From IMG/VR virus record IMGVR_UViG_3300049982_000330, positions 1-56,357 of that record: a DNA stretch of 56,357 bases. The stretch is one strand, 5' to 3'. This document shows positions 1 to 56,357 of this stretch, piece by piece. The notes under the pieces were generated by a model. The model did no database searches and had not been told where the DNA came from. It worked only from the letters and a program-made list of their open reading frames with translations. The DNA comes from a virus (Duplodnaviria; Caudoviricetes). Made by a program: the position numbers and the translations under genes. Position 1 is the first letter of the stretch; each line of letters begins with the position of its first letter.

Positions 1-19
1 GCGGCCCTACCCCCGAGCC

Positions 20-54
20 GGCAAAGCTCCCCGCCCCTCGCGGGGAGCTTTGCC
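20..54. terminator. Intrinsic terminator-like hairpin
   Basis: Perfect 15-bp stem GGCAAAGCTCCCCGC/GCGGGGAGCTTTGCC with a 5-nt loop. Confidence 0.7.
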
Positions 55-280
55 ATGTGTTGACCTACGGTTTCTTATCCTGCCCGGCGTGAAACCACGG
101 TGGGTCGGCCCAGGCAACGTCGAGGTCGAGCACATCATCCTCGACGGCCGCTCCACGCTGCGCGTCTGCTGGCGCCGAGGTTCCCGCCGGTACGTGGTGG
201 CCTACTGCCGTTCCATCCGCGAGCTGACCCAGCACGTTGAGCTCGCGGACCTGGTCGAGGTGATCGAGTTGAAGCGGTAA
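50..280 (+). CDS. Small hypothetical protein (start may be GTG at 90)
   Basis: Plausible globular sequence VEHIILDGRSTLRV...YVVAYCRS...VELADLVEV. Confidence 0.6.
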   Translation: MPCVDLRFLILPGVKPRWVGPGNVEVEHIILDGRSTLRVCWRRGSRRYVVAYCRSIRELTQHVELADLVEVIELKR

Positions 281-367
281 CCCTGCTGACCAGATCCGGA
301 CACCCCGCCAACCACGCATGAGAGGTCCCCGTCTTCTCCTGTGCCCCATCCAGCACAGGAGGTTCTG

Positions 368-625
368 TTGCGCATCCGCTGCATGCTCTCCGCCGCGGCC
401 CTGGCCGCCGGCATGCTCGTCGCCCCCGTCGCCATCGGCACGGCCGAGGCGTCCACTGTCGCCACCTGCAAGTACCGGCGGGTCGTCAACCACTGGGAGT
501 GTGTGACCCCCGGCGCGTACTGCCCGGCCGCCGCGCACGGCAAGCTGGGCATCGCGAAGGCCACCGGTAACAGGTACCGGTGCACGCGATACAGCAACGG
601 GCGCTGGCGCTGGAAGCGCGCGTAA
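368..625 (+). CDS. Small secreted, basic, Cys-containing protein
   Basis: RBS AGGAGG before TTG 368; signal-peptide-like N-terminus ending AEA; 4 Cys in the mature part. Confidence 0.7.
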   Translation: MRIRCMLSAAALAAGMLVAPVAIGTAEASTVATCKYRRVVNHWECVTPGAYCPAAAHGKLGIAKATGNRYRCTRYSNGRWRWKRA

Positions 626-643
626 CAGCCCCGGACATGCCGA

Positions 644-683
644 AACGGCCCCACCTTCCCCATCGCGGGAAGGTGGGGCCGTT
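644..683. terminator. Bidirectional terminator between convergent genes
   Basis: Perfect 17-bp stem AACGGCCCCACCTTCCC/GGGAAGGTGGGGCCGTT. Confidence 0.8.
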
Positions 684-709
684 CGCCCACCGCAGGGTGT
701 CCCGGCAGA

Positions 710-937
710 CTAGCTGCCCTGGAACACGATGTGCCAGCCGAACCAGATCAGGAACCCGAGCAGCGCGGCCGACGTCACCATCCGCCAGTGCCGGACCGGG
801 CGGATACCCAGCCAGGCGCGGATGCTCTCGCTGAGCGTGTCGCCCTTCTCCTTGGTGATCAGCGCCCACGTCTCGAAGACGGCGAACGAGGCGACGAACA
901 GCCCGGCCCACACCGCCCAGATGACCGGCCAGTTCAC
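710..937 (-). CDS. Small 2-TM membrane protein (lysis region)
   Basis: GTGA overlap with the upstream gene; two hydrophobic Trp-rich helices. Confidence 0.75.
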   Translation of the reverse strand: MNWPVIWAVWAGLFVASFAVFETWALITKEKGDTLSESIRAWLGIRPVRHWRMVTSAALLGFLIWFGWHIVFQGS

Positions 938-1362
938 GTAGCCACCGGGCGCGGCTTCACCATGTTGTGCACGAATGCCACCGCAGCCGTGACGGCCGCG
1001 GTCGCACCCGCCGTACCGAGGATCCACGGGCTGAAGCTGCCCGACTGGGCGGCCGAGTAGATCGCCTCCCACCCTGCGAGCAGGCCGGCCGATACCGCGC
1101 CAGCGAGCAGGGTACGGCCCGCGCGGACCAGCGCCTCCAGTCCAGGCCCGGTCGCGCCGAGATAGGGAGCGACGACGGTGAAGCCGTAGGACGCCGCGGC
1201 GGTGACGAACGCCGTCACCACGGCGACCACGACGATCCGCGGCTGGAACCCGCCGCCTTGCAGCGCTGCCTGCCCGGCCTGCCACGCGGCGACCGCACCG
1301 GCCGCTACGGCGCCCTGGGCCAGCGAGCGAGCTGCTCGCGCCAGAGCCTCGAATGTGATCAC
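934..1362 (-). CDS. Putative holin-like multi-TM protein
   Basis: GGAGG RBS before GTG 1362; about 4 hydrophobic segments; downstream of endolysin. Confidence 0.65.
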   Translation of the reverse strand: MITFEALARAARSLAQGAVAAGAVAAWQAGQAALQGGGFQPRIVVVAVVTAFVTAAASYGFTVVAPYLGATGPGLEALVRAGRTLLAGAVSAGLLAGWEAIYSAAQSGSFSPWILGTAGATAAVTAAVAFVHNMVKPRPVAT

Positions 1363-1422
1363 TGCAACCTCCGTTGGAGGTAAGGGCCGCACATCCAAGC
1401 GCACGGCCGCGTCTGTTGGAAG

Positions 1423-1701
1423 TCAGCCCCTTGCCCAGACGGCCGTCGATACGACGTGCTGGACAAGGGGCGTTAGGGCAGTGGGATGCGCCAAAGCGGC
1501 CGGGTACCACGGCCCGGGCGCCGGATTCGGCCGCTGGACGTGCGCCGGGTTGGTACACCGGATGTGGTGGCCCTGGAAGTGCGCGTGCCCCGTGCACAGA
1601 TAGTCGGTGCCGTGGTGCATCGCCCCGCGGCGCACCATCCGGTCGTCATCGCACAGCCGACCCGCCATGGTGAACGGGTCGCTGCCGTCGAGATCGCACA
1701 T
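1423..1701 (-). CDS. Hypothetical protein, Cys/His-rich
   Basis: ORF fits the operon packing. Confidence 0.45.
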   Translation of the reverse strand: MCDLDGSDPFTMAGRLCDDDRMVRRGAMHHGTDYLCTGHAHFQGHHIRCTNPAHVQRPNPAPGPWYPAALAHPTALTPLVQHVVSTAVWARG

Positions 1702-1707
1702 GGGGCT

Positions 1708-1986
1708 CTAGCCCTCGTCGGCCGGGGTGAAGTCGAGGTAATACGACTTGCCGCGCTCGAAGCTGACGGCGGGGTTGTCGACCTGGATGGTGAGCTGGCC
1801 GGACGGCGTGGCCTGTGCGTAGCGCTCGTTCTCCGGCGTGCTGGAGTCGGTCACCGCGCTGAAGCGGTAGGTGCGCGGCCAGGTCTCGATGGTGGTCATC
1901 TCCTGGCCGTTCCAGCGCTGACTTTCGGTGGGCTGGTCGCTGGACATCTCGACGGTGTGGCAGAGGAACTTGGCGCGGACGGACAT
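1708..1986 (-). CDS. Conserved phage hypothetical protein
   Basis: MSVRAKF...ENERYAQATPSGQLTIQVDNPAV...YYLDFTPA; GGAG RBS. Confidence 0.75.
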   Translation of the reverse strand: MSVRAKFLCHTVEMSSDQPTESQRWNGQEMTTIETWPRTYRFSAVTDSSTPENERYAQATPSGQLTIQVDNPAVSFERGKSYYLDFTPADEG

Positions 1987-2053
1987 GAACTCTCCTTGGG
2001 ATTGCCGCCTCAAGTCGGGGCGGAAAACTATAAGCCCACGGCGTCGCCGCAGG

Positions 2054-2839
2054 TCAGGCGATCGGCATCTCCCACGCCGCGCGCCAGGTGTCCCTGCCGA
2101 CGACGCCGTCGACGTCCAGGCCGAACTCGCCCTGGAACTGGCGGCAGATGTCGCGGGAGTCCGGGCCGAACATCCTGTCGACGGTGATCCGCCAGCCGCG
2201 ACGCTTCATCTGCTTCTGCCAGGTCTCGACGTCATCGCCCACCACGGCGGGCGGGTAGGCCAGCAGCCGGCCCGGGAACGCGGGCGCCTTCTCACCGGCG
2301 GCCGGGGCGGGCGGCTTGGGCGCGGGTCCGCCAGGACGGGGCGCGCCCTTCTTCACCCAGGCGTACAGCTTCCCGCCGGGGCAGTCGGTGGCGTAGCCGT
2401 CGCGGTGCCCCTTGATCTCGCTGCCCGCGCCGCCGTGCTCGCGCAGGTAGTCGATGGCGTCGAGGATGCCGAGGAGCATCTCGTCCGGCGGCTCCACGAG
2501 CCCGGAGTTGCCGACCAGCCCGAGGACCGAGTAGTGGCCGGTGTTCAGCCCGGGGCCGTTGGCGGCCGTCAGGTGCCCGGGGCCGCGGCCGACCAGGACC
2601 TTGCGGTGCGGGCAGGCCACCATGGAGTAGGCGATGTCGAGCCAGCCGTTGCCGTCCATGTGCTCCCGCTGGATGCCTCTCACCGCGGCCGCGCATTTGG
2701 CGTGGTCGTGCACGATCGCCGGATCCACCCGGCCGCCCGTGTAGTGCACCTTGACGCCCTTGGTGGACCGCACGGTGTCATAGGAGCCCTTCGGCGCCCG
2801 CGCGCCCCATTCCTTGCGCGTGACCAGATCGATGCTCAT
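2054..2839 (-). CDS. Endolysin: N-acetylmuramoyl-L-alanine amidase plus peptidoglycan-binding domain
   Basis: [25 protein letters not shown] and GHRD...TDCPG amidase motifs; C-terminal [10 protein letters not shown]; true start ATG 2839. Confidence 0.92.
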
Positions 2840-3420
2840 GAATCCCCCGTTGTGCAGTGGTACTCCGTTGAGCCGGAAGAGTCCGGCTGGCACTGGTAGG
2901 CGACGCCGAGGAAGGTGAACGTCCATCGCGACGGCGGCGGCCCCGGCGGCCCCTGCTCGCCGGTCTCGCCTTGCGGCCCCTTCTCGCCTTGAGGTCCGGT
3001 CGCGCCCTCGGGACCGGGCTCGCCCTGCGGGCCGGCGTCCCCCTTCGGCCCCGCAGCTCCAGGCGTGCCGTCGGTTCCCGGCTGTCCCGAGGTGCCGGCA
3101 CTCCCCGAGGTTCCGGTGTCTCCGGACCGTCCCGGTTCCCCGCGTGGACCTGTCGGGCCCGGCGGCCCGGACGGTCCAGTGGGGCCTGGTGAGCCGGGGG
3201 TGCCTTGAGGGCCGGGCTGTGGTGTCACCGAGGGGACGCCGCCGAGCTGCCGCACCTGACCGGACAGGACGCTGACGTCCGTGCGCGCCTGGTCCAGGTC
3301 TGAGGACACGCGGGCCACCTGGGCGATGCCGTAGGCGGCGAGGGTCATCGCGGCCAGCAGGCAGACGATGACGGCGGCGTCGCGCCAGCGGAACCGGGGC
3401 GGAGCTCGGTGAGCGTCCAT
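2836..3420 (-). CDS. Membrane-anchored collagen-like protein
   Basis: N-terminal TM, long Gly-X-Y run, C-terminal Cys pair. Confidence 0.85.
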
Positions 3421-3747
3421 TCAGCTGCCTTTCAGCACCAGGGCGAGCACGATGGCGACGATGATGGGCGCCACGAAGCTGGACAACGCAAGGTTGAGCG
3501 CCCACCGGGTGCTCCCCCGCGCCCGCTCGGCGTCCTTCTCGATCCGGTCGAGACGGTCGCGCATGGCGCCCCGCTCCGCCTCGTAGAGGTCCCGGGTGAC
3601 GAACAGGTCGAGCCTCTGGTAGATCGCGTGCAGGTCGCGGTCATGCTGCTGGCGCATGTCGGCGATGTCGTCGCGGATGTCCCGGCGGGCGTCGTCGAGG
3701 CGGCGCGCCACCTCGCCCAGCGTGGGATCCGATCCCGCCTCGGTCAT
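3421..3747 (-). CDS. Coiled-coil protein with C-terminal TM (lysis region)
   Basis: PTLGEVARRLD..., hydrophobic C-terminus, GGAG RBS. Confidence 0.8.
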   Translation of the reverse strand: MTEAGSDPTLGEVARRLDDARRDIRDDIADMRQQHDRDLHAIYQRLDLFVTRDLYEAERGAMRDRLDRIEKDAERARGSTRWALNLALSSFVAPIIVAIVLALVLKGS

Positions 3748-3836
3748 GGATCTCCCTGGTAGGAACGGTCTTTTCGTGTCAACCTGGCGGACGAGGGCGG
3801 CGTCTAAAGGCATGCCCCCGACGAAGTGAGGACTCG

Positions 3837-4136
3837 ATGAGCCAGCCCCAGGGCCCCTACGGTCAGCAGCCCTACCCGCAGCAGCAGCCGTACGGCCCGC
3901 CCCAGGGGCAGCCCGCGCCGTACGGCCAGCCCGGGTACGGCTACGGCTACCAGCAGCCGATGCCGCAGCAGCCGTACCCTCAGCAGCCCATGCAGGTCCA
4001 GCAGGTTGGCTACTCGGTGACCAAGCCGGCGTGGACGATCGGCCAGATCATGCTGGTCATCTTCACGGGCGGGCTGGCGTGGCCGTTCATCTGGCTCAGC
4101 CGCCGGAGCAGGACGACGGTCACCCGCCACCACTGA
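3837..4136 (+). CDS. Pro/Gln/Tyr-rich membrane protein (opposite-strand moron)
   Basis: GAGGA RBS; QQPY repeats followed by hydrophobic IMLVIFTGGLAWPFIWL. Confidence 0.75.
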   Translation: MSQPQGPYGQQPYPQQQPYGPPQGQPAPYGQPGYGYGYQQPMPQQPYPQQPMQVQQVGYSVTKPAWTIGQIMLVIFTGGLAWPFIWLSRRSRTTVTRHH

Positions 4137-4140
4137 GCGG

Positions 4141-4344
4141 CTATTCCTTCAGAGCCGCGAGCTCGGTCTTCAGCTGGTCGCGTTCGGCCGCGAGTTCCTC
4201 GGCAGCTGCTCGCCACTGGGCGGCCTCGTTGAGGGCGGCGTTGCGCTGCCGCTCCAGCTGGTCGGCGTAGCGGCCAAGGTCGATGCTGAAGGAAGCGGAC
4301 CCCTGGCCGTCGGTCGACGGGTTCCCGGCAGCTTGATCACTCAT
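4141..4344 (-). CDS. Small coiled-coil protein
   Basis: LERQRNAALNEAAQW heptads; overlaps the upstream stop. Confidence 0.7.
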   Translation of the reverse strand: MSDQAAGNPSTDGQGSASFSIDLGRYADQLERQRNAALNEAAQWRAAAEELAAERDQLKTELAALKE

Positions 4345-4873
4345 TGAAGGCCGCCCCCAGTCGCGACTTTCTGACAGTCCGGATCTTTGTTGTCATGTCG
4401 GCGACCTTCTTCTTATCCAGCCTGCTCTTCAAGTCGGATCTCACCACGTCGAGACCTTGGACGGTCGATCCGCTTTTCGCGCCGAGGGTCATCAGGCGAA
4501 CATTCCGGTTGTCCACGATCGGAGCCTTGGCCTTGAACTCCTGTATATGACCGTGAATCCGCTGCTTCGCTTCGGCGGGATCCAGGTCATACGGGTTCAC
4601 GATTACTTCGTCGTGACGGCCGCTGCGGACCAGCATCTCATTGACGTACGCGGTGTAGAGAATCTGCTCGATCAGCAGCTCCACCTCGGCTTCGTCCTCC
4701 AGATCGTAGCCGTACAGCGCCGCCCATTCGTTCACCATCGCCTTTGGAAACGAGACATGGAAGGTGCCGCCTGTCCAGATGTTCGGGTCCACTTCATACA
4801 CGATCGTCCATCGCTCGCCGTCGGAGGAGTGGTGGGCGGCCATATCGATGACGTCCTTCACAACCCAGCTCAT
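4337..4873 (-). CDS. Hypothetical protein downstream of the tail-tip gene
   Basis: ATGA coupling at 4870-4873; lower-GC codon usage. Confidence 0.7.
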   Translation of the reverse strand: MSWVVKDVIDMAAHHSSDGERWTIVYEVDPNIWTGGTFHVSFPKAMVNEWAALYGYDLEDEAEVELLIEQILYTAYVNEMLVRSGRHDEVIVNPYDLDPAEAKQRIHGHIQEFKAKAPIVDNRNVRLMTLGAKSGSTVQGLDVVRSDLKSRLDKKKVADMTTKIRTVRKSRLGAAFNE

Positions 4874-7674
4874 GAGTGATCCCTCAATGTCCACCACGTG
4901 ATGTAGTCAGGCGGCCCAGTGAGTGACGGCCCCGTGATCGTCCACGTGAAGCTGCTGTTGGTCTCGCTTGTGATGTTGAACTGGATCGAGTTCCCAGCGC
5001 GAGGACTGATCATCGCACGTGCTGTCGAGATCATCGTGATGCCGTAGAACACCGTCCCGCCGGCCCCGCTCGTGTTTAGCCATCCTCGGTGCCACGGGTC
5101 TCGATCTCCACCTCCAGAGAAGGCACCGACGAAAGAGATATCCCCGGAGTTCCAAAGGGTCAATTCGGTGTTCTGCGCAGGATCCACGGTCGACATGTTG
5201 CCGAGGCTCACCCAGTCAGCCGAGAGGTAGAGCCGCCCCCACCGGTTGTTGAACGTTCCGGTGTGCATTTCCAGGTCGGCCCTGTCCCCTCCCCCGGTAG
5301 CCGACCAGATCCGCGCCTCTTCTCCAGTGTTGCTATAGAAATAGATCGACGGATCATAGGAGCCGGACGGGTTGAACACGATCTTCCGCCCGGAACCGGA
5401 GGTTGAACGCACCTCTCCCGTGATGACCACGTTGCCGGACGAGTTGATGTCGACGGTTTGGGTGCCGCCGCTGTTGTAGGCCTGCAGGCCCGATGCGCTC
5501 AATACGACGCGTGCGCCGGAGGCGGCGGTCTGAAGCGTGAAGGTTCCCGAGTTGGCGATGTTCACCGTCTGGGCGCCGCCCGAGTTGAAAGCCCGGAACC
5601 CGCTGGAGTCGAGTTCGACGCGGGCGCCCGATGCGGCGGAGCGCAGCGTGAACGCCCCGGTGTTGAGCAGGGTCACGGTCTCGATGCCGCCAGAGTTGAA
5701 GCCGTGCAGTCCGGTGGCGTTGAGCTCGACGCGCTGGCCGGTGCTGGCGGTGCGGATGGACGCGCCGATCAGCCAGTTCGCGCTGATGGTGCCCGCGGTG
5801 ACCTTGGTTACGGTCAGGTCGGAGATGTGAGCGTCGTCGATCAGCAGCGCCGTCGTGGTCGCTGCGGTGGAGGGCGAGGACCGGTTCCCGGACTCATCGA
5901 CGGCGATCACCTTGACATATCGGATGGTGGTCTCGGTAGCGGGCACCGTGCCCACCGCCGCGATCCCGGCCTGCATCATCCCCGCGTTCGCCGCTACCTT
6001 CCCACGCAGCGTGGTCGCGTCCGGGGTGAACCCCGAGGCGGCGCCGACGTGGACCTCCAGGTGGTCCAGGTCCAGCTCAAGGTTGAAGGTGCCGCCGCTC
6101 GCCTTGCCGAGCGTGTGCGTGATCTGGATGGCGATCAGCGACGCAGCCACCGTCGGCGGAGCGGGCGTCGACGGCGGGATCGTGTCCGGGTTGGCCGTGG
6201 CCGTCTGCGTGGCCGACCAGGCGCCCGCGTTGCCAGATGAGTCGACCGCCCTGATCCTGAAGTCATAGGTCACCCCAGGCGACAGGTCCCCGACGACGGC
6301 CTGCAGGTCACCCCACGCCGCATAGCCGGTCTCCCAGCTGGACGCCGGGGACACGCCGTAGCCGATCTCATAGTGGTCGCCGTCGAGGATCGTGCTGCCG
6401 TCGGCGTTGAGCGGCAGGTTCCACGCGACGATGATCCGCGCCCGGGTGTTGCCCAGGGCGTCTAGGTAGACGCTGGTCCCGAAGGGGGTCACCCAGCTGA
6501 CCACGCCGGGGATGGTGGAGTCCGGGATCGGCCGGTCCCCCACCGGCTCGGAGCCCGCGTTGGTCAACGACCGCGACAGCTCGCCCACCGTGATGGACGT
6601 CTGCCCCTCCTCGTACTGCACGTAGTCGGTGAGGTCCAGCCAAACGCCGGCCTGCGTCCGGAACGCGACGGTCATGCCCTTGGCCACCGGCCACGACGTT
6701 TCCACCGTCCGGAGCTTGATCGGGTTGAACCGCTGGCCGAGGAACATGATCTCGTTGTTCACATCGAACAGGCCGCTCTCGGCGTCGTACACCCAGACGT
6801 AATCGCCGACCTTGAACGTGCCGCGGATCTCGTAGTCCTGGGCGTTGAGCTTGAGCGCATTGCGGGTGCCGGTGAAGCGGTTGAGCTGGAGTTGGGCGCG
6901 CGCGGTCGCGTTGCCGGTCGCCGTGCCCGACTCGGAGATGAGCCTGGTGCGTTTCACCGGCTGGCCGCGCAGGTCGAGGTACGGGTTGGAAATGATGTCC
7001 GCGCTGCCGGTGGCGACCGCGTCGCCCTCCCCCTCGGCCAGCAGCACCACCCTGGTGGTGAAGTCCTCGACGTCGCGCTGCAGCGACATGTCACCGGGCA
7101 GGCCGGTCAGGGTGAGGTCCCGGCCCGCGCTGCCCTTGCGGATGATGACGCAGGTCGGGGTCGTGACATACAGGTTGGCGATCGGGCCAGCGTCCAACTT
7201 GCCGTCGCCGGTCACCCTCCACTCGGCGCCCATGGTCTGGCAGACATAGTCGACAGCCGCCTTCCGCGACTGCCACTGGTGGCGCCCGGTGTAGGTGCCG
7301 GCCACCGAGTACAAGGTGCCCTCGATGACGGATGTGCTGCCGCTGATGAGCGCTCGAATGGCGTTGGGGAAGGTCTGCCCGGTGATGACGACCGGGGACT
7401 CCAGCACTTCGCCCTTGTCGTCAGCATCGCCCAACCAGACGGCCATACCTTGACCGCTGATCTTCTTGGCGGTGTCGAGCTCGCGCGAGGTGAGCACCCC
7501 GACGTAGCGCGCCATCGTCAGCAGGGTGTCACCGTACTGGGCGGGGATAACCCTGCCGGGGACGATCGCCACGTGCCCGAAGTAGCCGAGCTGGTCAAGG
7601 GTGTCCTGTGGCGTCTCCTCGGCCAGGCCGATGGCCCAGGTGCCGAACGCCTGGACCTGCTCGGTGACGCTCAT
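4870..7674 (-). CDS. Large minor tail / tail-tip protein with FN3 domain and beta-repeats (934 aa)
   Basis: True start ATG 7674 coupled to the upstream stop; FN3 motif LSPGVTYDFRIRAVD; 37-aa repeats near the C-terminus. Confidence 0.85.
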   Translation of the reverse strand: MSVTEQVQAFGTWAIGLAEETPQDTLDQLGYFGHVAIVPGRVIPAQYGDTLLTMARYVGVLTSRELDTAKKISGQGMAVWLGDADDKGEVLESPVVITGQTFPNAIRALISGSTSVIEGTLYSVAGTYTGRHQWQSRKAAVDYVCQTMGAEWRVTGDGKLDAGPIANLYVTTPTCVIIRKGSAGRDLTLTGLPGDMSLQRDVEDFTTRVVLLAEGEGDAVATGSADIISNPYLDLRGQPVKRTRLISESGTATGNATARAQLQLNRFTGTRNALKLNAQDYEIRGTFKVGDYVWVYDAESGLFDVNNEIMFLGQRFNPIKLRTVETSWPVAKGMTVAFRTQAGVWLDLTDYVQYEEGQTSITVGELSRSLTNAGSEPVGDRPIPDSTIPGVVSWVTPFGTSVYLDALGNTRARIIVAWNLPLNADGSTILDGDHYEIGYGVSPASSWETGYAAWGDLQAVVGDLSPGVTYDFRIRAVDSSGNAGAWSATQTATANPDTIPPSTPAPPTVAASLIAIQITHTLGKASGGTFNLELDLDHLEVHVGAASGFTPDATTLRGKVAANAGMMQAGIAAVGTVPATETTIRYVKVIAVDESGNRSSPSTAATTTALLIDDAHISDLTVTKVTAGTISANWLIGASIRTASTGQRVELNATGLHGFNSGGIETVTLLNTGAFTLRSAASGARVELDSSGFRAFNSGGAQTVNIANSGTFTLQTAASGARVVLSASGLQAYNSGGTQTVDINSSGNVVITGEVRSTSGSGRKIVFNPSGSYDPSIYFYSNTGEEARIWSATGGGDRADLEMHTGTFNNRWGRLYLSADWVSLGNMSTVDPAQNTELTLWNSGDISFVGAFSGGGDRDPWHRGWLNTSGAGGTVFYGITMISTARAMISPRAGNSIQFNITSETNSSFTWTITGPSLTGPPDYITWWTLRDHS

Positions 7675-8846
7675 CGCCGTACCGCCCCAGTGGTCTCTGG
7701 CATCGTTGCGATGTACTGGTCCCTCAAGTTGACCGCTTGATCGCCGGACACTGCCGAGCCGCCGCCTGCCACGACGCCGAGGTAGAAGTCCATCGCGGTC
7801 ACGCTGCTCTTGGTCATCCCGCCGTTGGCGTGCGCCGTGTAGCTGCGCGCACTGCCGCACGTGGCACGGTTGCTGTTCGCGTCGTCGGTAGAGCGGACCA
7901 GGTAGCTGGTGTTGTTCGTCAGCGTCTCCGCAGTGGCCAGGTAGACGGAGATGGTGCCGGAGTCGCCGCGCTGGAGGTAGCCCTCGATGACTCGGGAGCC
8001 GCGGCGCACAGTGAGGTCCAGGGCGACCCGGCCGGGTGAGCGGGAGTCGGTGAGGCGGAGGGTGCAGGCTTCCAGGTCGTTGCGAAGGATCGACGCGGTG
8101 TCCCACGAGGTGATCGGCCCAGCGCCGATGTCGGCCTGCCACGTCTTCGGGCGCCAGGCCCCGCCAGTGTAGGACGCCACCTCGAAGCTGCCCGAGGTGA
8201 ATAGGAACGACGCTCGCACCAGGCTGTTGCCGATCTCCCACTGCGTCGGGCTGACCTCCTGGCCAAGGCCCGCGACCTCACGGCCCGGAAAGCCGGTGAG
8301 GATCCGGCACCGGCCCCGCTGGTAGTCGGACACCGCGCAGCCCCATCGAGGCGACACCCCCGAAGGCACTCCCCGGTAGACGGTCATCGTCCCGTCGGCA
8401 CCCGTCCGGGTCATCGTCGACGGGATCGTCGGGCCGGTGTAGTAGCCGAAGTGAGCGAGGGGCGGCGCGTGCCACCGCTCCCCCGCGAGGGAGAAGTCGT
8501 TCGCTCTCACGGCGCCGGTGAGCCGGGACTCGAGGTCGACCTGGGAGTGATGGCCATGCCTCACCAGGGTGAGCTTCCAGTCGGCGAACCCCGACTTGGT
8601 CGCGATGTCGGTCAGCGTCGAGTTGGCCGAGGTAACCGTGTAGTAGCCGTCCCGCTCGGTCTTCGGCGCGAGCTGCACCTGGACGAGCGCCCCAGAAAGG
8701 CCGAGCACGTCCTTGTGCCGCGCGATGACCTCAGCCCGGGTCAGCGCGCCGGGCCACGCCTCGCGACCGGACAGGCCCAGCGTCGACTCGCCGGTCTCGG
8801 CTATCTCGAACCCGTCAGTGACGGTGAGCCGACCGACAATGCTCAT
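7671..8846 (-). CDS. Minor tail protein (distal-tail position)
   Basis: Immediately after TMP, translationally coupled. Confidence 0.75.
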   Translation of the reverse strand: MSIVGRLTVTDGFEIAETGESTLGLSGREAWPGALTRAEVIARHKDVLGLSGALVQVQLAPKTERDGYYTVTSANSTLTDIATKSGFADWKLTLVRHGHHSQVDLESRLTGAVRANDFSLAGERWHAPPLAHFGYYTGPTIPSTMTRTGADGTMTVYRGVPSGVSPRWGCAVSDYQRGRCRILTGFPGREVAGLGQEVSPTQWEIGNSLVRASFLFTSGSFEVASYTGGAWRPKTWQADIGAGPITSWDTASILRNDLEACTLRLTDSRSPGRVALDLTVRRGSRVIEGYLQRGDSGTISVYLATAETLTNNTSYLVRSTDDANSNRATCGSARSYTAHANGGMTKSSVTAMDFYLGVVAGGGSAVSGDQAVNLRDQYIATMPETTGAVRR

Positions 8847-11800
8847 GCCGTCTCCCGGTCGAGCTTGCGCAGGCCTTCGCGGATCTCCACGAGCATCTGC
8901 CGCGCCGCTACCCCCGGGTTGCGGAAGTCCAGGTCGGCGCCATTGACGGTGAGGTTCAGGTTCTCCACGCTGACCCCTCCCCCGCTACGGCTCCCACCGG
9001 AAGCCACCGTTGACGCCACGCCGGCGAACGCGGACACCGGCGCCGGGCCGCCGCCGGCACCCGCCAGTGACAGGGCGGGCTGCACGCTGATCGTCGCCAT
9101 GTCGGCCATCCGCTGGGCAGCGGCCGAGACAAGGCCCGCCGCGGAGTCGATGCCCATCGCCAGGCCGGCGGGGATGAACTTGCCGAGCGCGGCAAAGAGC
9201 TTGCTCGGCGACGCGATGCCCAGTGCGTCCTTGACCCACTGCGGCATGATCGAGCTGAAGAAGCTCACGATCTTGTCGCGGAACCAGTTCCACATCCCCT
9301 GGATCCCGTTCCACAGGCCAGAGATGATGTCCCGGCCCGCGTTGCCGAGCAGGCTGCCGAGGTTCCCGATCGCCGAAAGGATCATGCCGGGCAGCGTCTT
9401 CAGCCAGTTGATCAACTCGTAGAACTTCGCGATGGCCCAGTCCTTGGCCCGGCCGAACCAGTCGGCGATCATGCCAGGCAGGTTGGCGAACCAGGAGATC
9501 GCGTCTCCGATCCACTTCACGCCGTCCTTAAACCACTTCGTCATCCCGTTGATCAGGTCCGGGATGATGCTGTGGCCGATCAAGGTGTCGAAGAGCCATT
9601 GGAAGATCCCGACCACCAGGTTGATGCACCAGGTGACCTTGTCGACCAGCCAGGCGAAGACCGGGATCAGCTGGCCCAGGATCGAGCCCGCTAGCTTGAT
9701 CACCCAGGTGATCAGCGGCGCGATCCAGGCGATCACCCCGGCTAGCAGCGGCAATAGCGGCGCTATCGCCGTGACCAGCTGGGCGACCGCCGACACCAGC
9801 TCGATGGCGACCGGCGCCAACGCCTTGATCAGCTCGACGGCGACCGGCAGAAGTGCGACCACCAGCTGAGCCAGCGCCGGCAGGATCGGCGACAGGGCGG
9901 GCAGCAGCTGCAGGAAGGCCCCGACGAGCTGCAACAGCGACGGCGCGATCTGAATCAGCGCGTCAAGGAGTGCCTGACCGACCATCTGCGCCATCTGTGA
10001 GATCACCGGCAGCAGCGGGGTGATGGCCTGAACGAGCAGCCCAAGGGCTGAGACGAAGAACTGGCCGATCGTCCCGGCGATCTGCGCGATGATCGGGATC
10101 AGCGGGGTGATGGCCGGGACCAGCCCGGACACCAGTTGGGTGATCAGTGCGGCGATCTGCGGGAGCAACGGTGCGAGCGCCGGAACCAGGGCGTTGATCA
10201 ACGTCGCGGCCAAGCCGAAGATCAGCGGCACGATCGGCGACAACGCGACCACGGCCTGCGCAAACGCCCCGACGAGCAGCTGAATCGACGGCAGAATCGC
10301 GATGATCCCCGACGCCAGGCTCGTGGCGATCAGCAGCACCAGCTGGCCGAGCACCGGCAGCAGCGGGGCGAACGCGGGCACCAGCTGGCCGATGACCGTT
10401 GCCGCCAGCCCGATGATCAGCGGGATGATCGGGGCGAGGGCGGTCAGCATCGAGGCGAACCCGCCGACGAGGACCTGAATCGGGCCCAACATCGCCTGCA
10501 TCCCGGCGGCCAGGCTGGAGGCGATCAGCGTGGCCAGCTGGGAGATCACGGGCAGCAGCGGGGACAGGGACTGCAGGATCTCGCCGAAGACGCGGACCAT
10601 CAGCTGGATCGACGGCAGCATCGCCTGTACGCCTGCAGCAAGCGTGGTGGCGATCAAGGCCGCGAGCTGGCCGACCACCGGTAGCAGAGGCGCGATGGCT
10701 GCGAGGATCCCGCCGAGCGCTGCTCCGATCGGGGCGAGCGCCGGCGCGAGCGACGCGAAACCCGTAGCCACCGCGCCGATGAACGCCTGCAAGCCGGGCA
10801 GGATCGCTGCGATGGCGGGACCGATGGCGGCGATCAGGGGCTGCACGGACGCGAAAGCGGCGCCGATGGCCTGACCGAGGGGAAGCATCGCGGGCGCCAG
10901 GGCGGCGACCGCCTGGCCGATGCCGGCGAACACCGCGATCATCCCCGGGCCGATCGCCGCGACGGCGGGACCGAGCGCGGTGATCGCCGTGGCGAGCACC
11001 GGGCCGACCATTTGAGCCAGCTGTGCGATGACGGGGGCGAGCTGGGCGATGACGCCCACAACGGCGGTGATCACCGGCAGGAACGATTTGGCGATGGCGC
11101 TCAGCGCGGTGAACACCGCGACCAGCGTTGACTGGCCCTGCGCTGATTTGAGGAACTGGTTCATCCCGTCGAGCAGCTGGCCGATGACGCCGAGTGCGCT
11201 CGCGCCAGAGGCCTGCATGGCGGTGAAGACCGACCGCACGATGCCGCCGACGTCGCCGACGATCGAGCCGAGCTGCTTGAAGACCAGCAGGGCGTTGTCC
11301 ATCCATTGCAACGCCTGACCGCTCGCCGCGGCGTTGTACATGAACAGGCCGAACCGCTGCGCCACGGCGGCGATCCCGGGCGCCAGGGCGGCCAGCCATC
11401 CGGCGCCGACCACACCGAGGTCTCTGAAGCCGTTGAGCAGGGGCGTCAGGGCGGGGATGAAGGCGGTCACCGCGTCATGCAGCGAGGTGAACACGCTGCG
11501 GATGGCCCAGATCGACTCCGATGACCGGGCGAATTCGAGGACCTTCAGCGCGGCCTGGCCGAACTGCCCGGCCACGCTCTCCACCCCGTCGGTCAGAGCG
11601 TTGAGGACGGGCAGCAACGACCACATCTGCCCGACCAGCGGCCCGAACAGGGCATCCTGAGCGGCGAACTTGAGGCCCTGGAAAGCGGGCGCCAGCTGGA
11701 AGAGCTCGTACGCCACCTGGCCGGCGGATGCGCCCAGCCCGGAGGCGGCCGTCATGAACTTGTCAAAATCGCCGGAGATGGCAGCCGCGAAAGCGTCCCC

Positions 11801-12238
11801 GACGCCCGAAAGCGCGAGCTTCAGGGTGCCCAGCGCCGCAGCGCCGAGCAGTATCCCTCCCGGCAGGGCGGCGAGAATGCCGACGGCGGGCGCCAGCGCG
11901 GACACCAGGCCGATCGCACCTGAGCTGGCCGTGGCCATCGCCGCGCTCAAGATCGCCATCTGCGCCGCGGCTGTGATCAGCTGAACGCCCGCGCTGGCCA
12001 GGCTGCCGATGAACGAGGCGATAAGACCCGTCACCCGGGAGGCCGCCTGGCCGAGCCCGTCGAGTCGCGGGCTCAGCGTGCTGAACACGCTGAACGTGTT
12101 CGACATGCTGCTGAGCTTGCGTTCGGTGTTATCGGCCTCGTCGGCGACTTTCCGCAGGTTCCGCTGAACCTTGTTGACGCCGTCGTCGGTGTCAGCGATC
12201 ACTCCCAGGCGGATCAGCAGGTTCTTGAACGTCGCCAA
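8843..12238 (-). CDS. Tape measure protein (helper, 1131 aa)
   Basis: Long Ala/Leu/Pro amphipathic repeats, C-terminal LGIASPSK motif, follows the chaperone pair. Confidence 0.95.
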   Translation of the reverse strand: MATFKNLLIRLGVIADTDDGVNKVQRNLRKVADEADNTERKLSSMSNTFSVFSTLSPRLDGLGQAASRVTGLIASFIGSLASAGVQLITAAAQMAILSAAMATASSGAIGLVSALAPAVGILAALPGGILLGAAALGTLKLALSGVGDAFAAAISGDFDKFMTAASGLGASAGQVAYELFQLAPAFQGLKFAAQDALFGPLVGQMWSLLPVLNALTDGVESVAGQFGQAALKVLEFARSSESIWAIRSVFTSLHDAVTAFIPALTPLLNGFRDLGVVGAGWLAALAPGIAAVAQRFGLFMYNAAASGQALQWMDNALLVFKQLGSIVGDVGGIVRSVFTAMQASGASALGVIGQLLDGMNQFLKSAQGQSTLVAVFTALSAIAKSFLPVITAVVGVIAQLAPVIAQLAQMVGPVLATAITALGPAVAAIGPGMIAVFAGIGQAVAALAPAMLPLGQAIGAAFASVQPLIAAIGPAIAAILPGLQAFIGAVATGFASLAPALAPIGAALGGILAAIAPLLPVVGQLAALIATTLAAGVQAMLPSIQLMVRVFGEILQSLSPLLPVISQLATLIASSLAAGMQAMLGPIQVLVGGFASMLTALAPIIPLIIGLAATVIGQLVPAFAPLLPVLGQLVLLIATSLASGIIAILPSIQLLVGAFAQAVVALSPIVPLIFGLAATLINALVPALAPLLPQIAALITQLVSGLVPAITPLIPIIAQIAGTIGQFFVSALGLLVQAITPLLPVISQMAQMVGQALLDALIQIAPSLLQLVGAFLQLLPALSPILPALAQLVVALLPVAVELIKALAPVAIELVSAVAQLVTAIAPLLPLLAGVIAWIAPLITWVIKLAGSILGQLIPVFAWLVDKVTWCINLVVGIFQWLFDTLIGHSIIPDLINGMTKWFKDGVKWIGDAISWFANLPGMIADWFGRAKDWAIAKFYELINWLKTLPGMILSAIGNLGSLLGNAGRDIISGLWNGIQGMWNWFRDKIVSFFSSIMPQWVKDALGIASPSKLFAALGKFIPAGLAMGIDSAAGLVSAAAQRMADMATISVQPALSLAGAGGGPAPVSAFAGVASTVASGGSRSGGGVSVENLNLTVNGADLDFRNPGVAARQMLVEIREGLRKLDRETA

Positions 12239-12518
12239 GACCGACCTCCTCCGCCGTGGTCCCCCAGCGGGGGAGGAAGTCGTTCAGGGTGAGCTTGCGA
12301 TCCTTGGAGTCGGTCAGGGCCGAGACGACGCGGTAGGAGATCAGCGCGGCCAGGACGTCGTAACGGTGTTCACCGATCGGCCCGGCGACCTGCTCGTAGG
12401 CCATCCACTCGGTGAGCTCGCGGGAGCTGATGCGCGTCAGGAGTTCGGCGACGGTGCAGCCGAGGTGCCCGGCGAGGCGGAAGTAGAACTGTCGCTCTGG
12501 CCGGGCTCGGAATTTCCC
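12192..12518 (-). CDS. Frameshift extension of the tail assembly chaperone (GT-like)
   Basis: The -1 frame after G GGA AAT reads FRARPERQFYFRLAGHLGCTVAELLTRISSRELTEWMAYE... Confidence 0.85.
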   Translation of the reverse strand, partial: GKFRARPERQFYFRLAGHLGCTVAELLTRISSRELTEWMAYEQVAGPIGEHRYDVLAALISYRVVSALTDSKDRKLTLNDFLPRWGTTAEEVGLGDVQEPADPPGSDR

Positions 12519-12871
12519 GTGATCTCGTCGATGTCCTGGTCGGTCATGCCGGACAGGCGCTGAGCGACCGCGACGAGCCTCTCCAGCGCCGCCGCGGACT
12601 TGGTGCCGAGCTTCAGCACGTCACCTGCGGTGAACATCGGCGAGAAGTCCTCATTGATCGCGCACGCCGCGACCAGGCGGGCCCGCGCGTTCCGCAGGTT
12701 GACCTCGCGGCCTCCGCGCTTGCCCTTCTTCAGCGACGCCTCCTCGAAGGCATCCCGCTCGTCGCCCGCCAGGCCGCGGATGCGGACCTCGCCACCCCAC
12801 TCGGGGACGGGCACGTCCTCGAAGGTGATGTCGGAGGCCTGCCAGATCTGTTCCTTGCTGAGTAGTGCCAT
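12437..12871 (-). CDS. Tail assembly chaperone (G-like)
   Basis: VPVPEWGGEVRIRGL motif; lies between tail tube and TMP. Confidence 0.9.
   Translation of the reverse strand: MALLSKEQIWQASDITFEDVPVPEWGGEVRIRGLAGDERDAFEEASLKKGKRGGREVNLRNARARLVAACAINEDFSPMFTAGDVLKLGTKSAAALERLVAVAQRLSGMTDQDIDEITGNSEPGQSDSSTSASPGTSAAPSPNS
12512..12518 (-). other. -1 programmed ribosomal frameshift slippery site GGGAAAT
   Basis: XXXYYYZ heptamer correctly phased near the end of the chaperone ORF. Confidence 0.85.
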
Positions 12872-12889
12872 CGGTGGTGGGTGCTCCTA

Positions 12890-13378
12890 TCAGGCGGGGA
12901 TGACGCCGTCTTCGGCGGGCTCGCGGGTGATGGTGAACTGGACCCGCAGGCGGGTCGCATCGTCGTCGCCGACGTTGGCGAGCTTGGTGGCCGACTTGAC
13001 GCGGATCGGGTATGCGTCGTACTTGCGACCAGCGATGTCACCGCCGAGCATGCGGACGATGAAGCCGCCGGTACCGCGCGGGAACATCGCGCGGACGTCC
13101 ACGCCGGAGGGGTCGAGGTAGAAGACGATGGCCGAGTCGTCCGCGGTGGTCTTGCCGGGGATCTTGCCGACGAACTCCGAGTCGCCGTCGGGCGTCTCGA
13201 TGTCCTCACCGGAGGTGGCCCAGCCCTCGGTGGAGTTGATCTCTCGGGTCAGATCGGTCCCGGCGTTGATCTCCGGGCGCGTGATGGCGCCGGGGTTCGC
13301 CACGGTCGGGCAGTAAAGCCACCGGGCGACACCGGTCGGCCAGTAACGGTCGACCTGCGTGATCTGGGTCGCGGTCAT
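12890..13378 (-). CDS. Major tail (tube) protein
   Basis: ITRPEINAGTDLT...GW...IETPD...KIPG motif of actinophage tail tubes; position. Confidence 0.85.
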   Translation of the reverse strand: MTATQITQVDRYWPTGVARWLYCPTVANPGAITRPEINAGTDLTREINSTEGWATSGEDIETPDGDSEFVGKIPGKTTADDSAIVFYLDPSGVDVRAMFPRGTGGFIVRMLGGDIAGRKYDAYPIRVKSATKLANVGDDDATRLRVQFTITREPAEDGVIPA

Positions 13379-13653
13379 TACTCATCCCCCTTGCTCGCGC
13401 GCCGAGCGCGCGGCGCCTTGTCGGTGTCCGGGTCCGGCAACGCAGAAGCCCCGGCGTCGGCCGGGGCTTCGTGGGTGGTGACCTGGTCTTTGGGTGGCGC
13501 GTCGCGAGGCGCGTCCTGCGGCGGATCCGGTGGTGCGTCGGCTTCGGCCAGTTGCCACCCGGCGCGCTGGTGAAGCTGAACCGACTGGACCGGCACACGC
13601 GCCGGCTGGCCGGGCAGCTTCGGGTGGGTCATCTCAACGAGTTGCAACTTCAT
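13378..13653 (-). CDS. Small phage protein with disordered tail
   Basis: MTHPKLPGQ...RAGWQ; coupled to the tail tube gene. Confidence 0.7.
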   Translation of the reverse strand: MKLQLVEMTHPKLPGQPARVPVQSVQLHQRAGWQLAEADAPPDPPQDAPRDAPPKDQVTTHEAPADAGASALPDPDTDKAPRARRASKGDE

Positions 13654-13661
13654 CCCCGCTC

Positions 13662-14162
13662 CTAGGAGGCCGCGCCGATGATGGCGATGTCGTAGGTGGC
13701 CGGGCTGGCTCCGGAGTTGACCATGTCGATCAGGTCACCGGTCGCGGGCGTCACGACGACACCTGCTGCGGACGGATCCATCCACAGGAACACCCCGCCG
13801 GGCTTCACCGCGATCGAAGTGCTGACGGCCGAGAACAGCGGCACGCCGTTGGTCGCCCCGCGGCTGATGCTGACGTTGGTGACGTTGACCAGGGGCGTGG
13901 CAACGATCAAACCCTTGATCCGGGCGAAGGTGATCGGTCCGCCGAGTGCCGAGGTGAGAGATCCCGCCAGGTCGATACTGTCGGTCGCCGACGGGCCGAC
14001 CGTGCGGGTGTCGGTCCAGATCAGGTTGGCCTGCCCTGCGCCCGCGCCGTCGGCGAAGTTGATCTGCCGTCCGATGCTCATGGGCGCCTCGACCGTGGTC
14101 AGGTCGAGAGCGCTGGTCAGCGAGGCCACCAGCTGCATAGTCAGCCGGGCATCAAGAGTCAT
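13662..14162 (-). CDS. Putative virion structural protein
   Basis: AAGGA RBS; beta-rich; within the morphogenesis operon. Confidence 0.7.
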   Translation of the reverse strand: MTLDARLTMQLVASLTSALDLTTVEAPMSIGRQINFADGAGAGQANLIWTDTRTVGPSATDSIDLAGSLTSALGGPITFARIKGLIVATPLVNVTNVSISRGATNGVPLFSAVSTSIAVKPGGVFLWMDPSAAGVVVTPATGDLIDMVNSGASPATYDIAIIGAAS

Positions 14163-14231
14163 GCTGTGTCCTTTCGATCACGTGATGACGACTGGCCCGG
14201 CGGAGAGGACGGGCTGCTCAGGTGCTGCCGG

Positions 14232-15419
14232 TCACCCGGCGGGGTATCTGGTGGGCTGGCCGGCGGACCAGACGCGGCGCGGCGGATAGGCGGGGCCGAG
14301 GTTGCGGAGAATCGTCGCGGCGAGCGTGTCGGCCGCTGCGGCGCCGTCTGTGAGGGTCTTGAAGCTGACCGGCGAGGCGACCAGGGCATCGGAAGCCGAC
14401 GCCGCCTCGGCGAGGCCGAGGCCCGCCACCGCCGCCAGGGCGTCGGCGGCCGTACCGGTCTGGGTGAGCGGTGTGGTGGCCTGTGCGGCGAGCACGTCGA
14501 CCGCTGAGGCGGTGTCGGTGGGCGTCTTCTGTACGCCCACGCTGATCGACTCGACCGCGCTCGCGCTGTCGGCCAGGGCGATGCTGGCGGTGACGACGAG
14601 GCTCTGCGCCGCCGATCCCGCGTCGGCCCCTGGGGCCGTGGCGGCCACCGTGACCGTGTCGCCGCCCGAGGCCGCCTGTGCCAGTGGCACGCTGCCCGCC
14701 ACGGCGAGCGCCTCGGAGGCGGCTCCGGTGTCGTTGAGCTGGATGACGATAGGCGGCGCGGGGGGCAGGATGATGCGGCGGGGACCCCAGCTGATGCCGG
14801 GGCCGTCCTCCTTCGCCGTACCGGCGCCGCCCGACAGGGTGAACCCGCCACCGGAGTAGTCGACGGTCTCGGGCGTCAGGAGCGGGTGCCAGGCACGCAG
14901 GTTGGTTGTGCGGCGCGGCAGGTAGCTCCACGCCTCGTTTTCCAGCTCAGCCTGTGTAAGCGTCGCCGTCCAGAATTTGACGGCGGCGACGGATCCGTTG
15001 AGCCACCGAGCGGCATAGACCGGTTTTCCGATCCGCCAGTTGGTCGCAGTCACGGTGGCGGCGCCGAAGGCCCACGTGGTGACCGTGGAACTGGTGTCCC
15101 CCAACGCGCGGGTGATCATGGTTCCGTTGGCGCCGTTGACGCTGACCCCCGCGTAGTACCAGGTCCCCACCGTCAAGGCTCGGCTGCCGAACACCGACGC
15201 GCTGGACTCGATGAACTGCAAGGTGGTGCCGTCGGTGTCCGTGGCCAGGTAGGCGTTGTCGAAGCCGCCGGAGTTTCCGTCGTCCAGGGACCAGATGCCG
15301 CTCGTGTCGTTCTGGTCGACGGCTATTTTCAGCCAGCAGGTCACGGAGAACGAGCTGATGGCGCCGAGGCTGGCGGTCCTGGTGTACTCCTGGCCCGAGG
15401 CGTTGAACCGGACCGCCAC
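14232..15419 (-). CDS. LamG/ConA-like lectin-fold protein with Ala-rich repeat stalk (paralog 1)
   Basis: FSVTCWLK, GTWYYAGV and WLNGSVAAVKFW motifs; about 19-aa repeats. Confidence 0.8.
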   Translation of the reverse strand: MAVRFNASGQEYTRTASLGAISSFSVTCWLKIAVDQNDTSGIWSLDDGNSGGFDNAYLATDTDGTTLQFIESSASVFGSRALTVGTWYYAGVSVNGANGTMITRALGDTSSTVTTWAFGAATVTATNWRIGKPVYAARWLNGSVAAVKFWTATLTQAELENEAWSYLPRRTTNLRAWHPLLTPETVDYSGGGFTLSGGAGTAKEDGPGISWGPRRIILPPAPPIVIQLNDTGAASEALAVAGSVPLAQAASGGDTVTVAATAPGADAGSAAQSLVVTASIALADSASAVESISVGVQKTPTDTASAVDVLAAQATTPLTQTGTAADALAAVAGLGLAEAASASDALVASPVSFKTLTDGAAAADTLAATILRNLGPAYPPRRVWSAGQPTRYPAG

Positions 15420-15433
15420 GGCCTACCCCCCGA

Positions 15434-15946
15434 TCAGCTGTCGCTGTAGCTGAGCCGGACCGAGGTGAGGATCGCGTCGATGGCCGTCATGGTGTCCCCG
15501 GCGTCGGCAGGCAGGCGGGAGATCCGCAGCCAGCACTCGTCCCCGACCGCGACCGAGTCGAGGCTGGCGCCTGACAGGGTGATCGTCGCCAGGTGGAGAC
15601 GCTGAGCGGTCGTGCCGAGGTGGCTGTCGGCGACCTGGGCGGCGGTGGCGAGGGCTTTGGTTTCGATGTCGGTGGTGTCGGTGTTCGGGGTGATCGCGGC
15701 CAGCGCCGCCTCCCACACCACGGCGCCGGTCGTCCCCGAGTCGGCATACCAGAGCACGTCGACGGTGATCGACCCGGAGCCGTACAGCGCGGGGTTGAAC
15801 TTCCAGTACGCGCGCTCAGCCGTCGTGCCGTCGAATGCCAGGCCGGTCACCGGATAGTTCGTCCCTTGGTTGCGGACGAACTGCGGGAACGCCGACGCCA
15901 GATAGGCGGCTTCCTCCGGAGCGAGGTACAGCGGGATGGTTGCCAT
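15434..15946 (-). CDS. Putative virion structural protein
   Basis: Start ATG 15946 overlaps the upstream stop; beta-sandwich-like composition. Confidence 0.7.
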   Translation of the reverse strand: MATIPLYLAPEEAAYLASAFPQFVRNQGTNYPVTGLAFDGTTAERAYWKFNPALYGSGSITVDVLWYADSGTTGAVVWEAALAAITPNTDTTDIETKALATAAQVADSHLGTTAQRLHLATITLSGASLDSVAVGDECWLRISRLPADAGDTMTAIDAILTSVRLSYSDS

Positions 15947-16233
15947 CAGATGATCACCACAGGTCCGGCGCGCAGCACGGGTTCCTCCGCGACGGTGGTG
16001 ACCCGGACCCACATCTGGTAGGTGCCGTCGACTAGGACGGCCGTTGTCCCAGGGCCGATGAGGATCCGGGCGTCCGCTCCGGCGGGGGTGATGTTGTCCC
16101 ACGCCGCGGCCTTCCAGTCGGGCGCGGTGGGTTTGGCTGCCTGGATGAACGCAACTTCGACTGTCTCGCCACCGGTCGCGCCCTCCACCCACGAGTAGAC
16201 GTACTCCTTGCTGAGCGAGCTGATCTCCTCCAA
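15946..16233 (-). CDS. Small Ig-like phage protein
   Basis: GGAGG RBS before TTG 16233; DGTYQMWVRVT motif. Confidence 0.7.
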   Translation of the reverse strand: MEEISSLSKEYVYSWVEGATGGETVEVAFIQAAKPTAPDWKAAAWDNITPAGADARILIGPGTTAVLVDGTYQMWVRVTTVAEEPVLRAGPVVII

Positions 16234-16243
16234 CGCGGACCTC

Positions 16244-17515
16244 CTATCTCGTGCGGGGTGGACCGGCGGAGTAGCGGCGACGAGGCACGGCGGCCTCCCA
16301 CGCGCGGCCGGGGTCGCCCGCCGTCCAGGCGCGTGCCGGGCGAGCGGCGGTCCAGGCGCGGCGGGGCGGGTGGATGCGGCCGATGTCGCGTTGCAGCCGC
16401 GCGATGAAGGTGTCAGCCCCGTTGGCGGTGTCGGTGAGGGCCTTCGCCAGAAGCGGACCGCCCGTGATGGTGTCGGCGGCGCTGCCTGTCTGGGTGAAGG
16501 CCCCGGTGGCGGTGGCGGTGAGCGTGTCGGCTGCGGCGCCGGCCTGCGCGAGCGCTGGCCCCCCGGTGACCGACACCGTGTCCACTGAGGTCGCGGTGTC
16601 GGTGAGGGGCTTCGGCACACCCGCCGTCATCGACTCCGAGGCGGATCCGGTGTCGGTGACGGCCAGGCTCACCGTGGCGGTGAGCGCATCGGCGTTGCTC
16701 GCGGACTCGGCGAGCGGGACGGTCGTGGTGGCCACCAGCTGCTCGACGGCCGACCTTGCATCGGCAAGAGACGCCGCCGTCGAAACCGACAGGCTGTCGG
16801 CCGCCGCCGCGGACTCCGGCAGGCCGGCGAGGGTCAACGGCGCCGGCCGCCATAGGCGTCGACGGCCCAGTCCCCACGAGATACCTGGCCCGTCCTCGAC
16901 TGCCGTCCCCGCGCCCCCGGACAGGGTTTGCGCCTGACCGGAGTAGTCCACGGTCTCCGGCGTGAGGAAGGGGTACCAGGCGCGAAGGTTGGAAGTTCGC
17001 CGCGGGAGGTAGCTCCAGGCCTCGCCTTTCATCTCATCGGCGGTCAGCTCGGCGGTCCACACCTTGACGGCCGCCAAGGTGCCATTGAGCCATTCCCCGC
17101 CGCCATGCGATTGCCCGAGCATCAGGGATGACCCTGAGACGGTAATCGCATCGAACGTAGATGAGTCCTCAGAGAAACTGGATGCGGTGATCTGACGCGA
17201 CACGATCCTGAGGTCATTCGGTGGCCCGAAGGAAAGGCCGACAAAGACCCACTCCTGAAGCGAATAGGGTGCGACCCAGTTGTAAAAGTGGGTACCGCCC
17301 GACTCCGCCCAGGTGGTTATCAAGGAGTTCGCGTCAAACCGGAACTTCATCGAAACGTAATCGATGACTCCGCTGCCCACCGACCACAGCGCCGAATCGG
17401 CCCCTGACCCGGTTCCCTGCTTCCGCGCCCAGCACGTCACCGTGAACGCTGACGTAGTGCCCAGGCTCAGCGTCCGGCTGTAGCTCTGCCCGTTGGCGTT
17501 GAACCGGACCGCCAC
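16244..17515 (-). CDS. LamG/ConA-like lectin-fold protein with Ala-rich repeat stalk (paralog 2)
   Basis: Shares the MAVRFNA start and EAWSYLPRRT.NLRAW..LTPETVDYSG block with 14232-15419. Confidence 0.8.
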   Translation of the reverse strand: MAVRFNANGQSYSRTLSLGTTSAFTVTCWARKQGTGSGADSALWSVGSGVIDYVSMKFRFDANSLITTWAESGGTHFYNWVAPYSLQEWVFVGLSFGPPNDLRIVSRQITASSFSEDSSTFDAITVSGSSLMLGQSHGGGEWLNGTLAAVKVWTAELTADEMKGEAWSYLPRRTSNLRAWYPFLTPETVDYSGQAQTLSGGAGTAVEDGPGISWGLGRRRLWRPAPLTLAGLPESAAAADSLSVSTAASLADARSAVEQLVATTTVPLAESASNADALTATVSLAVTDTGSASESMTAGVPKPLTDTATSVDTVSVTGGPALAQAGAAADTLTATATGAFTQTGSAADTITGGPLLAKALTDTANGADTFIARLQRDIGRIHPPRRAWTAARPARAWTAGDPGRAWEAAVPRRRYSAGPPRTR

Positions 17516-17557
17516 CGCACCCCTCCTACGTGCTCAGGGCCGCGGAGCGCGAACGCC

Positions 17558-17998
17558 TCACCGGAACCCGGCCTTCCTGGCGGCCTCGTCCACCGTGGCG
17601 GACAGCTCGGCGTCGATCTTCTCGAAGTACGGCCGCGCGCCCTTCACCAGGAACGGGCGGGCCACCTGGGTGTACCAGTGCTTGCGGTTGCCGAACAGCG
17701 GATGGCGGAAGGTGCCCTCTTTGTCGTCGTTGTTGTACGGCCGGGCGTGCGGGGCCTTGTTCCGGTCCACGGTGATCGCGATGCCCGGGTTGCGCTTGGA
17801 CAAGCCGATCGACAAACGGGTCGCACGAGGAATCCGCGTCGACCAGATCGTCTGCAGCCGGACGTTGAACAACGCCGCCTGCCCGATCCCCTTCATCCGG
17901 GGCCGCAGATCCCGACGGACGTCCTTCGGCATCTTGCCGAGCTGCACGATGAACGCCCGCAGCTCCAGGGAGCCCTTCGGGCCCGTCGCGGCGGCCAT
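17558..17998 (-). CDS. Neck / tail-completion protein (HK97 gp10-like position)
   Basis: Basic protein with FRHPLFGNR..W..Q.ARPF motif; start ATG 17998. Confidence 0.75.
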   Translation of the reverse strand: MAAATGPKGSLELRAFIVQLGKMPKDVRRDLRPRMKGIGQAALFNVRLQTIWSTRIPRATRLSIGLSKRNPGIAITVDRNKAPHARPYNNDDKEGTFRHPLFGNRKHWYTQVARPFLVKGARPYFEKIDAELSATVDEAARKAGFR

Positions 17999-18459
17999 CA
18001 GCGGCCCGTGAACGCGTCCACGGCGACGACGAACCGGACGACCGCCACCGCGCCGTCCTCGGTCTGCGCCTGGGCCAGCGAGTCGGTCGACACCCGGGTG
18101 CGCATCACCGCGCCGCCCAAGGTCGGGTCCACGGCGAGCTCGGCGGCCAGCGCGTTCACGAACCCGTAGGCCGCCTCCCGCACCACCTCGGGGTCGACCT
18201 CGCGCCCCTTCCACGACGACGCCAGGCACGTCACGGCGTACGACTCGCGGTCAGGGTCCACGGTGCCCTGCTGCTGGGAGCGCGTCGACTCGACGGCGAC
18301 CTCGCTGGCGTCGCCGGTGAACCCGATGCAGATGATGTCGTCGGCGTCCTGGTGCATAGCGGGCTGCCCGTCGACCACCAAGGCGCCGGGGTTGGCCCGC
18401 GTCGCCGCGGCCACCAGAGCCTTCAGGCAGGCCGGGATCGTGGAGACGGTGCGTGGCAT
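17998..18459 (-). CDS. Tail terminator-like / head-tail joining protein
   Basis: Acidic, DPTLGGAV motif, position. Confidence 0.7.
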   Translation of the reverse strand: MPRTVSTIPACLKALVAAATRANPGALVVDGQPAMHQDADDIICIGFTGDASEVAVESTRSQQQGTVDPDRESYAVTCLASSWKGREVDPEVVREAAYGFVNALAAELAVDPTLGGAVMRTRVSTDSLAQAQTEDGAVAVVRFVVAVDAFTGR

Positions 18460-18485
18460 GGCCTACTTCCCGTTCGTCGTTTCGA

Positions 18486-18531
18486 GGTCAGGTTCGACCT
18501 GACCCGGCACACGGTCAGGTCGAACCTGACC
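18486..18531. repeat. Nested inverted repeat (19-8-19)
   Basis: GGTCAGGTTCGACCTGACC-N8-GGTCAGGTCGAACCTGACC; each arm is itself an 8-3-8 palindrome. Confidence 0.9.
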
Positions 18532-18569
18532 CTGGAATCGCGAACTCCGGCGGTCCGGCCGACCGGGCC

Positions 18570-19409
18570 TCATCCGATCAGCACCTCGTCCTGAGGGCGC
18601 TTGTCGAGGCCGAGCAACTGACGCACGTTGTACGGCAGCGCGAACGAGCTCCCCGGCAGCACGACCTCATCCACCCCGACCGCCGGACGGCCGCCGCCGG
18701 AGTTGAGCTGGCTGGTGCGCCACAGGTGGGCGGTGAGGTCCAGTGCCGCCAGGCGGAAATTCGCCGGGACCGGGGAGCGCCCGGCCCGGTAGGTGACGCG
18801 CACCCGATCCGACCAGCCAAGGCCGGTCACCCTGAGCACTCCCTCGGCGGACTCCAGCGTCCAGCCATGGGCGCCCGTCGCCGCATCGGCCGCAGCAACG
18901 ACCTCGAGACCAGGGAGCTTCTGCACGCTGGTGATGGAGATGACCGGGCGCGTCGGGAGCACGAGCTCGCCGCGGTGAGGCCGCCGGTCGGCCACCACGG
19001 TCAGCGGTGACACCTGCCCCTTCCGATCGGTGATCATCTGACAGGCGGCGGACACGAAGACCCGCAGCTTCTCCGCATCCGCCGTGACGCTCTTCTTCTT
19101 CATGTGCTCGATGGCGTCCGCAAGACTGATGAAGTCCCCGTCGTCGGCGGGCTGCACGTCGAAGGTGTCGCTGTAGGCGGAGGCGTTGAGCCCGGTCGCC
19201 ACCCAGCGGGCGTGATGCCGGCCCGCCTGCACCGTGGGGTAGTCGTAGTCGTAGACCCCGGGCGTGGTGGAGACGATCGGCCCCTGCGTGACGGTGGTCC
19301 CGTCCGGCAGGGTGACGGTCAGGTTCACCGCCGTGGCGTCCGCCGGATTGCCGTCCGCGTCCGTCACCGTGATCGACAAGGGAACCAGGTCCCCGAGGTC
19401 GAAACTCAC
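18570..19409 (-). CDS. Head-tail adaptor with N-terminal Ig-like domain
   Basis: FISLADAIEHM...VRVTYRAGR..VP..FRLAAL gp6/gp15-like pattern. Confidence 0.8.
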   Translation of the reverse strand: MSFDLGDLVPLSITVTDADGNPADATAVNLTVTLPDGTTVTQGPIVSTTPGVYDYDYPTVQAGRHHARWVATGLNASAYSDTFDVQPADDGDFISLADAIEHMKKKSVTADAEKLRVFVSAACQMITDRKGQVSPLTVVADRRPHRGELVLPTRPVISITSVQKLPGLEVVAAADAATGAHGWTLESAEGVLRVTGLGWSDRVRVTYRAGRSPVPANFRLAALDLTAHLWRTSQLNSGGGRPAVGVDEVVLPGSSFALPYNVRQLLGLDKRPQDEVLIG

Positions 19410-20635
19410 CCGCCACCTCCCATCGTCGCGCCCGAACGGGTTCGTGCAGTCATCGCGGACGCCTCGCCGGGCGAGTAGGACACCGCGGGGCCCTCCACGT
19501 GGCGCCCCGACGCCCCAGGCGCCGGCCGGACTCGCGGTCCCATCGCTCCGCGGGTCACTGTTGGCTCGGGGCCGGTCGCCAGCAGGACGGTCGTCGCGGT
19601 GGCGCCGTCGCCGAGCATCGCCGTCGCCGCCGCCAGGAGGACCTCGGCCCCCACGCCGCTGTCGACCAGACCGATCGTCATCGACACCGTCAGCGCCTCA
19701 GAGCCCGCCCCGGAGTCGCCGAGCGTCTTCGGCGTGCCCACCGACACCGACTCGGCCGCGGAACCGGCCTCACCGAGCGGCAGCTGCGCGGCGAGCGTGG
19801 TGAGCTCGGCGGCGCTCGCGACATCCCCGAGCTCGAGCTGGACCGCCACGGCGAGGGCGTCGGCGGCGACAGCCGCCTCGATCAAGGCTGCCGGGTTGCC
19901 GAGCGAGACGCTCTCTGCGGCCGACCCGGCTTCGGACAGGGCGACCGTCACGGCGCCCGTGAAGGCTTGGGTGGCCGCCCCGGCGTCCGCCAGCGCCTTG
20001 GGTGTGCCGGTCGTAGCGTCGTCCGCGCCGGACCCGCTGTCGGCCAGTGGCACCGTTGCGGCGGCGGCCAGACCGTCGGCGCCCGACGCGGCCTGGCTGA
20101 GCGCGACCACCGCAGCGACCGTGAGCGCATTCGCCGCGGCGCCGGAGTCGGCCAGCGTGACGGTCGCGCCGAGCGACACCGCCTCAGCACCGGACCCGGA
20201 GTCAGCGAGAGGCGCCTGCGCGGAGCCGCCGGCGGAATCGGCTGCCGAACCCGCGTCGGTCAGGGACGCCGAGGCGGCGACATTCAGGCTTTCAGCGCCG
20301 GCGGCAGAGTCGGCGAGGGCCTTCGGGATGTTGGCACCCAGGGTGTCCGCGCCTGAACCGGCCTCAGCCAGGGGCGCCGAGACGGTGATGGTGAAGCTCT
20401 CCGCCGCGGCGGCCGTATCGGCTATGGATGGTTGGAAAGCTACCGAGAGCGCGTCGGCGGCCGAGCCCACCTGCGGCAGCGAGGCCTGAACAGTGACCGC
20501 GAAGGCCTCGGCCGTGGCCGAGGAATCGCTGAGCGGTACTGCTGCGGTGGCCAGCAGTGCGTTGGCGGCCGATCCCGCGTCGGCCAGCGCCACCGCCGTT
20601 GCGGAAGCCGAACGGGGGACCAGCAGGAGCGGCAC
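19406..20635 (-). CDS. Ala/Ser-rich tandem-repeat fibre-like protein
   Basis: About 19-aa LADSGSAAEALxV repeats over most of the length. Confidence 0.75.
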   Translation of the reverse strand: MPLLLVPRSASATAVALADAGSAANALLATAAVPLSDSSATAEAFAVTVQASLPQVGSAADALSVAFQPSIADTAAAAESFTITVSAPLAEAGSGADTLGANIPKALADSAAGAESLNVAASASLTDAGSAADSAGGSAQAPLADSGSGAEAVSLGATVTLADSGAAANALTVAAVVALSQAASGADGLAAAATVPLADSGSGADDATTGTPKALADAGAATQAFTGAVTVALSEAGSAAESVSLGNPAALIEAAVAADALAVAVQLELGDVASAAELTTLAAQLPLGEAGSAAESVSVGTPKTLGDSGAGSEALTVSMTIGLVDSGVGAEVLLAAATAMLGDGATATTVLLATGPEPTVTRGAMGPRVRPAPGASGRHVEGPAVSYSPGEASAMTARTRSGATMGGGG

Positions 20636-20645
20636 CTAGGCCCCC

Positions 20646-22373
20646 TTAGAAGAGCTGGAGCGCCATCATCGGGATGTTGTCGGCCTGCGTCGCACCCGAC
20701 GCCGCGACATCGGCCAACGCCCCGGTGCCCTGACTGGCCAGCGAGTAGCCGATCCCCGGGAGGCTCAGCCCGGTGGTCTGGATCATGTTCGGCATCAGGA
20801 ACGCTCCCGGACCCATGAGATTCGCGAAGTTCTGGCCGCTGCCCACGGTGATGCACTTGACCGACAGCCAGTACAGGCCCGGGTCCAAGGTCAGGTTCAT
20901 CGAGCCTGTGCCCGACGCCGGGGATTGGACCAGCACGCTCGCAGTGTTCGGGACCGACAGCGCGCCCGCGGCCGTCAGCTCCTGCACCAGGCACTGCGGG
21001 TAGCCGCTCCAGCCGACGTCATCGTAGATGCCCCACCGGATCGTGGACTGGGTGGTGCCGGCCGTCACCGTGGCGAGCGCCATCCGGATGTACCGCTCCC
21101 TGCCCTGGCAGACCACCCAGGGCAGCCAGTACTGGGTTTGGGCGACCATGGGCGCAGCGATGCCGTTGGTCCGGTGCTCCGCCGTGTAATAAACGCCGGT
21201 GCGGCGTGACCGTACGACGGCACCCTGCCGGGGTGAGGGTACGTTGAAATTGGCCGCGATCCCGTGCTCGGTGGTCGGGGTCATGCGGCGGAGCGCCACC
21301 ATGCACGCATCAGCGCACCGCGCTGCGCCCAGCTCGTTGGGGTGCAGGCCGTCCCAGTAGTAGGCGGCGGTTTTGTTCATGGCGCTGTCGATGTCGGCGA
21401 TCTGCACCATAGCGTCGAACTCGGCCACCACGCCGGCGATGACCGCGTTCAAGTCGAGCACGTTCTGGTCCTTGGCCGCCTCGGTGCCCGTCCATGCCGC
21501 GTACAGCCCGTACCCCGTGGCGGTGAGCCGGGCCACGTTGCACACGACGACCGGCGGGGCGGCTCTGGCTTCCATCCACCAGCAGTCGAACGACACCGAC
21601 CCGCCCGCGTCCAGCGAGGTGACGGTCCCGACGATGGTCTGCCCGGCGTTGGCCGAGGTCAGGTTGGTGATCCGCCGCACCATTTTGGAGTGGGTGAACA
21701 GGGCGGCGGCGACAACGCCCGACGTGACCGTGGTGCCGGTGACCCCGGCCGTGCCCGACCATGTGACCGTGCCGCCGTTGGTGCTGTTGCCGTCCAAGCA
21801 GATCGCAACCGGCGACCCGTCGTAGTCGGACGGAAGGGTGATCGTGAACGTGGCGCTCGTCGTGGTGGTGGCATTGCGGGTGCTGTTACCGAACGACCAG
21901 TCCGAGGTGCCGGCACCCACCGTGAACCCGGCGCCATAGGCGATCGACGCGTCGGTGTCGTCGAACACCCGGGCCGCCCGCCACAGGGAGATAGCCGCCC
22001 GCAGCACATGCCCGAACGTGGTGTTCAGGGAGGTGAACCCGGCGCCGGGACCGCTGTTGCCCAGGTCGTTGATGCCGTAGCACATGAGCAGCGCGCCACC
22101 GTCGGCGGTGTACGGGGCGCCCCGGCTGGTGTTCTTGCCGTTCTCCTGGAACACCCTGCCGAACCCGCCCAGCTTGCGGCCCTGAAGGATCAACTGGGCG
22201 CCGGAGACCGCACGGTTACGCCAGTTGGTGTACTCGATGTCCAGGGAGGCGCGGAACAGGGCGTCGAACCGGCCCGTCTGGTCCACCGCGCCACCGGTGA
22301 ACTGGAGATATGAGTGGCCGAAGGTGTTCCACATGTCCGGGGTCGGATACTGGGTGCGCTGCGCGAGAGGCAT
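20646..22373 (-). CDS. SGNH/GDSL hydrolase-domain protein
   Basis: FGHSY (block I), YGINDL (block III), DGLHPN (block V). Confidence 0.85.
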   Translation of the reverse strand: MPLAQRTQYPTPDMWNTFGHSYLQFTGGAVDQTGRFDALFRASLDIEYTNWRNRAVSGAQLILQGRKLGGFGRVFQENGKNTSRGAPYTADGGALLMCYGINDLGNSGPGAGFTSLNTTFGHVLRAAISLWRAARVFDDTDASIAYGAGFTVGAGTSDWSFGNSTRNATTTTSATFTITLPSDYDGSPVAICLDGNSTNGGTVTWSGTAGVTGTTVTSGVVAAALFTHSKMVRRITNLTSANAGQTIVGTVTSLDAGGSVSFDCWWMEARAAPPVVVCNVARLTATGYGLYAAWTGTEAAKDQNVLDLNAVIAGVVAEFDAMVQIADIDSAMNKTAAYYWDGLHPNELGAARCADACMVALRRMTPTTEHGIAANFNVPSPRQGAVVRSRRTGVYYTAEHRTNGIAAPMVAQTQYWLPWVVCQGRERYIRMALATVTAGTTQSTIRWGIYDDVGWSGYPQCLVQELTAAGALSVPNTASVLVQSPASGTGSMNLTLDPGLYWLSVKCITVGSGQNFANLMGPGAFLMPNMIQTTGLSLPGIGYSLASQGTGALADVAASGATQADNIPMMALQLF

Positions 22374-22374
22374 G

Positions 22375-22761
22375 TCAGGCCGCCGTCGCCAACGTCGAAA
22401 GGATTGTGCCGCCAGCGACCGCGCCGGCCATGGAGATGGCCAGTGTGGACAGCTGCACGGGCACCTCCCACCGGTCGCCCGGGTCCAGGTACCAGTGGTG
22501 AGCGGCTGCGCTGGGGACGGTGGAATCGAAGCGGAAGTACACCCGTCCGTTTGCGGCCGACTCGATGAGCACGGCGACCCGGCCGGCGTCGGCGGCGATC
22601 TGGCCGGCCTGCCCGGCGGTGGTCACCGTCCAGGTGTTGAGCGTGCCGACCGCCGTGGCACGGGCTTCGCGCACCACCTGCTGGTGGTCGCCGCCAGCAA
22701 CCGCGAACGTGTCGATGCTGGTCCCGGCGCCAGCGGTGATCGCTACCGAGCTGTCGGCCAT
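22375..22761 (-). CDS. Putative virion decoration protein
   Basis: Tight operon packing; beta-rich. Confidence 0.65.
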   Translation of the reverse strand: MADSSVAITAGAGTSIDTFAVAGGDHQQVVREARATAVGTLNTWTVTTAGQAGQIAADAGRVAVLIESAANGRVYFRFDSTVPSAAAHHWYLDPGDRWEVPVQLSTLAISMAGAVAGGTILSTLATAA

Positions 22762-22765
22762 TGGA

Positions 22766-23389
22766 TCAGGTGAACGTGATCGTCGCGGTGGCGGTCCAGG
22801 TTTGGCCGGCGGCCTTCGTGCCCTGGGCGATGCCGGCTTTCCTGTTGAACAGCAGTGCGCCGACCACGGCGCTCGCCGCCGCTGTGCCCGAGGTGACGTC
22901 CAGCCCGAATTCGTTCCACGCGAAGTTCCCGTCGGCCGTGCCGAACGTCGCGCTGAACGCCAGCGTCCGGGTGCCGAGGGTGCCCGCGCCGGACACAGGC
23001 TGGAACCAGCGGTTGGCCGAGCCCGCCGCGGCGATCAGGTCGGTGTCGGTGTACGCCTCGGCTGTGGAGCTGTTCCCGACACCGATACGGGTGTGGGTCG
23101 CGTCGAGCGCTTGCGTCGCCCCCTGATTGCTCAGGAGGTTCATCAACCTGGTCCACCCGTTGTTCGTGATCAGGTTGCCGTGGACCTCGGACACCTCGTA
23201 CGGCTGCACGCCCAGTCGCATGAAGTCGTCCCCGGCCGGGGCCACCAGGCCGGACCGGCGCTGAGCCCATCTCGTCTGCTCGGCATCCCAGCGCTGCACC
23301 AGCCAGTCCGTGGTCCCGCGGACCACCTCGGGCAGCGCGGCACCCACGCCGACCGACATGCGGTCAGCCGCCTGCGCGATATCGCTCAC
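22766..23389 (-). CDS. Putative virion structural protein
   Basis: GNLITNNGW...IGVGNS...NFAWNEFG...GTK motifs seen in phage structural proteins. Confidence 0.7.
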   Translation of the reverse strand: MSDIAQAADRMSVGVGAALPEVVRGTTDWLVQRWDAEQTRWAQRRSGLVAPAGDDFMRLGVQPYEVSEVHGNLITNNGWTRLMNLLSNQGATQALDATHTRIGVGNSSTAEAYTDTDLIAAAGSANRWFQPVSGAGTLGTRTLAFSATFGTADGNFAWNEFGLDVTSGTAAASAVVGALLFNRKAGIAQGTKAAGQTWTATATITFT

Positions 23390-23667
23390 TTGTCCCCCTC
23401 CGGAGTACGCGACTTGTCGGCCGGCCGACGCCCCGCCTTGTTGGCCGCGGCGGGCGTCTTCTTCTCCGGCTCGGCCTGCTCCTGGTCCTCCGGCTCTGGT
23501 GCGGCCTCGCTGGACTCCAGCAGGCCATACCGGGCCGCGGTGGCGTGCGACACCTCGCCCCCCTTCGGGCAGAGCAGGAACATGGCCTCCGGGTCGCCGT
23601 CCTCGACGACCCGGCTCTTGTCCTCCACCAGGTACAGCCGCCGGCCGATGCGCACGTTGCCGCTCAT
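23386..23667 (-). CDS. Small phage protein
   Basis: RVVEDGDPEA.FLL motif; ATGA coupling. Confidence 0.7.
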   Translation of the reverse strand: MSGNVRIGRRLYLVEDKSRVVEDGDPEAMFLLCPKGGEVSHATAARYGLLESSEAAPEPEDQEQAEPEKKTPAAANKAGRRPADKSRTPEGDK

Positions 23668-23987
23668 GCGATCGTGGCCCCCCCGGTCAGCGCGGCCAGC
23701 TGCCAGGCCGACCCGTCGTAGGCGACGATCGCGCCCTCCCCGACCGCGTTCAGCGTGATCGTGCCGCCAGAGACGGCCAGCGTGTACGCGCCCGTGGACG
23801 ACCACGCCCGCAGCGCCACGACCACCACGTGGCCGGCCTGCGTCGCCGTCATGGTCACGGTCTTGGTCGCCGCGTCCGTCGACGAGAGGCTGACCACGCC
23901 GTCGTCGCGTGCCAGCACCGCCGCGGCGTTGGCGGCCAGGACCCGAACCGCACCCGGGCGCGGCTGGACGCCCTCGATGATCGCCAT
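23664..23987 (-). CDS. Putative capsid decoration protein
   Basis: AGGAG RBS; small beta-rich protein after the capsid gene. Confidence 0.6.
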   Translation of the reverse strand: MAIIEGVQPRPGAVRVLAANAAAVLARDDGVVSLSSTDAATKTVTMTATQAGHVVVVALRAWSSTGAYTLAVSGGTITLNAVGEGAIVAYDGSAWQLAALTGGATIA

Positions 23988-23995
23988 GTCGTCTC

Positions 23996-24406
23996 CTAGT
24001 CGGGCAGCTGGACGTAGAACAGGACCACGTCGAAGGTGCCGGCGGTCAGCGCCGCCGTCGCGACCGTGGCCGTGACCTTGCGCGCCGCGGTGGTCTTCAC
24101 CGTGGACGCGCCCGTGAAGACCGGGACCACGCTCTTGCGGCCGGTGGTCGACCAGGGCGCACCGGAGACGGCGGCGGCCGCGACGATGTCGCCTGCGCCT
24201 TCGACGGTGACGGCGACGGTCGCTGCGCCGCCGGAGGTGAGCGCGACGTCCACCTCGACGAACCCGCCGAGGACGATCGCGTTGATCGGTATCACGCCCG
24301 CCGGGGTCAAATCGATGTCGCCGACCGCGCCACCGTCGACCGAGAAGTCATAGCGACCACGCACGACCTTCATCTCGGTGGCGCGCGGGTATCCGCCTGA
24401 GTACAT
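23996..24406 (-). CDS. Putative capsid cement/decoration protein
   Basis: GAGGAGG RBS; directly follows the capsid gene. Confidence 0.65.
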   Translation of the reverse strand: MYSGGYPRATEMKVVRGRYDFSVDGGAVGDIDLTPAGVIPINAIVLGGFVEVDVALTSGGAATVAVTVEGAGDIVAAAAVSGAPWSTTGRKSVVPVFTGASTVKTTAARKVTATVATAALTAGTFDVVLFYVQLPD

Positions 24407-24460
24407 GGATTCCTCCTCGCATGCGGAAGGGGAGGGCACAGGGCCCTCCCCTCCGGTGAT

Positions 24461-25723
24461 TTACAGGCCCGTGGTCTCGGCGAACGCGAGCGGCCGGTAG
24501 TGCACGACCGTGCAGCGCAAGTCGGCGCGGATGGCCAGCTGGCCACGGATGAAGTAGTCCCCGTGGCTGTTGCTGACCTGCACGTCGATGCCCCTGCGGA
24601 CGGCGAGCTCGGCGAAGTTGGCGTAGTCGCCCATCAGCGCCTTGGTCGCCGGCGCGGCCACCGTCTCCACGACCGGGACACCCCAGATGGTCATCGGGCC
24701 GGGCATGGCCGGGTGACCCCAGATGTAGACGCCGTCCGCGGTGCGAAGCAGCCTCACGGGCTCCCATTTGGCCGGGGTGATGAACACCACGCTCGGCTCG
24801 GCGAACCCGGTGTCGCGGATGCGCCGCATCGACTTGTACAGCGCGTCGGGCACCGTGTCGGTGCCCTTGGCCTGGCTGATGATGCCGGTGACGTTCTCGG
24901 TGCCCAGCAGATTCGGCGCCGTGCCGTTGCCCCGCAGGATCTGCAGGTCGAGCCTCTGCCTCAACATAAAGGGGAGACGATTCTCGACATACGCCCTGGC
25001 CCGCGGCTCGTCTTCGAACAGCTCGTCGGTGACGGGCAGGAAGATCGGGATCTTGCGGACCTGGCTGTTCTTCTCGTCCAGCTTGAGCTGCGCCTCGGGG
25101 AACTGGTCACCCTCGGCGGTCTCCTGCGAGGTGTTGTTGTACACCGTCTCTTCCATGTAGACCACCGCCGCCTGAGTGGTGGTGGTCTGCGGAATCAGGT
25201 CCGCGATGTGCGGAGCCGGCCGGGTCGGGAACATCTCCAGGTGGCCGGTGCGCGTGGTCTCCGGCTGCCACCCGCCGGTTGACAGAAGCGTCTTCAGCGA
25301 GATCTCGATGCTGGCCTGAGGGCCGCCACCGGACCCCCGGTTGTATCCCTTCACCGCCTGGCTGGCCATGAACTGCTCACCGAACGAGCGTTCCCGGCCG
25401 TCCTTGGTGCGCAGGCGGTCCTCGTCGAGGTCCTTGTGGCCGGACTCGGTCTGCTCCGCCTCCTTCGCGGCGCCTGCCGCGCGGGCGATGACCAGCAGTT
25501 CGTCTACCTTGGCCTTGCGCTCGTCGATGTCGGCGTTGAGCTGGCGGATGAAGTCGACTTTCGCCGAGGTGTCGCCCTGGACGGACTTCACCTTGCTCAT
25601 GTCGTACTCGGGGCCGGCCTCGTCGAAGATCTCCTTCAGGCTCTTACGCTTGGCGTCGAGCCCGGCCTGCGCTTCCTTGAGCGCCGGAAACTCTATGACC
25701 CTCTCGGGTACCGCGACAGTCAT
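24461..25723 (-). CDS. HK97-fold major capsid protein
   Basis: N-terminal coiled-coil delta domain; AEG..PE, ILRGNGT..NLLG and IWGVPVV motifs. Confidence 0.95.
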   Translation of the reverse strand: MTVAVPERVIEFPALKEAQAGLDAKRKSLKEIFDEAGPEYDMSKVKSVQGDTSAKVDFIRQLNADIDERKAKVDELLVIARAAGAAKEAEQTESGHKDLDEDRLRTKDGRERSFGEQFMASQAVKGYNRGSGGGPQASIEISLKTLLSTGGWQPETTRTGHLEMFPTRPAPHIADLIPQTTTTQAAVVYMEETVYNNTSQETAEGDQFPEAQLKLDEKNSQVRKIPIFLPVTDELFEDEPRARAYVENRLPFMLRQRLDLQILRGNGTAPNLLGTENVTGIISQAKGTDTVPDALYKSMRRIRDTGFAEPSVVFITPAKWEPVRLLRTADGVYIWGHPAMPGPMTIWGVPVVETVAAPATKALMGDYANFAELAVRRGIDVQVSNSHGDYFIRGQLAIRADLRCTVVHYRPLAFAETTGL

Positions 25724-25730
25724 GATCTCC

Positions 25731-26828
25731 TCACAGTCCTTGAAGCTGAGCCACAGACCGCGCGAACACCGAGGCGAGCTCGGCGTCGGTCGGGTCCTCA
25801 GGGCCCAGAGGTGTGGAGAGCAGGGCCTTCAGGCGCTGAAGGTCGGCGTCGATCCAGTCCAGGAGCTCGGCCGAGCGGGGCGCCATGCCCTTGCCCTTGA
25901 GTGCGCGGAGAGCCACGACTTCCGCAGTTCGATCGACGAAGGCGGACACCGCGGCTAGGACCGCGTGTCCCTCTTCGGCGTACTTCAGCGAGCCGCCGAG
26001 GGCTTCTTTCAGCTCCGGCGGCTCAACATCGGCATCCCGCAGGTGCCCCGCGAGATGCTCGTAGACGCCCTTACGGTCGGCATCCGGAATGCCGCCCTTG
26101 GCGTCGTTCAGGCGGGCGATGCCCATCAGGCACGCCCGCACGTTCGCCGGCCCGCCCACGCCGTGGTGATGCGGGATCCGATACGACGACTTGGCCTCGG
26201 GGTCGCCGGCGCCGTCCACCCAGGCGTACACGGTGCGCAGCTCGGACGGCCGGGCGTCGTCCGCCAGGTCCGCGACCGTTTTGGCGCCGTCCCAGCTCCG
26301 CGAGGTGACCTCGCAGTCGTGCGGCGCGATCGGCCGGCCCAACCGCAGCGGCGCATCTGCCCCGGCCGACTTCGCGCTGAGGGTCCGGGTGTTCAGCCCA
26401 GCGCCACGAAGCACCGGAGAGACCTCGAAGACCTTCAGCTTGTTCAGGAAGCGGACCTTGCGCCCCTCGAAATCGCCGTACGACCACTCCACAGGGTCAT
26501 AGCCGTACGACCACTCCCCCAGCCCGGCCTTCGCCAGTTCCTGGACCGTCAGGAAGGCGTTCTTGCCGTGGTCGGTGTTCATGAGGAACTGGCCCTCGAA
26601 AACGGCCTCTTTCTGGGTCTGCCGAATCGTCCCGGTGCCCACCGGAAGCTCGCCGTCCCATGAGCTGTGACCGTAGGCGGAGATCAGCACCGGCGCGCCG
26701 TCCTCGAACGCGCCCTGCTGTGTCACATCCCCGTCGGAGTCGATCGCGTTGAAGGTCGAGAAGACCGCCTTGACCAGGCCCTTCGCCTCGTCCTTGATCT
26801 CGACTCGGAGGTTCTTGGTATCCATCAC
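25731..26828 (-). CDS. HK97-family prohead protease (helper)
   Basis: FSTFNAIDSDGD, GH, EWSYGY and FEVSPV motifs; between portal and capsid. Confidence 0.9.
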   Translation of the reverse strand: MMDTKNLRVEIKDEAKGLVKAVFSTFNAIDSDGDVTQQGAFEDGAPVLISAYGHSSWDGELPVGTGTIRQTQKEAVFEGQFLMNTDHGKNAFLTVQELAKAGLGEWSYGYDPVEWSYGDFEGRKVRFLNKLKVFEVSPVLRGAGLNTRTLSAKSAGADAPLRLGRPIAPHDCEVTSRSWDGAKTVADLADDARPSELRTVYAWVDGAGDPEAKSSYRIPHHHGVGGPANVRACLMGIARLNDAKGGIPDADRKGVYEHLAGHLRDADVEPPELKEALGGSLKYAEEGHAVLAAVSAFVDRTAEVVALRALKGKGMAPRSAELLDWIDADLQRLKALLSTPLGPEDPTDAELASVFARSVAQLQGL

Positions 26829-27251
26829 TGCTCCTTTGCCGGATCGGTAGTCGGCGTGGTCTGGCCGCCGGCGGGCGGCTGGTCTGGTGGAACGACTGGA
26901 ATGGCCTGCGCGGTAGTGCCAGGCGGCTGGAGCTGGACGGAAACAAGCCCGGTGTGCACCAGGAGGCTTTCGTCCTCGGCCGCGACGGCCGCCTTCGCCG
27001 AGTCGGAGGTGAAGCCCTCCCGGACCAGACCGGTGATCGTCCGGGCTCGGATCTCAAAGATCTCGGCGGCGTCCTTGCGGTCCTCCTGCAGGAACCGGAT
27101 GTCGCGGTCGTCGTACCAGAGCTCCGCGTTGTCCGGCACCGCGACCAGGGGCGCGAGTGCCCCGGCCGCGCCGCGCCACAAAGACCTCAGCGTGCCGTCC
27201 GCGAAGCGCCTGCGGGCCATCCCGTAGTTGCCCGCGTTCAGCGAGCTGCCG
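26825..27251 (-). pseudogene. Portal protein, 3' fragment (restorable by excision)
   Basis: GSSLNAGNYGMARRRFADGT continues the 5' fragment in frame; its stop is coupled to the protease start. Confidence 0.9.
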
Positions 27252-27275
27252 TCAAGTCCGCGCTAAGGCGAAGCT
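27230..27275. other. att junction at the portal 3' side (core CGG 27249-27251, minus strand)
   Basis: Portal coding begins abruptly after ...TAG CGC GGA CTT GAC GG. Confidence 0.8.
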
Positions 27276-27380
27276 CTACTTTCATCGATCTCCAGGCGGA
27301 CGGCCAGACGGCCGCGAGCCGTGTCCCGGCAGCGCGATGCCCTCGCCAACCGGTACTTGGCGAGGGCATCGGTCATTCTC

Positions 27381-27617
27381 TTACGGGTGGCGCGGCCTGT
27401 GGGGCTCTGCGTCGTCTACCAGGCGCGGCGGCCCGGCTGGGCCGAACAGCAGCCGCGCGAGCTTCCGGGCCTGCTCGGGAGTCGGCAGCGGGGCTTTCGC
27501 CGTTTCTCGCTCGATGTGCTCGGCCGTCTCGTCGTCCAGCTCGAACAGGCGCTGTATCTCCCGCATCTCAGGCGACAGCTCGGGGGACGGCGCGGCAGCC
27601 CTGCTGCTCTTGGTCAC
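27381..27617 (-). CDS. Small protein with RDF-like C-terminal motif
   Basis: HIERETAKAPLPTPEQARKLARLL resembles the 40404-40646 product. Confidence 0.6.
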   Translation of the reverse strand: MTKSSRAAAPSPELSPEMREIQRLFELDDETAEHIERETAKAPLPTPEQARKLARLLFGPAGPPRLVDDAEPHRPRHP

Positions 27618-27790
27618 TTCTTCTTCCCCTTCTCGGGCAACGCGGCGCCTTCCTCATCCACGTACCAGCGCCACATTTCGACCGTCACCTTGGACACGTC
27701 TCCATCGGGCGCTTGCTCGCGAACCTTCTTCACCAGTTCCTCGGATGCCCCCCGGATCCCAACGAGCTTGTGCCGGTGCTGGCTCGGCAT
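27614..27790 (-). CDS. 58-aa ribbon-helix-helix-like regulator (absent from the ORF track)
   Basis: MPSQHRHKLVGIRGASEELVKKVREQAPDGDVSKVTVEMWRWYVDEEGAALPEKGKKK; GAGGGAGG RBS; GTGA coupling. Confidence 0.7.
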   Translation of the reverse strand: MPSQHRHKLVGIRGASEELVKKVREQAPDGDVSKVTVEMWRWYVDEEGAALPEKGKKK

Positions 27791-27809
27791 CGGGCCGCCC
27801 TCCCTCTTA

Positions 27810-27855
27810 GGTGGTTGACCACCCGACAGTAACAGGTCTAAGGTGGTTAACCACC
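27810..27855. promoter_or_regulatory. Pair of palindromic operators in a divergent promoter region
   Basis: GGTGGTTGACCACC (27810) and GGTGGTTAACCACC (27842), 32 bp apart. Confidence 0.75.
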
Positions 27856-27949
27856 CCCTCTTTTGAGGGAGAGGCGCCTAACCGCAAGACGGCCCCCGCC
27901 AGCGATTGCAGCGCACGGCGAGGGCCTTGATCGGAAGCAGGTCCGACCC

Positions 27950-28297
27950 ATGTCCAACCCAATCACATGCCCGACTTGGTGCGAGCGCGAGCACCCCACC
28001 AGCTACCTCGCCCATGAGCGCTACGTCGCCGAGCTCAACGCCGACGGCGGCGAGCTCGTCATCGAGGTCACCGTGAATCAGCACGTGCAGCCCGGCCGTG
28101 TCGACGCGCCCGTCATGCGCCTGTTCGCCCACCAGGGCGGCGACCACGGAGAGACCACGATCCTGGACTTGGCCGCCGACCAGGCCGCCACCCTCGGCCG
28201 GATCATCGCGCTGCTGGCGTCGCACGGCCCGGGGCACCGGTTCGGCGTGGCCCTGACCGACGCCGCCGCGGTGATCCTCGCGGGCGGTGGGCGGTGA
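27950..28297 (+). CDS. CPxWC-motif protein (DUF6907-like)
   Basis: TCPTWCEREH...H and DLAADQAATLG pattern. Confidence 0.65.
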   Translation: MSNPITCPTWCEREHPTSYLAHERYVAELNADGGELVIEVTVNQHVQPGRVDAPVMRLFAHQGGDHGETTILDLAADQAATLGRIIALLASHGPGHRFGVALTDAAAVILAGGGR

Positions 28298-28536
28298 AGG
28301 CCGAGCGCCGACCGGCCGCCACGGTCACGATCAGCGTCGAGGACCTCGACCGGCTGACGGCGGCAGCTACCACGCTGTTCGGCATCGCCAGCGAGCTCCG
28401 CATCCGCTGGGAGAACGCCGAGATCCAGGCCGGGGGCGTCCCGGACGGCATCAATCCCGCATGGGTCGCGCAGAAGCGCGCCGCCGACGGCGACCAGCTG
28501 GCCGCCCGCCGGGCCTCGAAGGGTGGCGTGCGATGA
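28294..28536 (+). CDS. Hypothetical protein
   Basis: Stop/start coupling on both sides. Confidence 0.6.
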   Translation: MKAERRPAATVTISVEDLDRLTAAATTLFGIASELRIRWENAEIQAGGVPDGINPAWVAQKRAADGDQLAARRASKGGVR

Positions 28537-28697
28537 CCACGGCCGAAGAGATCGCGTTCGTCGACGCCATGACGGCCGACGAGCTGCGCCAGGCGCTGAT
28601 GCACCTGGCCGGGTACTCACCCGACGGGTTCGCCGACGCCATCGCCAAGGTCCAGCGTGACCGCGCCTGGCGTGCCGAGATCGAGGTGTCGAAGTGA
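28533..28697 (+). CDS. Small hypothetical protein
   Basis: ATGA coupling; MTTAEEIAFVDAM... Confidence 0.55.
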   Translation: MTTAEEIAFVDAMTADELRQALMHLAGYSPDGFADAIAKVQRDRAWRAEIEVSK

Positions 28698-29464
28698 AGG
28701 GGGCCCGTGCGATCCGCTGGTCGACGGCGGCCGTCGTGGTGGCGCTCGCGGCCGTCGCCGCCGTGGTGTCCTACCGGCACGCCCTGGAGGTGATCCGCGC
28801 CCACGGCGAGAGCGGGTTCACCGCCTACCTGGTGCCGCTCACGGTCGACGGCCTGATCTACGCGTCATCCATGGTGCTGCTCGACGCCTCCCGGCGCGGC
28901 GTCCGTGTGCCGCCTCTGGCGCGGTGGACGCTCGCTCTCGGCATCGTGGCCACCCTCGCCGCCAACGTGGCTCACGGGCTCGCTCACGGCGTCGTCGGGG
29001 CGGTCGTGGCCGCGTGGCCCGCCGCCGCGTTGGTGCTGTCGTATGAACTGCTGATGGCGCTGATCCGGGGTGCGGCCGTACGGGCGACTGTCCAGAATTG
29101 GACAGTCGAGGCGGTAGCCGCACCCGTGGCCCGGGTGCCGGTGAGTCGCGAGGTGTACGACTGGGCAGCCGAGCGGGACCTGTTCGACTCCGTCGCGGCC
29201 GATGCACCCGGCGCTGTACCCGCCGACGGGCCGCCCGCCGTGGACGTACCCGGCGATGCACCCGAGGCCGACCCCGATCCCGAGTGCGCACCCGGCGACG
29301 TACCCGAGCGCGATCCGCTGTACCCGGAGGCCGTTCGCTTGTACCTCGGCGACGTCGCGAGCGGCGCCGTCCCGCCGCTGCGAGCCATCAAGGCCGACCT
29401 CGGTATAGGCCAAACCAAGGCGCAACAGGTGCAGGGCTATCTACGGACGCTCGCCGCGAGCTGA
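28694..29464 (+). CDS. DUF2637-like membrane protein with C-terminal HTH
   Basis: AAVVSYRH, PLTVDGLI, TLAANVAH, VAAWPAAAL; C-terminal PPLRAIKADLGIGQTKAQQV. Confidence 0.8.
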   Translation: MKGARAIRWSTAAVVVALAAVAAVVSYRHALEVIRAHGESGFTAYLVPLTVDGLIYASSMVLLDASRRGVRVPPLARWTLALGIVATLAANVAHGLAHGVVGAVVAAWPAAALVLSYELLMALIRGAAVRATVQNWTVEAVAAPVARVPVSREVYDWAAERDLFDSVAADAPGAVPADGPPAVDVPGDAPEADPDPECAPGDVPERDPLYPEAVRLYLGDVASGAVPPLRAIKADLGIGQTKAQQVQGYLRTLAAS

Positions 29465-29473
29465 ACGAGTCGA

Positions 29474-29511
29474 GCAGAATGCCCCGCCGGTCGACCGGCG
29501 GGGCATTCTGC
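29474..29511. terminator. Perfect 38-bp palindrome / terminator
   Basis: GCAGAATGCCCCGCCGGTCGACCGGCGGGGCATTCTGC. Confidence 0.75.
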
Positions 29512-29539
29512 GTTCCGGGGTAAGGAGTCTTCAAGGCTC

Positions 29540-29594
29540 TTGACAGCACTCCGGAGGAGGCTGACGATGCGCTGGTCCGAGAAATCTCCGGAAA
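29540..29594 (+). promoter_or_regulatory. Putative promoter and operator
   Basis: TTGACA-N17-GACGAT followed by AGAAATCTCCGGAAA, a motif repeated at 31195. Confidence 0.55.
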
Positions 29595-29616
29595 CACTCA
29601 GGAGAGGGAAAGATCG

Positions 29617-29832
29617 ATGCGCCTACAGTTCCTTGGCAAGGAAACCGACGGCGGTAACTCCCCTACGCTGTGGGACACCGACGGCGACGAGTACGTGATC
29701 CAGGGCTTTACGGTGACCGACGCCGAGGCCCTCGCGGACATCGGCGCCGTTCCTGATGGGGAGCTGATAATCCGCATCCCCAAGCGCCTGATGGACCACC
29801 TGCCGAAGGAGACACATGGACCTGCTGACTAA
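29617..29832 (+). CDS. Small protein of the DUF6879/XRE cassette
   Basis: MRLQFLGK...SPTLW...YVIQG pattern; RBS. Confidence 0.8.
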   Translation: MRLQFLGKETDGGNSPTLWDTDGDEYVIQGFTVTDAEALADIGAVPDGELIIRIPKRLMDHLPKETHGPAD

Positions 29833-30343
29833 GGAGGAATTCCAGCAGAGATTCCACGGGTCGAAGCGGGCCTTCCACCTCGAACTACGGGACGCCTACA
29901 ACGTCACCGCCGAGGATGAGCCGTTCCGGAAGTGGCAGGCCGGCGAGTACGACGACCACGCGTGGCGGCGCCCGTGGCAGGCATTCATTCGCCAGGTGAC
30001 AGGCGCCGGCTGCGCGATGCAGCGGGTCAGGGTCGTCACCGTGCCCCATGCGCGCTACACGCGATGGCTGCTCGACATCGCCGGCGACAACGTTGAGGCC
30101 GGGGAGGACATCCGATACCTGCCACGACACCTCGCCGCGGACATCGACTTCCCCCCGGAGGACTGCTGGTTGTTCGATGACGACCAGCTGGTGCTCAGCG
30201 TGTTCCCGGGCGACGGCCGGGCCGGTGCGTTCGTCGCCGAGACCGATCCCGACCTGATACGCAGGTACCTGATCGCCCGCGATCTGGTGTGGGAGCGCGC
30301 GATCCCGCACGCCGTTTATGTTCACGCGCAGCGCCGCGCCTGA
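29816..30343 (+). CDS. DUF6879-like protein
   Basis: AFHLELRDAY, RVRVV, NVEAGEDIRYLPR and DCWLFDD motifs. Confidence 0.85.
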   Translation: MDLLTKEEFQQRFHGSKRAFHLELRDAYNVTAEDEPFRKWQAGEYDDHAWRRPWQAFIRQVTGAGCAMQRVRVVTVPHARYTRWLLDIAGDNVEAGEDIRYLPRHLAADIDFPPEDCWLFDDDQLVLSVFPGDGRAGAFVAETDPDLIRRYLIARDLVWERAIPHAVYVHAQRRA

Positions 30344-30358
30344 TTCGCCGCTTCGACC

Positions 30359-31195
30359 GTGTCACAGCCGACCGACCAGGCCCGCCAGGCGCTAGGTTCC
30401 CGCCTCCGTGAGATGCGCCAGGACGCGCGGCTCACGGGCCGGGAGCTCGCCGCGCGAGCCGGTTGGCGGCCCCCGAAGGTGTCCAAGCTGGAGCACGGGC
30501 AGCAGAACGCCAGCGAGGAGGACATCCGTACCTGGTGCCAGGTGTGCGGCGCGCGGGACCAGATCCCTGAGCTGATCGCCACGGTGCGCGCGATCGAAGC
30601 GCAGTACATGGAATGGCGACGACAGATGCGGGGAGGTCAACGCCGCGTCCAGAGCGTGCTCCGCGCCGAGGATCTCTCCACCCGCCTGTATCGGATCTTC
30701 GAGCCGTTCCACATCCCCGGCTTCCTCCAGACCCGCGATTACACCCGGGTCATCATGGCGCGCAGTGCCCATTTCTACGAGGCACCGAACGACCTGGAAG
30801 CCGCTGTAGCGGCCCGTCTGGGGCGTCAGACCATTCTTCGAATGGGTGACCGCCGGTTCCACATCGTCGTGGCCGAGCAGGCCCTGTACACCCAAGTGGG
30901 CGGCCCTGAGGTGATGCGCGGCCAGCTCGCCCACCTCCTGGACGAGATGGCCGCGCTGCCCCGGCTGCGTCTCGGCGTCGTTCCCCGCGCCGCCGACTAC
31001 GAGCTCGGCCCCCACGCGGGTTACTGGATCTTCGACGCGCGGCTGGTCATGACGGAGACGGTCACGGCCGTTCTGAACGTCACCCAGCCGCGAGAGGTCG
31101 CCATGTATGAGCGGCACTTCGACGGAATAGCGGGCCTCGCGGTGTACGGCCAGGCGGCCGCTGCCCGAATTACGGCAGCGAGCGAAGCTCTCTAA
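30359..31195 (+). CDS. XRE HTH plus DUF5753-type regulator
   Basis: LREMRQDARLTGRELA...VSKLEHG; IPGFLQT.DY; EQAL. Confidence 0.9.
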   Translation: MSQPTDQARQALGSRLREMRQDARLTGRELAARAGWRPPKVSKLEHGQQNASEEDIRTWCQVCGARDQIPELIATVRAIEAQYMEWRRQMRGGQRRVQSVLRAEDLSTRLYRIFEPFHIPGFLQTRDYTRVIMARSAHFYEAPNDLEAAVAARLGRQTILRMGDRRFHIVVAEQALYTQVGGPEVMRGQLAHLLDEMAALPRLRLGVVPRAADYELGPHAGYWIFDARLVMTETVTAVLNVTQPREVAMYERHFDGIAGLAVYGQAAAARITAASEAL

Positions 31196-31321
31196 GAAAT
31201 CTCAGGAAATCTCGTTGAGTGTGACGCGTGTGCCTGCCGACGATCGGGGGGACGAAAGGCGGGCCCGCCTGGCGCTGATGACGACCAGACGAGCCCTTGA
31301 TCGGACGCGGAGGTCCGACCC

Positions 31322-31531
31322 ATGGCACACCTTAAAGCCACCTCAGTGGACGCGCCCCCAGGATGGCGGGTGTTCCGAAGCGATAAGGGCCGCTTCTGGG
31401 CCACCCGCGAGGAGCCCTACCCCGAGCCCGAGCAAACCGCGTGGCGGACCGTGGACGCCGACGACTTGACCACGCTGTGCCGGACCATCGCCGAGCAGGA
31501 GAGCCGAGCCGAGCTGGGAGCGTCATCATGA
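31322..31531 (+). CDS. Small hypothetical protein
   Basis: GGAGG RBS; GWRVFRSDKGRFWATR...RTVDADD. Confidence 0.7.
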   Translation: MAHLKATSVDAPPGWRVFRSDKGRFWATREEPYPEPEQTAWRTVDADDLTTLCRTIAEQESRAELGASS

Positions 31532-31809
31532 GCGAGTCCGATCTCCACGTCGTGGACACCGACCAGATCAGGGAACAGAAGATCGCCGCCCTGGCCCAGA
31601 CCTACCCGGCGTGGCAGATCCGGTTCGTCGGATCCACCATCGCGGGCCCCATGGGCTGGTGGGCCATGCGGCACGCTCCGCTGACCGAGGCCCAGCGCGC
31701 GGCCGGCCTGGTGCCGTCCATCGCCCGCGGCGACATCGTGTCCCTGGTGATGGAACTCGACGTCCAGGATCAGATCGCCCATCGGACCGGCTACGCGGCC
31801 CGCCCATGA
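31528..31809 (+). CDS. Hypothetical protein
   Basis: ATGA coupling; YPAWQI...WWAMR. Confidence 0.65.
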   Translation: MSESDLHVVDTDQIREQKIAALAQTYPAWQIRFVGSTIAGPMGWWAMRHAPLTEAQRAAGLVPSIARGDIVSLVMELDVQDQIAHRTGYAARP

Positions 31810-32159
31810 GCAGGCCCGGCGGTCGTCCCGCTTCCCAGGTGGAACCCGCCGGGCCGCCGCCGTGCCCAGCGTGGTGCGACTTCCAGCACTCCGAGACTGA
31901 GCCGAGCTGGCGCTGGTACTGGCGCACACATCTCGGCATGGGTCGTACGGTGCCGCTGACGGCGATGCCTTCGGTGGCCAGCCACATCCCGATGCTGATG
32001 TACGACCTCATCCAGCAGCCCGACGGCGAGCCGATGATCCGGATGCGCCGCGACGGCCGTCCGCTGGTGCGGCTCACCTCCGGCGAGGCTCAGCGCCTCG
32101 CCATGGGCCTGGTCGCGCTCGTCGACCAGGCCCGCGCGGAGGCCGAGGGCAGGGCATGA
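31806..32159 (+). CDS. Second CPxWC-motif protein
   Basis: CPAWCDFQH...H; LTSGEAQRLA. Confidence 0.6.
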   Translation: MSRPGGRPASQVEPAGPPPCPAWCDFQHSETEPSWRWYWRTHLGMGRTVPLTAMPSVASHIPMLMYDLIQQPDGEPMIRMRRDGRPLVRLTSGEAQRLAMGLVALVDQARAEAEGRA

Positions 32160-32265
32160 GCGCGCATGCCAGCACCCCGGTTCAAGGGACCTGCTCGTCT
32201 CGTGGCGGCCGAACGCTCGGCCCGCATGGACGGCCCCGGGCGCGGCCGGGCCGCCATGGTCGCGG

Positions 32266-32574
32266 TCATGGCGGGGGCGGGCCGTGGTGCTCGGTGAAGA
32301 AGCGGAGCTCCTCCCACGCCTCCGGGTCCAGCGCGGCGGCCTCGTTGAGCACCTCAGCGAGCAGGCGGCGGGGCAGGCCCGACTCTTCCCACACCGCCCC
32401 GCACGAGCACCGTACGTAGCTCGGATCGTCGCCTGTCTCGTCGAGCAGCACCGACACGGTGAGGATGTGCCGCTCACCGCAGGCCGGACAGCCGATGGGG
32501 CCGTTCAGCCCGATGGCCCCGTTCACCAGGTGCAGGGTGACCTGGGTGATCTGGTGTTCTGCGTGCCCGCTCAC
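32266..32574 (-). CDS. Zinc-ribbon protein coupled to the satellite TMP
   Basis: CPACG...CSCG; GTGA overlap. Confidence 0.65.
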   Translation of the reverse strand: MSGHAEHQITQVTLHLVNGAIGLNGPIGCPACGERHILTVSVLLDETGDDPSYVRCSCGAVWEESGLPRRLLAEVLNEAAALDPEAWEELRFFTEHHGPPPP

Positions 32575-35500
32575 CTCGAACCTCGTTCGACTTGGCGCAG
32601 CCCCTCGCGGATCTGCATGAGGATCTCCCGCCCCGCCACGGTGTGGTTCTCGAAGTTGAGCTTGGCCCCGTTGATGTTGAGCACGAAGTCTCCCTGAATG
32701 GTCGGGCCGCCTCCACGGCCGCTACTTGACGAGGTGCTCACGCTGGCGCCGGACACACTCAACGTCGACCCGCCGGAGGTCGCGAGCGCCGGCCCGCCCC
32801 CGCCGGCGAACCCGAACGTCGGTTGTATGTCCATGGTGGCCATGTCGGCCATGCCGCGAACGGCGTCGAGCACGTGCCCGTACCCGCCTTGGATGCCGCT
32901 GGCCAGGCCCATGGGGATGAACTTGCCGATCGCGGCGAACACCTTGGACGGCGAGGCGATGCCGAGGATCTTCTTGGCCCAGTCGGGCAGCAGGGCGCCG
33001 AACAGGTTCCCGATCTGCTGCTTGAACCAGTTCCACATGCCGACGATGCCGTTCCACAGCCCCGTGATCATGTTGTGGCCAAGCGTGCCGAACATGCCGG
33101 CGAGGTCGCCGATCGCGCCGAGGATCAACCCGGGCAAGCCCTTGAGCCAGGTCACCAGGTCGTTGAACTTGCTGATGGCCCAGTCCTTGGCCTTGCCGAA
33201 CCACTCGGCGAACATGGCGGGCAGGCCCGAGATCCACTTGACGATCCCGTTGACCAGGTCGGGAATGATGCTGTGGCCGATCAACGTGTCGTACAACCAG
33301 GTGAACCAGCCGACAATGGTTTTGATCTTGTCGGCGATGTCGGCGGCGAATGTCGTGATGGCCGGGATGACCACCCCAAGGATCACGCCGACGAGCTTCA
33401 CGAACATGATTTGGACCGGCGCCCACAGCCTGATCAACTCGGCGACCATCGGCAGCATCGGCGTCATCGCGGTGATGAGCTGGACGGCGGCGCCTGCCAG
33501 CTGCACCACGACCGGCGCCAACACCTTGATCCACTCGGCCATGACCGGCAGCAGCGCCTTCACGAGCTCACCCACCACCGGCAGGATCGGCGTGAGCGCT
33601 GTGATCAGCGACAGGAACGCGCCGATCAAGCCAGGCAGCAAGGGGGCGAGCTCCTGCAGATACTTCACCAGCGCCAACCCGATGGTTTGCGCGAGCTCCG
33701 ACAGCACCGGCAGCAGCGGCACGACGGCCTGCACCAGCAGCGAGAGCCCGGTCACGAAGTTCGTCGCGATCAATCCGGCGATCTGCGCGATGATCGGGAT
33801 CAGCGGGGTGATAGCCGGGACCAGCCCGGACACCAGTTGGGTGATCAGTGCGGCGATCTGCGGGAGCAACGGTGCGAGCGCCGGAACCAGGGCGTTGATC
33901 AACGTCGCGGCCAAGCCGAAGATCAGCGGCACGATCGGCGACAACGCGACCACGGCCTGCGCAAACGCCCCGACGAGCAGCTGAATCGACGGCAGAATCG
34001 CGATGATCCCCGACGCCAGGCTCGTGGCGATCAGCAGCACCAGCTGGCCGAGCACCGGCAGCAGCGGGGCGAACGCGGGCACCAGCTGGCCGATGACCGT
34101 TGCCGCCAGCCCGATGATCAGCGGGATGATCGGGGCGAGGGCGGTCAGCATCGAGGCGAACCCGCCGACGAGGACCTGAATCGGGCCCAACATCGCCTGC
34201 ATCCCGGCGGCCAGGCTGGAGGCGATCAGCGTGGCCAGCTGGGAGATCACGGGCAGCAGCGGGGACAGGGACTGCAGGATCTCGCCGAAGACGCGGACCA
34301 TCAGCTGGATCGACGGCAGCATCGCCTGTACGCCTGCAGCAAGCGTGGTGGCGATCAAGGCCGCGAGCTGGCCGACCACCGGTAGCAGAGGCGCGATGGC
34401 TGCGAGGATCCCGCCGAGCGCTGCTCCGATCGGGGCGAGCGCCGGCGCGAGCGACGCGAAACCCGTAGCCACCGCGCCGATGAACGCCTGCAAGCCGGGC
34501 AGGATCGCTGCGATGGCGGGACCGATGGCGGCGATCAGGGGCTGCACGGACGCGAAAGCGGCGCCGATGGCCTGACCGAGGGGAAGCATCGCGGGCGCCA
34601 GGGCGGCGACCGCCTGGCCGATGCCGGCGAACACCGCGATCATCCCCGGGCCGATCGCCGCGACGGCGGGACCGAGCGCGGTGATCGCCGTGGCGAGCAC
34701 CGGGCCGACCATTTGAGCCAGCTGTGCGATGACGGGGGCGAGCTGGGCGATGACGCCCACAACGGCGGTGATCACCGGCAGGAACGATTTGGCGATGGCG
34801 CTCAGCGCGGTGAACACCGCGACCAGCGTTGACTGGCCCTGCGCTGATTTGAGGAACTGGTTCATCCCGTCGAGCAGCTGGCCGATGACGCCGAGTGCGC
34901 TCGCGCCAGAGGCCTGCATGGCGGTGAAGACCGACCGCACGATGCCGCCGACGTCGCCGACGATCGAGCCGAGCTGCTTGAAGACCAGCAGGGCGTTGTC
35001 CATCCATTGCAACGCCTGACCGCTCGCCGCGGCGTTGTACATGAACAGGCCGAACCGCTGCGCCACGGCGGCGATCCCGGGCGCCAGGGCGGCCAGCCAT
35101 CCGGCGCCGACCACACCGAGGTCTCTGAAGCCGTTGAGCAGGGGCGTCAGGGCGGGGATGAAGGCGGTCACCGCGTCATGCAGCGAGGTGAACACGCTGC
35201 GGATCGCCCAGATCGACTCCGATGACCGGGCGAATTCGAGGACCTTCAGCGCGGCCTGGCCGAACTGGCCGGCCACGCTCTCCACCCCGTCGGTCAGGGC
35301 GTTGAGGACGGGCAGCAGCGACCACATCTGGCCGACCAGCGGCCCGAACAGGGCATCCTGAGCGGCGAACTTGAGGCCCTGGAAAGCGGGCGCCATTTGG
35401 AAGAGCTCGTACGCCACCTGGCCGGCGGATGCGCCCAGCCCGGCGGCGGCCGTCATGAACTTGTCGAAATCGCCGGAGATGGCGGCCGCGAAAGCGTCCC

Positions 35501-35975
35501 CGACGCCGCTCAATGCGAGCTTCAGGGTGCCCAGCGCGGCGGCGCCGAGCAGTATCCCTCCCGGCAGAGCGGCGAGGATCCCCACAGCGGGCGCCAGCGC
35601 GGACACCAGGCCGATCGCACCTGAGCCGGCCGTGGCCATCGCAGCCGACAGGACGGCCATCTTCGCCGCGGCGGTGACCAGCGAGACGCCCACACTGACC
35701 AGCGAGCCCACGAAGCTCGCGACGTGGGAGGTTGCCTGGGAGACAGCCGTACTCAGGAGGGCGAACACGGCGCCGATGCCGCTGGAGCCACTGCCGAGAC
35801 GGAGGAAGCCCGCGTTCATCGAGCTCGAGATGCCGTCGAGGCTGCGGAAGCTGCGCTCGGTCCTGTCCGCCTGCCGCGCGACCTTCTCCAGGTCTCGGTT
35901 CACCTTGCCAATCCCGCGATCGGTGTCAGCCATCACCCCAAGGCGGATCATGAGGTTCTTGATTGAGTTCGCCAT
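32571..35975 (-). CDS. Tape measure protein (satellite copy, 1134 aa)
   Basis: True start ATG 35975 with AGAAAGGG RBS; collinear with the helper TMP. Confidence 0.93.
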   Translation of the reverse strand: MANSIKNLMIRLGVMADTDRGIGKVNRDLEKVARQADRTERSFRSLDGISSSMNAGFLRLGSGSSGIGAVFALLSTAVSQATSHVASFVGSLVSVGVSLVTAAAKMAVLSAAMATAGSGAIGLVSALAPAVGILAALPGGILLGAAALGTLKLALSGVGDAFAAAISGDFDKFMTAAAGLGASAGQVAYELFQMAPAFQGLKFAAQDALFGPLVGQMWSLLPVLNALTDGVESVAGQFGQAALKVLEFARSSESIWAIRSVFTSLHDAVTAFIPALTPLLNGFRDLGVVGAGWLAALAPGIAAVAQRFGLFMYNAAASGQALQWMDNALLVFKQLGSIVGDVGGIVRSVFTAMQASGASALGVIGQLLDGMNQFLKSAQGQSTLVAVFTALSAIAKSFLPVITAVVGVIAQLAPVIAQLAQMVGPVLATAITALGPAVAAIGPGMIAVFAGIGQAVAALAPAMLPLGQAIGAAFASVQPLIAAIGPAIAAILPGLQAFIGAVATGFASLAPALAPIGAALGGILAAIAPLLPVVGQLAALIATTLAAGVQAMLPSIQLMVRVFGEILQSLSPLLPVISQLATLIASSLAAGMQAMLGPIQVLVGGFASMLTALAPIIPLIIGLAATVIGQLVPAFAPLLPVLGQLVLLIATSLASGIIAILPSIQLLVGAFAQAVVALSPIVPLIFGLAATLINALVPALAPLLPQIAALITQLVSGLVPAITPLIPIIAQIAGLIATNFVTGLSLLVQAVVPLLPVLSELAQTIGLALVKYLQELAPLLPGLIGAFLSLITALTPILPVVGELVKALLPVMAEWIKVLAPVVVQLAGAAVQLITAMTPMLPMVAELIRLWAPVQIMFVKLVGVILGVVIPAITTFAADIADKIKTIVGWFTWLYDTLIGHSIIPDLVNGIVKWISGLPAMFAEWFGKAKDWAISKFNDLVTWLKGLPGLILGAIGDLAGMFGTLGHNMITGLWNGIVGMWNWFKQQIGNLFGALLPDWAKKILGIASPSKVFAAIGKFIPMGLASGIQGGYGHVLDAVRGMADMATMDIQPTFGFAGGGGPALATSGGSTLSVSGASVSTSSSSGRGGGPTIQGDFVLNINGAKLNFENHTVAGREILMQIREGLRQVERGSR
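33775..35642. repeat. About 1.9-kb direct repeat of 10074-11941 (offset 23,701)
   Basis: Identical shadow ORFs at constant offset; scattered substitutions mostly toward the high-coordinate end. Confidence 0.9.
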
Positions 35976-35977
35976 CG

Positions 35978-36223
35978 TCACCCTTTCTCTGGTTCTCGTC
36001 GGGCCACCTGCCGGCTCGCTCGGGCGCACTCCTGCGAGCACGTGCGCCGACGGCGGCCACCCGACCAGGTGGCCTCGAAGGTCTGGCCGCACACCGAGCA
36101 CGTCGCCTCGTGCCGCGCGCGACGGCACGGCCGGCAGACCCGCAACCCGGCGGGCAGCGAGGTGCTGGTCGACCAGAGCAGGACGCCGCACATCGCGCAC
36201 GGGACATCGGGCCGCCGAGCCAT
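35978..36223 (-). CDS. Multi-CxxC zinc-finger protein
   Basis: CAMC, CRPC, CSVC, CSQEC; GGAGG RBS before ATG 36223. Confidence 0.65.
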   Translation of the reverse strand: MARRPDVPCAMCGVLLWSTSTSLPAGLRVCRPCRRARHEATCSVCGQTFEATWSGGRRRRTCSQECARASRQVARREPEKG

Positions 36224-36301
36224 CCCGTCACCTCCCTGTCGCCGACTACGCCGGGTGACCAGCACGCGGTCACTCTGTGCCATCTCTTCGCCCTCACTCT
36301 G

Positions 36302-36436
36302 AGTGATGATCTTGAGGCCGATTACTCTGTGAAGTGGGGAGGGAAAAGGGCGCTAAGGGCGCGGGTCCCCCGTGATCGTTGATCTACGTCGCGAGGGTGC
36401 CCCCTCCGGCGCTATGACCTGCGAAAACGTCGCCGC
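36302..36436. repeat. Satellite copy of the putative cos/packaging site
   Basis: 132/135 identical to 46227-46361, same orientation, non-coding. Confidence 0.85.
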
Positions 36437-36964
36437 ATTGTCGCTGAGGGTCGATTGCATGCTGTTTATATGTTTGATCTTCGTCACTGAGCGTGTTTGG
36501 CGCAGTGTCACGTAACGTCATCACTTACGTCATCGCTTACGTGTTGATCTTCACGTTGTTTGCGTTGTGTGATCGGTGACTGGCTGGCCACCGCGCCATC
36601 CGCACCGCTCGGCCTCGGCTCGCGCGCATCAGCACGACGTGACGCTGTCGCGCCAGGTATGCACAGATGATCACGACTGCGAGACGCGTGAGCAGCGAGC
36701 GTCGAGCGGCGACTGTGGAAGCACGATCGCTGTGACGTACATCGTCGGCTGATGCATCGAGCTGCGTGTGATCGCTGTGTGCGAGCCATGGTGGCTGTGG
36801 TGGATAGGTGGCAGAACCGATGCTGATCAGCTCGGCGGGCGCGGTGTTCGAGCGTGACCGGCAGCGCCTGTGCCGCGTGCGGCTCGGCCGCCAGGAGGAC
36901 AGGGCCCACCGAGTGTGCCGGGCCCCCAAAGGTCGCCACCGCTCATTGGCGAATGGGCCCCGGG

Positions 36965-37495
36965 TCATGCCGTCTCCCGTGCGGCGGCCCGACGCTCGAG
37001 GTGGCACCGCTCCTCAATCCGGATCAGGGTCCGGCGTGCTGCCCCGAGGCGCTCGCCCGCCGCGCTCCGCGCCCTGTAGAGCCGACTCTCCGCAGCTTCC
37101 AGGACGTGACGCCGTGCCTGTGTGGGTTCCCTCGCGGGGTAGTCCGCCGGGGAGAGCATTGCGCCCCTCGGCCCCGTGTTCGCCCCCGCGGCCGTGGCCT
37201 CGATCAGCGCCCGTTGGTGCGCCATATCGGCCATGGTGTAGCTCGCGAGCGCCTCGTCGACGGCCTGCTGCGCCTCGGCTATCTGCGGCGCGAACCGGTC
37301 GATCACCTCCTGCTCGGCCTCGCCGATCGGGTCCGGCGCCGGACCGAGCAGCTTGCTCGGGTCGATGACCAACCCGTCGCGCCAGCAGAACCAGCCCGAG
37401 GGCATCGGGCGGCACCGCTTGGCCCCATATCCGACCGGCCTCCCGCAGCGATGGCACCGCTCGCTCGCGGCCTTGTTCTCGGCTGACAGCCTCAC
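36965..37495 (-). CDS. Hypothetical protein (Cys motif plus helical region)
   Basis: GTGA coupling to the upstream gene. Confidence 0.55.
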   Translation of the reverse strand: MRLSAENKAASERCHRCGRPVGYGAKRCRPMPSGWFCWRDGLVIDPSKLLGPAPDPIGEAEQEVIDRFAPQIAEAQQAVDEALASYTMADMAHQRALIEATAAGANTGPRGAMLSPADYPAREPTQARRHVLEAAESRLYRARSAAGERLGAARRTLIRIEERCHLERRAAARETA

Positions 37496-38496
37496 CTCGT
37501 CGCCTCCAGCCAGTAGGTGGCGCGCGCCATTTCCTCGTAGGCGCGCGCGGCATCCTCGTCGCCGCCGGCCATGTGCCTGACCTCGTGCCCGGTGATCGCG
37601 TCCAGCTCAGCCGCCTGGCACAGCGCGTCGGCGTTCAACCAGACTTCACCCGCCCAGGACACCGCCTTGCCGAGCAGCTGGTCACTCGGCCAGCCGAAGC
37701 CCGGCCGGGCGGACTCGCCGTACATCTCCAGGTAGTCGCGTTCGCCGTCGGTCTCGCTGCGGAACCAGCGCAGCCGAGGCCGCGGGGCGACCTTCAACCG
37801 CTCGCAGTGCTTGGTAAGCGCCGAGTCGACGATGACGCGTTTCCAGGCCGGAACCTCATCCGCCGCGAGTTCGACGTACCAGCTCGACACGTGCCGCTCC
37901 GCTTCCATCAGGACCGTGCGCGCGTGCTCGCGTTCCTCAAGATCCCGAAGGTTCCGCTTCACGATTTCGCAGGTGTTGACGACGGCGAGCCGCTCCATCC
38001 ACGCCCGGGTCTCGGCGTCGAGTTCGCCGGGCGGCCTGTTGTGCTTGACGGCGAGGGTCCGCGTGCCCACGCCAGCCCCGCGAAGGACTGGGCTGACCTC
38101 GAACACCTGTACCTCTTCGATGAAGCGCACCCGCTGGCCGGCGAACTCGCCGAACGACTCCTTGGTCACGTTGTAGCCGTAGCTCCACTCCTGGAGGCCG
38201 CCGAGCTGCTTGACGACGGTGAAGGTGTCGCGACCGGCCATGGTGTCGAGGAAGAACCGGCCTTCCAGGATCGCCTCATTGGCGGTCTGCCGGATGGTGC
38301 CCAGCCCGACCGGAAGCTCGCCGTCCCAGGTCCTGTGGCCGTAGCTGGAAATCACGACGGGCGCACCGTCGGCGAACGCTCCCGGCCGTGTCACATCCCG
38401 ATCGGAGTCGATCGCGTTGAACGTCGAGAAGATGGCCCGCACTTCGCCCTTGGACTCGTCCTTGATCTCCAGCAGGAGACTCTTGGTGTCCACCAT
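37492..38496 (-). CDS. Prohead protease paralog fused to an HEXXH domain
   Basis: First ~150 aa align with the helper protease; C-terminal ITGHEVRHMAG. Confidence 0.85.
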   Translation of the reverse strand: MVDTKSLLLEIKDESKGEVRAIFSTFNAIDSDRDVTRPGAFADGAPVVISSYGHRTWDGELPVGLGTIRQTANEAILEGRFFLDTMAGRDTFTVVKQLGGLQEWSYGYNVTKESFGEFAGQRVRFIEEVQVFEVSPVLRGAGVGTRTLAVKHNRPPGELDAETRAWMERLAVVNTCEIVKRNLRDLEEREHARTVLMEAERHVSSWYVELAADEVPAWKRVIVDSALTKHCERLKVAPRPRLRWFRSETDGERDYLEMYGESARPGFGWPSDQLLGKAVSWAGEVWLNADALCQAAELDAITGHEVRHMAGGDEDAARAYEEMARATYWLEATR

Positions 38497-38886
38497 TCAC
38501 CCCTCCCTTCTGCGCGCGGCCTCGGCCGCGACGGCGTCGCGCTCGAAGACCCACCGGCCCCGCTCCAGGCGTCCGCCGAGTTCGGCGGCGAGCTGGCGCA
38601 CGCGGCGCGCGGTGAGTCCGAGCAGCGCCGCGACCTGATCGGCGCTCAGAGGCGAGGATCGCCCGATTTCCGCGATCGGCGTTTCCGAGCTTCCGTTCGG
38701 CAGGTCAGGGCGTTTCCGCGCCCGTCCGGCTCGCTCCAGGTCACCGATCGCGGCCAGCAGCTCGGCACGCGCGTGCGGCGCCACCCGATCGAAGTAGCCC
38801 TTCCGCGCCAGGTCGCGAAGGGCGACGCCGGCGAGCTGCGCGATCTGCCCGGACAGGACCGCGGCGTCCTGGACGTAGGCCACCAA
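38497..38886 (-). CDS. HTH DNA-binding protein (excisionase/AlpA-like C-terminus)
   Basis: LSADQVAALLGLTARRVRQLA...GRWVF. Confidence 0.75.
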   Translation of the reverse strand: MVAYVQDAAVLSGQIAQLAGVALRDLARKGYFDRVAPHARAELLAAIGDLERAGRARKRPDLPNGSSETPIAEIGRSSPLSADQVAALLGLTARRVRQLAAELGGRLERGRWVFERDAVAAEAARRREG

Positions 38887-38887
38887 C

Positions 38888-39055
38888 TCACCTGCCGTCC
38901 GCGGCTCGGACGGGCCAGCGCTCGCTAAAACAAAGGACGTGCATCCAGTCGCCTCGGGCGCCGATGCGGCAGATCCGTTCCCCGATGTGGATCGCGCGAC
39001 GACACAGCGGACAACGGCTCTCCCTGCGCGCCTTCCGCGCGTGGGTGGCGATCAT
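38888..39055 (-). CDS. Small zinc-finger protein
   Basis: CPLC...IHIGERI...WMHVLC. Confidence 0.6.
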   Translation of the reverse strand: MIATHARKARRESRCPLCRRAIHIGERICRIGARGDWMHVLCFSERWPVRAADGR

Positions 39056-39888
39056 GCCGACCTCGCCATGGCCCGGCACTGCGGGCACTGCGGCAGACCG
39101 GTGTCCGGGCGCGCCTGGTCGCCGCCGGGTGTGCCGTGCTCGCACGGCGGCATCTGACCGATCGAGGCCAACCACACGCCGATGTCGGACCGGCCGCGCG
39201 CCGTACGTACCCGCACGAGCACCGGGGCCAGGTCCCCGTGATGGGCCATGGTGCGCAGGAGGCCGGGAAGCGATCGGACCTTGTTCTCAGCCTCGATCGT
39301 CTTGATGACGCTCTCTGCCTCCTCCTCGGTGGCGCCCGTGGCGGCCGTCACGATCCGTACGGCTCGCGCCCGCGCGGATGAGGAGTTCTTGAGGATCTCT
39401 GAGGAGATGGGTCCCCCGCTTGGGGGAGCTTCAGCACTTGAAGCTCTCCCGCTTGGGGGAGCTTCGGGACCAGGCGGGGGAGCTTCAGCACTCGAAGGTC
39501 TCCCGGATGGGGGAGCTTCAAGCTCTCCCGCTTGGGGGAGCTTCAGCGCCGGGCATTCGCCGGGCCTCGGAATGTAGAACTCCATGGCATGGCCGTTGCA
39601 GGCGAAGAGCATGCGCCCCCGGTCGTCAGTGACCGCCTGGCCCTGCTTGTCGCGGACCGGCACGCGGAGCTCGATGCCGTTCGCTCCGAGTTTGCCCAGC
39701 ACCTTGCCGAGCTGCTTGAGGTCTGCAAAGCCCGTCCGGCGGATCACCGTCGCGATCACCGCTCCGCCGTACGCGCGGCGAGTCCGCTCGTTGGCCTGGT
39801 CGGCGATCTCCAGGGCCACCAGCCGCTCGCCGGAGGACAGGCCAGGCGGCAGATGCTCGGCGAGCCAGCGCCGCAGCTCGTAACCCAT
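39052..39888 (-). CDS. Putative replication initiator
   Basis: LSSGERLVALEIADQAN wHTH-like N-terminus, internal iterons, C-terminal CEH...CPQC; start ATG 39888. Confidence 0.7.
   Translation of the reverse strand: MGYELRRWLAEHLPPGLSSGERLVALEIADQANERTRRAYGGAVIATVIRRTGFADLKQLGKVLGKLGANGIELRVPVRDKQGQAVTDDRGRMLFACNGHAMEFYIPRPGECPALKLPQAGELEAPPSGRPSSAEAPPPGPEAPPSGRASSAEAPPSGGPISSEILKNSSSARARAVRIVTAATGATEEEAESVIKTIEAENKVRSLPGLLRTMAHHGDLAPVLVRVRTARGRSDIGVWLASIGQMPPCEHGTPGGDQARPDTGLPQCPQCRAMARSA
39422..39544. repeat. Five GGGGGAGCTTC direct repeats (putative ori iterons)
   Basis: Copies at 39422, 39455, 39476, 39509 and 39534. Confidence 0.8.
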
Positions 39889-40169
39889 CAGGTCTCGCCG
39901 GCTTCCTGCTCTTCGCGCTCCCGGCGAAGCGCCTCGGCACTGATCTCCACCAGGGCCCGGCGCCGCGGCGAGGTGTTCATCTGGTCGCCGTGCATCGCGG
40001 GCGGCAGTCGGCCGTTCCACATATCCGGCGTACTGAAGAACAGCGGCGCCTGCGTGAGCCGGGCGCGCAGGTCGACGTACGCGAGCACCCGGGCCCGGCG
40101 CGCGGCGCACTCAGCTCGCTCATCGGCAGCGGCCTTCCTCAGCAGCGCTGCCCACTCCTGGCCCTTCAC
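39888..40169 (-). CDS. Hypothetical protein
   Basis: Coupled within the operon. Confidence 0.6.
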   Translation of the reverse strand: MKGQEWAALLRKAAADERAECAARRARVLAYVDLRARLTQAPLFFSTPDMWNGRLPPAMHGDQMNTSPRRRALVEISAEALRREREEQEAGET

Positions 40170-40414
40170 GGCGTCACGCCCGCGAGCGTGCCGCGCTGCC
40201 GGGCGATCTGACCCAGCTCCTCGAGTTGGGTCAAGCGGTCAAGGACGCGTTGCCGATCAGCTGGCCGCAACGACCGCAGCGCGGCGGCAGCAGACCGCCC
40301 ACAGGAGTTTGCCCGCGCTCTGTCGGACCGGCGCTGTACGCTGACACCATCGTCGTTAACGCGTTTCGAGGCCGCTCCTGCCCGGGGGCGGCCTTCGGCG
40401 TTCTCAGGCCACAT
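40166..40414 (-). CDS. Hypothetical protein
   Basis: GGAGG RBS; coupled to the next gene. Confidence 0.45.
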   Translation of the reverse strand: MWPENAEGRPRAGAASKRVNDDGVSVQRRSDRARANSCGRSAAAALRSLRPADRQRVLDRLTQLEELGQIARQRGTLAGVTP

Positions 40415-40646
40415 GGCGCACCTCCCCGCCCGCGTCCTGGTGGCCGAGGAGCACCTGAGCGAGGCGCACGCGTTGCTCGGGAGTCGGACTCGGTTCTGAA
40501 CCGATGAGCCGCTGGATGTAGTCCTCTGCGGCTAGGACCTTGAGGTCCCGGCGCTGGGTTTCAACCAGCTCAAGCCGATCCGGATGATGGCGCCTGGTGG
40601 CTGCGTGCTGTGCCCGTAAGCGGCGGCGCTCAGGAGAAAGAGACAT
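40404..40646 (-). CDS. Putative recombination directionality factor (phiRv1 Rv1584c-like)
   Basis: RRDLKVLAAEDYIQRLIGSEPSPTPEQRVRLAQVLL matches my recollection of the phiRv1 RDF pattern; downstream of the serine integrase. Confidence 0.65.
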   Translation of the reverse strand: MSLSPERRRLRAQHAATRRHHPDRLELVETQRRDLKVLAAEDYIQRLIGSEPSPTPEQRVRLAQVLLGHQDAGGEVRHVA

Positions 40647-40795
40647 GGATCCCCCAGAAGGCAAATGCCTTGTAAGGGGCTCCTCATACGTGGCCGTCTC
40701 GGGAGCCGGTTTCGCGTCGCCGGGTAGACCAGGCCCCACGTAGGCCCCGCGACACGCCCTGCCGTGCACAGGACAGTAGCAAGTCACCCAGGCGT

Positions 40796-41095
40796 TCACA
40801 TGCCATATCGGCTAGGAGGCTGGAGAGATTCAGTCGGACCGTAACTCTCGTCCAGATTGGAATGATCAACACGAGAAAGCCCCGGACCTTGGTCCAGGGC
40901 TTCGTCTCTGCACTGAGCACAATGGCACTGCGGCGGAGGATCGACGGGCAGGCCGGCGGCTATCTTCTGCCGTCGCCGTTCCAGCGCCACGGCGAGCATG
41001 CGCACCGTCCGATGCACCCTCGCCGTCATGCCAGCGGAGTTTTCCTCGGGATCGTGGGTCTCAGACATGGCTGGAAATATCCTTTCCTTGCGCAT
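40796..41095 (-). CDS. Hypothetical protein
   Basis: ORF with CHCAQC; weak support. Confidence 0.35.
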   Translation of the reverse strand: MRKERIFPAMSETHDPEENSAGMTARVHRTVRMLAVALERRRQKIAAGLPVDPPPQCHCAQCRDEALDQGPGLSRVDHSNLDESYGPTESLQPPSRYGM

Positions 41096-41098
41096 AGC

Positions 41099-41131
41099 AA
41101 AGAGCCGCGAGGGATATGCTCGCGGCTCTTT
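41099..41131 (-). terminator. Terminator downstream of the integrase
   Basis: 13-bp stem AAAGAGCCGCGAG/CTCGCGGCTCTTT. Confidence 0.75.
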
Positions 41132-41154
41132 CGCTGGGTTTAGGTGCAGCGCGC

Positions 41155-42849
41155 CTACCGGCGCCAGGTGATTGTCATTCGGTCAGTGTTCGCCGTTGGG
41201 CGACGATTCTTCCCCGGGCCGGGCTCGTACCCCAGTTCTTGGATGGCGGCTCTCACACGCTTCTCCAGTTCGGGTGACTTGGCCTTTCCCAGGATTACCA
41301 GACTGACGAACCCCTGACTGACACCAGCGTGCTCGGCAACGTCCTTCTGCGTCACGCGCTTGGTGGAGTGAAGGGACCGATTCTCGTAGTGGATCGTGAC
41401 CTTTGCGATCCAGTCATCGACGAATTTCCGTTGCTCGTCGAGATGCATCTCCGGCCACAAGGTCCGAAGCTCCTCGGGGTCGATGTCCCCGACCGGTGCA
41501 GGCAGCTCGGCGAGCTCGCGTTCGAACGTCTGAGCCTCCTTCATCAGCCCGTCATTCATGACGTTGAACTGCTCCGTGGTGAGCTTGCGCCCGTTCCACA
41601 TCTGAGCCAGCTCACCGCGCCGAAGGTCGAGGGCATCGAGTTTCTTCACCAGGTCTTCGCGGCGCGCGAAAAAACTGTCCTGTGCGAGCAGTCGGGCGGC
41701 GTTGTACTCCTTCAGCTTCTTGAAAAGGTGAACGGCTACGTGTCCTTCTGCCGCCCTGGCGTCGATGGTCGTCCGGCCACATCCGCCGGTCACCTTCGTG
41801 TCGCAGGCGTAGTAGGCGTAGTCGCCGCTGGGCCGCGCCTGCATTGGCTTGTCACAGACCCCGCAGAACGCCCGGTAACCGGTCAGCAGGTAGGCACGCC
41901 CCGACCTGCGTCGCGTCTTCTTCCGCGAACCGATGACGGCGCACAGCGCCCGCCATGTCACCTCGTCAAGGATGGGGGGCCAAGTCGCTTTACCCACGAT
42001 CTCGCCTCGGTGGACACGCAGCCCGGCAACGCACGGCGCGGTCAGGAAGTCGGCAACGCTCGTGGCAACGAACCGGCCGCCGTGCTTGCCTCGCAGGCCC
42101 CTGCTGTTAAGCCACGCGGCTACGTGCGCCAGGCCCCATCCGTTCAGGATGCGGTTGGCGCACTCCGTGATGATCTCGGCTTCCTCGGGCATGATCTCGG
42201 CGCTCTTGCGTCCCTGCTCATCGAGGACGGCCCGCCCGCCCGCAGGCCGCGGATTGTCGGCCTTCCACTGCCGCATCTCCTGGCCGCGGATCCTGGCCTG
42301 ATGGCGGCGCTCCTGCCACTCCTGGAGGCGGCTCTGCTCCTCCGGAGTCAGGATCACCTGCCGGTAGCCGTAGCCGAGACGGCCAGGCGGGCGCCCCTGT
42401 GAGGCAAGTTCGCTTTTTTTATCGAGGATGCGCTTCCGGAGCTGCTTGACCTCGTGCGCGCCGAGAACCGCATTGATCCCCGCGAAGACGCCGTCAACGT
42501 CGATGACGCCGTTCCGCTTGGTGTGAACCTCCGTGACACCAGCCTGCGCGAGGTCGGCCGCCAAGCTGAACCACTCGACCTCGCGGCGGGTGAGCCGGTT
42601 CTGCTCGACGGACCACAGGTGAGCAGACTCGCCGCGCCGGATCGCGTCCCGCATCTTCTCGAACTCCGGGCGAAAGACATCGTCCTTGGCCGCCGACAAG
42701 TCGTTGTCGGCGAAGACCTTGATCGGCATGTCGGGCCACCGGTCCCCGGCGTACTCGCGGCCCCACTTCTCCTGTGCCTGCACCCCCTCGGCGCGTCCTT
42801 GCTGGTCGGCGCTGATCCGGCAGTAGATGAAGACGTATCCCGTGCTCAT
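41155..42849 (-). CDS. Large serine recombinase (integrase) with LacI-type HTH insert
   Basis: YCRIS catalytic motif, DNDLSA, RPEF, NRLTR; zinc ribbon CGVC...YYAC...C; coiled coil. Confidence 0.95.
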   Translation of the reverse strand: MSTGYVFIYCRISADQQGRAEGVQAQEKWGREYAGDRWPDMPIKVFADNDLSAAKDDVFRPEFEKMRDAIRRGESAHLWSVEQNRLTRREVEWFSLAADLAQAGVTEVHTKRNGVIDVDGVFAGINAVLGAHEVKQLRKRILDKKSELASQGRPPGRLGYGYRQVILTPEEQSRLQEWQERRHQARIRGQEMRQWKADNPRPAGGRAVLDEQGRKSAEIMPEEAEIITECANRILNGWGLAHVAAWLNSRGLRGKHGGRFVATSVADFLTAPCVAGLRVHRGEIVGKATWPPILDEVTWRALCAVIGSRKKTRRRSGRAYLLTGYRAFCGVCDKPMQARPSGDYAYYACDTKVTGGCGRTTIDARAAEGHVAVHLFKKLKEYNAARLLAQDSFFARREDLVKKLDALDLRRGELAQMWNGRKLTTEQFNVMNDGLMKEAQTFERELAELPAPVGDIDPEELRTLWPEMHLDEQRKFVDDWIAKVTIHYENRSLHSTKRVTQKDVAEHAGVSQGFVSLVILGKAKSPELEKRVRAAIQELGYEPGPGKNRRPTANTDRMTITWRR

Positions 42850-43865
42850 AGTTCGGATTGTGGTTTAGGTGGGGTGCAACCGGCGAGCCCTTCGCTGAAG
42901 CCCACGATGACCGCCGGGACACCGGCCGCCGCCGCCATGCGCGTCTCGCCGGCGCCCTGGGTCGCCTTGAAGTCGAGCTGCTGCAGGTCCTTGCCGACGA
43001 CGTTCACATCCGCGCCGCCGCCCAGGTAGAGCGTCTTGTACGCGTTGTCGACGCCCCGGTGCTGCTCGTTCATGACGGCGATGAACCGCTTGAGCATGTC
43101 GGGCGTGACGCTGGCGTCCAGCGACACAACGACCTGCGGCGTCGCGCCGTTCTCGAAGAACGCGCCCTTGTGCTTGGTCGCCGCGAGGTCGGAGGAGATC
43201 TCCCGCAGGATCGGGGTGATCCAGCTCATGCCCCGCCAGTGGCACTCCGGGTCCGGGATGGGCGCGAAGTGCGCCACCTGCGACGGAAGGAGGAACCACT
43301 CCTTCTTCGTCATGGGCGGCGCGTAGAAGTAGCCGAGCACCTCGGCGTCCAGCGCGTGGCCGTACAGCTCCGGCTCGGACTTGGAGCCGCTGACGATCGT
43401 CACCCAGTCGGGCCGGAGCCGGCGCAGGCGGCCGGGCTGACCGGGCACCTTGGCGATGAAGGAGTTGCCCGCCAGGTCGACGTCTTGGATCTTCCTGGCC
43501 AGCAGGTCACCGGTGGTGCCGTTCGGCCACGGCCGCTCGAGCAAAGCGAGGTCCTTGTTGCCGAACAGGTCACCCGGGCGGCCGTTCTTGATCCGCCGGA
43601 ACTGGAAGCGGGCCTCGGAGAAGACGAGCATCCGGGTCGCCATCAGCGCGAAGATGGGGCCGTTGGACTTCGCGATGCCCTGGACGTAGCCCTCGAAGTC
43701 GTTCTCGATCTGCTCGCGCTCACCGTTCAGCGACGTCGAGCCGAGGAACGGGAAGCGCAGCCGATCGAGATCCCAGAAGTCTGGCTCCGACCAACCCTTC
43801 TGCGGATTCCGGGCAGGCTTACGCCCGCCACGGTGCGCCGCCGTGACCCGCTCGATCAGGCCCAT
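42846..43865 (-). pseudogene. Portal protein, 5' fragment (HK97-type)
   Basis: LLERPWPN, LAGN, LRPDWV, GMSW, FFENGATP and AAAAGVP motifs; follows terL. Confidence 0.92.
42850..42900. other. att junction at the portal 5' side (core CGG 42880-42882, minus strand)
   Basis: Portal-like sequence ends at ...GFSEGLAG, followed by 10 unrelated codons and a TGA overlapping the integrase ATG. Confidence 0.8.
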
Positions 43866-44101
43866 CAGCCCGGGTCAGCCTCGGCGAGCTCGTCACGCCG
43901 GAACGCGGCGACCTGCTCGACACCGCCGCCAAAGAAGAAGACCTCGACATCCGGGAACCGCTCCTTGAGCATCGGCGACACCTGCTCGCGGAGCCTGACG
44001 AACTGCTCGACGGTCACATCGGTACCGAGCCGGAGGACCAGCAGGTCCCCCGGCCGCACGACGACGGCCTGCTCGATCGCGGGCAGCTCCAGCTCAGCCA
44101 T
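43865..44101 (-). CDS. Hypothetical protein
   Basis: VRPGDLLVL motif; coupled. Confidence 0.65.
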   Translation of the reverse strand: MAELELPAIEQAVVVRPGDLLVLRLGTDVTVEQFVRLREQVSPMLKERFPDVEVFFFGGGVEQVAAFRRDELAEADPG

Positions 44102-44330
44102 CCTCGCCGTCCTTCGCCGTGCTGGTCCGCCCGGCCTCGCGCCAGCCGATCACCAGTGCCGTCCGCAGCATCACCAGCCCCAGCCAGACCTTCCGCAGCG
44201 TCCAGCCGAGGGCGTAAGGCACCGCCAGGACCAGAGTCCAGAGCAGGCGGGCCGCCGCGAACAGCGCCTTACGCACGTCCACCTGGCGGGCCTCGGCCGA
44301 GATCTCCTCGACCGGAATGGTCAGCGCCAT
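44094..44330 (-). CDS. Small membrane protein between terL and portal
   Basis: GGAG RBS; hydrophobic segment. Confidence 0.65.
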   Translation of the reverse strand: MALTIPVEEISAEARQVDVRKALFAAARLLWTLVLAVPYALGWTLRKVWLGLVMLRTALVIGWREAGRTSTAKDGEDG

Positions 44331-44340
44331 CTGCTCTCCC

Positions 44341-45906
44341 TCACACCCACACCGCGAACGGTTCGACGACTTCTTCCTCGATGTGGCCCCGGGTCGCCAA
44401 CCCCCAGGCGGCCGACGTGACCGCGACCAGCGCGCTGATGTCCACCGTCGCCGCCTTGGAGTCCCAGGCCTTGGCATCCCCGAGCGGCCGCGTCACCGCG
44501 CCGGCCAGAGCGACGTCCAGGGCGGGGTGAGGCAGGTACCGCAGCGTCGGCTCGCCCTGCTCCGGCATCACCGCGTCGACGAACTGGCCGAACGCGTGCC
44601 CGACTTCCCTTGCGGTGGGCTTCACGATGTCCAGCTTCACGACCTCGCCGGTCGCCGGATCCACGATCTTCACCGCTTCCAGATCGGCGATCAGCGACCC
44701 GGCGGGGCTCCCGGCATCCACCACCCACGCGCACGGATCCCACCGCTCCTGCAGCTGCTTCGCCCGAGCCGGAACCCACTTGGTCCCAGGCCGGTAGTCG
44801 ATGACCTCGATGTGCGTCAGCCCGTCCGCGCGCTGCCCCGCCGTACCGATCGCCGCCCAGCTGCGGTCAGGGGCGACGTGAATGGCGAACGCCACCCGGC
44901 CGACCGCCTCCGACCCCCGGTAGATCAGGGTGCCGTCGTCGTCCCGCACTTCCGGATCGGCCAGCGCCCGCCACTTGTCCTCGGGGATGACCTCCCACTT
45001 GGACTCCTCATCCACCGGCCAGTCGCCGACGCCGAGGCGCTCGCGAGCAAAACCCTTCGCGCCCATGGACGCACGCTCGCGTTCGACGTGCTCCAGGGAG
45101 ATCCGGATGCCGAGCGCCGGGTTCGCCTTCGCCACGCTCACCGGGTCTTCGGGGTTGTCGTGCTCGGTGCAGGTGATGACGTTCCGCTCGTCGCGCTCGC
45201 ACTGGTCGGTGTGCGGGTTGATGCTCCACTCCGCGTAGACCAGGCTCAGGTCACCGCCCTTGATGCCCCGCCGGCGCACCCGGGCCAGCTGCTCGCACGG
45301 GGCGATCGTCTTGTCGGCGGCCGACGACCCGTACCACAGCTGCGGATTCTCCCTCGCGCTCATCGTCGGCATCAGCGCGTCCACGCTGGTCGCAGGCAGG
45401 TTGAACGCCTCGTCCATGATGTTGACGTCGCCCGAGAAGCCACGGCCGGAGCCGGTCGAGCGGGCGACGAAACGGAGCCTCTGCCCCGACAGCAGCTCGA
45501 TGCCCTCATCGCCGTGCGAAGTGCGGATGCGCCGCACACGCTTGCGGAAGTCGTCATGGTTCTCGACCAGCGCCTGCATCCGCAGGAACATCTCCTGCGC
45601 CGTCTTGAACTCGTGCGCGCTGTAAAGGATCAGCTGCTCGCCGAACAGGAACAGACCGCCCAGGCACCTGGCCTCGAAGATCGACCCCTTGCCGTTCTGC
45701 CGGGAGACCACGATGCCGACCTCGAAGGCCGCCCATCGGCCGTCCTCGCGCTCGCCCAGGCCGTGGTGGAGGCAGTACTCCTGCCAGGGGTCCATCGTCA
45801 GGCCCGCCGAGGCCGCCAGTTCGACGACCTCCTGGCCGGCGGAGGAGACGTAGGGCGGGATCCACGAGATCCGCGGAGTCTGGACGCCGATGAGCGTCTC
45901 GGTCAT
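44341..45906 (-). CDS. terL: Terminase large subunit
   Basis: DPWQ, Walker A VSRQNGKG, GRGFSGD..IMDEA, ANPALG, RERLG; start ATG 45906. Confidence 0.95.
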   Translation of the reverse strand: MTETLIGVQTPRISWIPPYVSSAGQEVVELAASAGLTMDPWQEYCLHHGLGEREDGRWAAFEVGIVVSRQNGKGSIFEARCLGGLFLFGEQLILYSAHEFKTAQEMFLRMQALVENHDDFRKRVRRIRTSHGDEGIELLSGQRLRFVARSTGSGRGFSGDVNIMDEAFNLPATSVDALMPTMSARENPQLWYGSSAADKTIAPCEQLARVRRRGIKGGDLSLVYAEWSINPHTDQCERDERNVITCTEHDNPEDPVSVAKANPALGIRISLEHVERERASMGAKGFARERLGVGDWPVDEESKWEVIPEDKWRALADPEVRDDDGTLIYRGSEAVGRVAFAIHVAPDRSWAAIGTAGQRADGLTHIEVIDYRPGTKWVPARAKQLQERWDPCAWVVDAGSPAGSLIADLEAVKIVDPATGEVVKLDIVKPTAREVGHAFGQFVDAVMPEQGEPTLRYLPHPALDVALAGAVTRPLGDAKAWDSKAATVDISALVAVTSAAWGLATRGHIEEEVVEPFAVWV

Positions 45907-46184
45907 GCGCCCTTGCGCCGGTCCTCGCGGCGCTTGCGGAGCTCGTCGACCGTGTCCTTTTTCTTGTCCGCCGGCTTGGCCACCTTCGCCAGCTCGGCGA
46001 GCGTCGCGCGCAGCTGGGCGTGCAGCATGGCCGCCGCGGCCGGCCGTACGCCCGTTGCGCCGAGCCGTTCGGCCAGGTCCAGCGCGCTGGCGGCCATCGC
46101 CGACTCCGCAGGTATCGCCCACCGCTTCAGGTCGGCCCGGACGGCCGCCACCAGGCCCCGCTCAGCGTCGTCACGATCTGTCAC
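45903..46184 (-). CDS. terS: Terminase small subunit (putative)
   Basis: Helical, QLRATLAEL...DTVDELRKRR; coupled to terL. Confidence 0.75.
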   Translation of the reverse strand: MTDRDDAERGLVAAVRADLKRWAIPAESAMAASALDLAERLGATGVRPAAAAMLHAQLRATLAELAKVAKPADKKKDTVDELRKRREDRRKGA

Positions 46185-46226
46185 TCCGACCCCCTCACGC
46201 AGCGTGATTCCAGGATGGTCACTCCA

Positions 46227-46361
46227 AGTGATGATCTTGAGAGCGATTACTCTGTGAAGTGGGGAGAGAAAAGGGCGCTAAGGGCGCGGGTCCCCCGTGA
46301 TCGTTGATCTACGTCGCGAGGGTGCCCCCTCCGGCGCTATGACCTGCGAAAACGTCGCCGC
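46227..46361. promoter_or_regulatory. Putative helper cos/packaging site
   Basis: Non-coding, between HNH/AAA and terS (the usual cos position), and duplicated in the satellite. Confidence 0.7.
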
Positions 46362-46442
46362 GTGATCGCCGGGAGCCGATTACGCACCGTTCGCGTGCTG
46401 ATCTTCGTCACGATATGCAACGAGTGTGATCGTTGCATTCAG

Positions 46443-46880
46443 TCACCAAGCTCGTGACGATGTCTGTGCTGTTTGCGCAACGTGACTGAAGCTGGCATAC
46501 CAACGCTCGGCCATGGCCACCGTGGAGGCAGGGTAGGTCTCTGCTATCCGCCTCATCACGACGTCACGTCCAGGGTCCACAGTCACGATGCGAGCGTCGT
46601 GCTCGGCGTATCGTGCGAGCGCGTTGGGTGTGGGCATGGCGTGCACGATGTACACGTCGACGCAGTCAGCGTGCTGTAGGGCTTCCTGTGTGGCTGCTGT
46701 GCGGGCACGTGAGGCCACCTCGCGCAGCGCACGAGGGTAGCTGGTGGTGTCCGCGCCTGGTGGTGTGAGGGCCCGCGCGATGAGCTCCCAGTCCACCACG
46801 ATGTCCCCAGGCTTGGCGTGCTGCCGTACCCACGTGGACTTCCCCGAGGCAGGCGGCCCCGTCACCACGATGAGCCCCAT
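46443..46880 (-). CDS. P-loop (AAA_33-like) protein
   Basis: VTGPPASGKSTWV. Confidence 0.85.
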   Translation of the reverse strand: MGLIVVTGPPASGKSTWVRQHAKPGDIVVDWELIARALTPPGADTTSYPRALREVASRARTAATQEALQHADCVDVYIVHAMPTPNALARYAEHDARIVTVDPGRDVVMRRIAETYPASTVAMAERWYASFSHVAQTAQTSSRAW

Positions 46881-46934
46881 CAGTGCATGCCCCCTCGAAC
46901 TACCAGCCCGGCATGAACTGGCCCCATCCGGTAA

Positions 46935-47219
46935 TCACCACGCCCGGGAGTTCTTCTGAGGGGGAAGGCCGCTCTTGGCCCCCTTGGACTGGTTGCACTT
47001 CCGCCCGCACGTTGGGCATCCCTCGATGCCGTGCGCGGGCCGCATGTAACGCAGGTCGGTGGGGTCCAGGCCGTGCGCCTCGAGGACCTTCAGCGAAGGC
47101 TCGTGGTCGGCGTTGGTAGCCCCGTCATGCCCGCACAGCCAGCAGATGCGGCTGATGGCGAGCAGCTGCTTACGGGCCCGGCGGTAGGGACGGCCGGTGC
47201 GGCCTCTACTCCGGGGCAT
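46935..47219 (-). CDS. HNH endonuclease (packaging-associated)
   Basis: CWLCG...ADH...PAH...CN..KG. Confidence 0.85.
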   Translation of the reverse strand: MPRSRGRTGRPYRRARKQLLAISRICWLCGHDGATNADHEPSLKVLEAHGLDPTDLRYMRPAHGIEGCPTCGRKCNQSKGAKSGLPPQKNSRAW

Positions 47220-47492
47220 TCACACTCGGGGCGGCCAGGACCACTGGCCGGGCTCGTCGCCGGGCTTCACGTTGTACTCGGCGAACCCGCCTTGCTCGCC
47301 GGGGGTGAACACCCACAGGTGCACGCTGAGCTCGTCGTCGAGGGCGGGCACGTGGCCGGCTTCCACGCCTCGCGGGTCGAGGGTGTCGACGGTGGCGGTG
47401 ACGATGGCGGCGCGCACCGCGTGAATCCCCTGCTTGCCCCGGTACCAGACCATGCTGCCGAGGGTGGGCTTGGACACGTGCATGCCGATCAT
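47220..47492 (-). CDS. Conserved phage hypothetical protein
   Basis: KPTLGSMVWY...RAAIVT...WSWPPRV. Confidence 0.75.
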   Translation of the reverse strand: MIGMHVSKPTLGSMVWYRGKQGIHAVRAAIVTATVDTLDPRGVEAGHVPALDDELSVHLWVFTPGEQGGFAEYNVKPGDEPGQWSWPPRV

Positions 47493-47504
47493 GTGTCTCC
47501 CCTG

Positions 47505-47633
47505 TCAGTTGCGCCTTTTGTGCTTCTCGCCGGTGACGATGACGCGGGTCTTCGGGCACTTCTTGCACTGCTGGGTCTGCACGAAGCCGATGACCTCGAC
47601 GGTCTTCCAGACGTGGGACAGGAAGCAGCCCAC
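47505..47633 (-). CDS. Very small Cys/His protein
   Basis: GGAGG RBS plus GTG; CFLSHVW...CKKC. Confidence 0.5.
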   Translation of the reverse strand: MGCFLSHVWKTVEVIGFVQTQQCKKCPKTRVIVTGEKHKRRN

Positions 47634-47863
47634 GGCACCTCCGTCAGGGGTAGTTGCCGTTCTCGTCGCCGCACTCGCACTCACACGGGCCCTTGTGGTT
47701 CTTGATCCGGACGCAGCGACAGGAGCCGCCCCAATGGTCGATGCATCCGGACCCCCAGGTGCACGGGCAGAGTCGACCGGTGGCGGGCGGCCTTTTGAGA
47801 GCGATGAGGTAACACCTCCCGCCGAGACGCGACACGGCCCCACATCTGTTCGAGACTGTTCGA

Positions 47864-48139
47864 ATGCGCCGCTATCAAGAACTCGCCGAAGTCGAGGCCC
47901 AGCCGCAAAGCGATGGCAGCGCGCGACCGCTCAAGTTCCGAGCGTGGAACCGGGACTACCTGATCTCGGAGGTGCTGGATTACTGGTGCCAGGACCGGCA
48001 GTGGTGGGTGCGAGGTGCGGACCCGGAGGCTCTGCGGCCGGTGTGGATGTGGCGGGTCAAGGCCCTGGGGACCCGGCAAGCGATCGTGATCCTGCGCGAC
48101 GTCGACCGGGTGTGGCACGTCATCGGCGTCGAGGATTAG
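47864..48139 (+). CDS. DUF6504-like protein
   Basis: P..FRAWNRDY.I.EVLDYW....WW...WRV...W.VIGVED. Confidence 0.65.
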   Translation: MRRYQELAEVEAQPQSDGSARPLKFRAWNRDYLISEVLDYWCQDRQWWVRGADPEALRPVWMWRVKALGTRQAIVILRDVDRVWHVIGVED

Positions 48140-48199
48140 CCCGAAAGACACGAAAAGCCCGGTTTCGGCCGGGCTCTAAAGACAGTTCTCTACGGCGAA

Positions 48200-48424
48200 T
48201 TATGCGGCCTTAAATCCTCCAAGGTCAACACGGGCGCGCATCACCACAGCATGGGCTTCCTGCAGCTTGCTGGAGTCGTACGTCGGGAGCGGCCGGCCTC
48301 GGCGGCCGGTCCGGCGCGAACTGTACGGCGGGATGGCGAACAGCTCGATCATCGCGCGAATCTCAGCGGCCGTGAGGACGGGGGAAAGCATGCTGACCGC
48401 GTCATCGACCGTCCATGCGTCCAC
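48200..48424 (-). CDS. Small DNA-binding-like protein
   Basis: WTVDDA...RRGRP..TYD. Confidence 0.55.
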   Translation of the reverse strand: MDAWTVDDAVSMLSPVLTAAEIRAMIELFAIPPYSSRRTGRRGRPLPTYDSSKLQEAHAVVMRARVDLGGFKAA

Positions 48425-48439
48425 GGATCCATCATGGCG

Positions 48440-48895
48440 TCAAGTAGACGATCCCGCCTCCGATGCCTTCTCGGCACTGTCCTTGACAACGGCGCCTAGA
48501 GCAGACGCGACGCGGTAAGCGTCAAGTCCTCTGTGGTGCAGAAACACCCCATCCACAGCCAAGAGGCCCACTGCCAGCATCCCTAGCATGTCCCCGTCGA
48601 GCGTGCCCGCCAGTAGCGTCGCAGCAAGGATGCCGCCACCTGCAATCATCACCATGCGAGATATACCCCACATGACATAGAGCAGGTTCGTCCGGAAAAA
48701 CGCTGTATATTCCTCCGGATTCCGCCTGAACTGATCGATCCGGGCCTTGAACTTAACATCCACGGCGAACAACTTCTCGGCCGCGCGCTGACTGCGCTTC
48801 GCACTCCATGCCTGGAAGCGTGGCGTGAGGATATTGGCGAAGATGCTGAGCGGGATAGCGAGCACGAGCCCTGCGAAGAAGAGGGAGAGGTCCAC
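48440..48895 (-). CDS. Lower-GC membrane protein (moron)
   Basis: Three hydrophobic segments; atypical codon usage; start uncertain. Confidence 0.6.
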   Translation of the reverse strand: MDLSLFFAGLVLAIPLSIFANILTPRFQAWSAKRSQRAAEKLFAVDVKFKARIDQFRRNPEEYTAFFRTNLLYVMWGISRMVMIAGGGILAATLLAGTLDGDMLGMLAVGLLAVDGVFLHHRGLDAYRVASALGAVVKDSAEKASEAGSST

Positions 48896-49239
48896 GTTAG
48901 GGACTTTAAGTCTGAAACGGTCCACAGAGGGCAGTCTTCTCCACTTTGTAACAGTCCGAGCCGCCGTCGGCGGGACCGCCCACCCATCGCCACCTGCCAG
49001 CCGCCAGGGCCCTCGAAGCGCTCGCCGCACTCGCATGTGACCGGCCACCGTACGCGAGCAGACGGGTCAGCGGCGCCAGTACCCGTCACGGCAAATGTAG
49101 GAAAGAATCCGCCCCTCCGGTTATCAGGGATCGGGCGGACGGTCCGTCAGAACGCCCACCCGCCTGAAGCCGCCCTGCCGGCTGTCGCCATAGGGTGAAG
49201 GGCCGTCCGTTCTGGCTGGACTATGACGGGCGGTGTGGA

Positions 49240-50037
49240 CTAGGGCTGAGCGTCTGGGCGCAGGACTTCCTCGCGAAGGATCCGTGCTATGTCCTTGGCG
49301 TCGGCGTTGTGACTGGTCTGACGTCGAACCTCCTTGCGGATGGCCTCGAGCACCACCTCGGAAAGCACCACCTGCCCTAGGGCCTTGGGAGAGGTGGCGG
49401 CCCGCGCCTTCCAGAGATCGTCGATGAGACGTCGCTTGAATGCCTCCTTGCTCAAGTAGAACAGCGCGTCCGTCTTCACTGCCAGGGTCACATCGCCGAG
49501 AAGGTCAACATCCAGCGCGAGGTCTATCACAACGGGAAGGCCGCCGGTCATGTGGTACACCTGCCATACCTGGCCGTTGGTGAGGATCATCCACTCGACA
49601 CCCTCGTTCACGGCATACATCTGCACCTGCCGTAGGTGCTTGACACCAAGCTTTTGTGTGCAGCGCTTGACCTCAATAAACGCTACAAGCTGCTTCTCGA
49701 TTCGAATGCCATAGTCGGCGAACTCGCCCTTGACCTGGTATTCCGTGGTTAGTTCTTCATACTTGTCGTACCCGAGTCCGTCACACAGGAAGTCGGTGAC
49801 GAGCAGTCGCGTGTCTCCCTCATTGGCGTCTCTCGCAACGAGATCGGTGAGGGGCTTGGAATAACGCCGGATAGCCGCCCGGACGCGATCCCTAGCATCT
49901 GATTCCCACTTAGGTGCGGTTCGCGACGGCGCGGTCTTCTTGGCAAGCACCGGCTCGGTGCTCAGGACCTTCACGGGCACTGGCGGTTCGGCCGCCTGGT
50001 CGGAAGTGGTTGATGTACCCACTGTCTGCTCGCCCAT
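49240..50037 (-). CDS. Type I restriction HsdR N-terminal-like PD-(D/E)xK nuclease
   Basis: NEGDTR, LGY, EY, ADY...IEVK, Q...YA and ILTNG..W motifs. Confidence 0.8.
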   Translation of the reverse strand: MGEQTVGTSTTSDQAAEPPVPVKVLSTEPVLAKKTAPSRTAPKWESDARDRVRAAIRRYSKPLTDLVARDANEGDTRLLVTDFLCDGLGYDKYEELTTEYQVKGEFADYGIRIEKQLVAFIEVKRCTQKLGVKHLRQVQMYAVNEGVEWMILTNGQVWQVYHMTGGLPVVIDLALDVDLLGDVTLAVKTDALFYLSKEAFKRRLIDDLWKARAATSPKALGQVVLSEVVLEAIRKEVRRQTSHNADAKDIARILREEVLRPDAQP

Positions 50038-50276
50038 GATTCCTGCCTTGTCTTCGATGTTGCGTGACAAGGCAGGATAATGGGTTACCACTACTCACGC
50101 ATAGTGATTGTGGGATCGGTCCAAAATTCGGCATTATGGACAGCAGTATCTCGCATTTAGTACACGTCAAAACTTCCGTCGCAGATCCAAGAGCTGAGTC
50201 ACTCTAGGGATTTAGGAACGTCCGATGAGCTCGTACCGGGCCTCGATGAATGCGATCAGCTCTTGCGTGCGCGGGC

Positions 50277-50543
50277 TCATGGCCGCCACTCCTCGGGCCA
50301 GTCGGGGTGCTTGGTATTGACGTGCTCGCGTGCCTTTCGGGCGACTTCCTCGACCCGCCCGAAAACCTTCTCGCCGCAGGAGCAGCGGAAGGTCGCGTAC
50401 CCGGTGGGCTCGTGCTCGACGAACGGGCCGTCGGAGGGTCTCTCCCGGCTGTGGCTCTCAAGCTCCCAGATGGTGCCCTCACCCCAGCCGCTCAATGGCA
50501 CCTTCGTCCAGTCGATGCCCTCGACGGGCGCAAGATCGCTCAT
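50277..50543 (-). CDS. Hypothetical protein with C2H2-like C-terminus
   Basis: CSCG...HVNTKH; coupled. Confidence 0.55.
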   Translation of the reverse strand: MSDLAPVEGIDWTKVPLSGWGEGTIWELESHSRERPSDGPFVEHEPTGYATFRCSCGEKVFGRVEEVARKAREHVNTKHPDWPEEWRP

Positions 50544-50791
50544 GGCCGCCCATCCCGCTCGTTCAGAAGGCGGCGAATGTCGGCGACGGCGTGCTGGAGG
50601 AACGCGGCGACGGCCTCCGTGCGCTCGACGTCGGCCACGTCAGCGGGCCCCGGGCTGAACGTCGTCATGATCTGGACGGGGCCCACATGGATCCAGTCCG
50701 TGAAGTACTCGGCGTCGTACTCGCGTTCGACCTTGCTCCAGTCGAGGCCCTCGACGGCGGCCAAGCGCGCGCGGATGTCCTCGTGGCTCAC
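50540..50791 (-). CDS. Hypothetical phage protein
   Basis: AFLQHAVADIRRLL; GTGA coupling. Confidence 0.55.
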   Translation of the reverse strand: MSHEDIRARLAAVEGLDWSKVEREYDAEYFTDWIHVGPVQIMTTFSPGPADVADVERTEAVAAFLQHAVADIRRLLNERDGRP

Positions 50792-50970
50792 GACGCCTCG
50801 CCGACGTGGCCGGTGATGTCGATTCCTGCGGCGATCTCCTCCGACCGCGGAGCGTCTGGAGTGCGGGCATATGGCACGTACACCGTGCGGGGCGGTTGGT
50901 GCTGGCATTCGCACCACGTCCCGCCGGGGCATTCGCCGTGGTTCCGGTCAGCGCATGGCGTGCAGATCAT
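50788..50970 (-). CDS. Small Cys-rich protein
   Basis: MICTPC...H.EC...CECQH. Confidence 0.6.
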   Translation of the reverse strand: MICTPCADRNHGECPGGTWCECQHQPPRTVYVPYARTPDAPRSEEIAAGIDITGHVGEAS

Positions 50971-51668
50971 GCTGCCCCCTGGTAGTAGATGGCGCGCCCG
51001 TCGGCCCACACCAGCATCGCATCACCGTTGATCTGGTTCTTGTCGATCCGCCCGCGCGGCCGGTCACCGTTCGAGTCCACGCACTTGCCGTTCACGCACG
51101 CCACCCGCCCCGACTCCTGGGCGATCCGCAAGCTGAACGTCTTGCAGTACGGGCACGCCGGCGGGAGGTGTCCGCGGGGCACGTGGATGGGGATCCACTT
51201 CTCGGACTCGCCGATGTCGCGGATCTGCCGGGCCTGTTCGATCCACCATTCCAGCTTGTGACGGGCGTCCCGGGCGACGTCCTCGGGCAGGCCGTGCACC
51301 AGCTTCACGATCGAGTCGAGCGCGGCGGTGGTGTTGGCGTCCGAGCCGCCGCGGTCGGCCTCGGCCGCGATGGCGTGGCGCACCAGCTGGCCGCCGCGGC
51401 GTTCGACCGTCTGGTGCTGGACGCGGAGACGACTGCGCCCGACCACCTGGTAACGCAGGTCGGCCTCGAGGTCGCGGACGCCCGCGTGGATCGTCATGAG
51501 CACGGGGCCGGCCTCGGGGTGCCACGGGGCGGGCGAGCCGGTGACCTTGTGATGCTGGGTGCTGCCCTTGGTGGCGTCGGCGACAGGTTCGGCCAGGAGG
51601 TCACCCAGCTGGTGGATGAGCGGCTTGAGTTCGGCGACCAGGAGAGGGATCTCGTCAGCAGGGGTCAC
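50967..51668 (-). CDS. Phage protein with C-terminal zinc ribbon (possible late regulator)
   Basis: GSPAPW; CPYC...ACVNGKC. Confidence 0.65.
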   Translation of the reverse strand: MTPADEIPLLVAELKPLIHQLGDLLAEPVADATKGSTQHHKVTGSPAPWHPEAGPVLMTIHAGVRDLEADLRYQVVGRSRLRVQHQTVERRGGQLVRHAIAAEADRGGSDANTTAALDSIVKLVHGLPEDVARDARHKLEWWIEQARQIRDIGESEKWIPIHVPRGHLPPACPYCKTFSLRIAQESGRVACVNGKCVDSNGDRPRGRIDKNQINGDAMLVWADGRAIYYQGAA

Positions 51669-51853
51669 AAACCCACGTTACGGCTGGGCCGTAATCCTCA
51701 ACCACTCTTCCACGGTCATCGACAGAACGTGCTCGGGGACGTGCACGGGCAGCGTGTGGGGGACCCAGAGCACACCGCCGTCCGGGTGTGGGAAGACGGC
51801 GGGTTTGTCGAGGAGATCGAGGATCGTCATGGTGAGCCCATTCTCCAGGACCG

Positions 51854-52357
51854 CTACGTGCCGTACTTGGCTGCCGCCGCACGGAAACCCGCAAGAGCTT
51901 CCTCGTATTCAGCGCAGCTGGCCTTGTACACGTCGTCTTTGCCCGCCATTGACTCCGCGAGCTGGCCTACGGCGTCGCTGAACTGTCGAGCAGCAGACAC
52001 GATGGGCCCGTGCTTACGAACCTTCCAGAGGGATATTTCAGTGAGTTTGTGAACCAAAGGCCCCATGTGTGGCATGAGCATGTTCATGAAATCGGTGACG
52101 ATCGCTCGCTTGTCGGGAGTACGCAGTCTGGCTAGCAAAGTGTGATCCACCCAGGCGACTCGATATGCCTGAACGGCTGTCGAGAAGCCGACGGCAGCGG
52201 CCAGGGCTTCCACGGCAGCCCCATTTCGAGTCTGCTGGTCGCCCGCTCGTGATTGCTGCCACTGCATCAGCCATGTGCTGAGCCACGTGATCACGCCGCC
52301 CACGAGTACTCCGCCAACAGCGATCCATGCAGCGTGAACCTCTGGCTCCAATTCCAC
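51854..52357 (-). CDS. Lower-GC single-TM helical protein (moron)
   Basis: IAVGGVLVGGVITWL TM; start uncertain. Confidence 0.55.
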   Translation of the reverse strand: MELEPEVHAAWIAVGGVLVGGVITWLSTWLMQWQQSRAGDQQTRNGAAVEALAAAVGFSTAVQAYRVAWVDHTLLARLRTPDKRAIVTDFMNMLMPHMGPLVHKLTEISLWKVRKHGPIVSAARQFSDAVGQLAESMAGKDDVYKASCAEYEEALAGFRAAAAKYGT

Positions 52358-52501
52358 GGTTAGGGCTCTCTCAGCTGCACGGGGGGTTATGACGACCAGT
52401 GATCGTCCTGCTGCTGTCTGAGACGGCGCGGCTCGCCGTTTGGTTCCGCGATAGGGCGACTTCTTCGTGCTGCCGTTCCACAGCTCTAGATCATCTTGCA
52501 A

Positions 52502-52524
52502 ATCCTACATAGCCTATGTAGGAT
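52502..52524. promoter_or_regulatory. Palindromic operator upstream of the PadR gene
   Basis: ATCCTACATAG-C-CTATGTAGGAT, adjacent to TTGCAA at 52496. Confidence 0.75.
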
Positions 52525-52531
52525 CTTCGAC

Positions 52532-52867
52532 ATGGAGACTCACATCAGCGTCACCCCCAAGGTGGCGCAGATCCTCAAGGTCTTCCTGGAGGACGTCGAG
52601 CAGCCGCGGTACGGCTTCGAGCTCATGCAGCTCACCAGGCAGCCCAGCGGCACCGCGTACCCGATCCTGGCCACGCTGGAGCGTGCCGGCTGGATCGAGA
52701 GCCGCCAGGAAGACATCGATCCGTCGAGGGCCGGCCGACCTCGCCGACGCATCTACGTCATCACCCCAGACGGGGCTGCCCTGGCCGCCACCAAGCTGGA
52801 GGCTCTCAGCGAGGCGTACCGTCCACCCGTGCAGTCTCGTCTCAGACTGCAGGGCGGAACCGCGTGA
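52532..52867 (+). CDS. PadR-family transcriptional regulator
   Basis: YGFELMQ...SGTAYPILATLERAGWI...GRPRRRIY.ITPDG. Confidence 0.9.
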   Translation: METHISVTPKVAQILKVFLEDVEQPRYGFELMQLTRQPSGTAYPILATLERAGWIESRQEDIDPSRAGRPRRRIYVITPDGAALAATKLEALSEAYRPPVQSRLRLQGGTA

Positions 52868-53556
52868 TCAACAGTTTCCTAGTCGGCGCCAGTCTCTACT
52901 TCCTAGGTGGGCTCGCCGTCGTGCTGGCCACCATCGTCGGAGTGGTGTGCACTACCTGTAGCGACCTCATCAAGCAGGAGGCAGCGACGAGGCTGGAGCG
53001 GTTTCCGCTGTGGCTCCTGACCCGCGCCGCTCTGGGACTGCCAGAGGACTGCCGTGATGAGATCTTCGAGAACGAATGGCTCCCCGAACTGCAATACATC
53101 AGTCGTAGATCTGAAGGACTCCCTCTTACCCGGCTCTACCACTCGATCAGATTCGCGATACGCCTCCTAGGCGGCCCAGCTATCGTCATCGGCGAATCAC
53201 TCAAAGTGCTGCGCACAAACGATCGCCCTCAGCTCGATGATCGTATAACTATCGAGCTTGCCGGCACGACGCTCAGAGCATGGGTGGACTTTGAGACTAG
53301 GTTAGAAATAGAGGGAATCAGCATTGCAGAGGCCTTGAAGATGCGAGACATGATCTCGCACGGATTTATCAATAAAAGGCATGAATTGTTCGATAAGAAC
53401 ACAAAAGAAATGCCTGCATGGCTCATGGATCCACGAAATGTTCTGATGCTAGACCTGGCACGGTACATGCTGCGTGCAAGCGGAAAGCTCGCCTACCTGA
53501 GCGCTTCAGAGGACCCTCTCAGCCGTATACAGCTGAGGAAAAAACGTCGGGGTTAG
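52864..53556 (+). CDS. Membrane protein coupled to PadR, with low-GC C-terminal domain
   Basis: GTGA overlap; TM; LP...EW..EL motif. Confidence 0.7.
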   Translation: MINSFLVGASLYFLGGLAVVLATIVGVVCTTCSDLIKQEAATRLERFPLWLLTRAALGLPEDCRDEIFENEWLPELQYISRRSEGLPLTRLYHSIRFAIRLLGGPAIVIGESLKVLRTNDRPQLDDRITIELAGTTLRAWVDFETRLEIEGISIAEALKMRDMISHGFINKRHELFDKNTKEMPAWLMDPRNVLMLDLARYMLRASGKLAYLSASEDPLSRIQLRKKRRG

Positions 53557-53673
53557 CATATTGAGATGGTCCCCTTCTCGGTGGACCAGGACCGGCGGGT
53601 TGCCTGCGGCCTCGGCCGCCCCGCCGGTCCCCACGCGAAAGCCCCCGCCGTAGCGGGGGCCGGAGAAGCGGGG

Positions 53674-54045
53674 TCAGTTCATGCCGTCACGTTCGTCGAG
53701 CATCGCCATGGCGAGCGCCACGAGCCCTTCGACCTGGTTGAGCGAGTCGAGGAACGCGAGGTCGAGCCACTGCTCGCCGGTCTCGGCGTAGGCGGCGAGG
53801 AGTTCCCCGGTGGCCAGCCACCGCAGCGTCATCGCGACGATCGCGCCCTTGGCGTGATCGGGGGCGGGCCGGTCGTCGACGAGGTCGAGCGCGAGGATCA
53901 TGGCCGACTTGATGTCCTCAAAGTCGCCGTCGGCGGGGACGCGGATGCCGATCCGGCCGAGGATCTTGGCGCAGTGGGCGAGGGAGTGCGCCCAATACTG
54001 CACGAATTCGATGACGCGGGGGGATTCGTCCATGACGGTCTCCAT
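53674..54045 (-). CDS. Hypothetical protein
   Basis: Helical ORF followed by a GC-rich hairpin (~53641-53660). Confidence 0.55.
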   Translation of the reverse strand: METVMDESPRVIEFVQYWAHSLAHCAKILGRIGIRVPADGDFEDIKSAMILALDLVDDRPAPDHAKGAIVAMTLRWLATGELLAAYAETGEQWLDLAFLDSLNQVEGLVALAMAMLDERDGMN

Positions 54046-54138
54046 TTCTCGGTGGTGGGGTTGCCTGCCCCATTTCCCTACGATTTAAGAGTACTCTCCC
54101 GCACCGACATTTCCTGTGCCCTATGAGTCATATTGACG

Positions 54139-54384
54139 TTATTGGCGAGGGTCATTTACCAGCCGGAACCCTGTCAATTCGTCGTCGCTCTCCCCCACCG
54201 TCAAAACCGCCATGAATTCCCTGCCCGGCAATTCATTGACCACCAGACCGGCATCCGCGGCGATACGCGCGGCCGGCACGACGACCGAGGTGTTCGTGCC
54301 GCGGATCGCGACATGCGCCATGTCCGGATCGGTGCCGATGCCGTCGGCGACGGCGAGCACGATCACGGTTACATGGTCGCTCAT
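54139..54384 (-). CDS. Hypothetical protein
   Basis: GAGGAG RBS; ATGA coupling. Confidence 0.55.
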   Translation of the reverse strand: MSDHVTVIVLAVADGIGTDPDMAHVAIRGTNTSVVVPAARIAADAGLVVNELPGREFMAVLTVGESDDELTGFRLVNDPRQ

Positions 54385-54905
54385 GGGCGCAGCTCCTCTG
54401 TCGCGGTGATATCGTCCACGCTGGCGTTGTTACGCAACCTCTGCGCCAGAGCGTCGAGGATGCCGGTATCTGTTGCTCCCATGTTTCGGCAGGCCGCTCG
54501 GGAGCTGACATCCTGCCACCCGTATCCGTTATGCCAGTACAGGCCTATGGGTGGCCTGCCATCGCGCAGCTTGAGGTACATCTTCAGCACCTCACTGTGG
54601 TGCGCTTGACCGAACAGCGCTAGAACCGGCGGGAGAGCCGACTGGGCAGAGTAGGCCAAGACCTGACGTACTCCCGTTCTCCAGCCTCCTAACGACTCCA
54701 CTTCATAGACCGCCGTCGCGGTTAATACGTCGGCGCGACCGTACGGCAGTCGAGCTTCGGTCACACCTCCTAGCCGTCGGGCCAGCTCGTCACGGAGTAA
54801 GTGCTCAAGTTGACTTACTCCTGAGAGCCCTGGCGCCCTACCGGTAATGCTGCGTCCGTCTGCGAGCTGAATCCTGCGTTCCTTGTAGCGGTCCAGATAG
54901 GCCAT
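54381..54905 (-). CDS. Possible PD-(D/E)xK-like nuclease
   Basis: E.RLPYGRADVL....YEVE...GVRQVLAY; the motif Lys is replaced by Glu. Confidence 0.55.
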   Translation of the reverse strand: MAYLDRYKERRIQLADGRSITGRAPGLSGVSQLEHLLRDELARRLGGVTEARLPYGRADVLTATAVYEVESLGGWRTGVRQVLAYSAQSALPPVLALFGQAHHSEVLKMYLKLRDGRPPIGLYWHNGYGWQDVSSRAACRNMGATDTGILDALAQRLRNNASVDDITATEELRP

Positions 54906-55045
54906 GCAGCATCTCCAGAGGTCGAGGGGAAAGAGCCGCTGTTAAAGAGAGTGCCGCGCGCTGCTCGGCGAGCGCCATCCAGGTGGCGGAGTCGGTGGTG
55001 CCGTTCCTGTCGGCGAGCACGTCGTCGATCACGTCGAGGGTCTGG

Positions 55046-55336
55046 TCAGGATCGCTCACGGGGCTCGTCCTTCCGCGGTCGGCCGCCGCCGGCGCCGCGG
55101 CCGGGGCGTTTCCAGCCGATGATGGTCGCCGGCCGGTAGACAGGTGAGGCGCCGAAGACGCGGTCCTCCTTGGGCAGCCCGTTGGGGTCCCCTTTCTTGC
55201 CGCGGTTGCGGTAGACGATGACCGTGGACTCCTGCACGCCGAGGTAGGCGGCGACCTCGGCGATCGTCCAGTAGTCCGCCTCCGGGTCAGGGCGCGAGCC
55301 CTCGGCGGGCTCAGGGCCGGTGTCCTCGCCGGTCAT
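55046..55336 (-). CDS. AlpA/excisionase-like HTH protein
   Basis: WTIAEVAAYLGVQESTV..YR...LP..D..FG.SP...W...RPGRG. Confidence 0.75.
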   Translation of the reverse strand: MTGEDTGPEPAEGSRPDPEADYWTIAEVAAYLGVQESTVIVYRNRGKKGDPNGLPKEDRVFGASPVYRPATIIGWKRPGRGAGGGRPRKDEPRERS

Positions 55337-55413
55337 AGGCAGCTCCTTGTCATGGTTACCGTGACAAGGATTATGGCCGTACCAGCGTTCTGCCGGCACG
55401 GCCACGAGCAGGG

Positions 55414-56130
55414 TCATGCCGATTCCTCGCGGGCCCGGCTCCTGGCGGTGGCCTTCTCCAGGCCGCGGTTACAGGCGTCGACCAGCTTGCCCAGGTGCTT
55501 GACGATCGCGTAGACGTCGGGCGGGTCGCGGCGCGCGGTGCCGAGTGGCTCGGCCTCCTTGGCGAGCCTCACCATCTCGCCGACCCGGAAGCTCACGCCG
55601 ATCACCTCGATGCGCAGCTGCTCGTAGGGGTCCATGACGTCGTTGAGACGGTCGACGTGGATGCGCAGTTCCTCGATCGTCGCGGTGTGGGTGCGGCAGT
55701 CTCGCCATCGGCCCGCCTCGGCGAGCTCGCGGCGACGGGCGTCGACGGCCTGGGCGTGGGCGCCGGCGACACGGGCCTCGGCCTTCAGGGCGCGGGCCTG
55801 CCAGTGGGTGAGCCACCGTTCCAGGTAGGCGGCGTTGGGCGGCTGGTCTGCGGGGTCGAGCTGGTACTGCTCGCCGCGGGGGTGGCAGTCGCACCGGCAC
55901 GGGGTGACGTTGCCTTCGAGGAAGCCGAGGCACAGGCCGCAACCGCCGGCGCGGCAGGAGGCTGACAGGTGGGGCGGCTCGTCGCAGGCGCAGTCGTCGG
56001 CTCGGGGCTTGAGCTCGGGGTCGATGATGCGCAGGAGGTCTTCCTCCTGGCCCTCGGTGACGACGTGGCCGAGCTCGAGGCGGCGGCAGTCGAGCTCGAT
56101 GGTCACCATGCGGTGCCGGGTCCGGTTCAC
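55414..56130 (-). CDS. Hypothetical protein (Cys cluster plus coiled coil)
   Basis: GGAGG RBS before GTG 56130. Confidence 0.55.
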   Translation of the reverse strand: MNRTRHRMVTIELDCRRLELGHVVTEGQEEDLLRIIDPELKPRADDCACDEPPHLSASCRAGGCGLCLGFLEGNVTPCRCDCHPRGEQYQLDPADQPPNAAYLERWLTHWQARALKAEARVAGAHAQAVDARRRELAEAGRWRDCRTHTATIEELRIHVDRLNDVMDPYEQLRIEVIGVSFRVGEMVRLAKEAEPLGTARRDPPDVYAIVKHLGKLVDACNRGLEKATARSRAREESA

Positions 56131-56357
56131 AGTCCCTCCCCGATGCGGGCGACTCCGTCGACCGACAGCACGGCGCGGCCGGTCGCCTCTACCTGCTCGG
56201 CGGTGGCCAGGGCCTGGGAGCCGGGGGTCCCGAGCTGGGCCCTGAGCTGGCTCAGGGTGCACGCGCAGATCTCCCAGGACTGGAAGACCATGCCGCCGTC
56301 GGTGGTGCGCTCAGCCAGGCTCAGGGTGGCGCTGGGGTGGTCGTCGTGCTCGTGCAT
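56127..56357 (-). CDS. Hypothetical protein (may be truncated by the window edge)
   Basis: ORF reaching the edge and coupled to the next gene. Confidence 0.4.
   Translation of the reverse strand: MHEHDDHPSATLSLAERTTDGGMVFQSWEICACTLSQLRAQLGTPGSQALATAEQVEATGRAVLSVDGVARIGEGL

Follow-up and report, generated by a model that had tools for sequence, protein, structure and literature searches.

A serine integrase gene that begins where a truncated phage portal gene ends raises the question of whether the integrase is wired into the late operon of the prophage that carries it. An initial annotation had proposed that it is, by translational coupling, and that the arrangement acts as a built-in sensor of helper induction. 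The window (the whole stretch of 56,357 nucleotides that was analysed) carries the helper packaging genes on its minus strand. The large terminase gene, terL (44341..46122), matched phrog_9 (E 2.5e-74) and its product was 40% identical to the terminase of Rhodococcus phage Shagrat; terL may actually start near 45910, following a 93-aa ORF (46184..45903). The portal gene, on the same strand, is in two parts. The upstream part, portal' (42846..43865), encodes the first 329 portal residues followed by 10 element-encoded codons and a TGA, and matched Pfam Phage_portal over profile positions 35-241 of 321. The downstream part, 'portal (26825..27248), encodes the last 140 portal residues and is in frame with portal' once the intervening DNA is removed, so that predicted excision leaves an open frame of 469 aa. 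Residues 9-327 of the Shagrat portal aligned with 43832..42873 and residues 322-434 with 27259..26921. Portal homology thus ends at position 42873 in the Shagrat alignment, and all 15 phage-portal matches listed end at residue 331 of the 339 residues of portal'.

The insertion between the two halves is precise and spans 15,631 bp (42879..27249, minus strand). The attL core CGG (42880..42882, minus strand), read directly from the sequence, is identical to the attR core (27249..27251, minus strand), and the crossover lies inside it. CGG is the only sequence common to attL and attR, which fits the short att sites of large serine recombinases, with a crossover of 2 nt and without long direct repeats. 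The P arm preceding the attR core holds TTGACG at 27255-27250, and the P' arm, comprising the 30 nt from the crossover to the integrase ATG (42850..42879, minus strand), holds a -10-like CACAAT at 42862-42857. When joined, the portal halves read GLAG followed directly by SSLNAGNY, as do the intact portals of two relatives (L015 and L017). The portal was uninterrupted at the insertion point in 8 of 8 genome relatives (10 with a portal were returned and 8 inspected, L021 and L023 being left out) and in 76 of 80 viral relatives. None of the 8 genome loci or 80 viral loci had a serine-integrase insert in the portal gene; long portal gaps in two loci (L089 and L090) proved to be inteins. Judged from the sequence, we conclude that a mobile element of 15.6 kb, encoding a serine integrase of its own, occupies the portal gene of an actinobacterial prophage.

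The integrase gene (int) and the other minus-strand genes of the element lie on the strand of terL and portal, and five cargo genes lie on the opposite strand (27863..31195, plus strand; DUF6907-like, DUF2637, DUF6879 and HTH_31+DUF5753 genes). Two element genes have counterparts in the helper. One encodes a second head-maturation protease homologue (37492..38496, minus strand), 56% identical over 184 aa to the helper protease (26828..25731). The other is a tape-measure gene (32571..36200, minus strand) for a protein of 1209 aa that is 77% identical to that of the helper (12238..8843), with about 600 central residues identical and 93.5% identity over 2278 nt. Apart from these protease and tape-measure homologues, no capsid, portal, terminase or tail genes were recognised in the element; neither an AlpA family member nor a primase was found among the element ORFs scanned, and several of the ORFs match no family. 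A Rep-like HTH protein is encoded at 39052..39888 (minus strand), with internal iteron-like direct repeats at 39422-39544; its assignment is a lead only, given by Atlas HTH_36 clusters (score 0.95).

Helper and element also have a non-coding repeat of 163-190 nt in common. Copy A (46219..46381, minus strand) lies upstream of the helper packaging genes and contains a sigma-70-like promoter-like site, TTCACA-16-GATCAT, at 46258..46231, upstream of terL. Copy B (36294..36456, minus strand) precedes the element tape-measure gene and contains the same promoter-like site at 36333..36306. The two copies are 96.5% identical over 143 nt (36294-36436), and their predicted fold is weak (z = -1.94). Possible roles for the segment are packaging site and control region. 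Integration in a late gene, the predicted restoration of that gene by excision, and co-orientation with it are together the configuration of a helper-embedded satellite.

The gene at the junction, int (41155..42849, minus strand), encodes a large serine integrase of 564 aa with Resolvase, Recombinase, Zn_ribbon_recom and LacI matches (phrog_95, E 2.3e-68). Its catalytic domain (PF00239, E 1.1e-13) occupies residues 6-153, with the YCRIS serine motif at residues 9-13, and is followed by PF07508 at residues 221-305, PF13408 at residues 327-372 and, at the C-terminus, an extra LacI-type HTH (aa 502-543). The ORFs of portal' (43865..42846) and int (42849..41155) have 4 bases in common, the int ATG (42849-42847) and the portal' TGA (42848-42846) together reading ATGA at 42849-42846. 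The portal' C-terminus reads GFSEGLAG and then CTPPKPQSEL, the latter being the 10 extra codons past the last portal residue. A stop lying 5 codons ahead of the ATG closes the int frame (the open frame is 569 aa and the ORF 564 aa), and the Resolvase domain begins at residue 6, so that this ATG is the only usable start. The 25 nt upstream of it contain a single G and no Shine-Dalgarno (SD) core, and the RNA fold around the junction is unremarkable (z = 0.24), with no occluding structure at the int start. We therefore confirmed the physical features on which the coupling proposal was built: the 10 extra portal' codons with a TGA overlapping the int ATG, the lack of an SD sequence before int, the co-orientation of int with the packaging genes (terL, 46122..44341, is on the same strand) and a hairpin after int at 41099-41131. 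Gene overlaps of 1-4 nt are the rule in the window (for example at 43865, 39888, 37492-37495 and 26825-26828).

The overlap and the missing SD sequence recur among relatives of the integrase. The comparison set comprised 25 distant relatives with 30-65% identity and a readable start, which are not independent, as 11 have the same target; in this set, NTGA was present at the start in 23 and an SD-like core was lacking in 19. A -10-like hexamer of the form nAnnnT ended at -7 or -8 in 22 of the 25, against a background of 4.7% of positions, and a TTG motif lay at -33 to -37 in 21. Most of these hexamers lack the first T of TANNNT. In four relatives the hexamer is GAGGAT, which reads equally as an SD core; L006 is a fifth case, with a separate SD-like core adjoining, and in L116 a plain GGAGG stands in place of the hexamer. 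The neighbouring gene was on the opposite strand in 13 of the 15 relatives with a Pfam-named neighbour (the 3' half of a Glyoxalase_6 gene in 11, the 3' half of a DAO gene in 1 and, in one more, a divergent and complete luciferase-like gene). Read-through or coupling is impossible next to an opposite-strand gene, although ATGA and the missing SD sequence occur there as well. The target gene is co-oriented with int in two relatives, L006 (DUF222) and L111 (Glyoxalase_6), and there the stop of the target frame precedes the int ATG by 11 nt and 25 nt, respectively, without overlap. Both L006 and L010 are inserted in DUF222 genes, which we take to be the domain family of the phiRv1 target.

From this sequence comparison, we conclude that ATGA and the missing SD sequence are traits of the integrase family and not adaptations to the portal site. 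Since NTGA is a family trait, the overlap needs just the +1 portal frame, a chance of one in three, and 10 stop-free codons, which in portal' lie in DNA of 68% G+C. The ATGA overlap thus appears to be an accident of frame, with a probability of roughly one in three. A reading of the region before int as a translation insulator with stops in three frames was rejected, as just 2 of 3 frames in the window have a stop ahead of, or at, the int start. The family itself was sparsely sampled: no integrase relatives were found in the viral contig set (viral_contigs), phage records had only integrase matches below 30% identity among the 25 listed, 2 of 401 genomes in an order-level sample had integrase relatives at E <= 1e-30, and the metagenome integrase loci numbered five, of which L027-L029 are pseudogenes and were excluded. 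A 25-mer from the P' arm had 0 matches in viral_contigs and 0 in genome_contigs, so that no other copy of the element was found in these sets.

How might int be transcribed when the element is integrated? A consensus scan found no promoter- or terminator-like sites on the minus strand between 46231 and 41155, and terL, portal' and int all run in one direction downstream of the promoter-like site (46258..46231), so helper late transcripts should enter int. The portal' stop codon overlaps the int ATG, so that terminating ribosomes would halt on the int start. From the sequence, it is physically plausible that int receives passive read-through from the late operon of the helper.

The initial annotation had further suggested that the hairpin after int stops read-through to the head and tail genes until excision, a role that the sequence does not favour. 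The hairpin (41099..41131, minus strand) has a 13-bp stem and a 7-nt loop and is G+C-rich. It starts 23 nt past the int stop, and the 76-nt fold is more stable than shuffled sequences (z = -2.84). As an intrinsic terminator it lacks a U-tract, its tail reading GCUAUGCG, and it was absent from a scan for terminators with a T-tail. About 13.8 kb of the element, including five plus-strand genes and a second hairpin, lie between this hairpin and the head genes; the hairpin has little to shield, because this DNA follows and the portal gene is split anyway. We conclude that it is an ordinary gene-end hairpin. The second hairpin (27336..27370, minus strand; 14-bp perfect stem, z = -3.01) follows the final ORF on the minus strand of the element (27617..27381), and in the excised form it would precede the int promoter region. 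No Rfam matches and no ARAGORN tRNAs were obtained.

The element may also bring a promoter of its own. The conserved hexamer is placed as it would be in a promoter for a leaderless mRNA, which suggests an independent route for int expression. In the window, the -10-like CACAAT occupies -13..-8 relative to the int start and a TTG motif lies at -30, an 11-nt spacer away and not in the register seen in the integrase family. At attL, the position 18 nt ahead of the hexamer is taken by the portal sequence TCGCCG, giving 7 of 12 consensus matches; in the excised form, constructed in silico, it would be filled by TTGACG, giving TTGACG, an 18-nt spacer and CACAAT, with 9 of 12 matches. The promoter scan demands 9 of 12 matches with no fewer than 4 in each hexamer, a threshold that the excised form alone would reach. 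When integrated, the element may thus have a poor promoter of its own, and helper read-through would then carry more weight. We found no literature linking leaderless mRNA, serine integrases and attP promoters, nor anything on the start site of Rv1586c in the literature outside supplementary tables.

The explanation that we favour, with confidence a little better than even, is that this is a satellite-like element in which the overlap and the missing SD sequence of int are inherited, int probably has its own weak leaderless promoter, passive read-through from the helper is possible, and a directionality factor sets the timing. About 30 nt separate the end of the att site of the element from the int start, as in the relatives of the integrase, so that int becomes the first element gene behind the junction after integration. 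Members of the integrase family would most likely transcribe int from a weak promoter that overlaps the att site, giving a leaderless or near-leaderless mRNA. At this insertion, helper late transcripts would plausibly also pass from terL through portal' into int, and ribosomes ending portal' could restart at the overlapping int ATG; such read-through would supply extra integrase at a late stage of induction. On its own, a serine integrase carries out integration, and excision requires a directionality factor (PMC12286644). Int alone would thus neither sense induction nor execute excision, and the direction of recombination, the timing of excision and portal repair would be set by the directionality factor and not by integrase supply. 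One candidate directionality factor or regulator, proposed from its sequence, is a 129-aa protein (38497..38886, minus strand) with a weak match to HTH_17 (excisionase-type; E 0.0026, below the Pfam cut-off), whose C-terminal part is 42% identical to an ORF in L007. A tblastn search of 19 element ORFs against the loci of 12 relatives gave no outstanding candidate; the HTH_31/DUF5753 regulator matched in L003, L009 and L011, which are one Amycolatopsis marina locus. A point against our favoured explanation is that the hexamer lies inside an integrase-binding arm, so that binding, and not a promoter, may be the reason why it is conserved.

How, then, do the alternatives compare with a family promoter and passive read-through? 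In the evolved coupling originally proposed, ATGA would make Int depend on portal' translation and sense induction, and the hairpin would insulate the genes downstream. The ATGA overlap, the missing SD core and the co-orientation are all present, no promoter or terminator is predicted between the late promoter-like site and int, the TTG motif is out of register with the hexamer so that a self-promoter may be weak, and helper-embedded phage-inducible chromosomal islands excise late, after composite replication (PMC10111431). Yet NTGA (23 of 25 relatives) and the lack of an SD core (19 of 25) occur irrespective of target orientation, 13 of 15 named neighbours lie on the opposite strand, and the two co-oriented cases, L006 and L111, have stops that do not overlap the ATG. 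The int start is not occluded by RNA structure, Int alone does not excise, and the hairpin, without a U-tract, is followed by 13.8 kb of element. We consider this coupling distinctly improbable. What survives of the claim that int is wired to the helper late operon is passive read-through; the overlap and the missing SD sequence, which recur beside opposite-strand genes, do not speak for dedicated wiring.

A further alternative is a switch by a split promoter. An att-spanning promoter would drive leaderless int when the element is excised, so that a newly arrived element could make Int unaided for its integration; insertion would break this promoter by putting portal sequence in place of the -35, and integrated int would depend mainly on late read-through and restart at ATGA. 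Should this be true, the packaging programme of the helper would trigger both portal repair and satellite release. The locus would then be the first case of a cis-wired helper sensor in which the recombinase is a serine integrase, and its bearer would be an actinobacterial satellite equipped with a tape-measure gene and a duplicate of the helper late control region. The match count (9 of 12 excised versus 7 of 12 at attL, with only the excised form passing the scan rule), the TTG at -30 here versus -33 to -37 in 21 of 25 relatives, and the strong hairpin at 27370-27336, which would shield the excised-form promoter from upstream transcription, all point in this direction. The evidence is consensus matching, however, and a TTG-like motif in the P arm is expected in any case, as the P and B arms, both being bound by one integrase, are alike. 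Promoters in Actinobacteria can often do without a -35, which also counts against such a switch, and there is no second copy of the element with which to compare. We regard it as unlikely. Equally, the element could be the dead remnant of a decayed second prophage that no longer excises, with a functionless junction and an inactivated outer prophage. It has no recognisable terminase, portal, capsid or tail genes except the tape-measure gene, the P' arm 25-mer matched nothing in the two contig sets, and the odd C-terminal LacI HTH of Int is possibly a fusion scar. Against decay, int is an undamaged ORF that retains all its three domains and the YCRIS motif, both junctions are exact, excision would restore the open 469-aa portal frame, and the element ORFs are open with high third-position G+C. 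The stretch of about 600 identical tape-measure residues is a sign of recent exchange, and the repeat is 96.5% identical to that of the helper; decay therefore seems to us a doubtful account. The contig could also be a misjoin of two related phages through the stretches that they have in common, since the tape-measure genes (93.5% over 2278 nt) and the 143-163-nt repeat are similar enough. However, the junctions lie in unique sequence, the portal halves fit to the codon and a serine integrase stands at the junction where its relatives have att sites, so that an assembly artefact is scarcely credible.

Several known systems resemble the proposed satellite-like element. Serine recombinase elements that split a gene and rebuild it by timed excision include the skin element and SPbeta of Bacillus and phiRv1 in REP13E12. 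These interrupt host genes and are timed by regulators of the host or their own, whereas here the target is a gene of another mobile element. The PLE satellite of Vibrio cholerae has a large serine integrase, and its excision is triggered by the helper ICP1, which makes it a true infection sensor. PLE differs in that ICP1 supplies the directionality factor, PexA, and in that the island lies in the chromosome and not inside its helper.

The closest counterparts in lifestyle are the helper-embedded phage-inducible chromosomal islands (HE-PICIs) of Enterobacteriaceae (Tommasini, Mageeney and Williams 2023, PMC10111431). Continuation of helper late transcription into the satellite integrase has been proposed for HE-PICIs with tyrosine integrases (PMC10111431). 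As here, their late-gene target is not repaired by the att site and works only after excision, and the satellite captures helper late genes, represented here by the protease and tape-measure homologues (PMC10111431). HE-PICIs have about 258 bp at 90% identity to the helper near cos, and the repeat here is 143-163 nt at 93-96% (PMC10111431). They differ in having tyrosine integrases of the 11capE clade, AlpA and the PICI gene order in place of a large serine integrase, and in being enterobacterial and known from 492 instances, in contrast to a single instance in an actinobacterial host (PMC10111431). A search of the helper-embedded literature by title or abstract returned nothing on serine integrases or Actinobacteria.

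In gene content, the element is reminiscent of the EPIPs of Mycolicibacterium aichiense (Qian et al., preprint December 2025, PMC12822802), compared here by description. These are also small actinobacterial satellites, of about 11 kb, with a serine integrase, an HTH protein, a tape-measure protein (unusual for satellites) and a prophage helper (PMC12822802). In contrast to the element described here, which is known from sequence, EPIPs were obtained as isolated particles, and the genes reported in them also include those for a small terminase, adaptor, stopper, scaffold and capsid (PMC12822802). Integration inside the helper is not mentioned in the available part of the preprint (PMC12822802).

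Embedding in a helper late gene has so far been described for satellites of one tyrosine-integrase clade in enterobacteria. The present locus would represent the same embedded lifestyle, arrived at independently in an actinobacterial prophage by way of a large serine integrase. It offers a compact system in which to ask how an embedded parasite times its excision so that the helper portal is repaired, and whether integrase supply or a directionality factor sets that timing. It also carries a caution: a stop/start overlap and a missing ribosome binding site at an insertion junction should be compared with relatives of the integrase before wiring is read into them. The promoter-like geometry over the att site, if real, would matter for users of such integrases as tools.

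The portal protein of Rhodococcus phage Shagrat aligned with the window in two pieces, residues 9-327 at 43832..42873 and residues 322-434 at 27259..26921 (minus strand, as are all features below unless stated), and therefore the portal gene of the outer actinobacterial prophage (the helper) is split by an insert. The insert ends, attL (42882-42880) and attR (27251-27249), have only CGG in common, giving an insert length of 15,631 bp with one core counted. When joined, the portal halves read GLAG followed directly by SSLNAGNY, exactly as in intact relatives such as L015 (77% identical portal) and L017, and the restored portal would be 469 aa, against 473 aa in Shagrat. An open portal frame of 452-520 aa crosses the insertion place in 8 of 8 genome loci examined (ten were returned; L021 and L023 were left out), and the halves are contiguous in 76 of 80 viral loci, the other four having inteins (L089, L090), a frame change at the insertion place (L048) or a 70-nt gap (L087). 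No recombinase insert in portal was found among these 8 genome and 80 viral loci. We conclude that the insert is a clean site-specific insertion; an assembly artefact was rejected in view of the exact junctions and of halves that join as in intact portals. The intein-bearing portal ORFs of viral contigs L089 and L090 are 801 and 912 aa long, and the L090 intein and the serine-integrase insertion place of the window are no more than about six residues apart. Selfish elements seem to be drawn to the conserved portal SEGL...NY motif.

The helper carries a large terminase (46122..44341), protease (26828..25731), major head protein (25723..24461) and tape-measure gene (12238..8843), together with adaptor, major tail protein and chaperone genes. 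The insert has no recognisable terminase, portal or capsid gene and, beyond a tape-measure gene, none for the tail; it encodes a Rep-like HTH protein (39888..39052; its Atlas neighbours with HTH_36 are a lead only), a 129-aa protein weakly matching an excisionase-type HTH, a second protease homologue (56% identity with that of the helper over 184 aa), a tape-measure gene, several small ORFs without a family and a cargo of five plus-strand genes. The 1209-aa element tape-measure protein is 77% identical overall to that of the helper, and the two agree fully over about 600 residues in the centre. In addition, the non-coding stretch preceding helper terL (46381-46219) is copied at 36456-36294, in front of the element tape-measure gene, the copies being 96.5% identical over 143 nt. 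This gene content and this copy give the insert the look of a satellite, or at the least of a dependent element, that resides in the helper.

Several further observations concern these genes. The tape-measure DNA is 93.5% identical over 2278 nt (33432-35702 and 9731-12001) with diverged ends, the element protein having a 76-aa N-terminal extension, and comparison of the two genes suggests recent gene conversion between element and helper. Iteron-like repeats lie inside the Rep-like ORF (39422-39544): a 25-44-nt unit (GGGGGAGCTTC...) occurs there three to four times, encoding a repeated PPSG...SSAEA peptide, and these copies are possibly origin iterons. Among the cargo genes (27863-31195, plus strand) are one for a DUF2637 protein and a DUF6879 gene with an HTH_31+DUF5753 regulator gene after it; an HTH_31+DUF5753 gene also adjoins the integrase relative in L003. 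The helper tail region contains two direct duplications that have diverged to 75-78% identity (14793-15005 and 16880-17092; 15333-15419 and 17429-17515).

The initial annotation described a junction at which the truncated portal frame runs ten extra codons and ends in an ATGA overlap with an integrase gene that has no Shine-Dalgarno (SD) sequence and is followed by a hairpin, and all of these features are present as described. In the ORF list, the portal 5′ part (portal′; 339 aa, 43865..42846) and the integrase gene (int; 564 aa, 42849..41155) share four bases, made up of the int ATG (42849-42847) and the portal′ TGA (42848-42846). Portal′ corresponds to the N-terminal portion of a phage portal (Pfam Phage_portal, profile 35-241 of 321); by tblastn it matched 69 phage records, and all 15 matches listed end at residue 331 of 339, the tail reading ...GFSEGLAG and then CTPPKPQSEL, ten codons that are not portal sequence. 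The product of int is a large serine integrase (Pfam Resolvase, Recombinase and Zn_ribbon_recom). We take the ATG at 42849 as its start because the frame is shut by a stop five codons upstream (open frame 569 aa) and the catalytic domain begins at residue 6. The 25 nt before this ATG contain a single G and no SD core. The hairpin (41131-41099; 13-bp stem, 7-nt loop) lies 23 nt 3′ of the int stop, with z = −2.84 for the 76-nt fold. The RNA around the junction is no more stably folded than shuffled sequence (z = 0.24). Neighbouring genes of the window usually overlap by 1-4 nt. The integrase also has an additional C-terminal LacI-type HTH (41221-41346, aa 502-543; PF00356, E 4.4e-8; also phrog_11145), which may have arisen by fusion to the 5′ end of a lacI-family gene or may be an extra DNA-binding domain. 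Most relatives' matches stop at residue ∼486-491, and those of L128 and three Streptomyces loci (L120, L121, L125) reach ∼503-505.

The int start region was compared with that of 25 distinct relatives with a readable start, 30-65% identical to the window integrase over the best segment. Duplicate loci were merged (L113 with L003, L123 with L004, L126 with L007, L127 with L005, L129 with L008, L012 with L006); L115 and L131 were left out because their starts could not be parsed, L132 matched the LacI part only, and L027-L029 were dropped as pseudogenes, these being three near-identical decayed integrases on metagenome contigs with in-frame stops and Arg replacing the catalytic Ser. NTGA is present at the int start in 23 of the 25 (not in L005 or L116), and an SD-like core between −16 and −4 is absent in 19. 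An nAnnnT hexamer, with a background frequency of 4.7% of positions across these loci, ends 7 or 8 nt upstream of the start in 22 of 25 (exceptions L008, L026 and L116), and a TTG motif begins at −33 to −37 in 21 of 25. The counts are not independent, since eleven loci have one common target. The resulting arrangement (TTGCCn, 17-18 nt, nAnnnT, 6-7 nt, ATG) reads as a promoter layout whose predicted transcript would begin at or beside the start codon. Actinobacteria commonly have leaderless mRNAs. The hexamers are mostly without a leading T; in four relatives the hexamer GAGGAT doubles as an SD core, L006 has a separate SD-like core beside its own hexamer, and L116 has a plain GGAGG. Because it lies within the integrase-binding arm, the hexamer may instead be conserved for integrase binding.

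Pfam named the gene adjoining int in 15 of the 25 relatives; in L007, L013 and L119 the neighbour had no Pfam family, and the count leaves out L010, L025, L116, L118, L125, L128 and L130. The neighbour is the opposite-strand 3′ half of the target gene in 12 of the 15: Glyoxalase_6 in eleven (L004, L005, L008, L110, L112, L114, L117, L120, L121, L122, L124) and an FAD oxidoreductase in L003. L026 adjoins a complete, divergent luciferase-like gene, and only L006 (DUF222, 5′ half) and L111 (Glyoxalase_6, 5′ half) are co-oriented as in the window. Where the neighbour is on the opposite strand, int can be supplied neither by read-through nor by coupling, and these relatives have the same NTGA start, mostly without an SD. 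In L006 and L111, the co-oriented pair, the target frame stops 11 nt and 25 nt, respectively, before the int ATG, with no overlap. One integrase subfamily targets a Glyoxalase_6 gene near profile position 50, with int opposite in the eleven loci and co-oriented in L111; L006 and L010 lie within DUF222 genes and L003 within an FAD oxidoreductase gene.

These comparisons bear on the proposal that the ATGA overlap couples int to helper late translation and makes it a sensor of helper induction. The proposal is supported in part. The overlap and the missing SD are family traits, found also where coupling is impossible. Because the TGA is built into the int start, the overlap in the window needs only the portal in the +1 frame and ten stop-free codons, roughly a one-in-three event; a portal in frame 0 would end at −18, and one in frame 2 would run 353 nt into int before its stop. 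Some observations still favour the proposal. Both copies of the terL-upstream repeat contain TTCACA-16-GATCAT, the only two sigma-70-like sites found by a scan of 36-47 kb, and no promoter-like or terminator-like site was found between the late promoter-like site and int, so that helper late transcripts should run into int and terminating portal′ ribosomes should land on its start. Passive read-through is plausible on this evidence, and an att-overlapping promoter of the element's own is at least as likely a source of integrase. In the window the TTG motif lies at −30 with an 11-nt spacer, out of register with the family, and portal sequence, TCGCCG, fills the slot that lies 18 nt before the −10-like CACAAT (7/12 matches). 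When the excised form is joined in silico, TTGACG from the other end (27255-27250) takes up this slot (9/12), and the element may have a better promoter of its own in the excised than in the integrated form. From this difference, which is consensus matching only, we propose, as an unlikely reading, that the int source changes with recombination state, from helper read-through in the integrated form to the element's own promoter in the excised form.

The hairpin had also been taken to insulate the head and tail genes, a role that looks doubtful: it has no U-tract, was not found by the terminator scan and has little to protect, being separated from the head genes by about 13.8 kb of element with five opposite-strand genes. 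Because a similar 14-bp hairpin (27370-27336, z = −3.01) follows the last minus-strand ORF at the other element end, both look like ordinary gene ends.

Large serine integrases are described as integrating unaided and needing a second protein for reversal (available text of PMC12286644). No directionality factor could be named when 19 element ORFs were compared by tblastn with the loci of 12 relatives, the only matches being the HTH protein in L007 and the regulator in L003, L009 and L011, the last three being one Amycolatopsis marina locus. In PLE/ICP1, the directionality factor is made by the helper. If that holds here, this protein, rather than integrase supply, would be the sensor.

The helper-embedded PICIs (HE-PICIs; available text of PMC10111431) are the closest description. 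Their authors explicitly hypothesise helper late transcription running on into the satellite integrase, and read-through thus has a published precedent, as a hypothesis. They observed composite excision, then composite replication, then satellite excision; the target gene is not repaired, which they call regulated gene integrity serving the satellite. HE-PICIs also capture helper late genes and share with the helper a 258-bp segment at 90% identity, at the helper cos region. HE-PICIs are enterobacterial with a tyrosine integrase clade and AlpA, whereas the window element has a serine integrase in an actinobacterial prophage; it is without that family's defining feature but would work like an HE-PICI. 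The EPIPs, roughly 11-kb satellites of a Mycolicibacterium prophage with longer tails than the helper, have a serine integrase, HTH protein and tape-measure gene (available text of PMC12822802, preprint), and the window element is similar when compared by gene content alone. Judged by title or abstract, the literature search returned no serine-integrase or actinobacterial embedded satellite. The window object would be the actinobacterial equivalent of a helper-embedded satellite, built on a serine integrase and carrying a tape-measure gene together with a copy of the helper stretch upstream of terL. That repeat could be a helper late control region, a packaging site or both; its RNA fold is weak (z = −1.94), and a hairpin lies upstream of the 46219-46381 copy, after an AAA_33/'small terminase' phrog_4581 ORF (46880..46443). 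The outer prophage without the insert is 40.7 kb, in an IMG/VR provirus record rated 84% complete, and three 15.6-kb element copies come, by arithmetic only, to 46.9 kb, about one helper genome.

Follow-up and report, generated by a model that had tools for sequence, protein, structure and literature searches.

The window analysed here is a 56,357-nucleotide stretch of tailed-phage DNA (IMG/VR record IMGVR_UViG_3300049982_000330), in which the portal gene of an outer provirus is split by an inserted element, and the gene beside one of the two junctions encodes a large serine recombinase (integrase) with a LacI-type headpiece near its C-terminus. The coordinates of the features, together with the evidence on which each was assigned, are collected in Table 1.

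Table 1. Features at the integrase locus (positions are those of the window; residue numbers refer to the integrase).
Feature	Position	Strand	Evidence
Portal gene, C-terminal part, outer provirus	26825..27248	-	52% identity to Shagrat portal, E 5e-29
Junction element/portal C-part (attR-type), core GG 27249-27250	27224..27275	-	sequence; tblastn
Inserted element body, 15,631 bp including one core copy	27251..42879		portal split; relatives
Second tape-measure gene in element	32571-36227		
Second prohead-protease-like gene in element	37492-38496		
Conserved 99-aa protein, candidate recombination directionality factor	40796..41095	-	homologue by L088 integrase; predicted complex
Stem-loop abutting integrase stop codon, possible terminator	41096..41154	-	RNA fold -28.7 kcal/mol, z -4.9
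Large serine recombinase (integrase) CDS, 564 aa	41155..42849	-	ORF, Pfam, PHROG, AF2, Foldseek
Insert 2, residues 487-557: N-linker, three-helix LacI-type headpiece, basic Pro/Gly-rich C-linker	41179..41391	-	alignment, AF2
Pfam LacI match, residues 502-543	41221..41346	-	PF00356, E 4.4e-8, 33.2 bits, cut-off 27
Antiparallel coiled coil (predicted), helices 394-419 and 425-448	41506..41670	-	AF2 secondary structure
Zinc-ribbon core of ZD/DBD2, residues 327-372	41734..41871	-	PF13408, 29.3 bits, cut-off 25.3
Recombinase domain (RD/DBD1), residues 221-305	41935..42189	-	PF07508, E 3.7e-12
Insert 1, charged, helical, residues ~164-208, after GYGYRQ	42226..42360	-	alignment, AF2
Catalytic (resolvase) domain, residues 6-153	42391..42834	-	PF00239, E 1.1e-13
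Junction portal N-part/element (attL-type), core GG 42880-42881	42855..42906	-	portal similarity stops here
Portal gene, N-terminal part, outer provirus	42882..43865	-	PF04860, E 4.7e-29

Domain architecture of the integrase

The integrase frame matched the Pfam families Resolvase, Recombinase, Zn_ribbon_recom and LacI and the integrase family PHROG 95 (E 2e-68). An AF2 model of the protein (pLDDT 92.1, pTM 0.81) gave PhiC31, Bxb1, other serine integrases and the LI integrase 4kis as its best Foldseek matches (E 1e-15 to 1e-8). Among 117 sequences, the catalytic residues R60, R85 and R88 were invariant and R11 and S13 were conserved in at least 90%; the zinc-ribbon cysteines C329, C332 and C349 were invariant in a 24-sequence alignment (A1), and C357 was invariant within the clade described below. 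Judged from sequence and model, the product is a complete large serine recombinase with catalytic, recombinase and zinc-ribbon domains and a coiled coil, and its final β-hairpin is predicted to be formed by strands 481-486 and 558-562. According to a published account (PMC3783163), whose coiled-coil architecture fits the predicted helices of this integrase, the final β13-β14 hairpin extends the sheet of the zinc-ribbon domain (ZD), and β11-β12 of the same sheet enters the major groove and reads attP half-site positions 16-24.

The order of catalytic domain, recombinase domain, zinc ribbon with coiled coil and final hairpin is that of the PhiC31, Bxb1, SPbeta and Listeria LI/A118 integrases, and, as with large serine integrases, the att site adjoins the gene and a small partner is predicted to dock at the coiled-coil base. 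Sequence identity to GenBank phage integrases is only ~25-28%. Unlike large serine integrases, the protein carries a headpiece in the final hairpin and a helical insert in the recombinase domain's first hairpin, and unlike the PhiC31, Bxb1, SPbeta and LI/A118 integrases it has a phage portal gene as its target. The helical insert corresponds to the second charged segment of about 50 residues that had been noticed after GYGY from the sequence alone, and proved to be 45 aa long; it was modelled as helices 169-187 and 192-198, was carried by P0001-P0018, and was missing from P0019 and from the aligned short relatives.

Downstream of the gene, the stem-loop abutting the stop codon was equalled in folding by 0 of 200 shuffled sequences and was absent from the output of a consensus terminator scan; near the integrase and the left junction, scanning for consensus promoters and terminators returned nothing relevant.

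Identity and position of the headpiece

The sequence-only reading had placed a LacI-type helix-turn-helix in the C-terminus of the integrase, between IAKVTIH and the terminal DRMTITWRR strand. A Pfam domain scan found LacI above its curated cut-off over profile positions 3-45 of 46, the peptide in question being residues 498-543 (within 41155-41400), and the 24-sequence alignment confirmed the placement: in relatives of ~480 aa the VTIH strand runs straight into the terminal strand with no insert. NCBIfam models of the LacI family (MalI, LacI, GntR-type and RbsR) matched residues 495-545 through their N-terminal ~50 positions only, and the sole PDB sequence match of the whole integrase was a LacI-family regulator (5ysz_A; query 495-559, E 0.0028). 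When the C-terminal 81 aa were compared by BLASTP with two genuine metagenomic LacI regulators, both carrying PF00532/PF13377, identity was 60% to residues 1-53 of P0121 (E 6e-16) and 55% to residues 1-60 of P0122 (E 4e-15). A region search with residues 470-564 yielded 30 candidates, including the protein itself, four clade members and three LacI regulators.

In the AF2 model the headpiece consists of helices 501-508, 512-519 and 526-539, occupies the turn of the last β-hairpin of the zinc-ribbon domain, and is held by flexible linkers of ~14 and ~17 residues, where pLDDT is lower (61 for residues 491-500 and 66 for 541-550); by residue count the insert is net basic. On these sequence matches and this model, the LacI-type headpiece spliced into the last hairpin turn is genuine. 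It shares the three-helix fold with LacI/GalR regulators (5ysz, P0121, P0122), from which it differs in being internal to another protein rather than N-terminal, and in lacking two of their parts. The hinge helix is missing, the integrase having PGPGKNRRP, modelled as coil, where 5ysz has PNRAARTL; and at Pfam E≤1 no periplasmic-binding-protein-like effector/dimerisation core (PF00532/PF13377) was found in the integrase, whose insert has only ~70 residues.

Distribution and conservation of the headpiece

The headpiece was kept in all 19 members of the clade (PF00356, E≤0.01), these members being protein clusters of metagenome origin; a precomputed PF00356 match was present in 12 of them and in none of rows P0020 to P0120. 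In a tree built with the insert columns removed, the 19 carriers were monophyletic with a support of 0.997, and their sister proteins of ~480 aa are without the headpiece. By sequence and tree, the headpiece was inserted once, in the ancestor of a small metagenome-only clade, and every member kept it. The earlier concern that the fusion might prove common did not hold, as it was confined to these 19 clusters and was found in none of 401 sampled genomes; a headpiece-bearing serine integrase is thus a rare conserved variant.

Contigs were also scanned for clade loci. Five loci were found in genome contigs, all of the short form or cut off, 80 were kept from viral contigs with no long form, and 80 were kept from metagenome contigs, where the long form was represented by L088 (full-length, with only 42 bp upstream) and L108 (a C-terminal fragment) only. 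A further candidate, L100, matched residues 6-560 and was rejected as a long form, since by eye its C-terminal insert is of low complexity and contains no headpiece. In the literature searched, supplements lying outside its reach, no LacI or other extra DNA-binding domain in a serine integrase was found.

Within the clade, the fold-core positions V504, A505, G509, V515, A535 and G540 were 95-100% conserved, and the exposed recognition positions 512-514, 516, 517 and 520 had an entropy of >2 bits. Position 517 is Leu in this integrase and its four closest relatives and Arg or His in 11 of the 19 members; position 520 is Leu here and polar or basic in 15 of the 19.

This pattern bears on the possibility that the insert is just a passenger, a chance capture that a permissive loop tolerates, without a role in recombination. 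Its seat in a hairpin turn on flexible linkers would suit a passenger, and related integrases appear to work without a headpiece, as implied by short forms that are themselves integrated in genes, such as L100, which interrupts a gene that, judged by eye, is epimerase/fucose-synthase-like. The fusion is not decaying, however: a domain with a conserved fold core was present in all 19 clusters although members have diverged to 43% identity, and in two members a further ~90-aa insert is nested inside the headpiece with the flanking helices intact. A passenger is therefore considered very improbable.

The inserted element and the split portal gene

Att sites had also been predicted from the sequence alone, and the junctions could be defined exactly, in a phage portal gene. 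The PF04860 match of the N-terminal portal part covered only profile positions 35-241 of 321, and this part was 50% identical to residues 9-327 of the portal of Rhodococcus phage Shagrat, of which residues 322-434 were placed by tblastn at 27259..26921. Joined by coordinates, the two halves form an open frame of 469 codons, so that precise excision, on the sequence, would restore a 469-aa portal. In six close relatives the portal is uninterrupted across the site (411-470 aa counted from the match start) and reads VGFSEGL.GSSLNAGNY. Both junctions were spanned by error-free Logan contigs at an even depth of ~24, from the same sample and so not independent. The integrase is the putative recombinase of this 15.6-kb element, which it would have inserted within the portal gene of a prophage, at a conserved coding stretch (GFSEGLAG/SSLNAGN). 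The core was assigned as GG in preference to CG solely by the reasoning that CG is palindromic. The ATG of the integrase, 30 nt from the GG core, shares bases with the stop codon that the truncated portal frame has newly acquired (ATGA).

The full junction pair is known for this one clade member only. An exact search for the 35-nt P' arm gave 0 matches in viral contigs and 0 in genome contigs, and a motif script found no other insertion at the portal site among 93 portal loci, 25 of which had no motif match; L199 is frameshifted at the motif, and L242 and L255 have long frames after it. The joint 27250-42880 was absent among 15 of 57 joints listed from Logan contigs of three soil runs, a result uninformative on excision because contigs drop rare variants; no RNA data set was among the listed carriers of the sequence. 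In the literature searched (supplements outside its reach), no serine-recombinase element in a portal gene was found.

Besides the integrase and the 99-aa protein, the element contains DUF6907, DUF2637, DUF6879 and HTH_31+DUF5753 genes and a weak HTH_17 match below the cut-off (E 0.0026), as well as the second prohead-protease-like and tape-measure genes; no terminase, portal or capsid match was found among the element ORFs scanned. A 194-bp stretch of the element (36294-36487) is 88% identical to non-coding 46219-46411, upstream of the terminase gene of the outer provirus. Both observations were made in comparing the element with phage satellites, integrative elements without terminase, portal and capsid genes of their own that bear the packaging signal of a helper.

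Candidate directionality factor

The 99-aa neighbour matched no Pfam or PHROG family, and among 167 integrase loci it had a single homologue, which in L088 adjoins a long-form integrase (62% identity over residues 26-68). Its complex with integrase residues 310-564, predicted with the integrase entered as a 19-row alignment and the partner as one sequence, scored 0.74, the best of three controls scoring 0.00. The score, which expresses the model's own confidence, was equalled or exceeded for 58 of 80 solved complexes and for 2 of 110 mismatched pairs, and since integrase-RDF complexes have already been solved, resemblance to them could have helped the prediction to pass. Runs agreed in at least 62% of contacts, with a partner pLDDT of 61, and the predicted contacts fell on integrase residues 368-388, 453-480 and 555-564. 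According to a preprint (bioRxiv 10.1101/2025.01.03.631226), the RDF of SPbeta integrase binds where the contacts are predicted here; its pocket there, a directionality 'toggle', is made up of the very end of the C-terminus together with the part of the DBD2 surface close to helices J and M. From the predicted complex we infer that the conserved 99-aa protein may be a directionality factor for excision, which would bind the integrase at the coiled-coil base and at the C-terminus.

The same pocket raises the question of whether the headpiece is a protein module that reads no DNA and tunes directionality through the coiled-coil hinge or the binding of a directionality factor. Such a role would accord with the SPbeta toggle, with the predicted contacts at residues 555-564, which flank the insert, and with the unusually hydrophobic recognition helix of this integrase (FVSLVIL). 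Headpiece residues 498-543 were nevertheless not among the confident contacts of the predicted complex (residues not named there being uncertain), most clade members have Arg or His at a key recognition position, and a fixed core with a variable recognition face is more in keeping with the reading of DNA than with an unchanging interface to a protein. This explanation is regarded as quite unlikely.

Possible roles of the headpiece in DNA recognition

For the insertion of large DNA payloads, large serine integrases rank among the leading tools, and their site recognition is currently ascribed to two DNA-binding domains. The sequence-only reading had named this integrase a candidate recombinase for genome engineering and had proposed, by inference, that it doubles as a transcription regulator or has extra DNA-targeting capacity. 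Of these two roles the latter is preferred: with about an even chance, the headpiece is a further sequence-reading DNA-binding module acting in cis with the two standard domains. An extra tethered module is the most likely role, given a conserved fold core and variable recognition positions. Since the headpiece is tethered beside the domain responsible for reading the outer 9 bp of every half-site, its contacts would most plausibly be with DNA immediately beyond the normal att half-site, or with an arm-like site close by, and would thereby add specificity or help to distinguish site types. An independent parallel is offered by P0211 (34% identity), of the same integrase family, which keeps a normal terminal hairpin and has extra HTH modules after the zinc-ribbon domain as well; these form a C-terminal extension of three HTH repeats (HTH_7, 52 bits) appended behind the intact hairpin, are HTH_7/homeodomain-like rather than of LacI type, and arose independently. 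In small serine recombinases (resolvase/invertase) and IS607-type transposases a serine catalytic domain is likewise combined with a simple site-reading HTH, but there the HTH is the only DNA-binding domain, whereas here it is added to two standard ones.

Several observations temper the DNA-reading role. Canonical DNA contacts may be weakened in this copy because of the Leu residues at 517 and 520. LacI headpieces normally bind as dimers held by the core domain, and the absence of that domain from the integrase counts against such a role. In a pairwise comparison of half-arms no headpiece target, operator or extended att motif was identified in the att arms: the four half-arms, with cores GG and CG, shared 10-18 matches of 48, and P against P' gave 18/48, a weak symmetry. 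An ACTnTnAnC match at +28 to +36, seen by eye, was set aside as a headpiece site because it was not significant.

The regulatory alternative is that the headpiece binds an operator and the integrase doubles as a repressor of its own or other element genes, away from the crossover site. To our knowledge, all members of the LacI family characterised so far use their headpiece to read an operator, and recognition positions that differ between elements are expected if each element has its own operator. The att P' arm also covers the start codon of the integrase, and integrase bound there could thus also limit its own expression. Against this, no palindromic or repeated operator-like motif was identified in the att arms searched, the domain is without the dimerising core and hinge helix, and a separate regulator, of XRE type (HTH_31+DUF5753), is already present on the element. 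A repressor is accordingly judged unlikely.

If the preferred DNA-reading role is true, a conserved third DNA-binding module would be a new route to specificity or regulation for serine integrases, and the headpiece would offer a ready-made handle for re-targeting them. The location of the element in the portal of another prophage, at a highly conserved stretch and with the ability to restore the gene, suggests a parasitic or regulatory relationship of phage upon phage. A joint reading is put forward as doubtful: the clade would be a natural 'three-reader' serine integrase, here serving a phage-parasitic element in the portal gene of a helper prophage. Each subunit would read a tripartite half-site, consisting of a recombinase-domain motif, a zinc-ribbon motif and an outer headpiece motif, so that att sites would be longer and more specific than for any characterised serine integrase, and the recognition helix could be swapped as in a LacI regulator. 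Translation of the integrase may be coupled to that of the truncated portal frame; once the helper is transcribed late, excision involving the 99-aa partner would be set off and the portal restored, and the element would then be packaged via its copy of the terminase-upstream region.

SPbeta sits in spsM, and this element resembles SPbeta there and skin in sigK in that a coding gene is split by a large-serine-recombinase element whose precise excision would restore it. The insertion of skin in sigK is mentioned in PMC5025042. Unlike in those two cases, the interrupted gene here is the portal of another prophage and not a host gene, and the start of the integrase is fused to the end of the truncated frame.

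Domain architecture of the integrase

The 564-residue protein belongs to the large serine recombinases and carried all the sequence and fold features tested for that membership. The sequence-only reading had placed a LacI-type HTH in its C-terminus, and the Pfam domain scan proposed there returned PF00356 above the curated cut-off of 27 bits. Residues 495-545 also matched NCBIfam LacI-family regulator models, solely across the N-terminal ~50 positions of the models; the single match of the integrase against all PDB sequences was a LacI-family regulator (5ysz_A), and residues 470-564 alone retrieved three genuine LacI regulators with the customary sugar-binding-type core domains. The identity of the insert to two genuine LacI regulators was 60% (first 53 residues) and 55% (first 60 residues), and on these matches the LacI call lies far beyond chance. 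The LacI hinge helix was absent from the insert, where the aligned segment (PGPGKNRRP) was modelled as coil, and the LacI effector core was absent in the Pfam scan of the integrase; since these two defining features are lacking, the protein contains a LacI headpiece yet is not a LacI regulator.

The position of the headpiece ahead of the terminal strand was confirmed by an alignment of 24 sequences. In relatives of ~480 aa lacking the headpiece (short form), a turn of 7-10 residues directly joins strand '...V.V' to the terminal '..RV.I.WR' strand of the last hairpin, and ~70 additional residues occupied this turn in 16 of the aligned proteins, the query included (long form). An AlphaFold2 model was obtained from 117 input sequences with confident scores (pLDDT 92.1, pTM 0.81), and the second insert noticed after GYGY (insert 1) proved real, spanning residues ~164-208 and modelled as helices 169-187 and 192-198. 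The whole model was grouped by Foldseek with PhiC31, Bxb1, other serine integrases and the Listeria LI integrase, whose zinc-ribbon domain terminates, according to PMC3783163, in a beta13-beta14 hairpin extending the sheet.

Coordinates of the features of the integrase, the inserted element and the outer provirus
Feature	Location	Strand	Remarks
Inserted element body	27251-42879		15,631 bp with one core copy
Serine integrase ORF	41155..42849	-	in element; 564 residues
Resolvase domain	residues 6-153		Pfam
Recombinase domain	residues 221-305		Pfam
Zn_ribbon_recom domain	residues 327-372		Pfam
LacI PF00356	residues 502-543		E 4.4e-8, 33.2 bits
Strand before headpiece	residues 481-486		AlphaFold2
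N-side linker	residues 491-500 (block)		AlphaFold2; low confidence, pLDDT 61
Headpiece helices	residues 501-508, 512-519, 526-539		AlphaFold2
C-side linker	residues 541-550 (block)		AlphaFold2; low confidence, pLDDT 66
Terminal strand	residues 558-562		AlphaFold2
99-aa protein	40796-41095		in element; downstream of integrase
Second prohead-protease-like gene	37492-38496		in element
Second tape-measure gene	32571-36227		in element
Protein with weak HTH_17 match			in element; E 0.0026, below threshold
DUF2637, DUF6879 and XRE-type (HTH_31+DUF5753) genes			in element; actinobacterial
194-bp repeat, element copy	36294-36487		in element
194-bp repeat, outer copy	46219-46411		just upstream of outer terminase gene
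Outer protease	25731-27053
Outer tape-measure gene	8843-12283
Portal N-part	42846..43865	-	upstream of integrase
Portal C-part	27259..26921	-	15.6 kb from N-part

Distribution and history of the fusion

A word-based search recovered 123 integrase relatives, the top 19 of which (43-100% identity, 524-662 aa) were of the long form; all 19 came from metagenome sources, and none carried an NCBI or UniRef name. PF00356 was found in 12 of the 19 as a precomputed match, with none among rows P0020 to P0120 of the relatives, and in all 19 by direct scan at E<=0.01. In a FastTree tree from which columns <60% occupied, and hence both inserts, had been removed, the long forms were monophyletic (support 0.997). 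The first branch of the clade, P0019, has the headpiece and lacks insert 1, so the headpiece was gained before insert 1. When 1.84 billion cluster representatives were searched exhaustively with phmmer, 215 matched at E<=1e-30; the best 150 of these included just five full-length long-form representatives, besides two fragments, P0192 (C-terminal) and P0124 (likely N-terminal). A LacI match was found in none of 21 other relatives of at least 520 aa, and two of 401 genomes sampled from the class containing a host of a related provirus held a relative at E<=1e-30, both short form.

The LacI-integrase fusion is rare, old and retained. It is not common and shows no decay, PF00356 being kept by every clade member, and this retention makes it unlikely that the headpiece is a neutral passenger. 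In one of these 21, a serine integrase relative with 34% identity (P0211), the terminal hairpin is intact and the C-terminus extends beyond it with three HTH repeats (HTH_7, 52 bits), an independent gain of additional HTH modules. Among the papers listed by literature searches, none described a LacI-type or third DNA-binding domain in a serine integrase. Two clade members, P0015 and P0017, contain a further insert of ~90 aa, matching no Pfam family, nested in the headpiece past the second helix.

Split portal gene and att junctions

The gene upstream of the integrase is a portal gene cut short. Its Phage_portal Pfam match is restricted to profile positions 35-241 of 321, and against GenBank phages all 15 matches listed, of 69, end by residue 331 of 339. 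The absent C-terminal part was found on the same strand at the other end of the element; it shares 52% identity with the portal of Rhodococcus phage Shagrat over residues 322-434 of the latter (E 5e-29). The sequences at the junctions are ...GGGCTCGCC-GG-TTGCACC... at the integrase side and ...GGACTTGAC-GG-CAGCTCG... at the portal C-part side, which places the crossover within the common GG at 42880-42881 and 27249-27250. The insertion point lies in the conserved GFSEGLAG/SSLNAGN stretch of the outer provirus portal, and six close portal relatives, including an 84%-identical IMG/VR contig and a Streptosporangium jomthongense genome, are uninterrupted across the site (VGFSEGL.GSSLNAGNY). Joined by coordinates, the two parts give an open frame of 469 codons, the closest relative having 470 aa; judged from the sequence, excision of the element would restore a 469-aa portal.

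Logan contigs from the single soil run holding the sequence span both junctions with zero differences, at a depth of ~24 within and outside the element; this bridging is not independent support, because the run is probably of the same sample as the window source. None of the papers listed by literature searches described the insertion of a serine-recombinase element into a portal gene.

In two other IMG/VR portal loci, L242 and L255, the portal frames run ~540 aa past the conserved SEGL motif, L242 departing from the portal consensus immediately after ATYS; these long frames could represent a fusion, an intein or a frameshift. At locus L100 (1-394 and 11424-11736), an integrase without the headpiece lies at the end of an ~11-kb element interrupting a host gene, whose epimerase/fucose-synthase-like identity was judged by eye from translations.

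Contents of the inserted element

The window comes from IMG/VR, where it is recorded as a provirus, and the late genes of the outer provirus stand in canonical order (HNH endonuclease, large terminase, split portal, protease, major head protein, head-tail adaptor, major tail protein, tail assembly chaperone, tape measure protein and minor tail protein). The scans of the 15,631-bp element found no terminase, portal or capsid gene. The product of its protease-like gene shares 55% identity with the outer protease across the first 184 residues, the C-terminal half being unrelated. The tape-measure proteins of the element and of the outer provirus share 76% identity overall and are almost wholly identical in a central stretch, which suggests that gene conversion took place recently between the nested elements. 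A Logan contig within this stretch (33966-34646) had a depth of 43.6, approximately double, the value that a genuine repeat in two copies should give. The 194-bp repeat, 88% identical between its copies and holding no convincing ORF in the outer one, may by analogy with phage satellites be a shared packaging signal. These features, with the integrase start and the hairpin described next, fit, without proving, a phage-derived, satellite-like element.

The truncated portal gene ends at a new stop codon that overlaps the integrase ATG (ATGA), and a strong hairpin directly follows the integrase stop; in such a satellite the integrase would be expressed along with the late operon of the helper, and excision would repair the portal. 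A further stem-loop (27325-27385; 15 bp, -30.4 kcal/mol, z -3.7) lies ~85-120 bp inside the left end of the element and would be upstream of the integrase in the circular form.

Role of the headpiece

The anatomy of the integrase and its att sites are solid; that the headpiece serves in cis as an extra DNA-binding module is given about even chances. In the 19 long forms the fold core is 79-100% conserved (V504, A505, A508, G509, V515, V518, V532, A535, L539, G540, Y541), and in the second helix the exposed positions (512-514, 516, 517, 520) have an entropy >2 bits. At the level of sequence, the pattern is that of an HTH with its fold preserved and its DNA-reading face changing between elements, as expected of elements having different att sites; the P' arm (the att arm covering the integrase start) of L088, a locus with another long form, is unlike that of the window. 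Hung on two flexible linkers, the headpiece adjoins the module reading the outer end of each half-site, and on the most economical reading would contact DNA just beyond the canonical half-site, or a nearby site. Among its closest functional analogues are the small serine recombinases, whose sites are read by one HTH, and P0211, in which HTH repeats are appended; an analogy may also be drawn with the domain by which lambda-type tyrosine integrases bind arm sites.

Against DNA reading in the window's copy stand Leu at 517 and 520, positions occupied in most of the clade by Arg, His or a polar residue, and the absence of a hinge helix and of a dimerising core, two lacks that also weigh on the rival role of operator binding or autoregulation. 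No target site for the headpiece was found in the one complete junction pair for the clade, in which symmetry between the att arms is weak. A protein-level effect on directionality is also plausible, because the headpiece-bearing hairpin adjoins the region that, in SPbeta integrase, forms the pocket for the recombination directionality factor (RDF) and the 'toggle' at the C-terminus, as described in bioRxiv 10.1101/2025.01.03.631226.

A candidate partner of the integrase

The 99-aa protein matched no Pfam or PHROG family. Its core, RTVR.LA.AL.RRR.KIAAG..VDPPPQC.C..C, recurs beside the L088 integrase (51% identical) and at none of the others among 167 integrase loci. The predicted complex with integrase residues 310-564 scored 0.74 (best of three controls, 0.00); 58 of 80 solved complexes attained this level, as did 2 of 110 mismatched pairs. 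The score expresses model confidence only, from a custom alignment, and likeness to solved integrase-RDF complexes might contribute to it. Contact agreement between runs was at least 62%, and the partner had a pLDDT of 61. The predicted contacts involve integrase residues 368-388, 453-480 and 555-564, which lie in the helices on either side of the coiled coil and in the C-terminal strand. The 99-aa protein is, on this modelling, a candidate directionality factor, and the corresponding surface is used by the SPbeta RDF, according to bioRxiv 10.1101/2025.01.03.631226.
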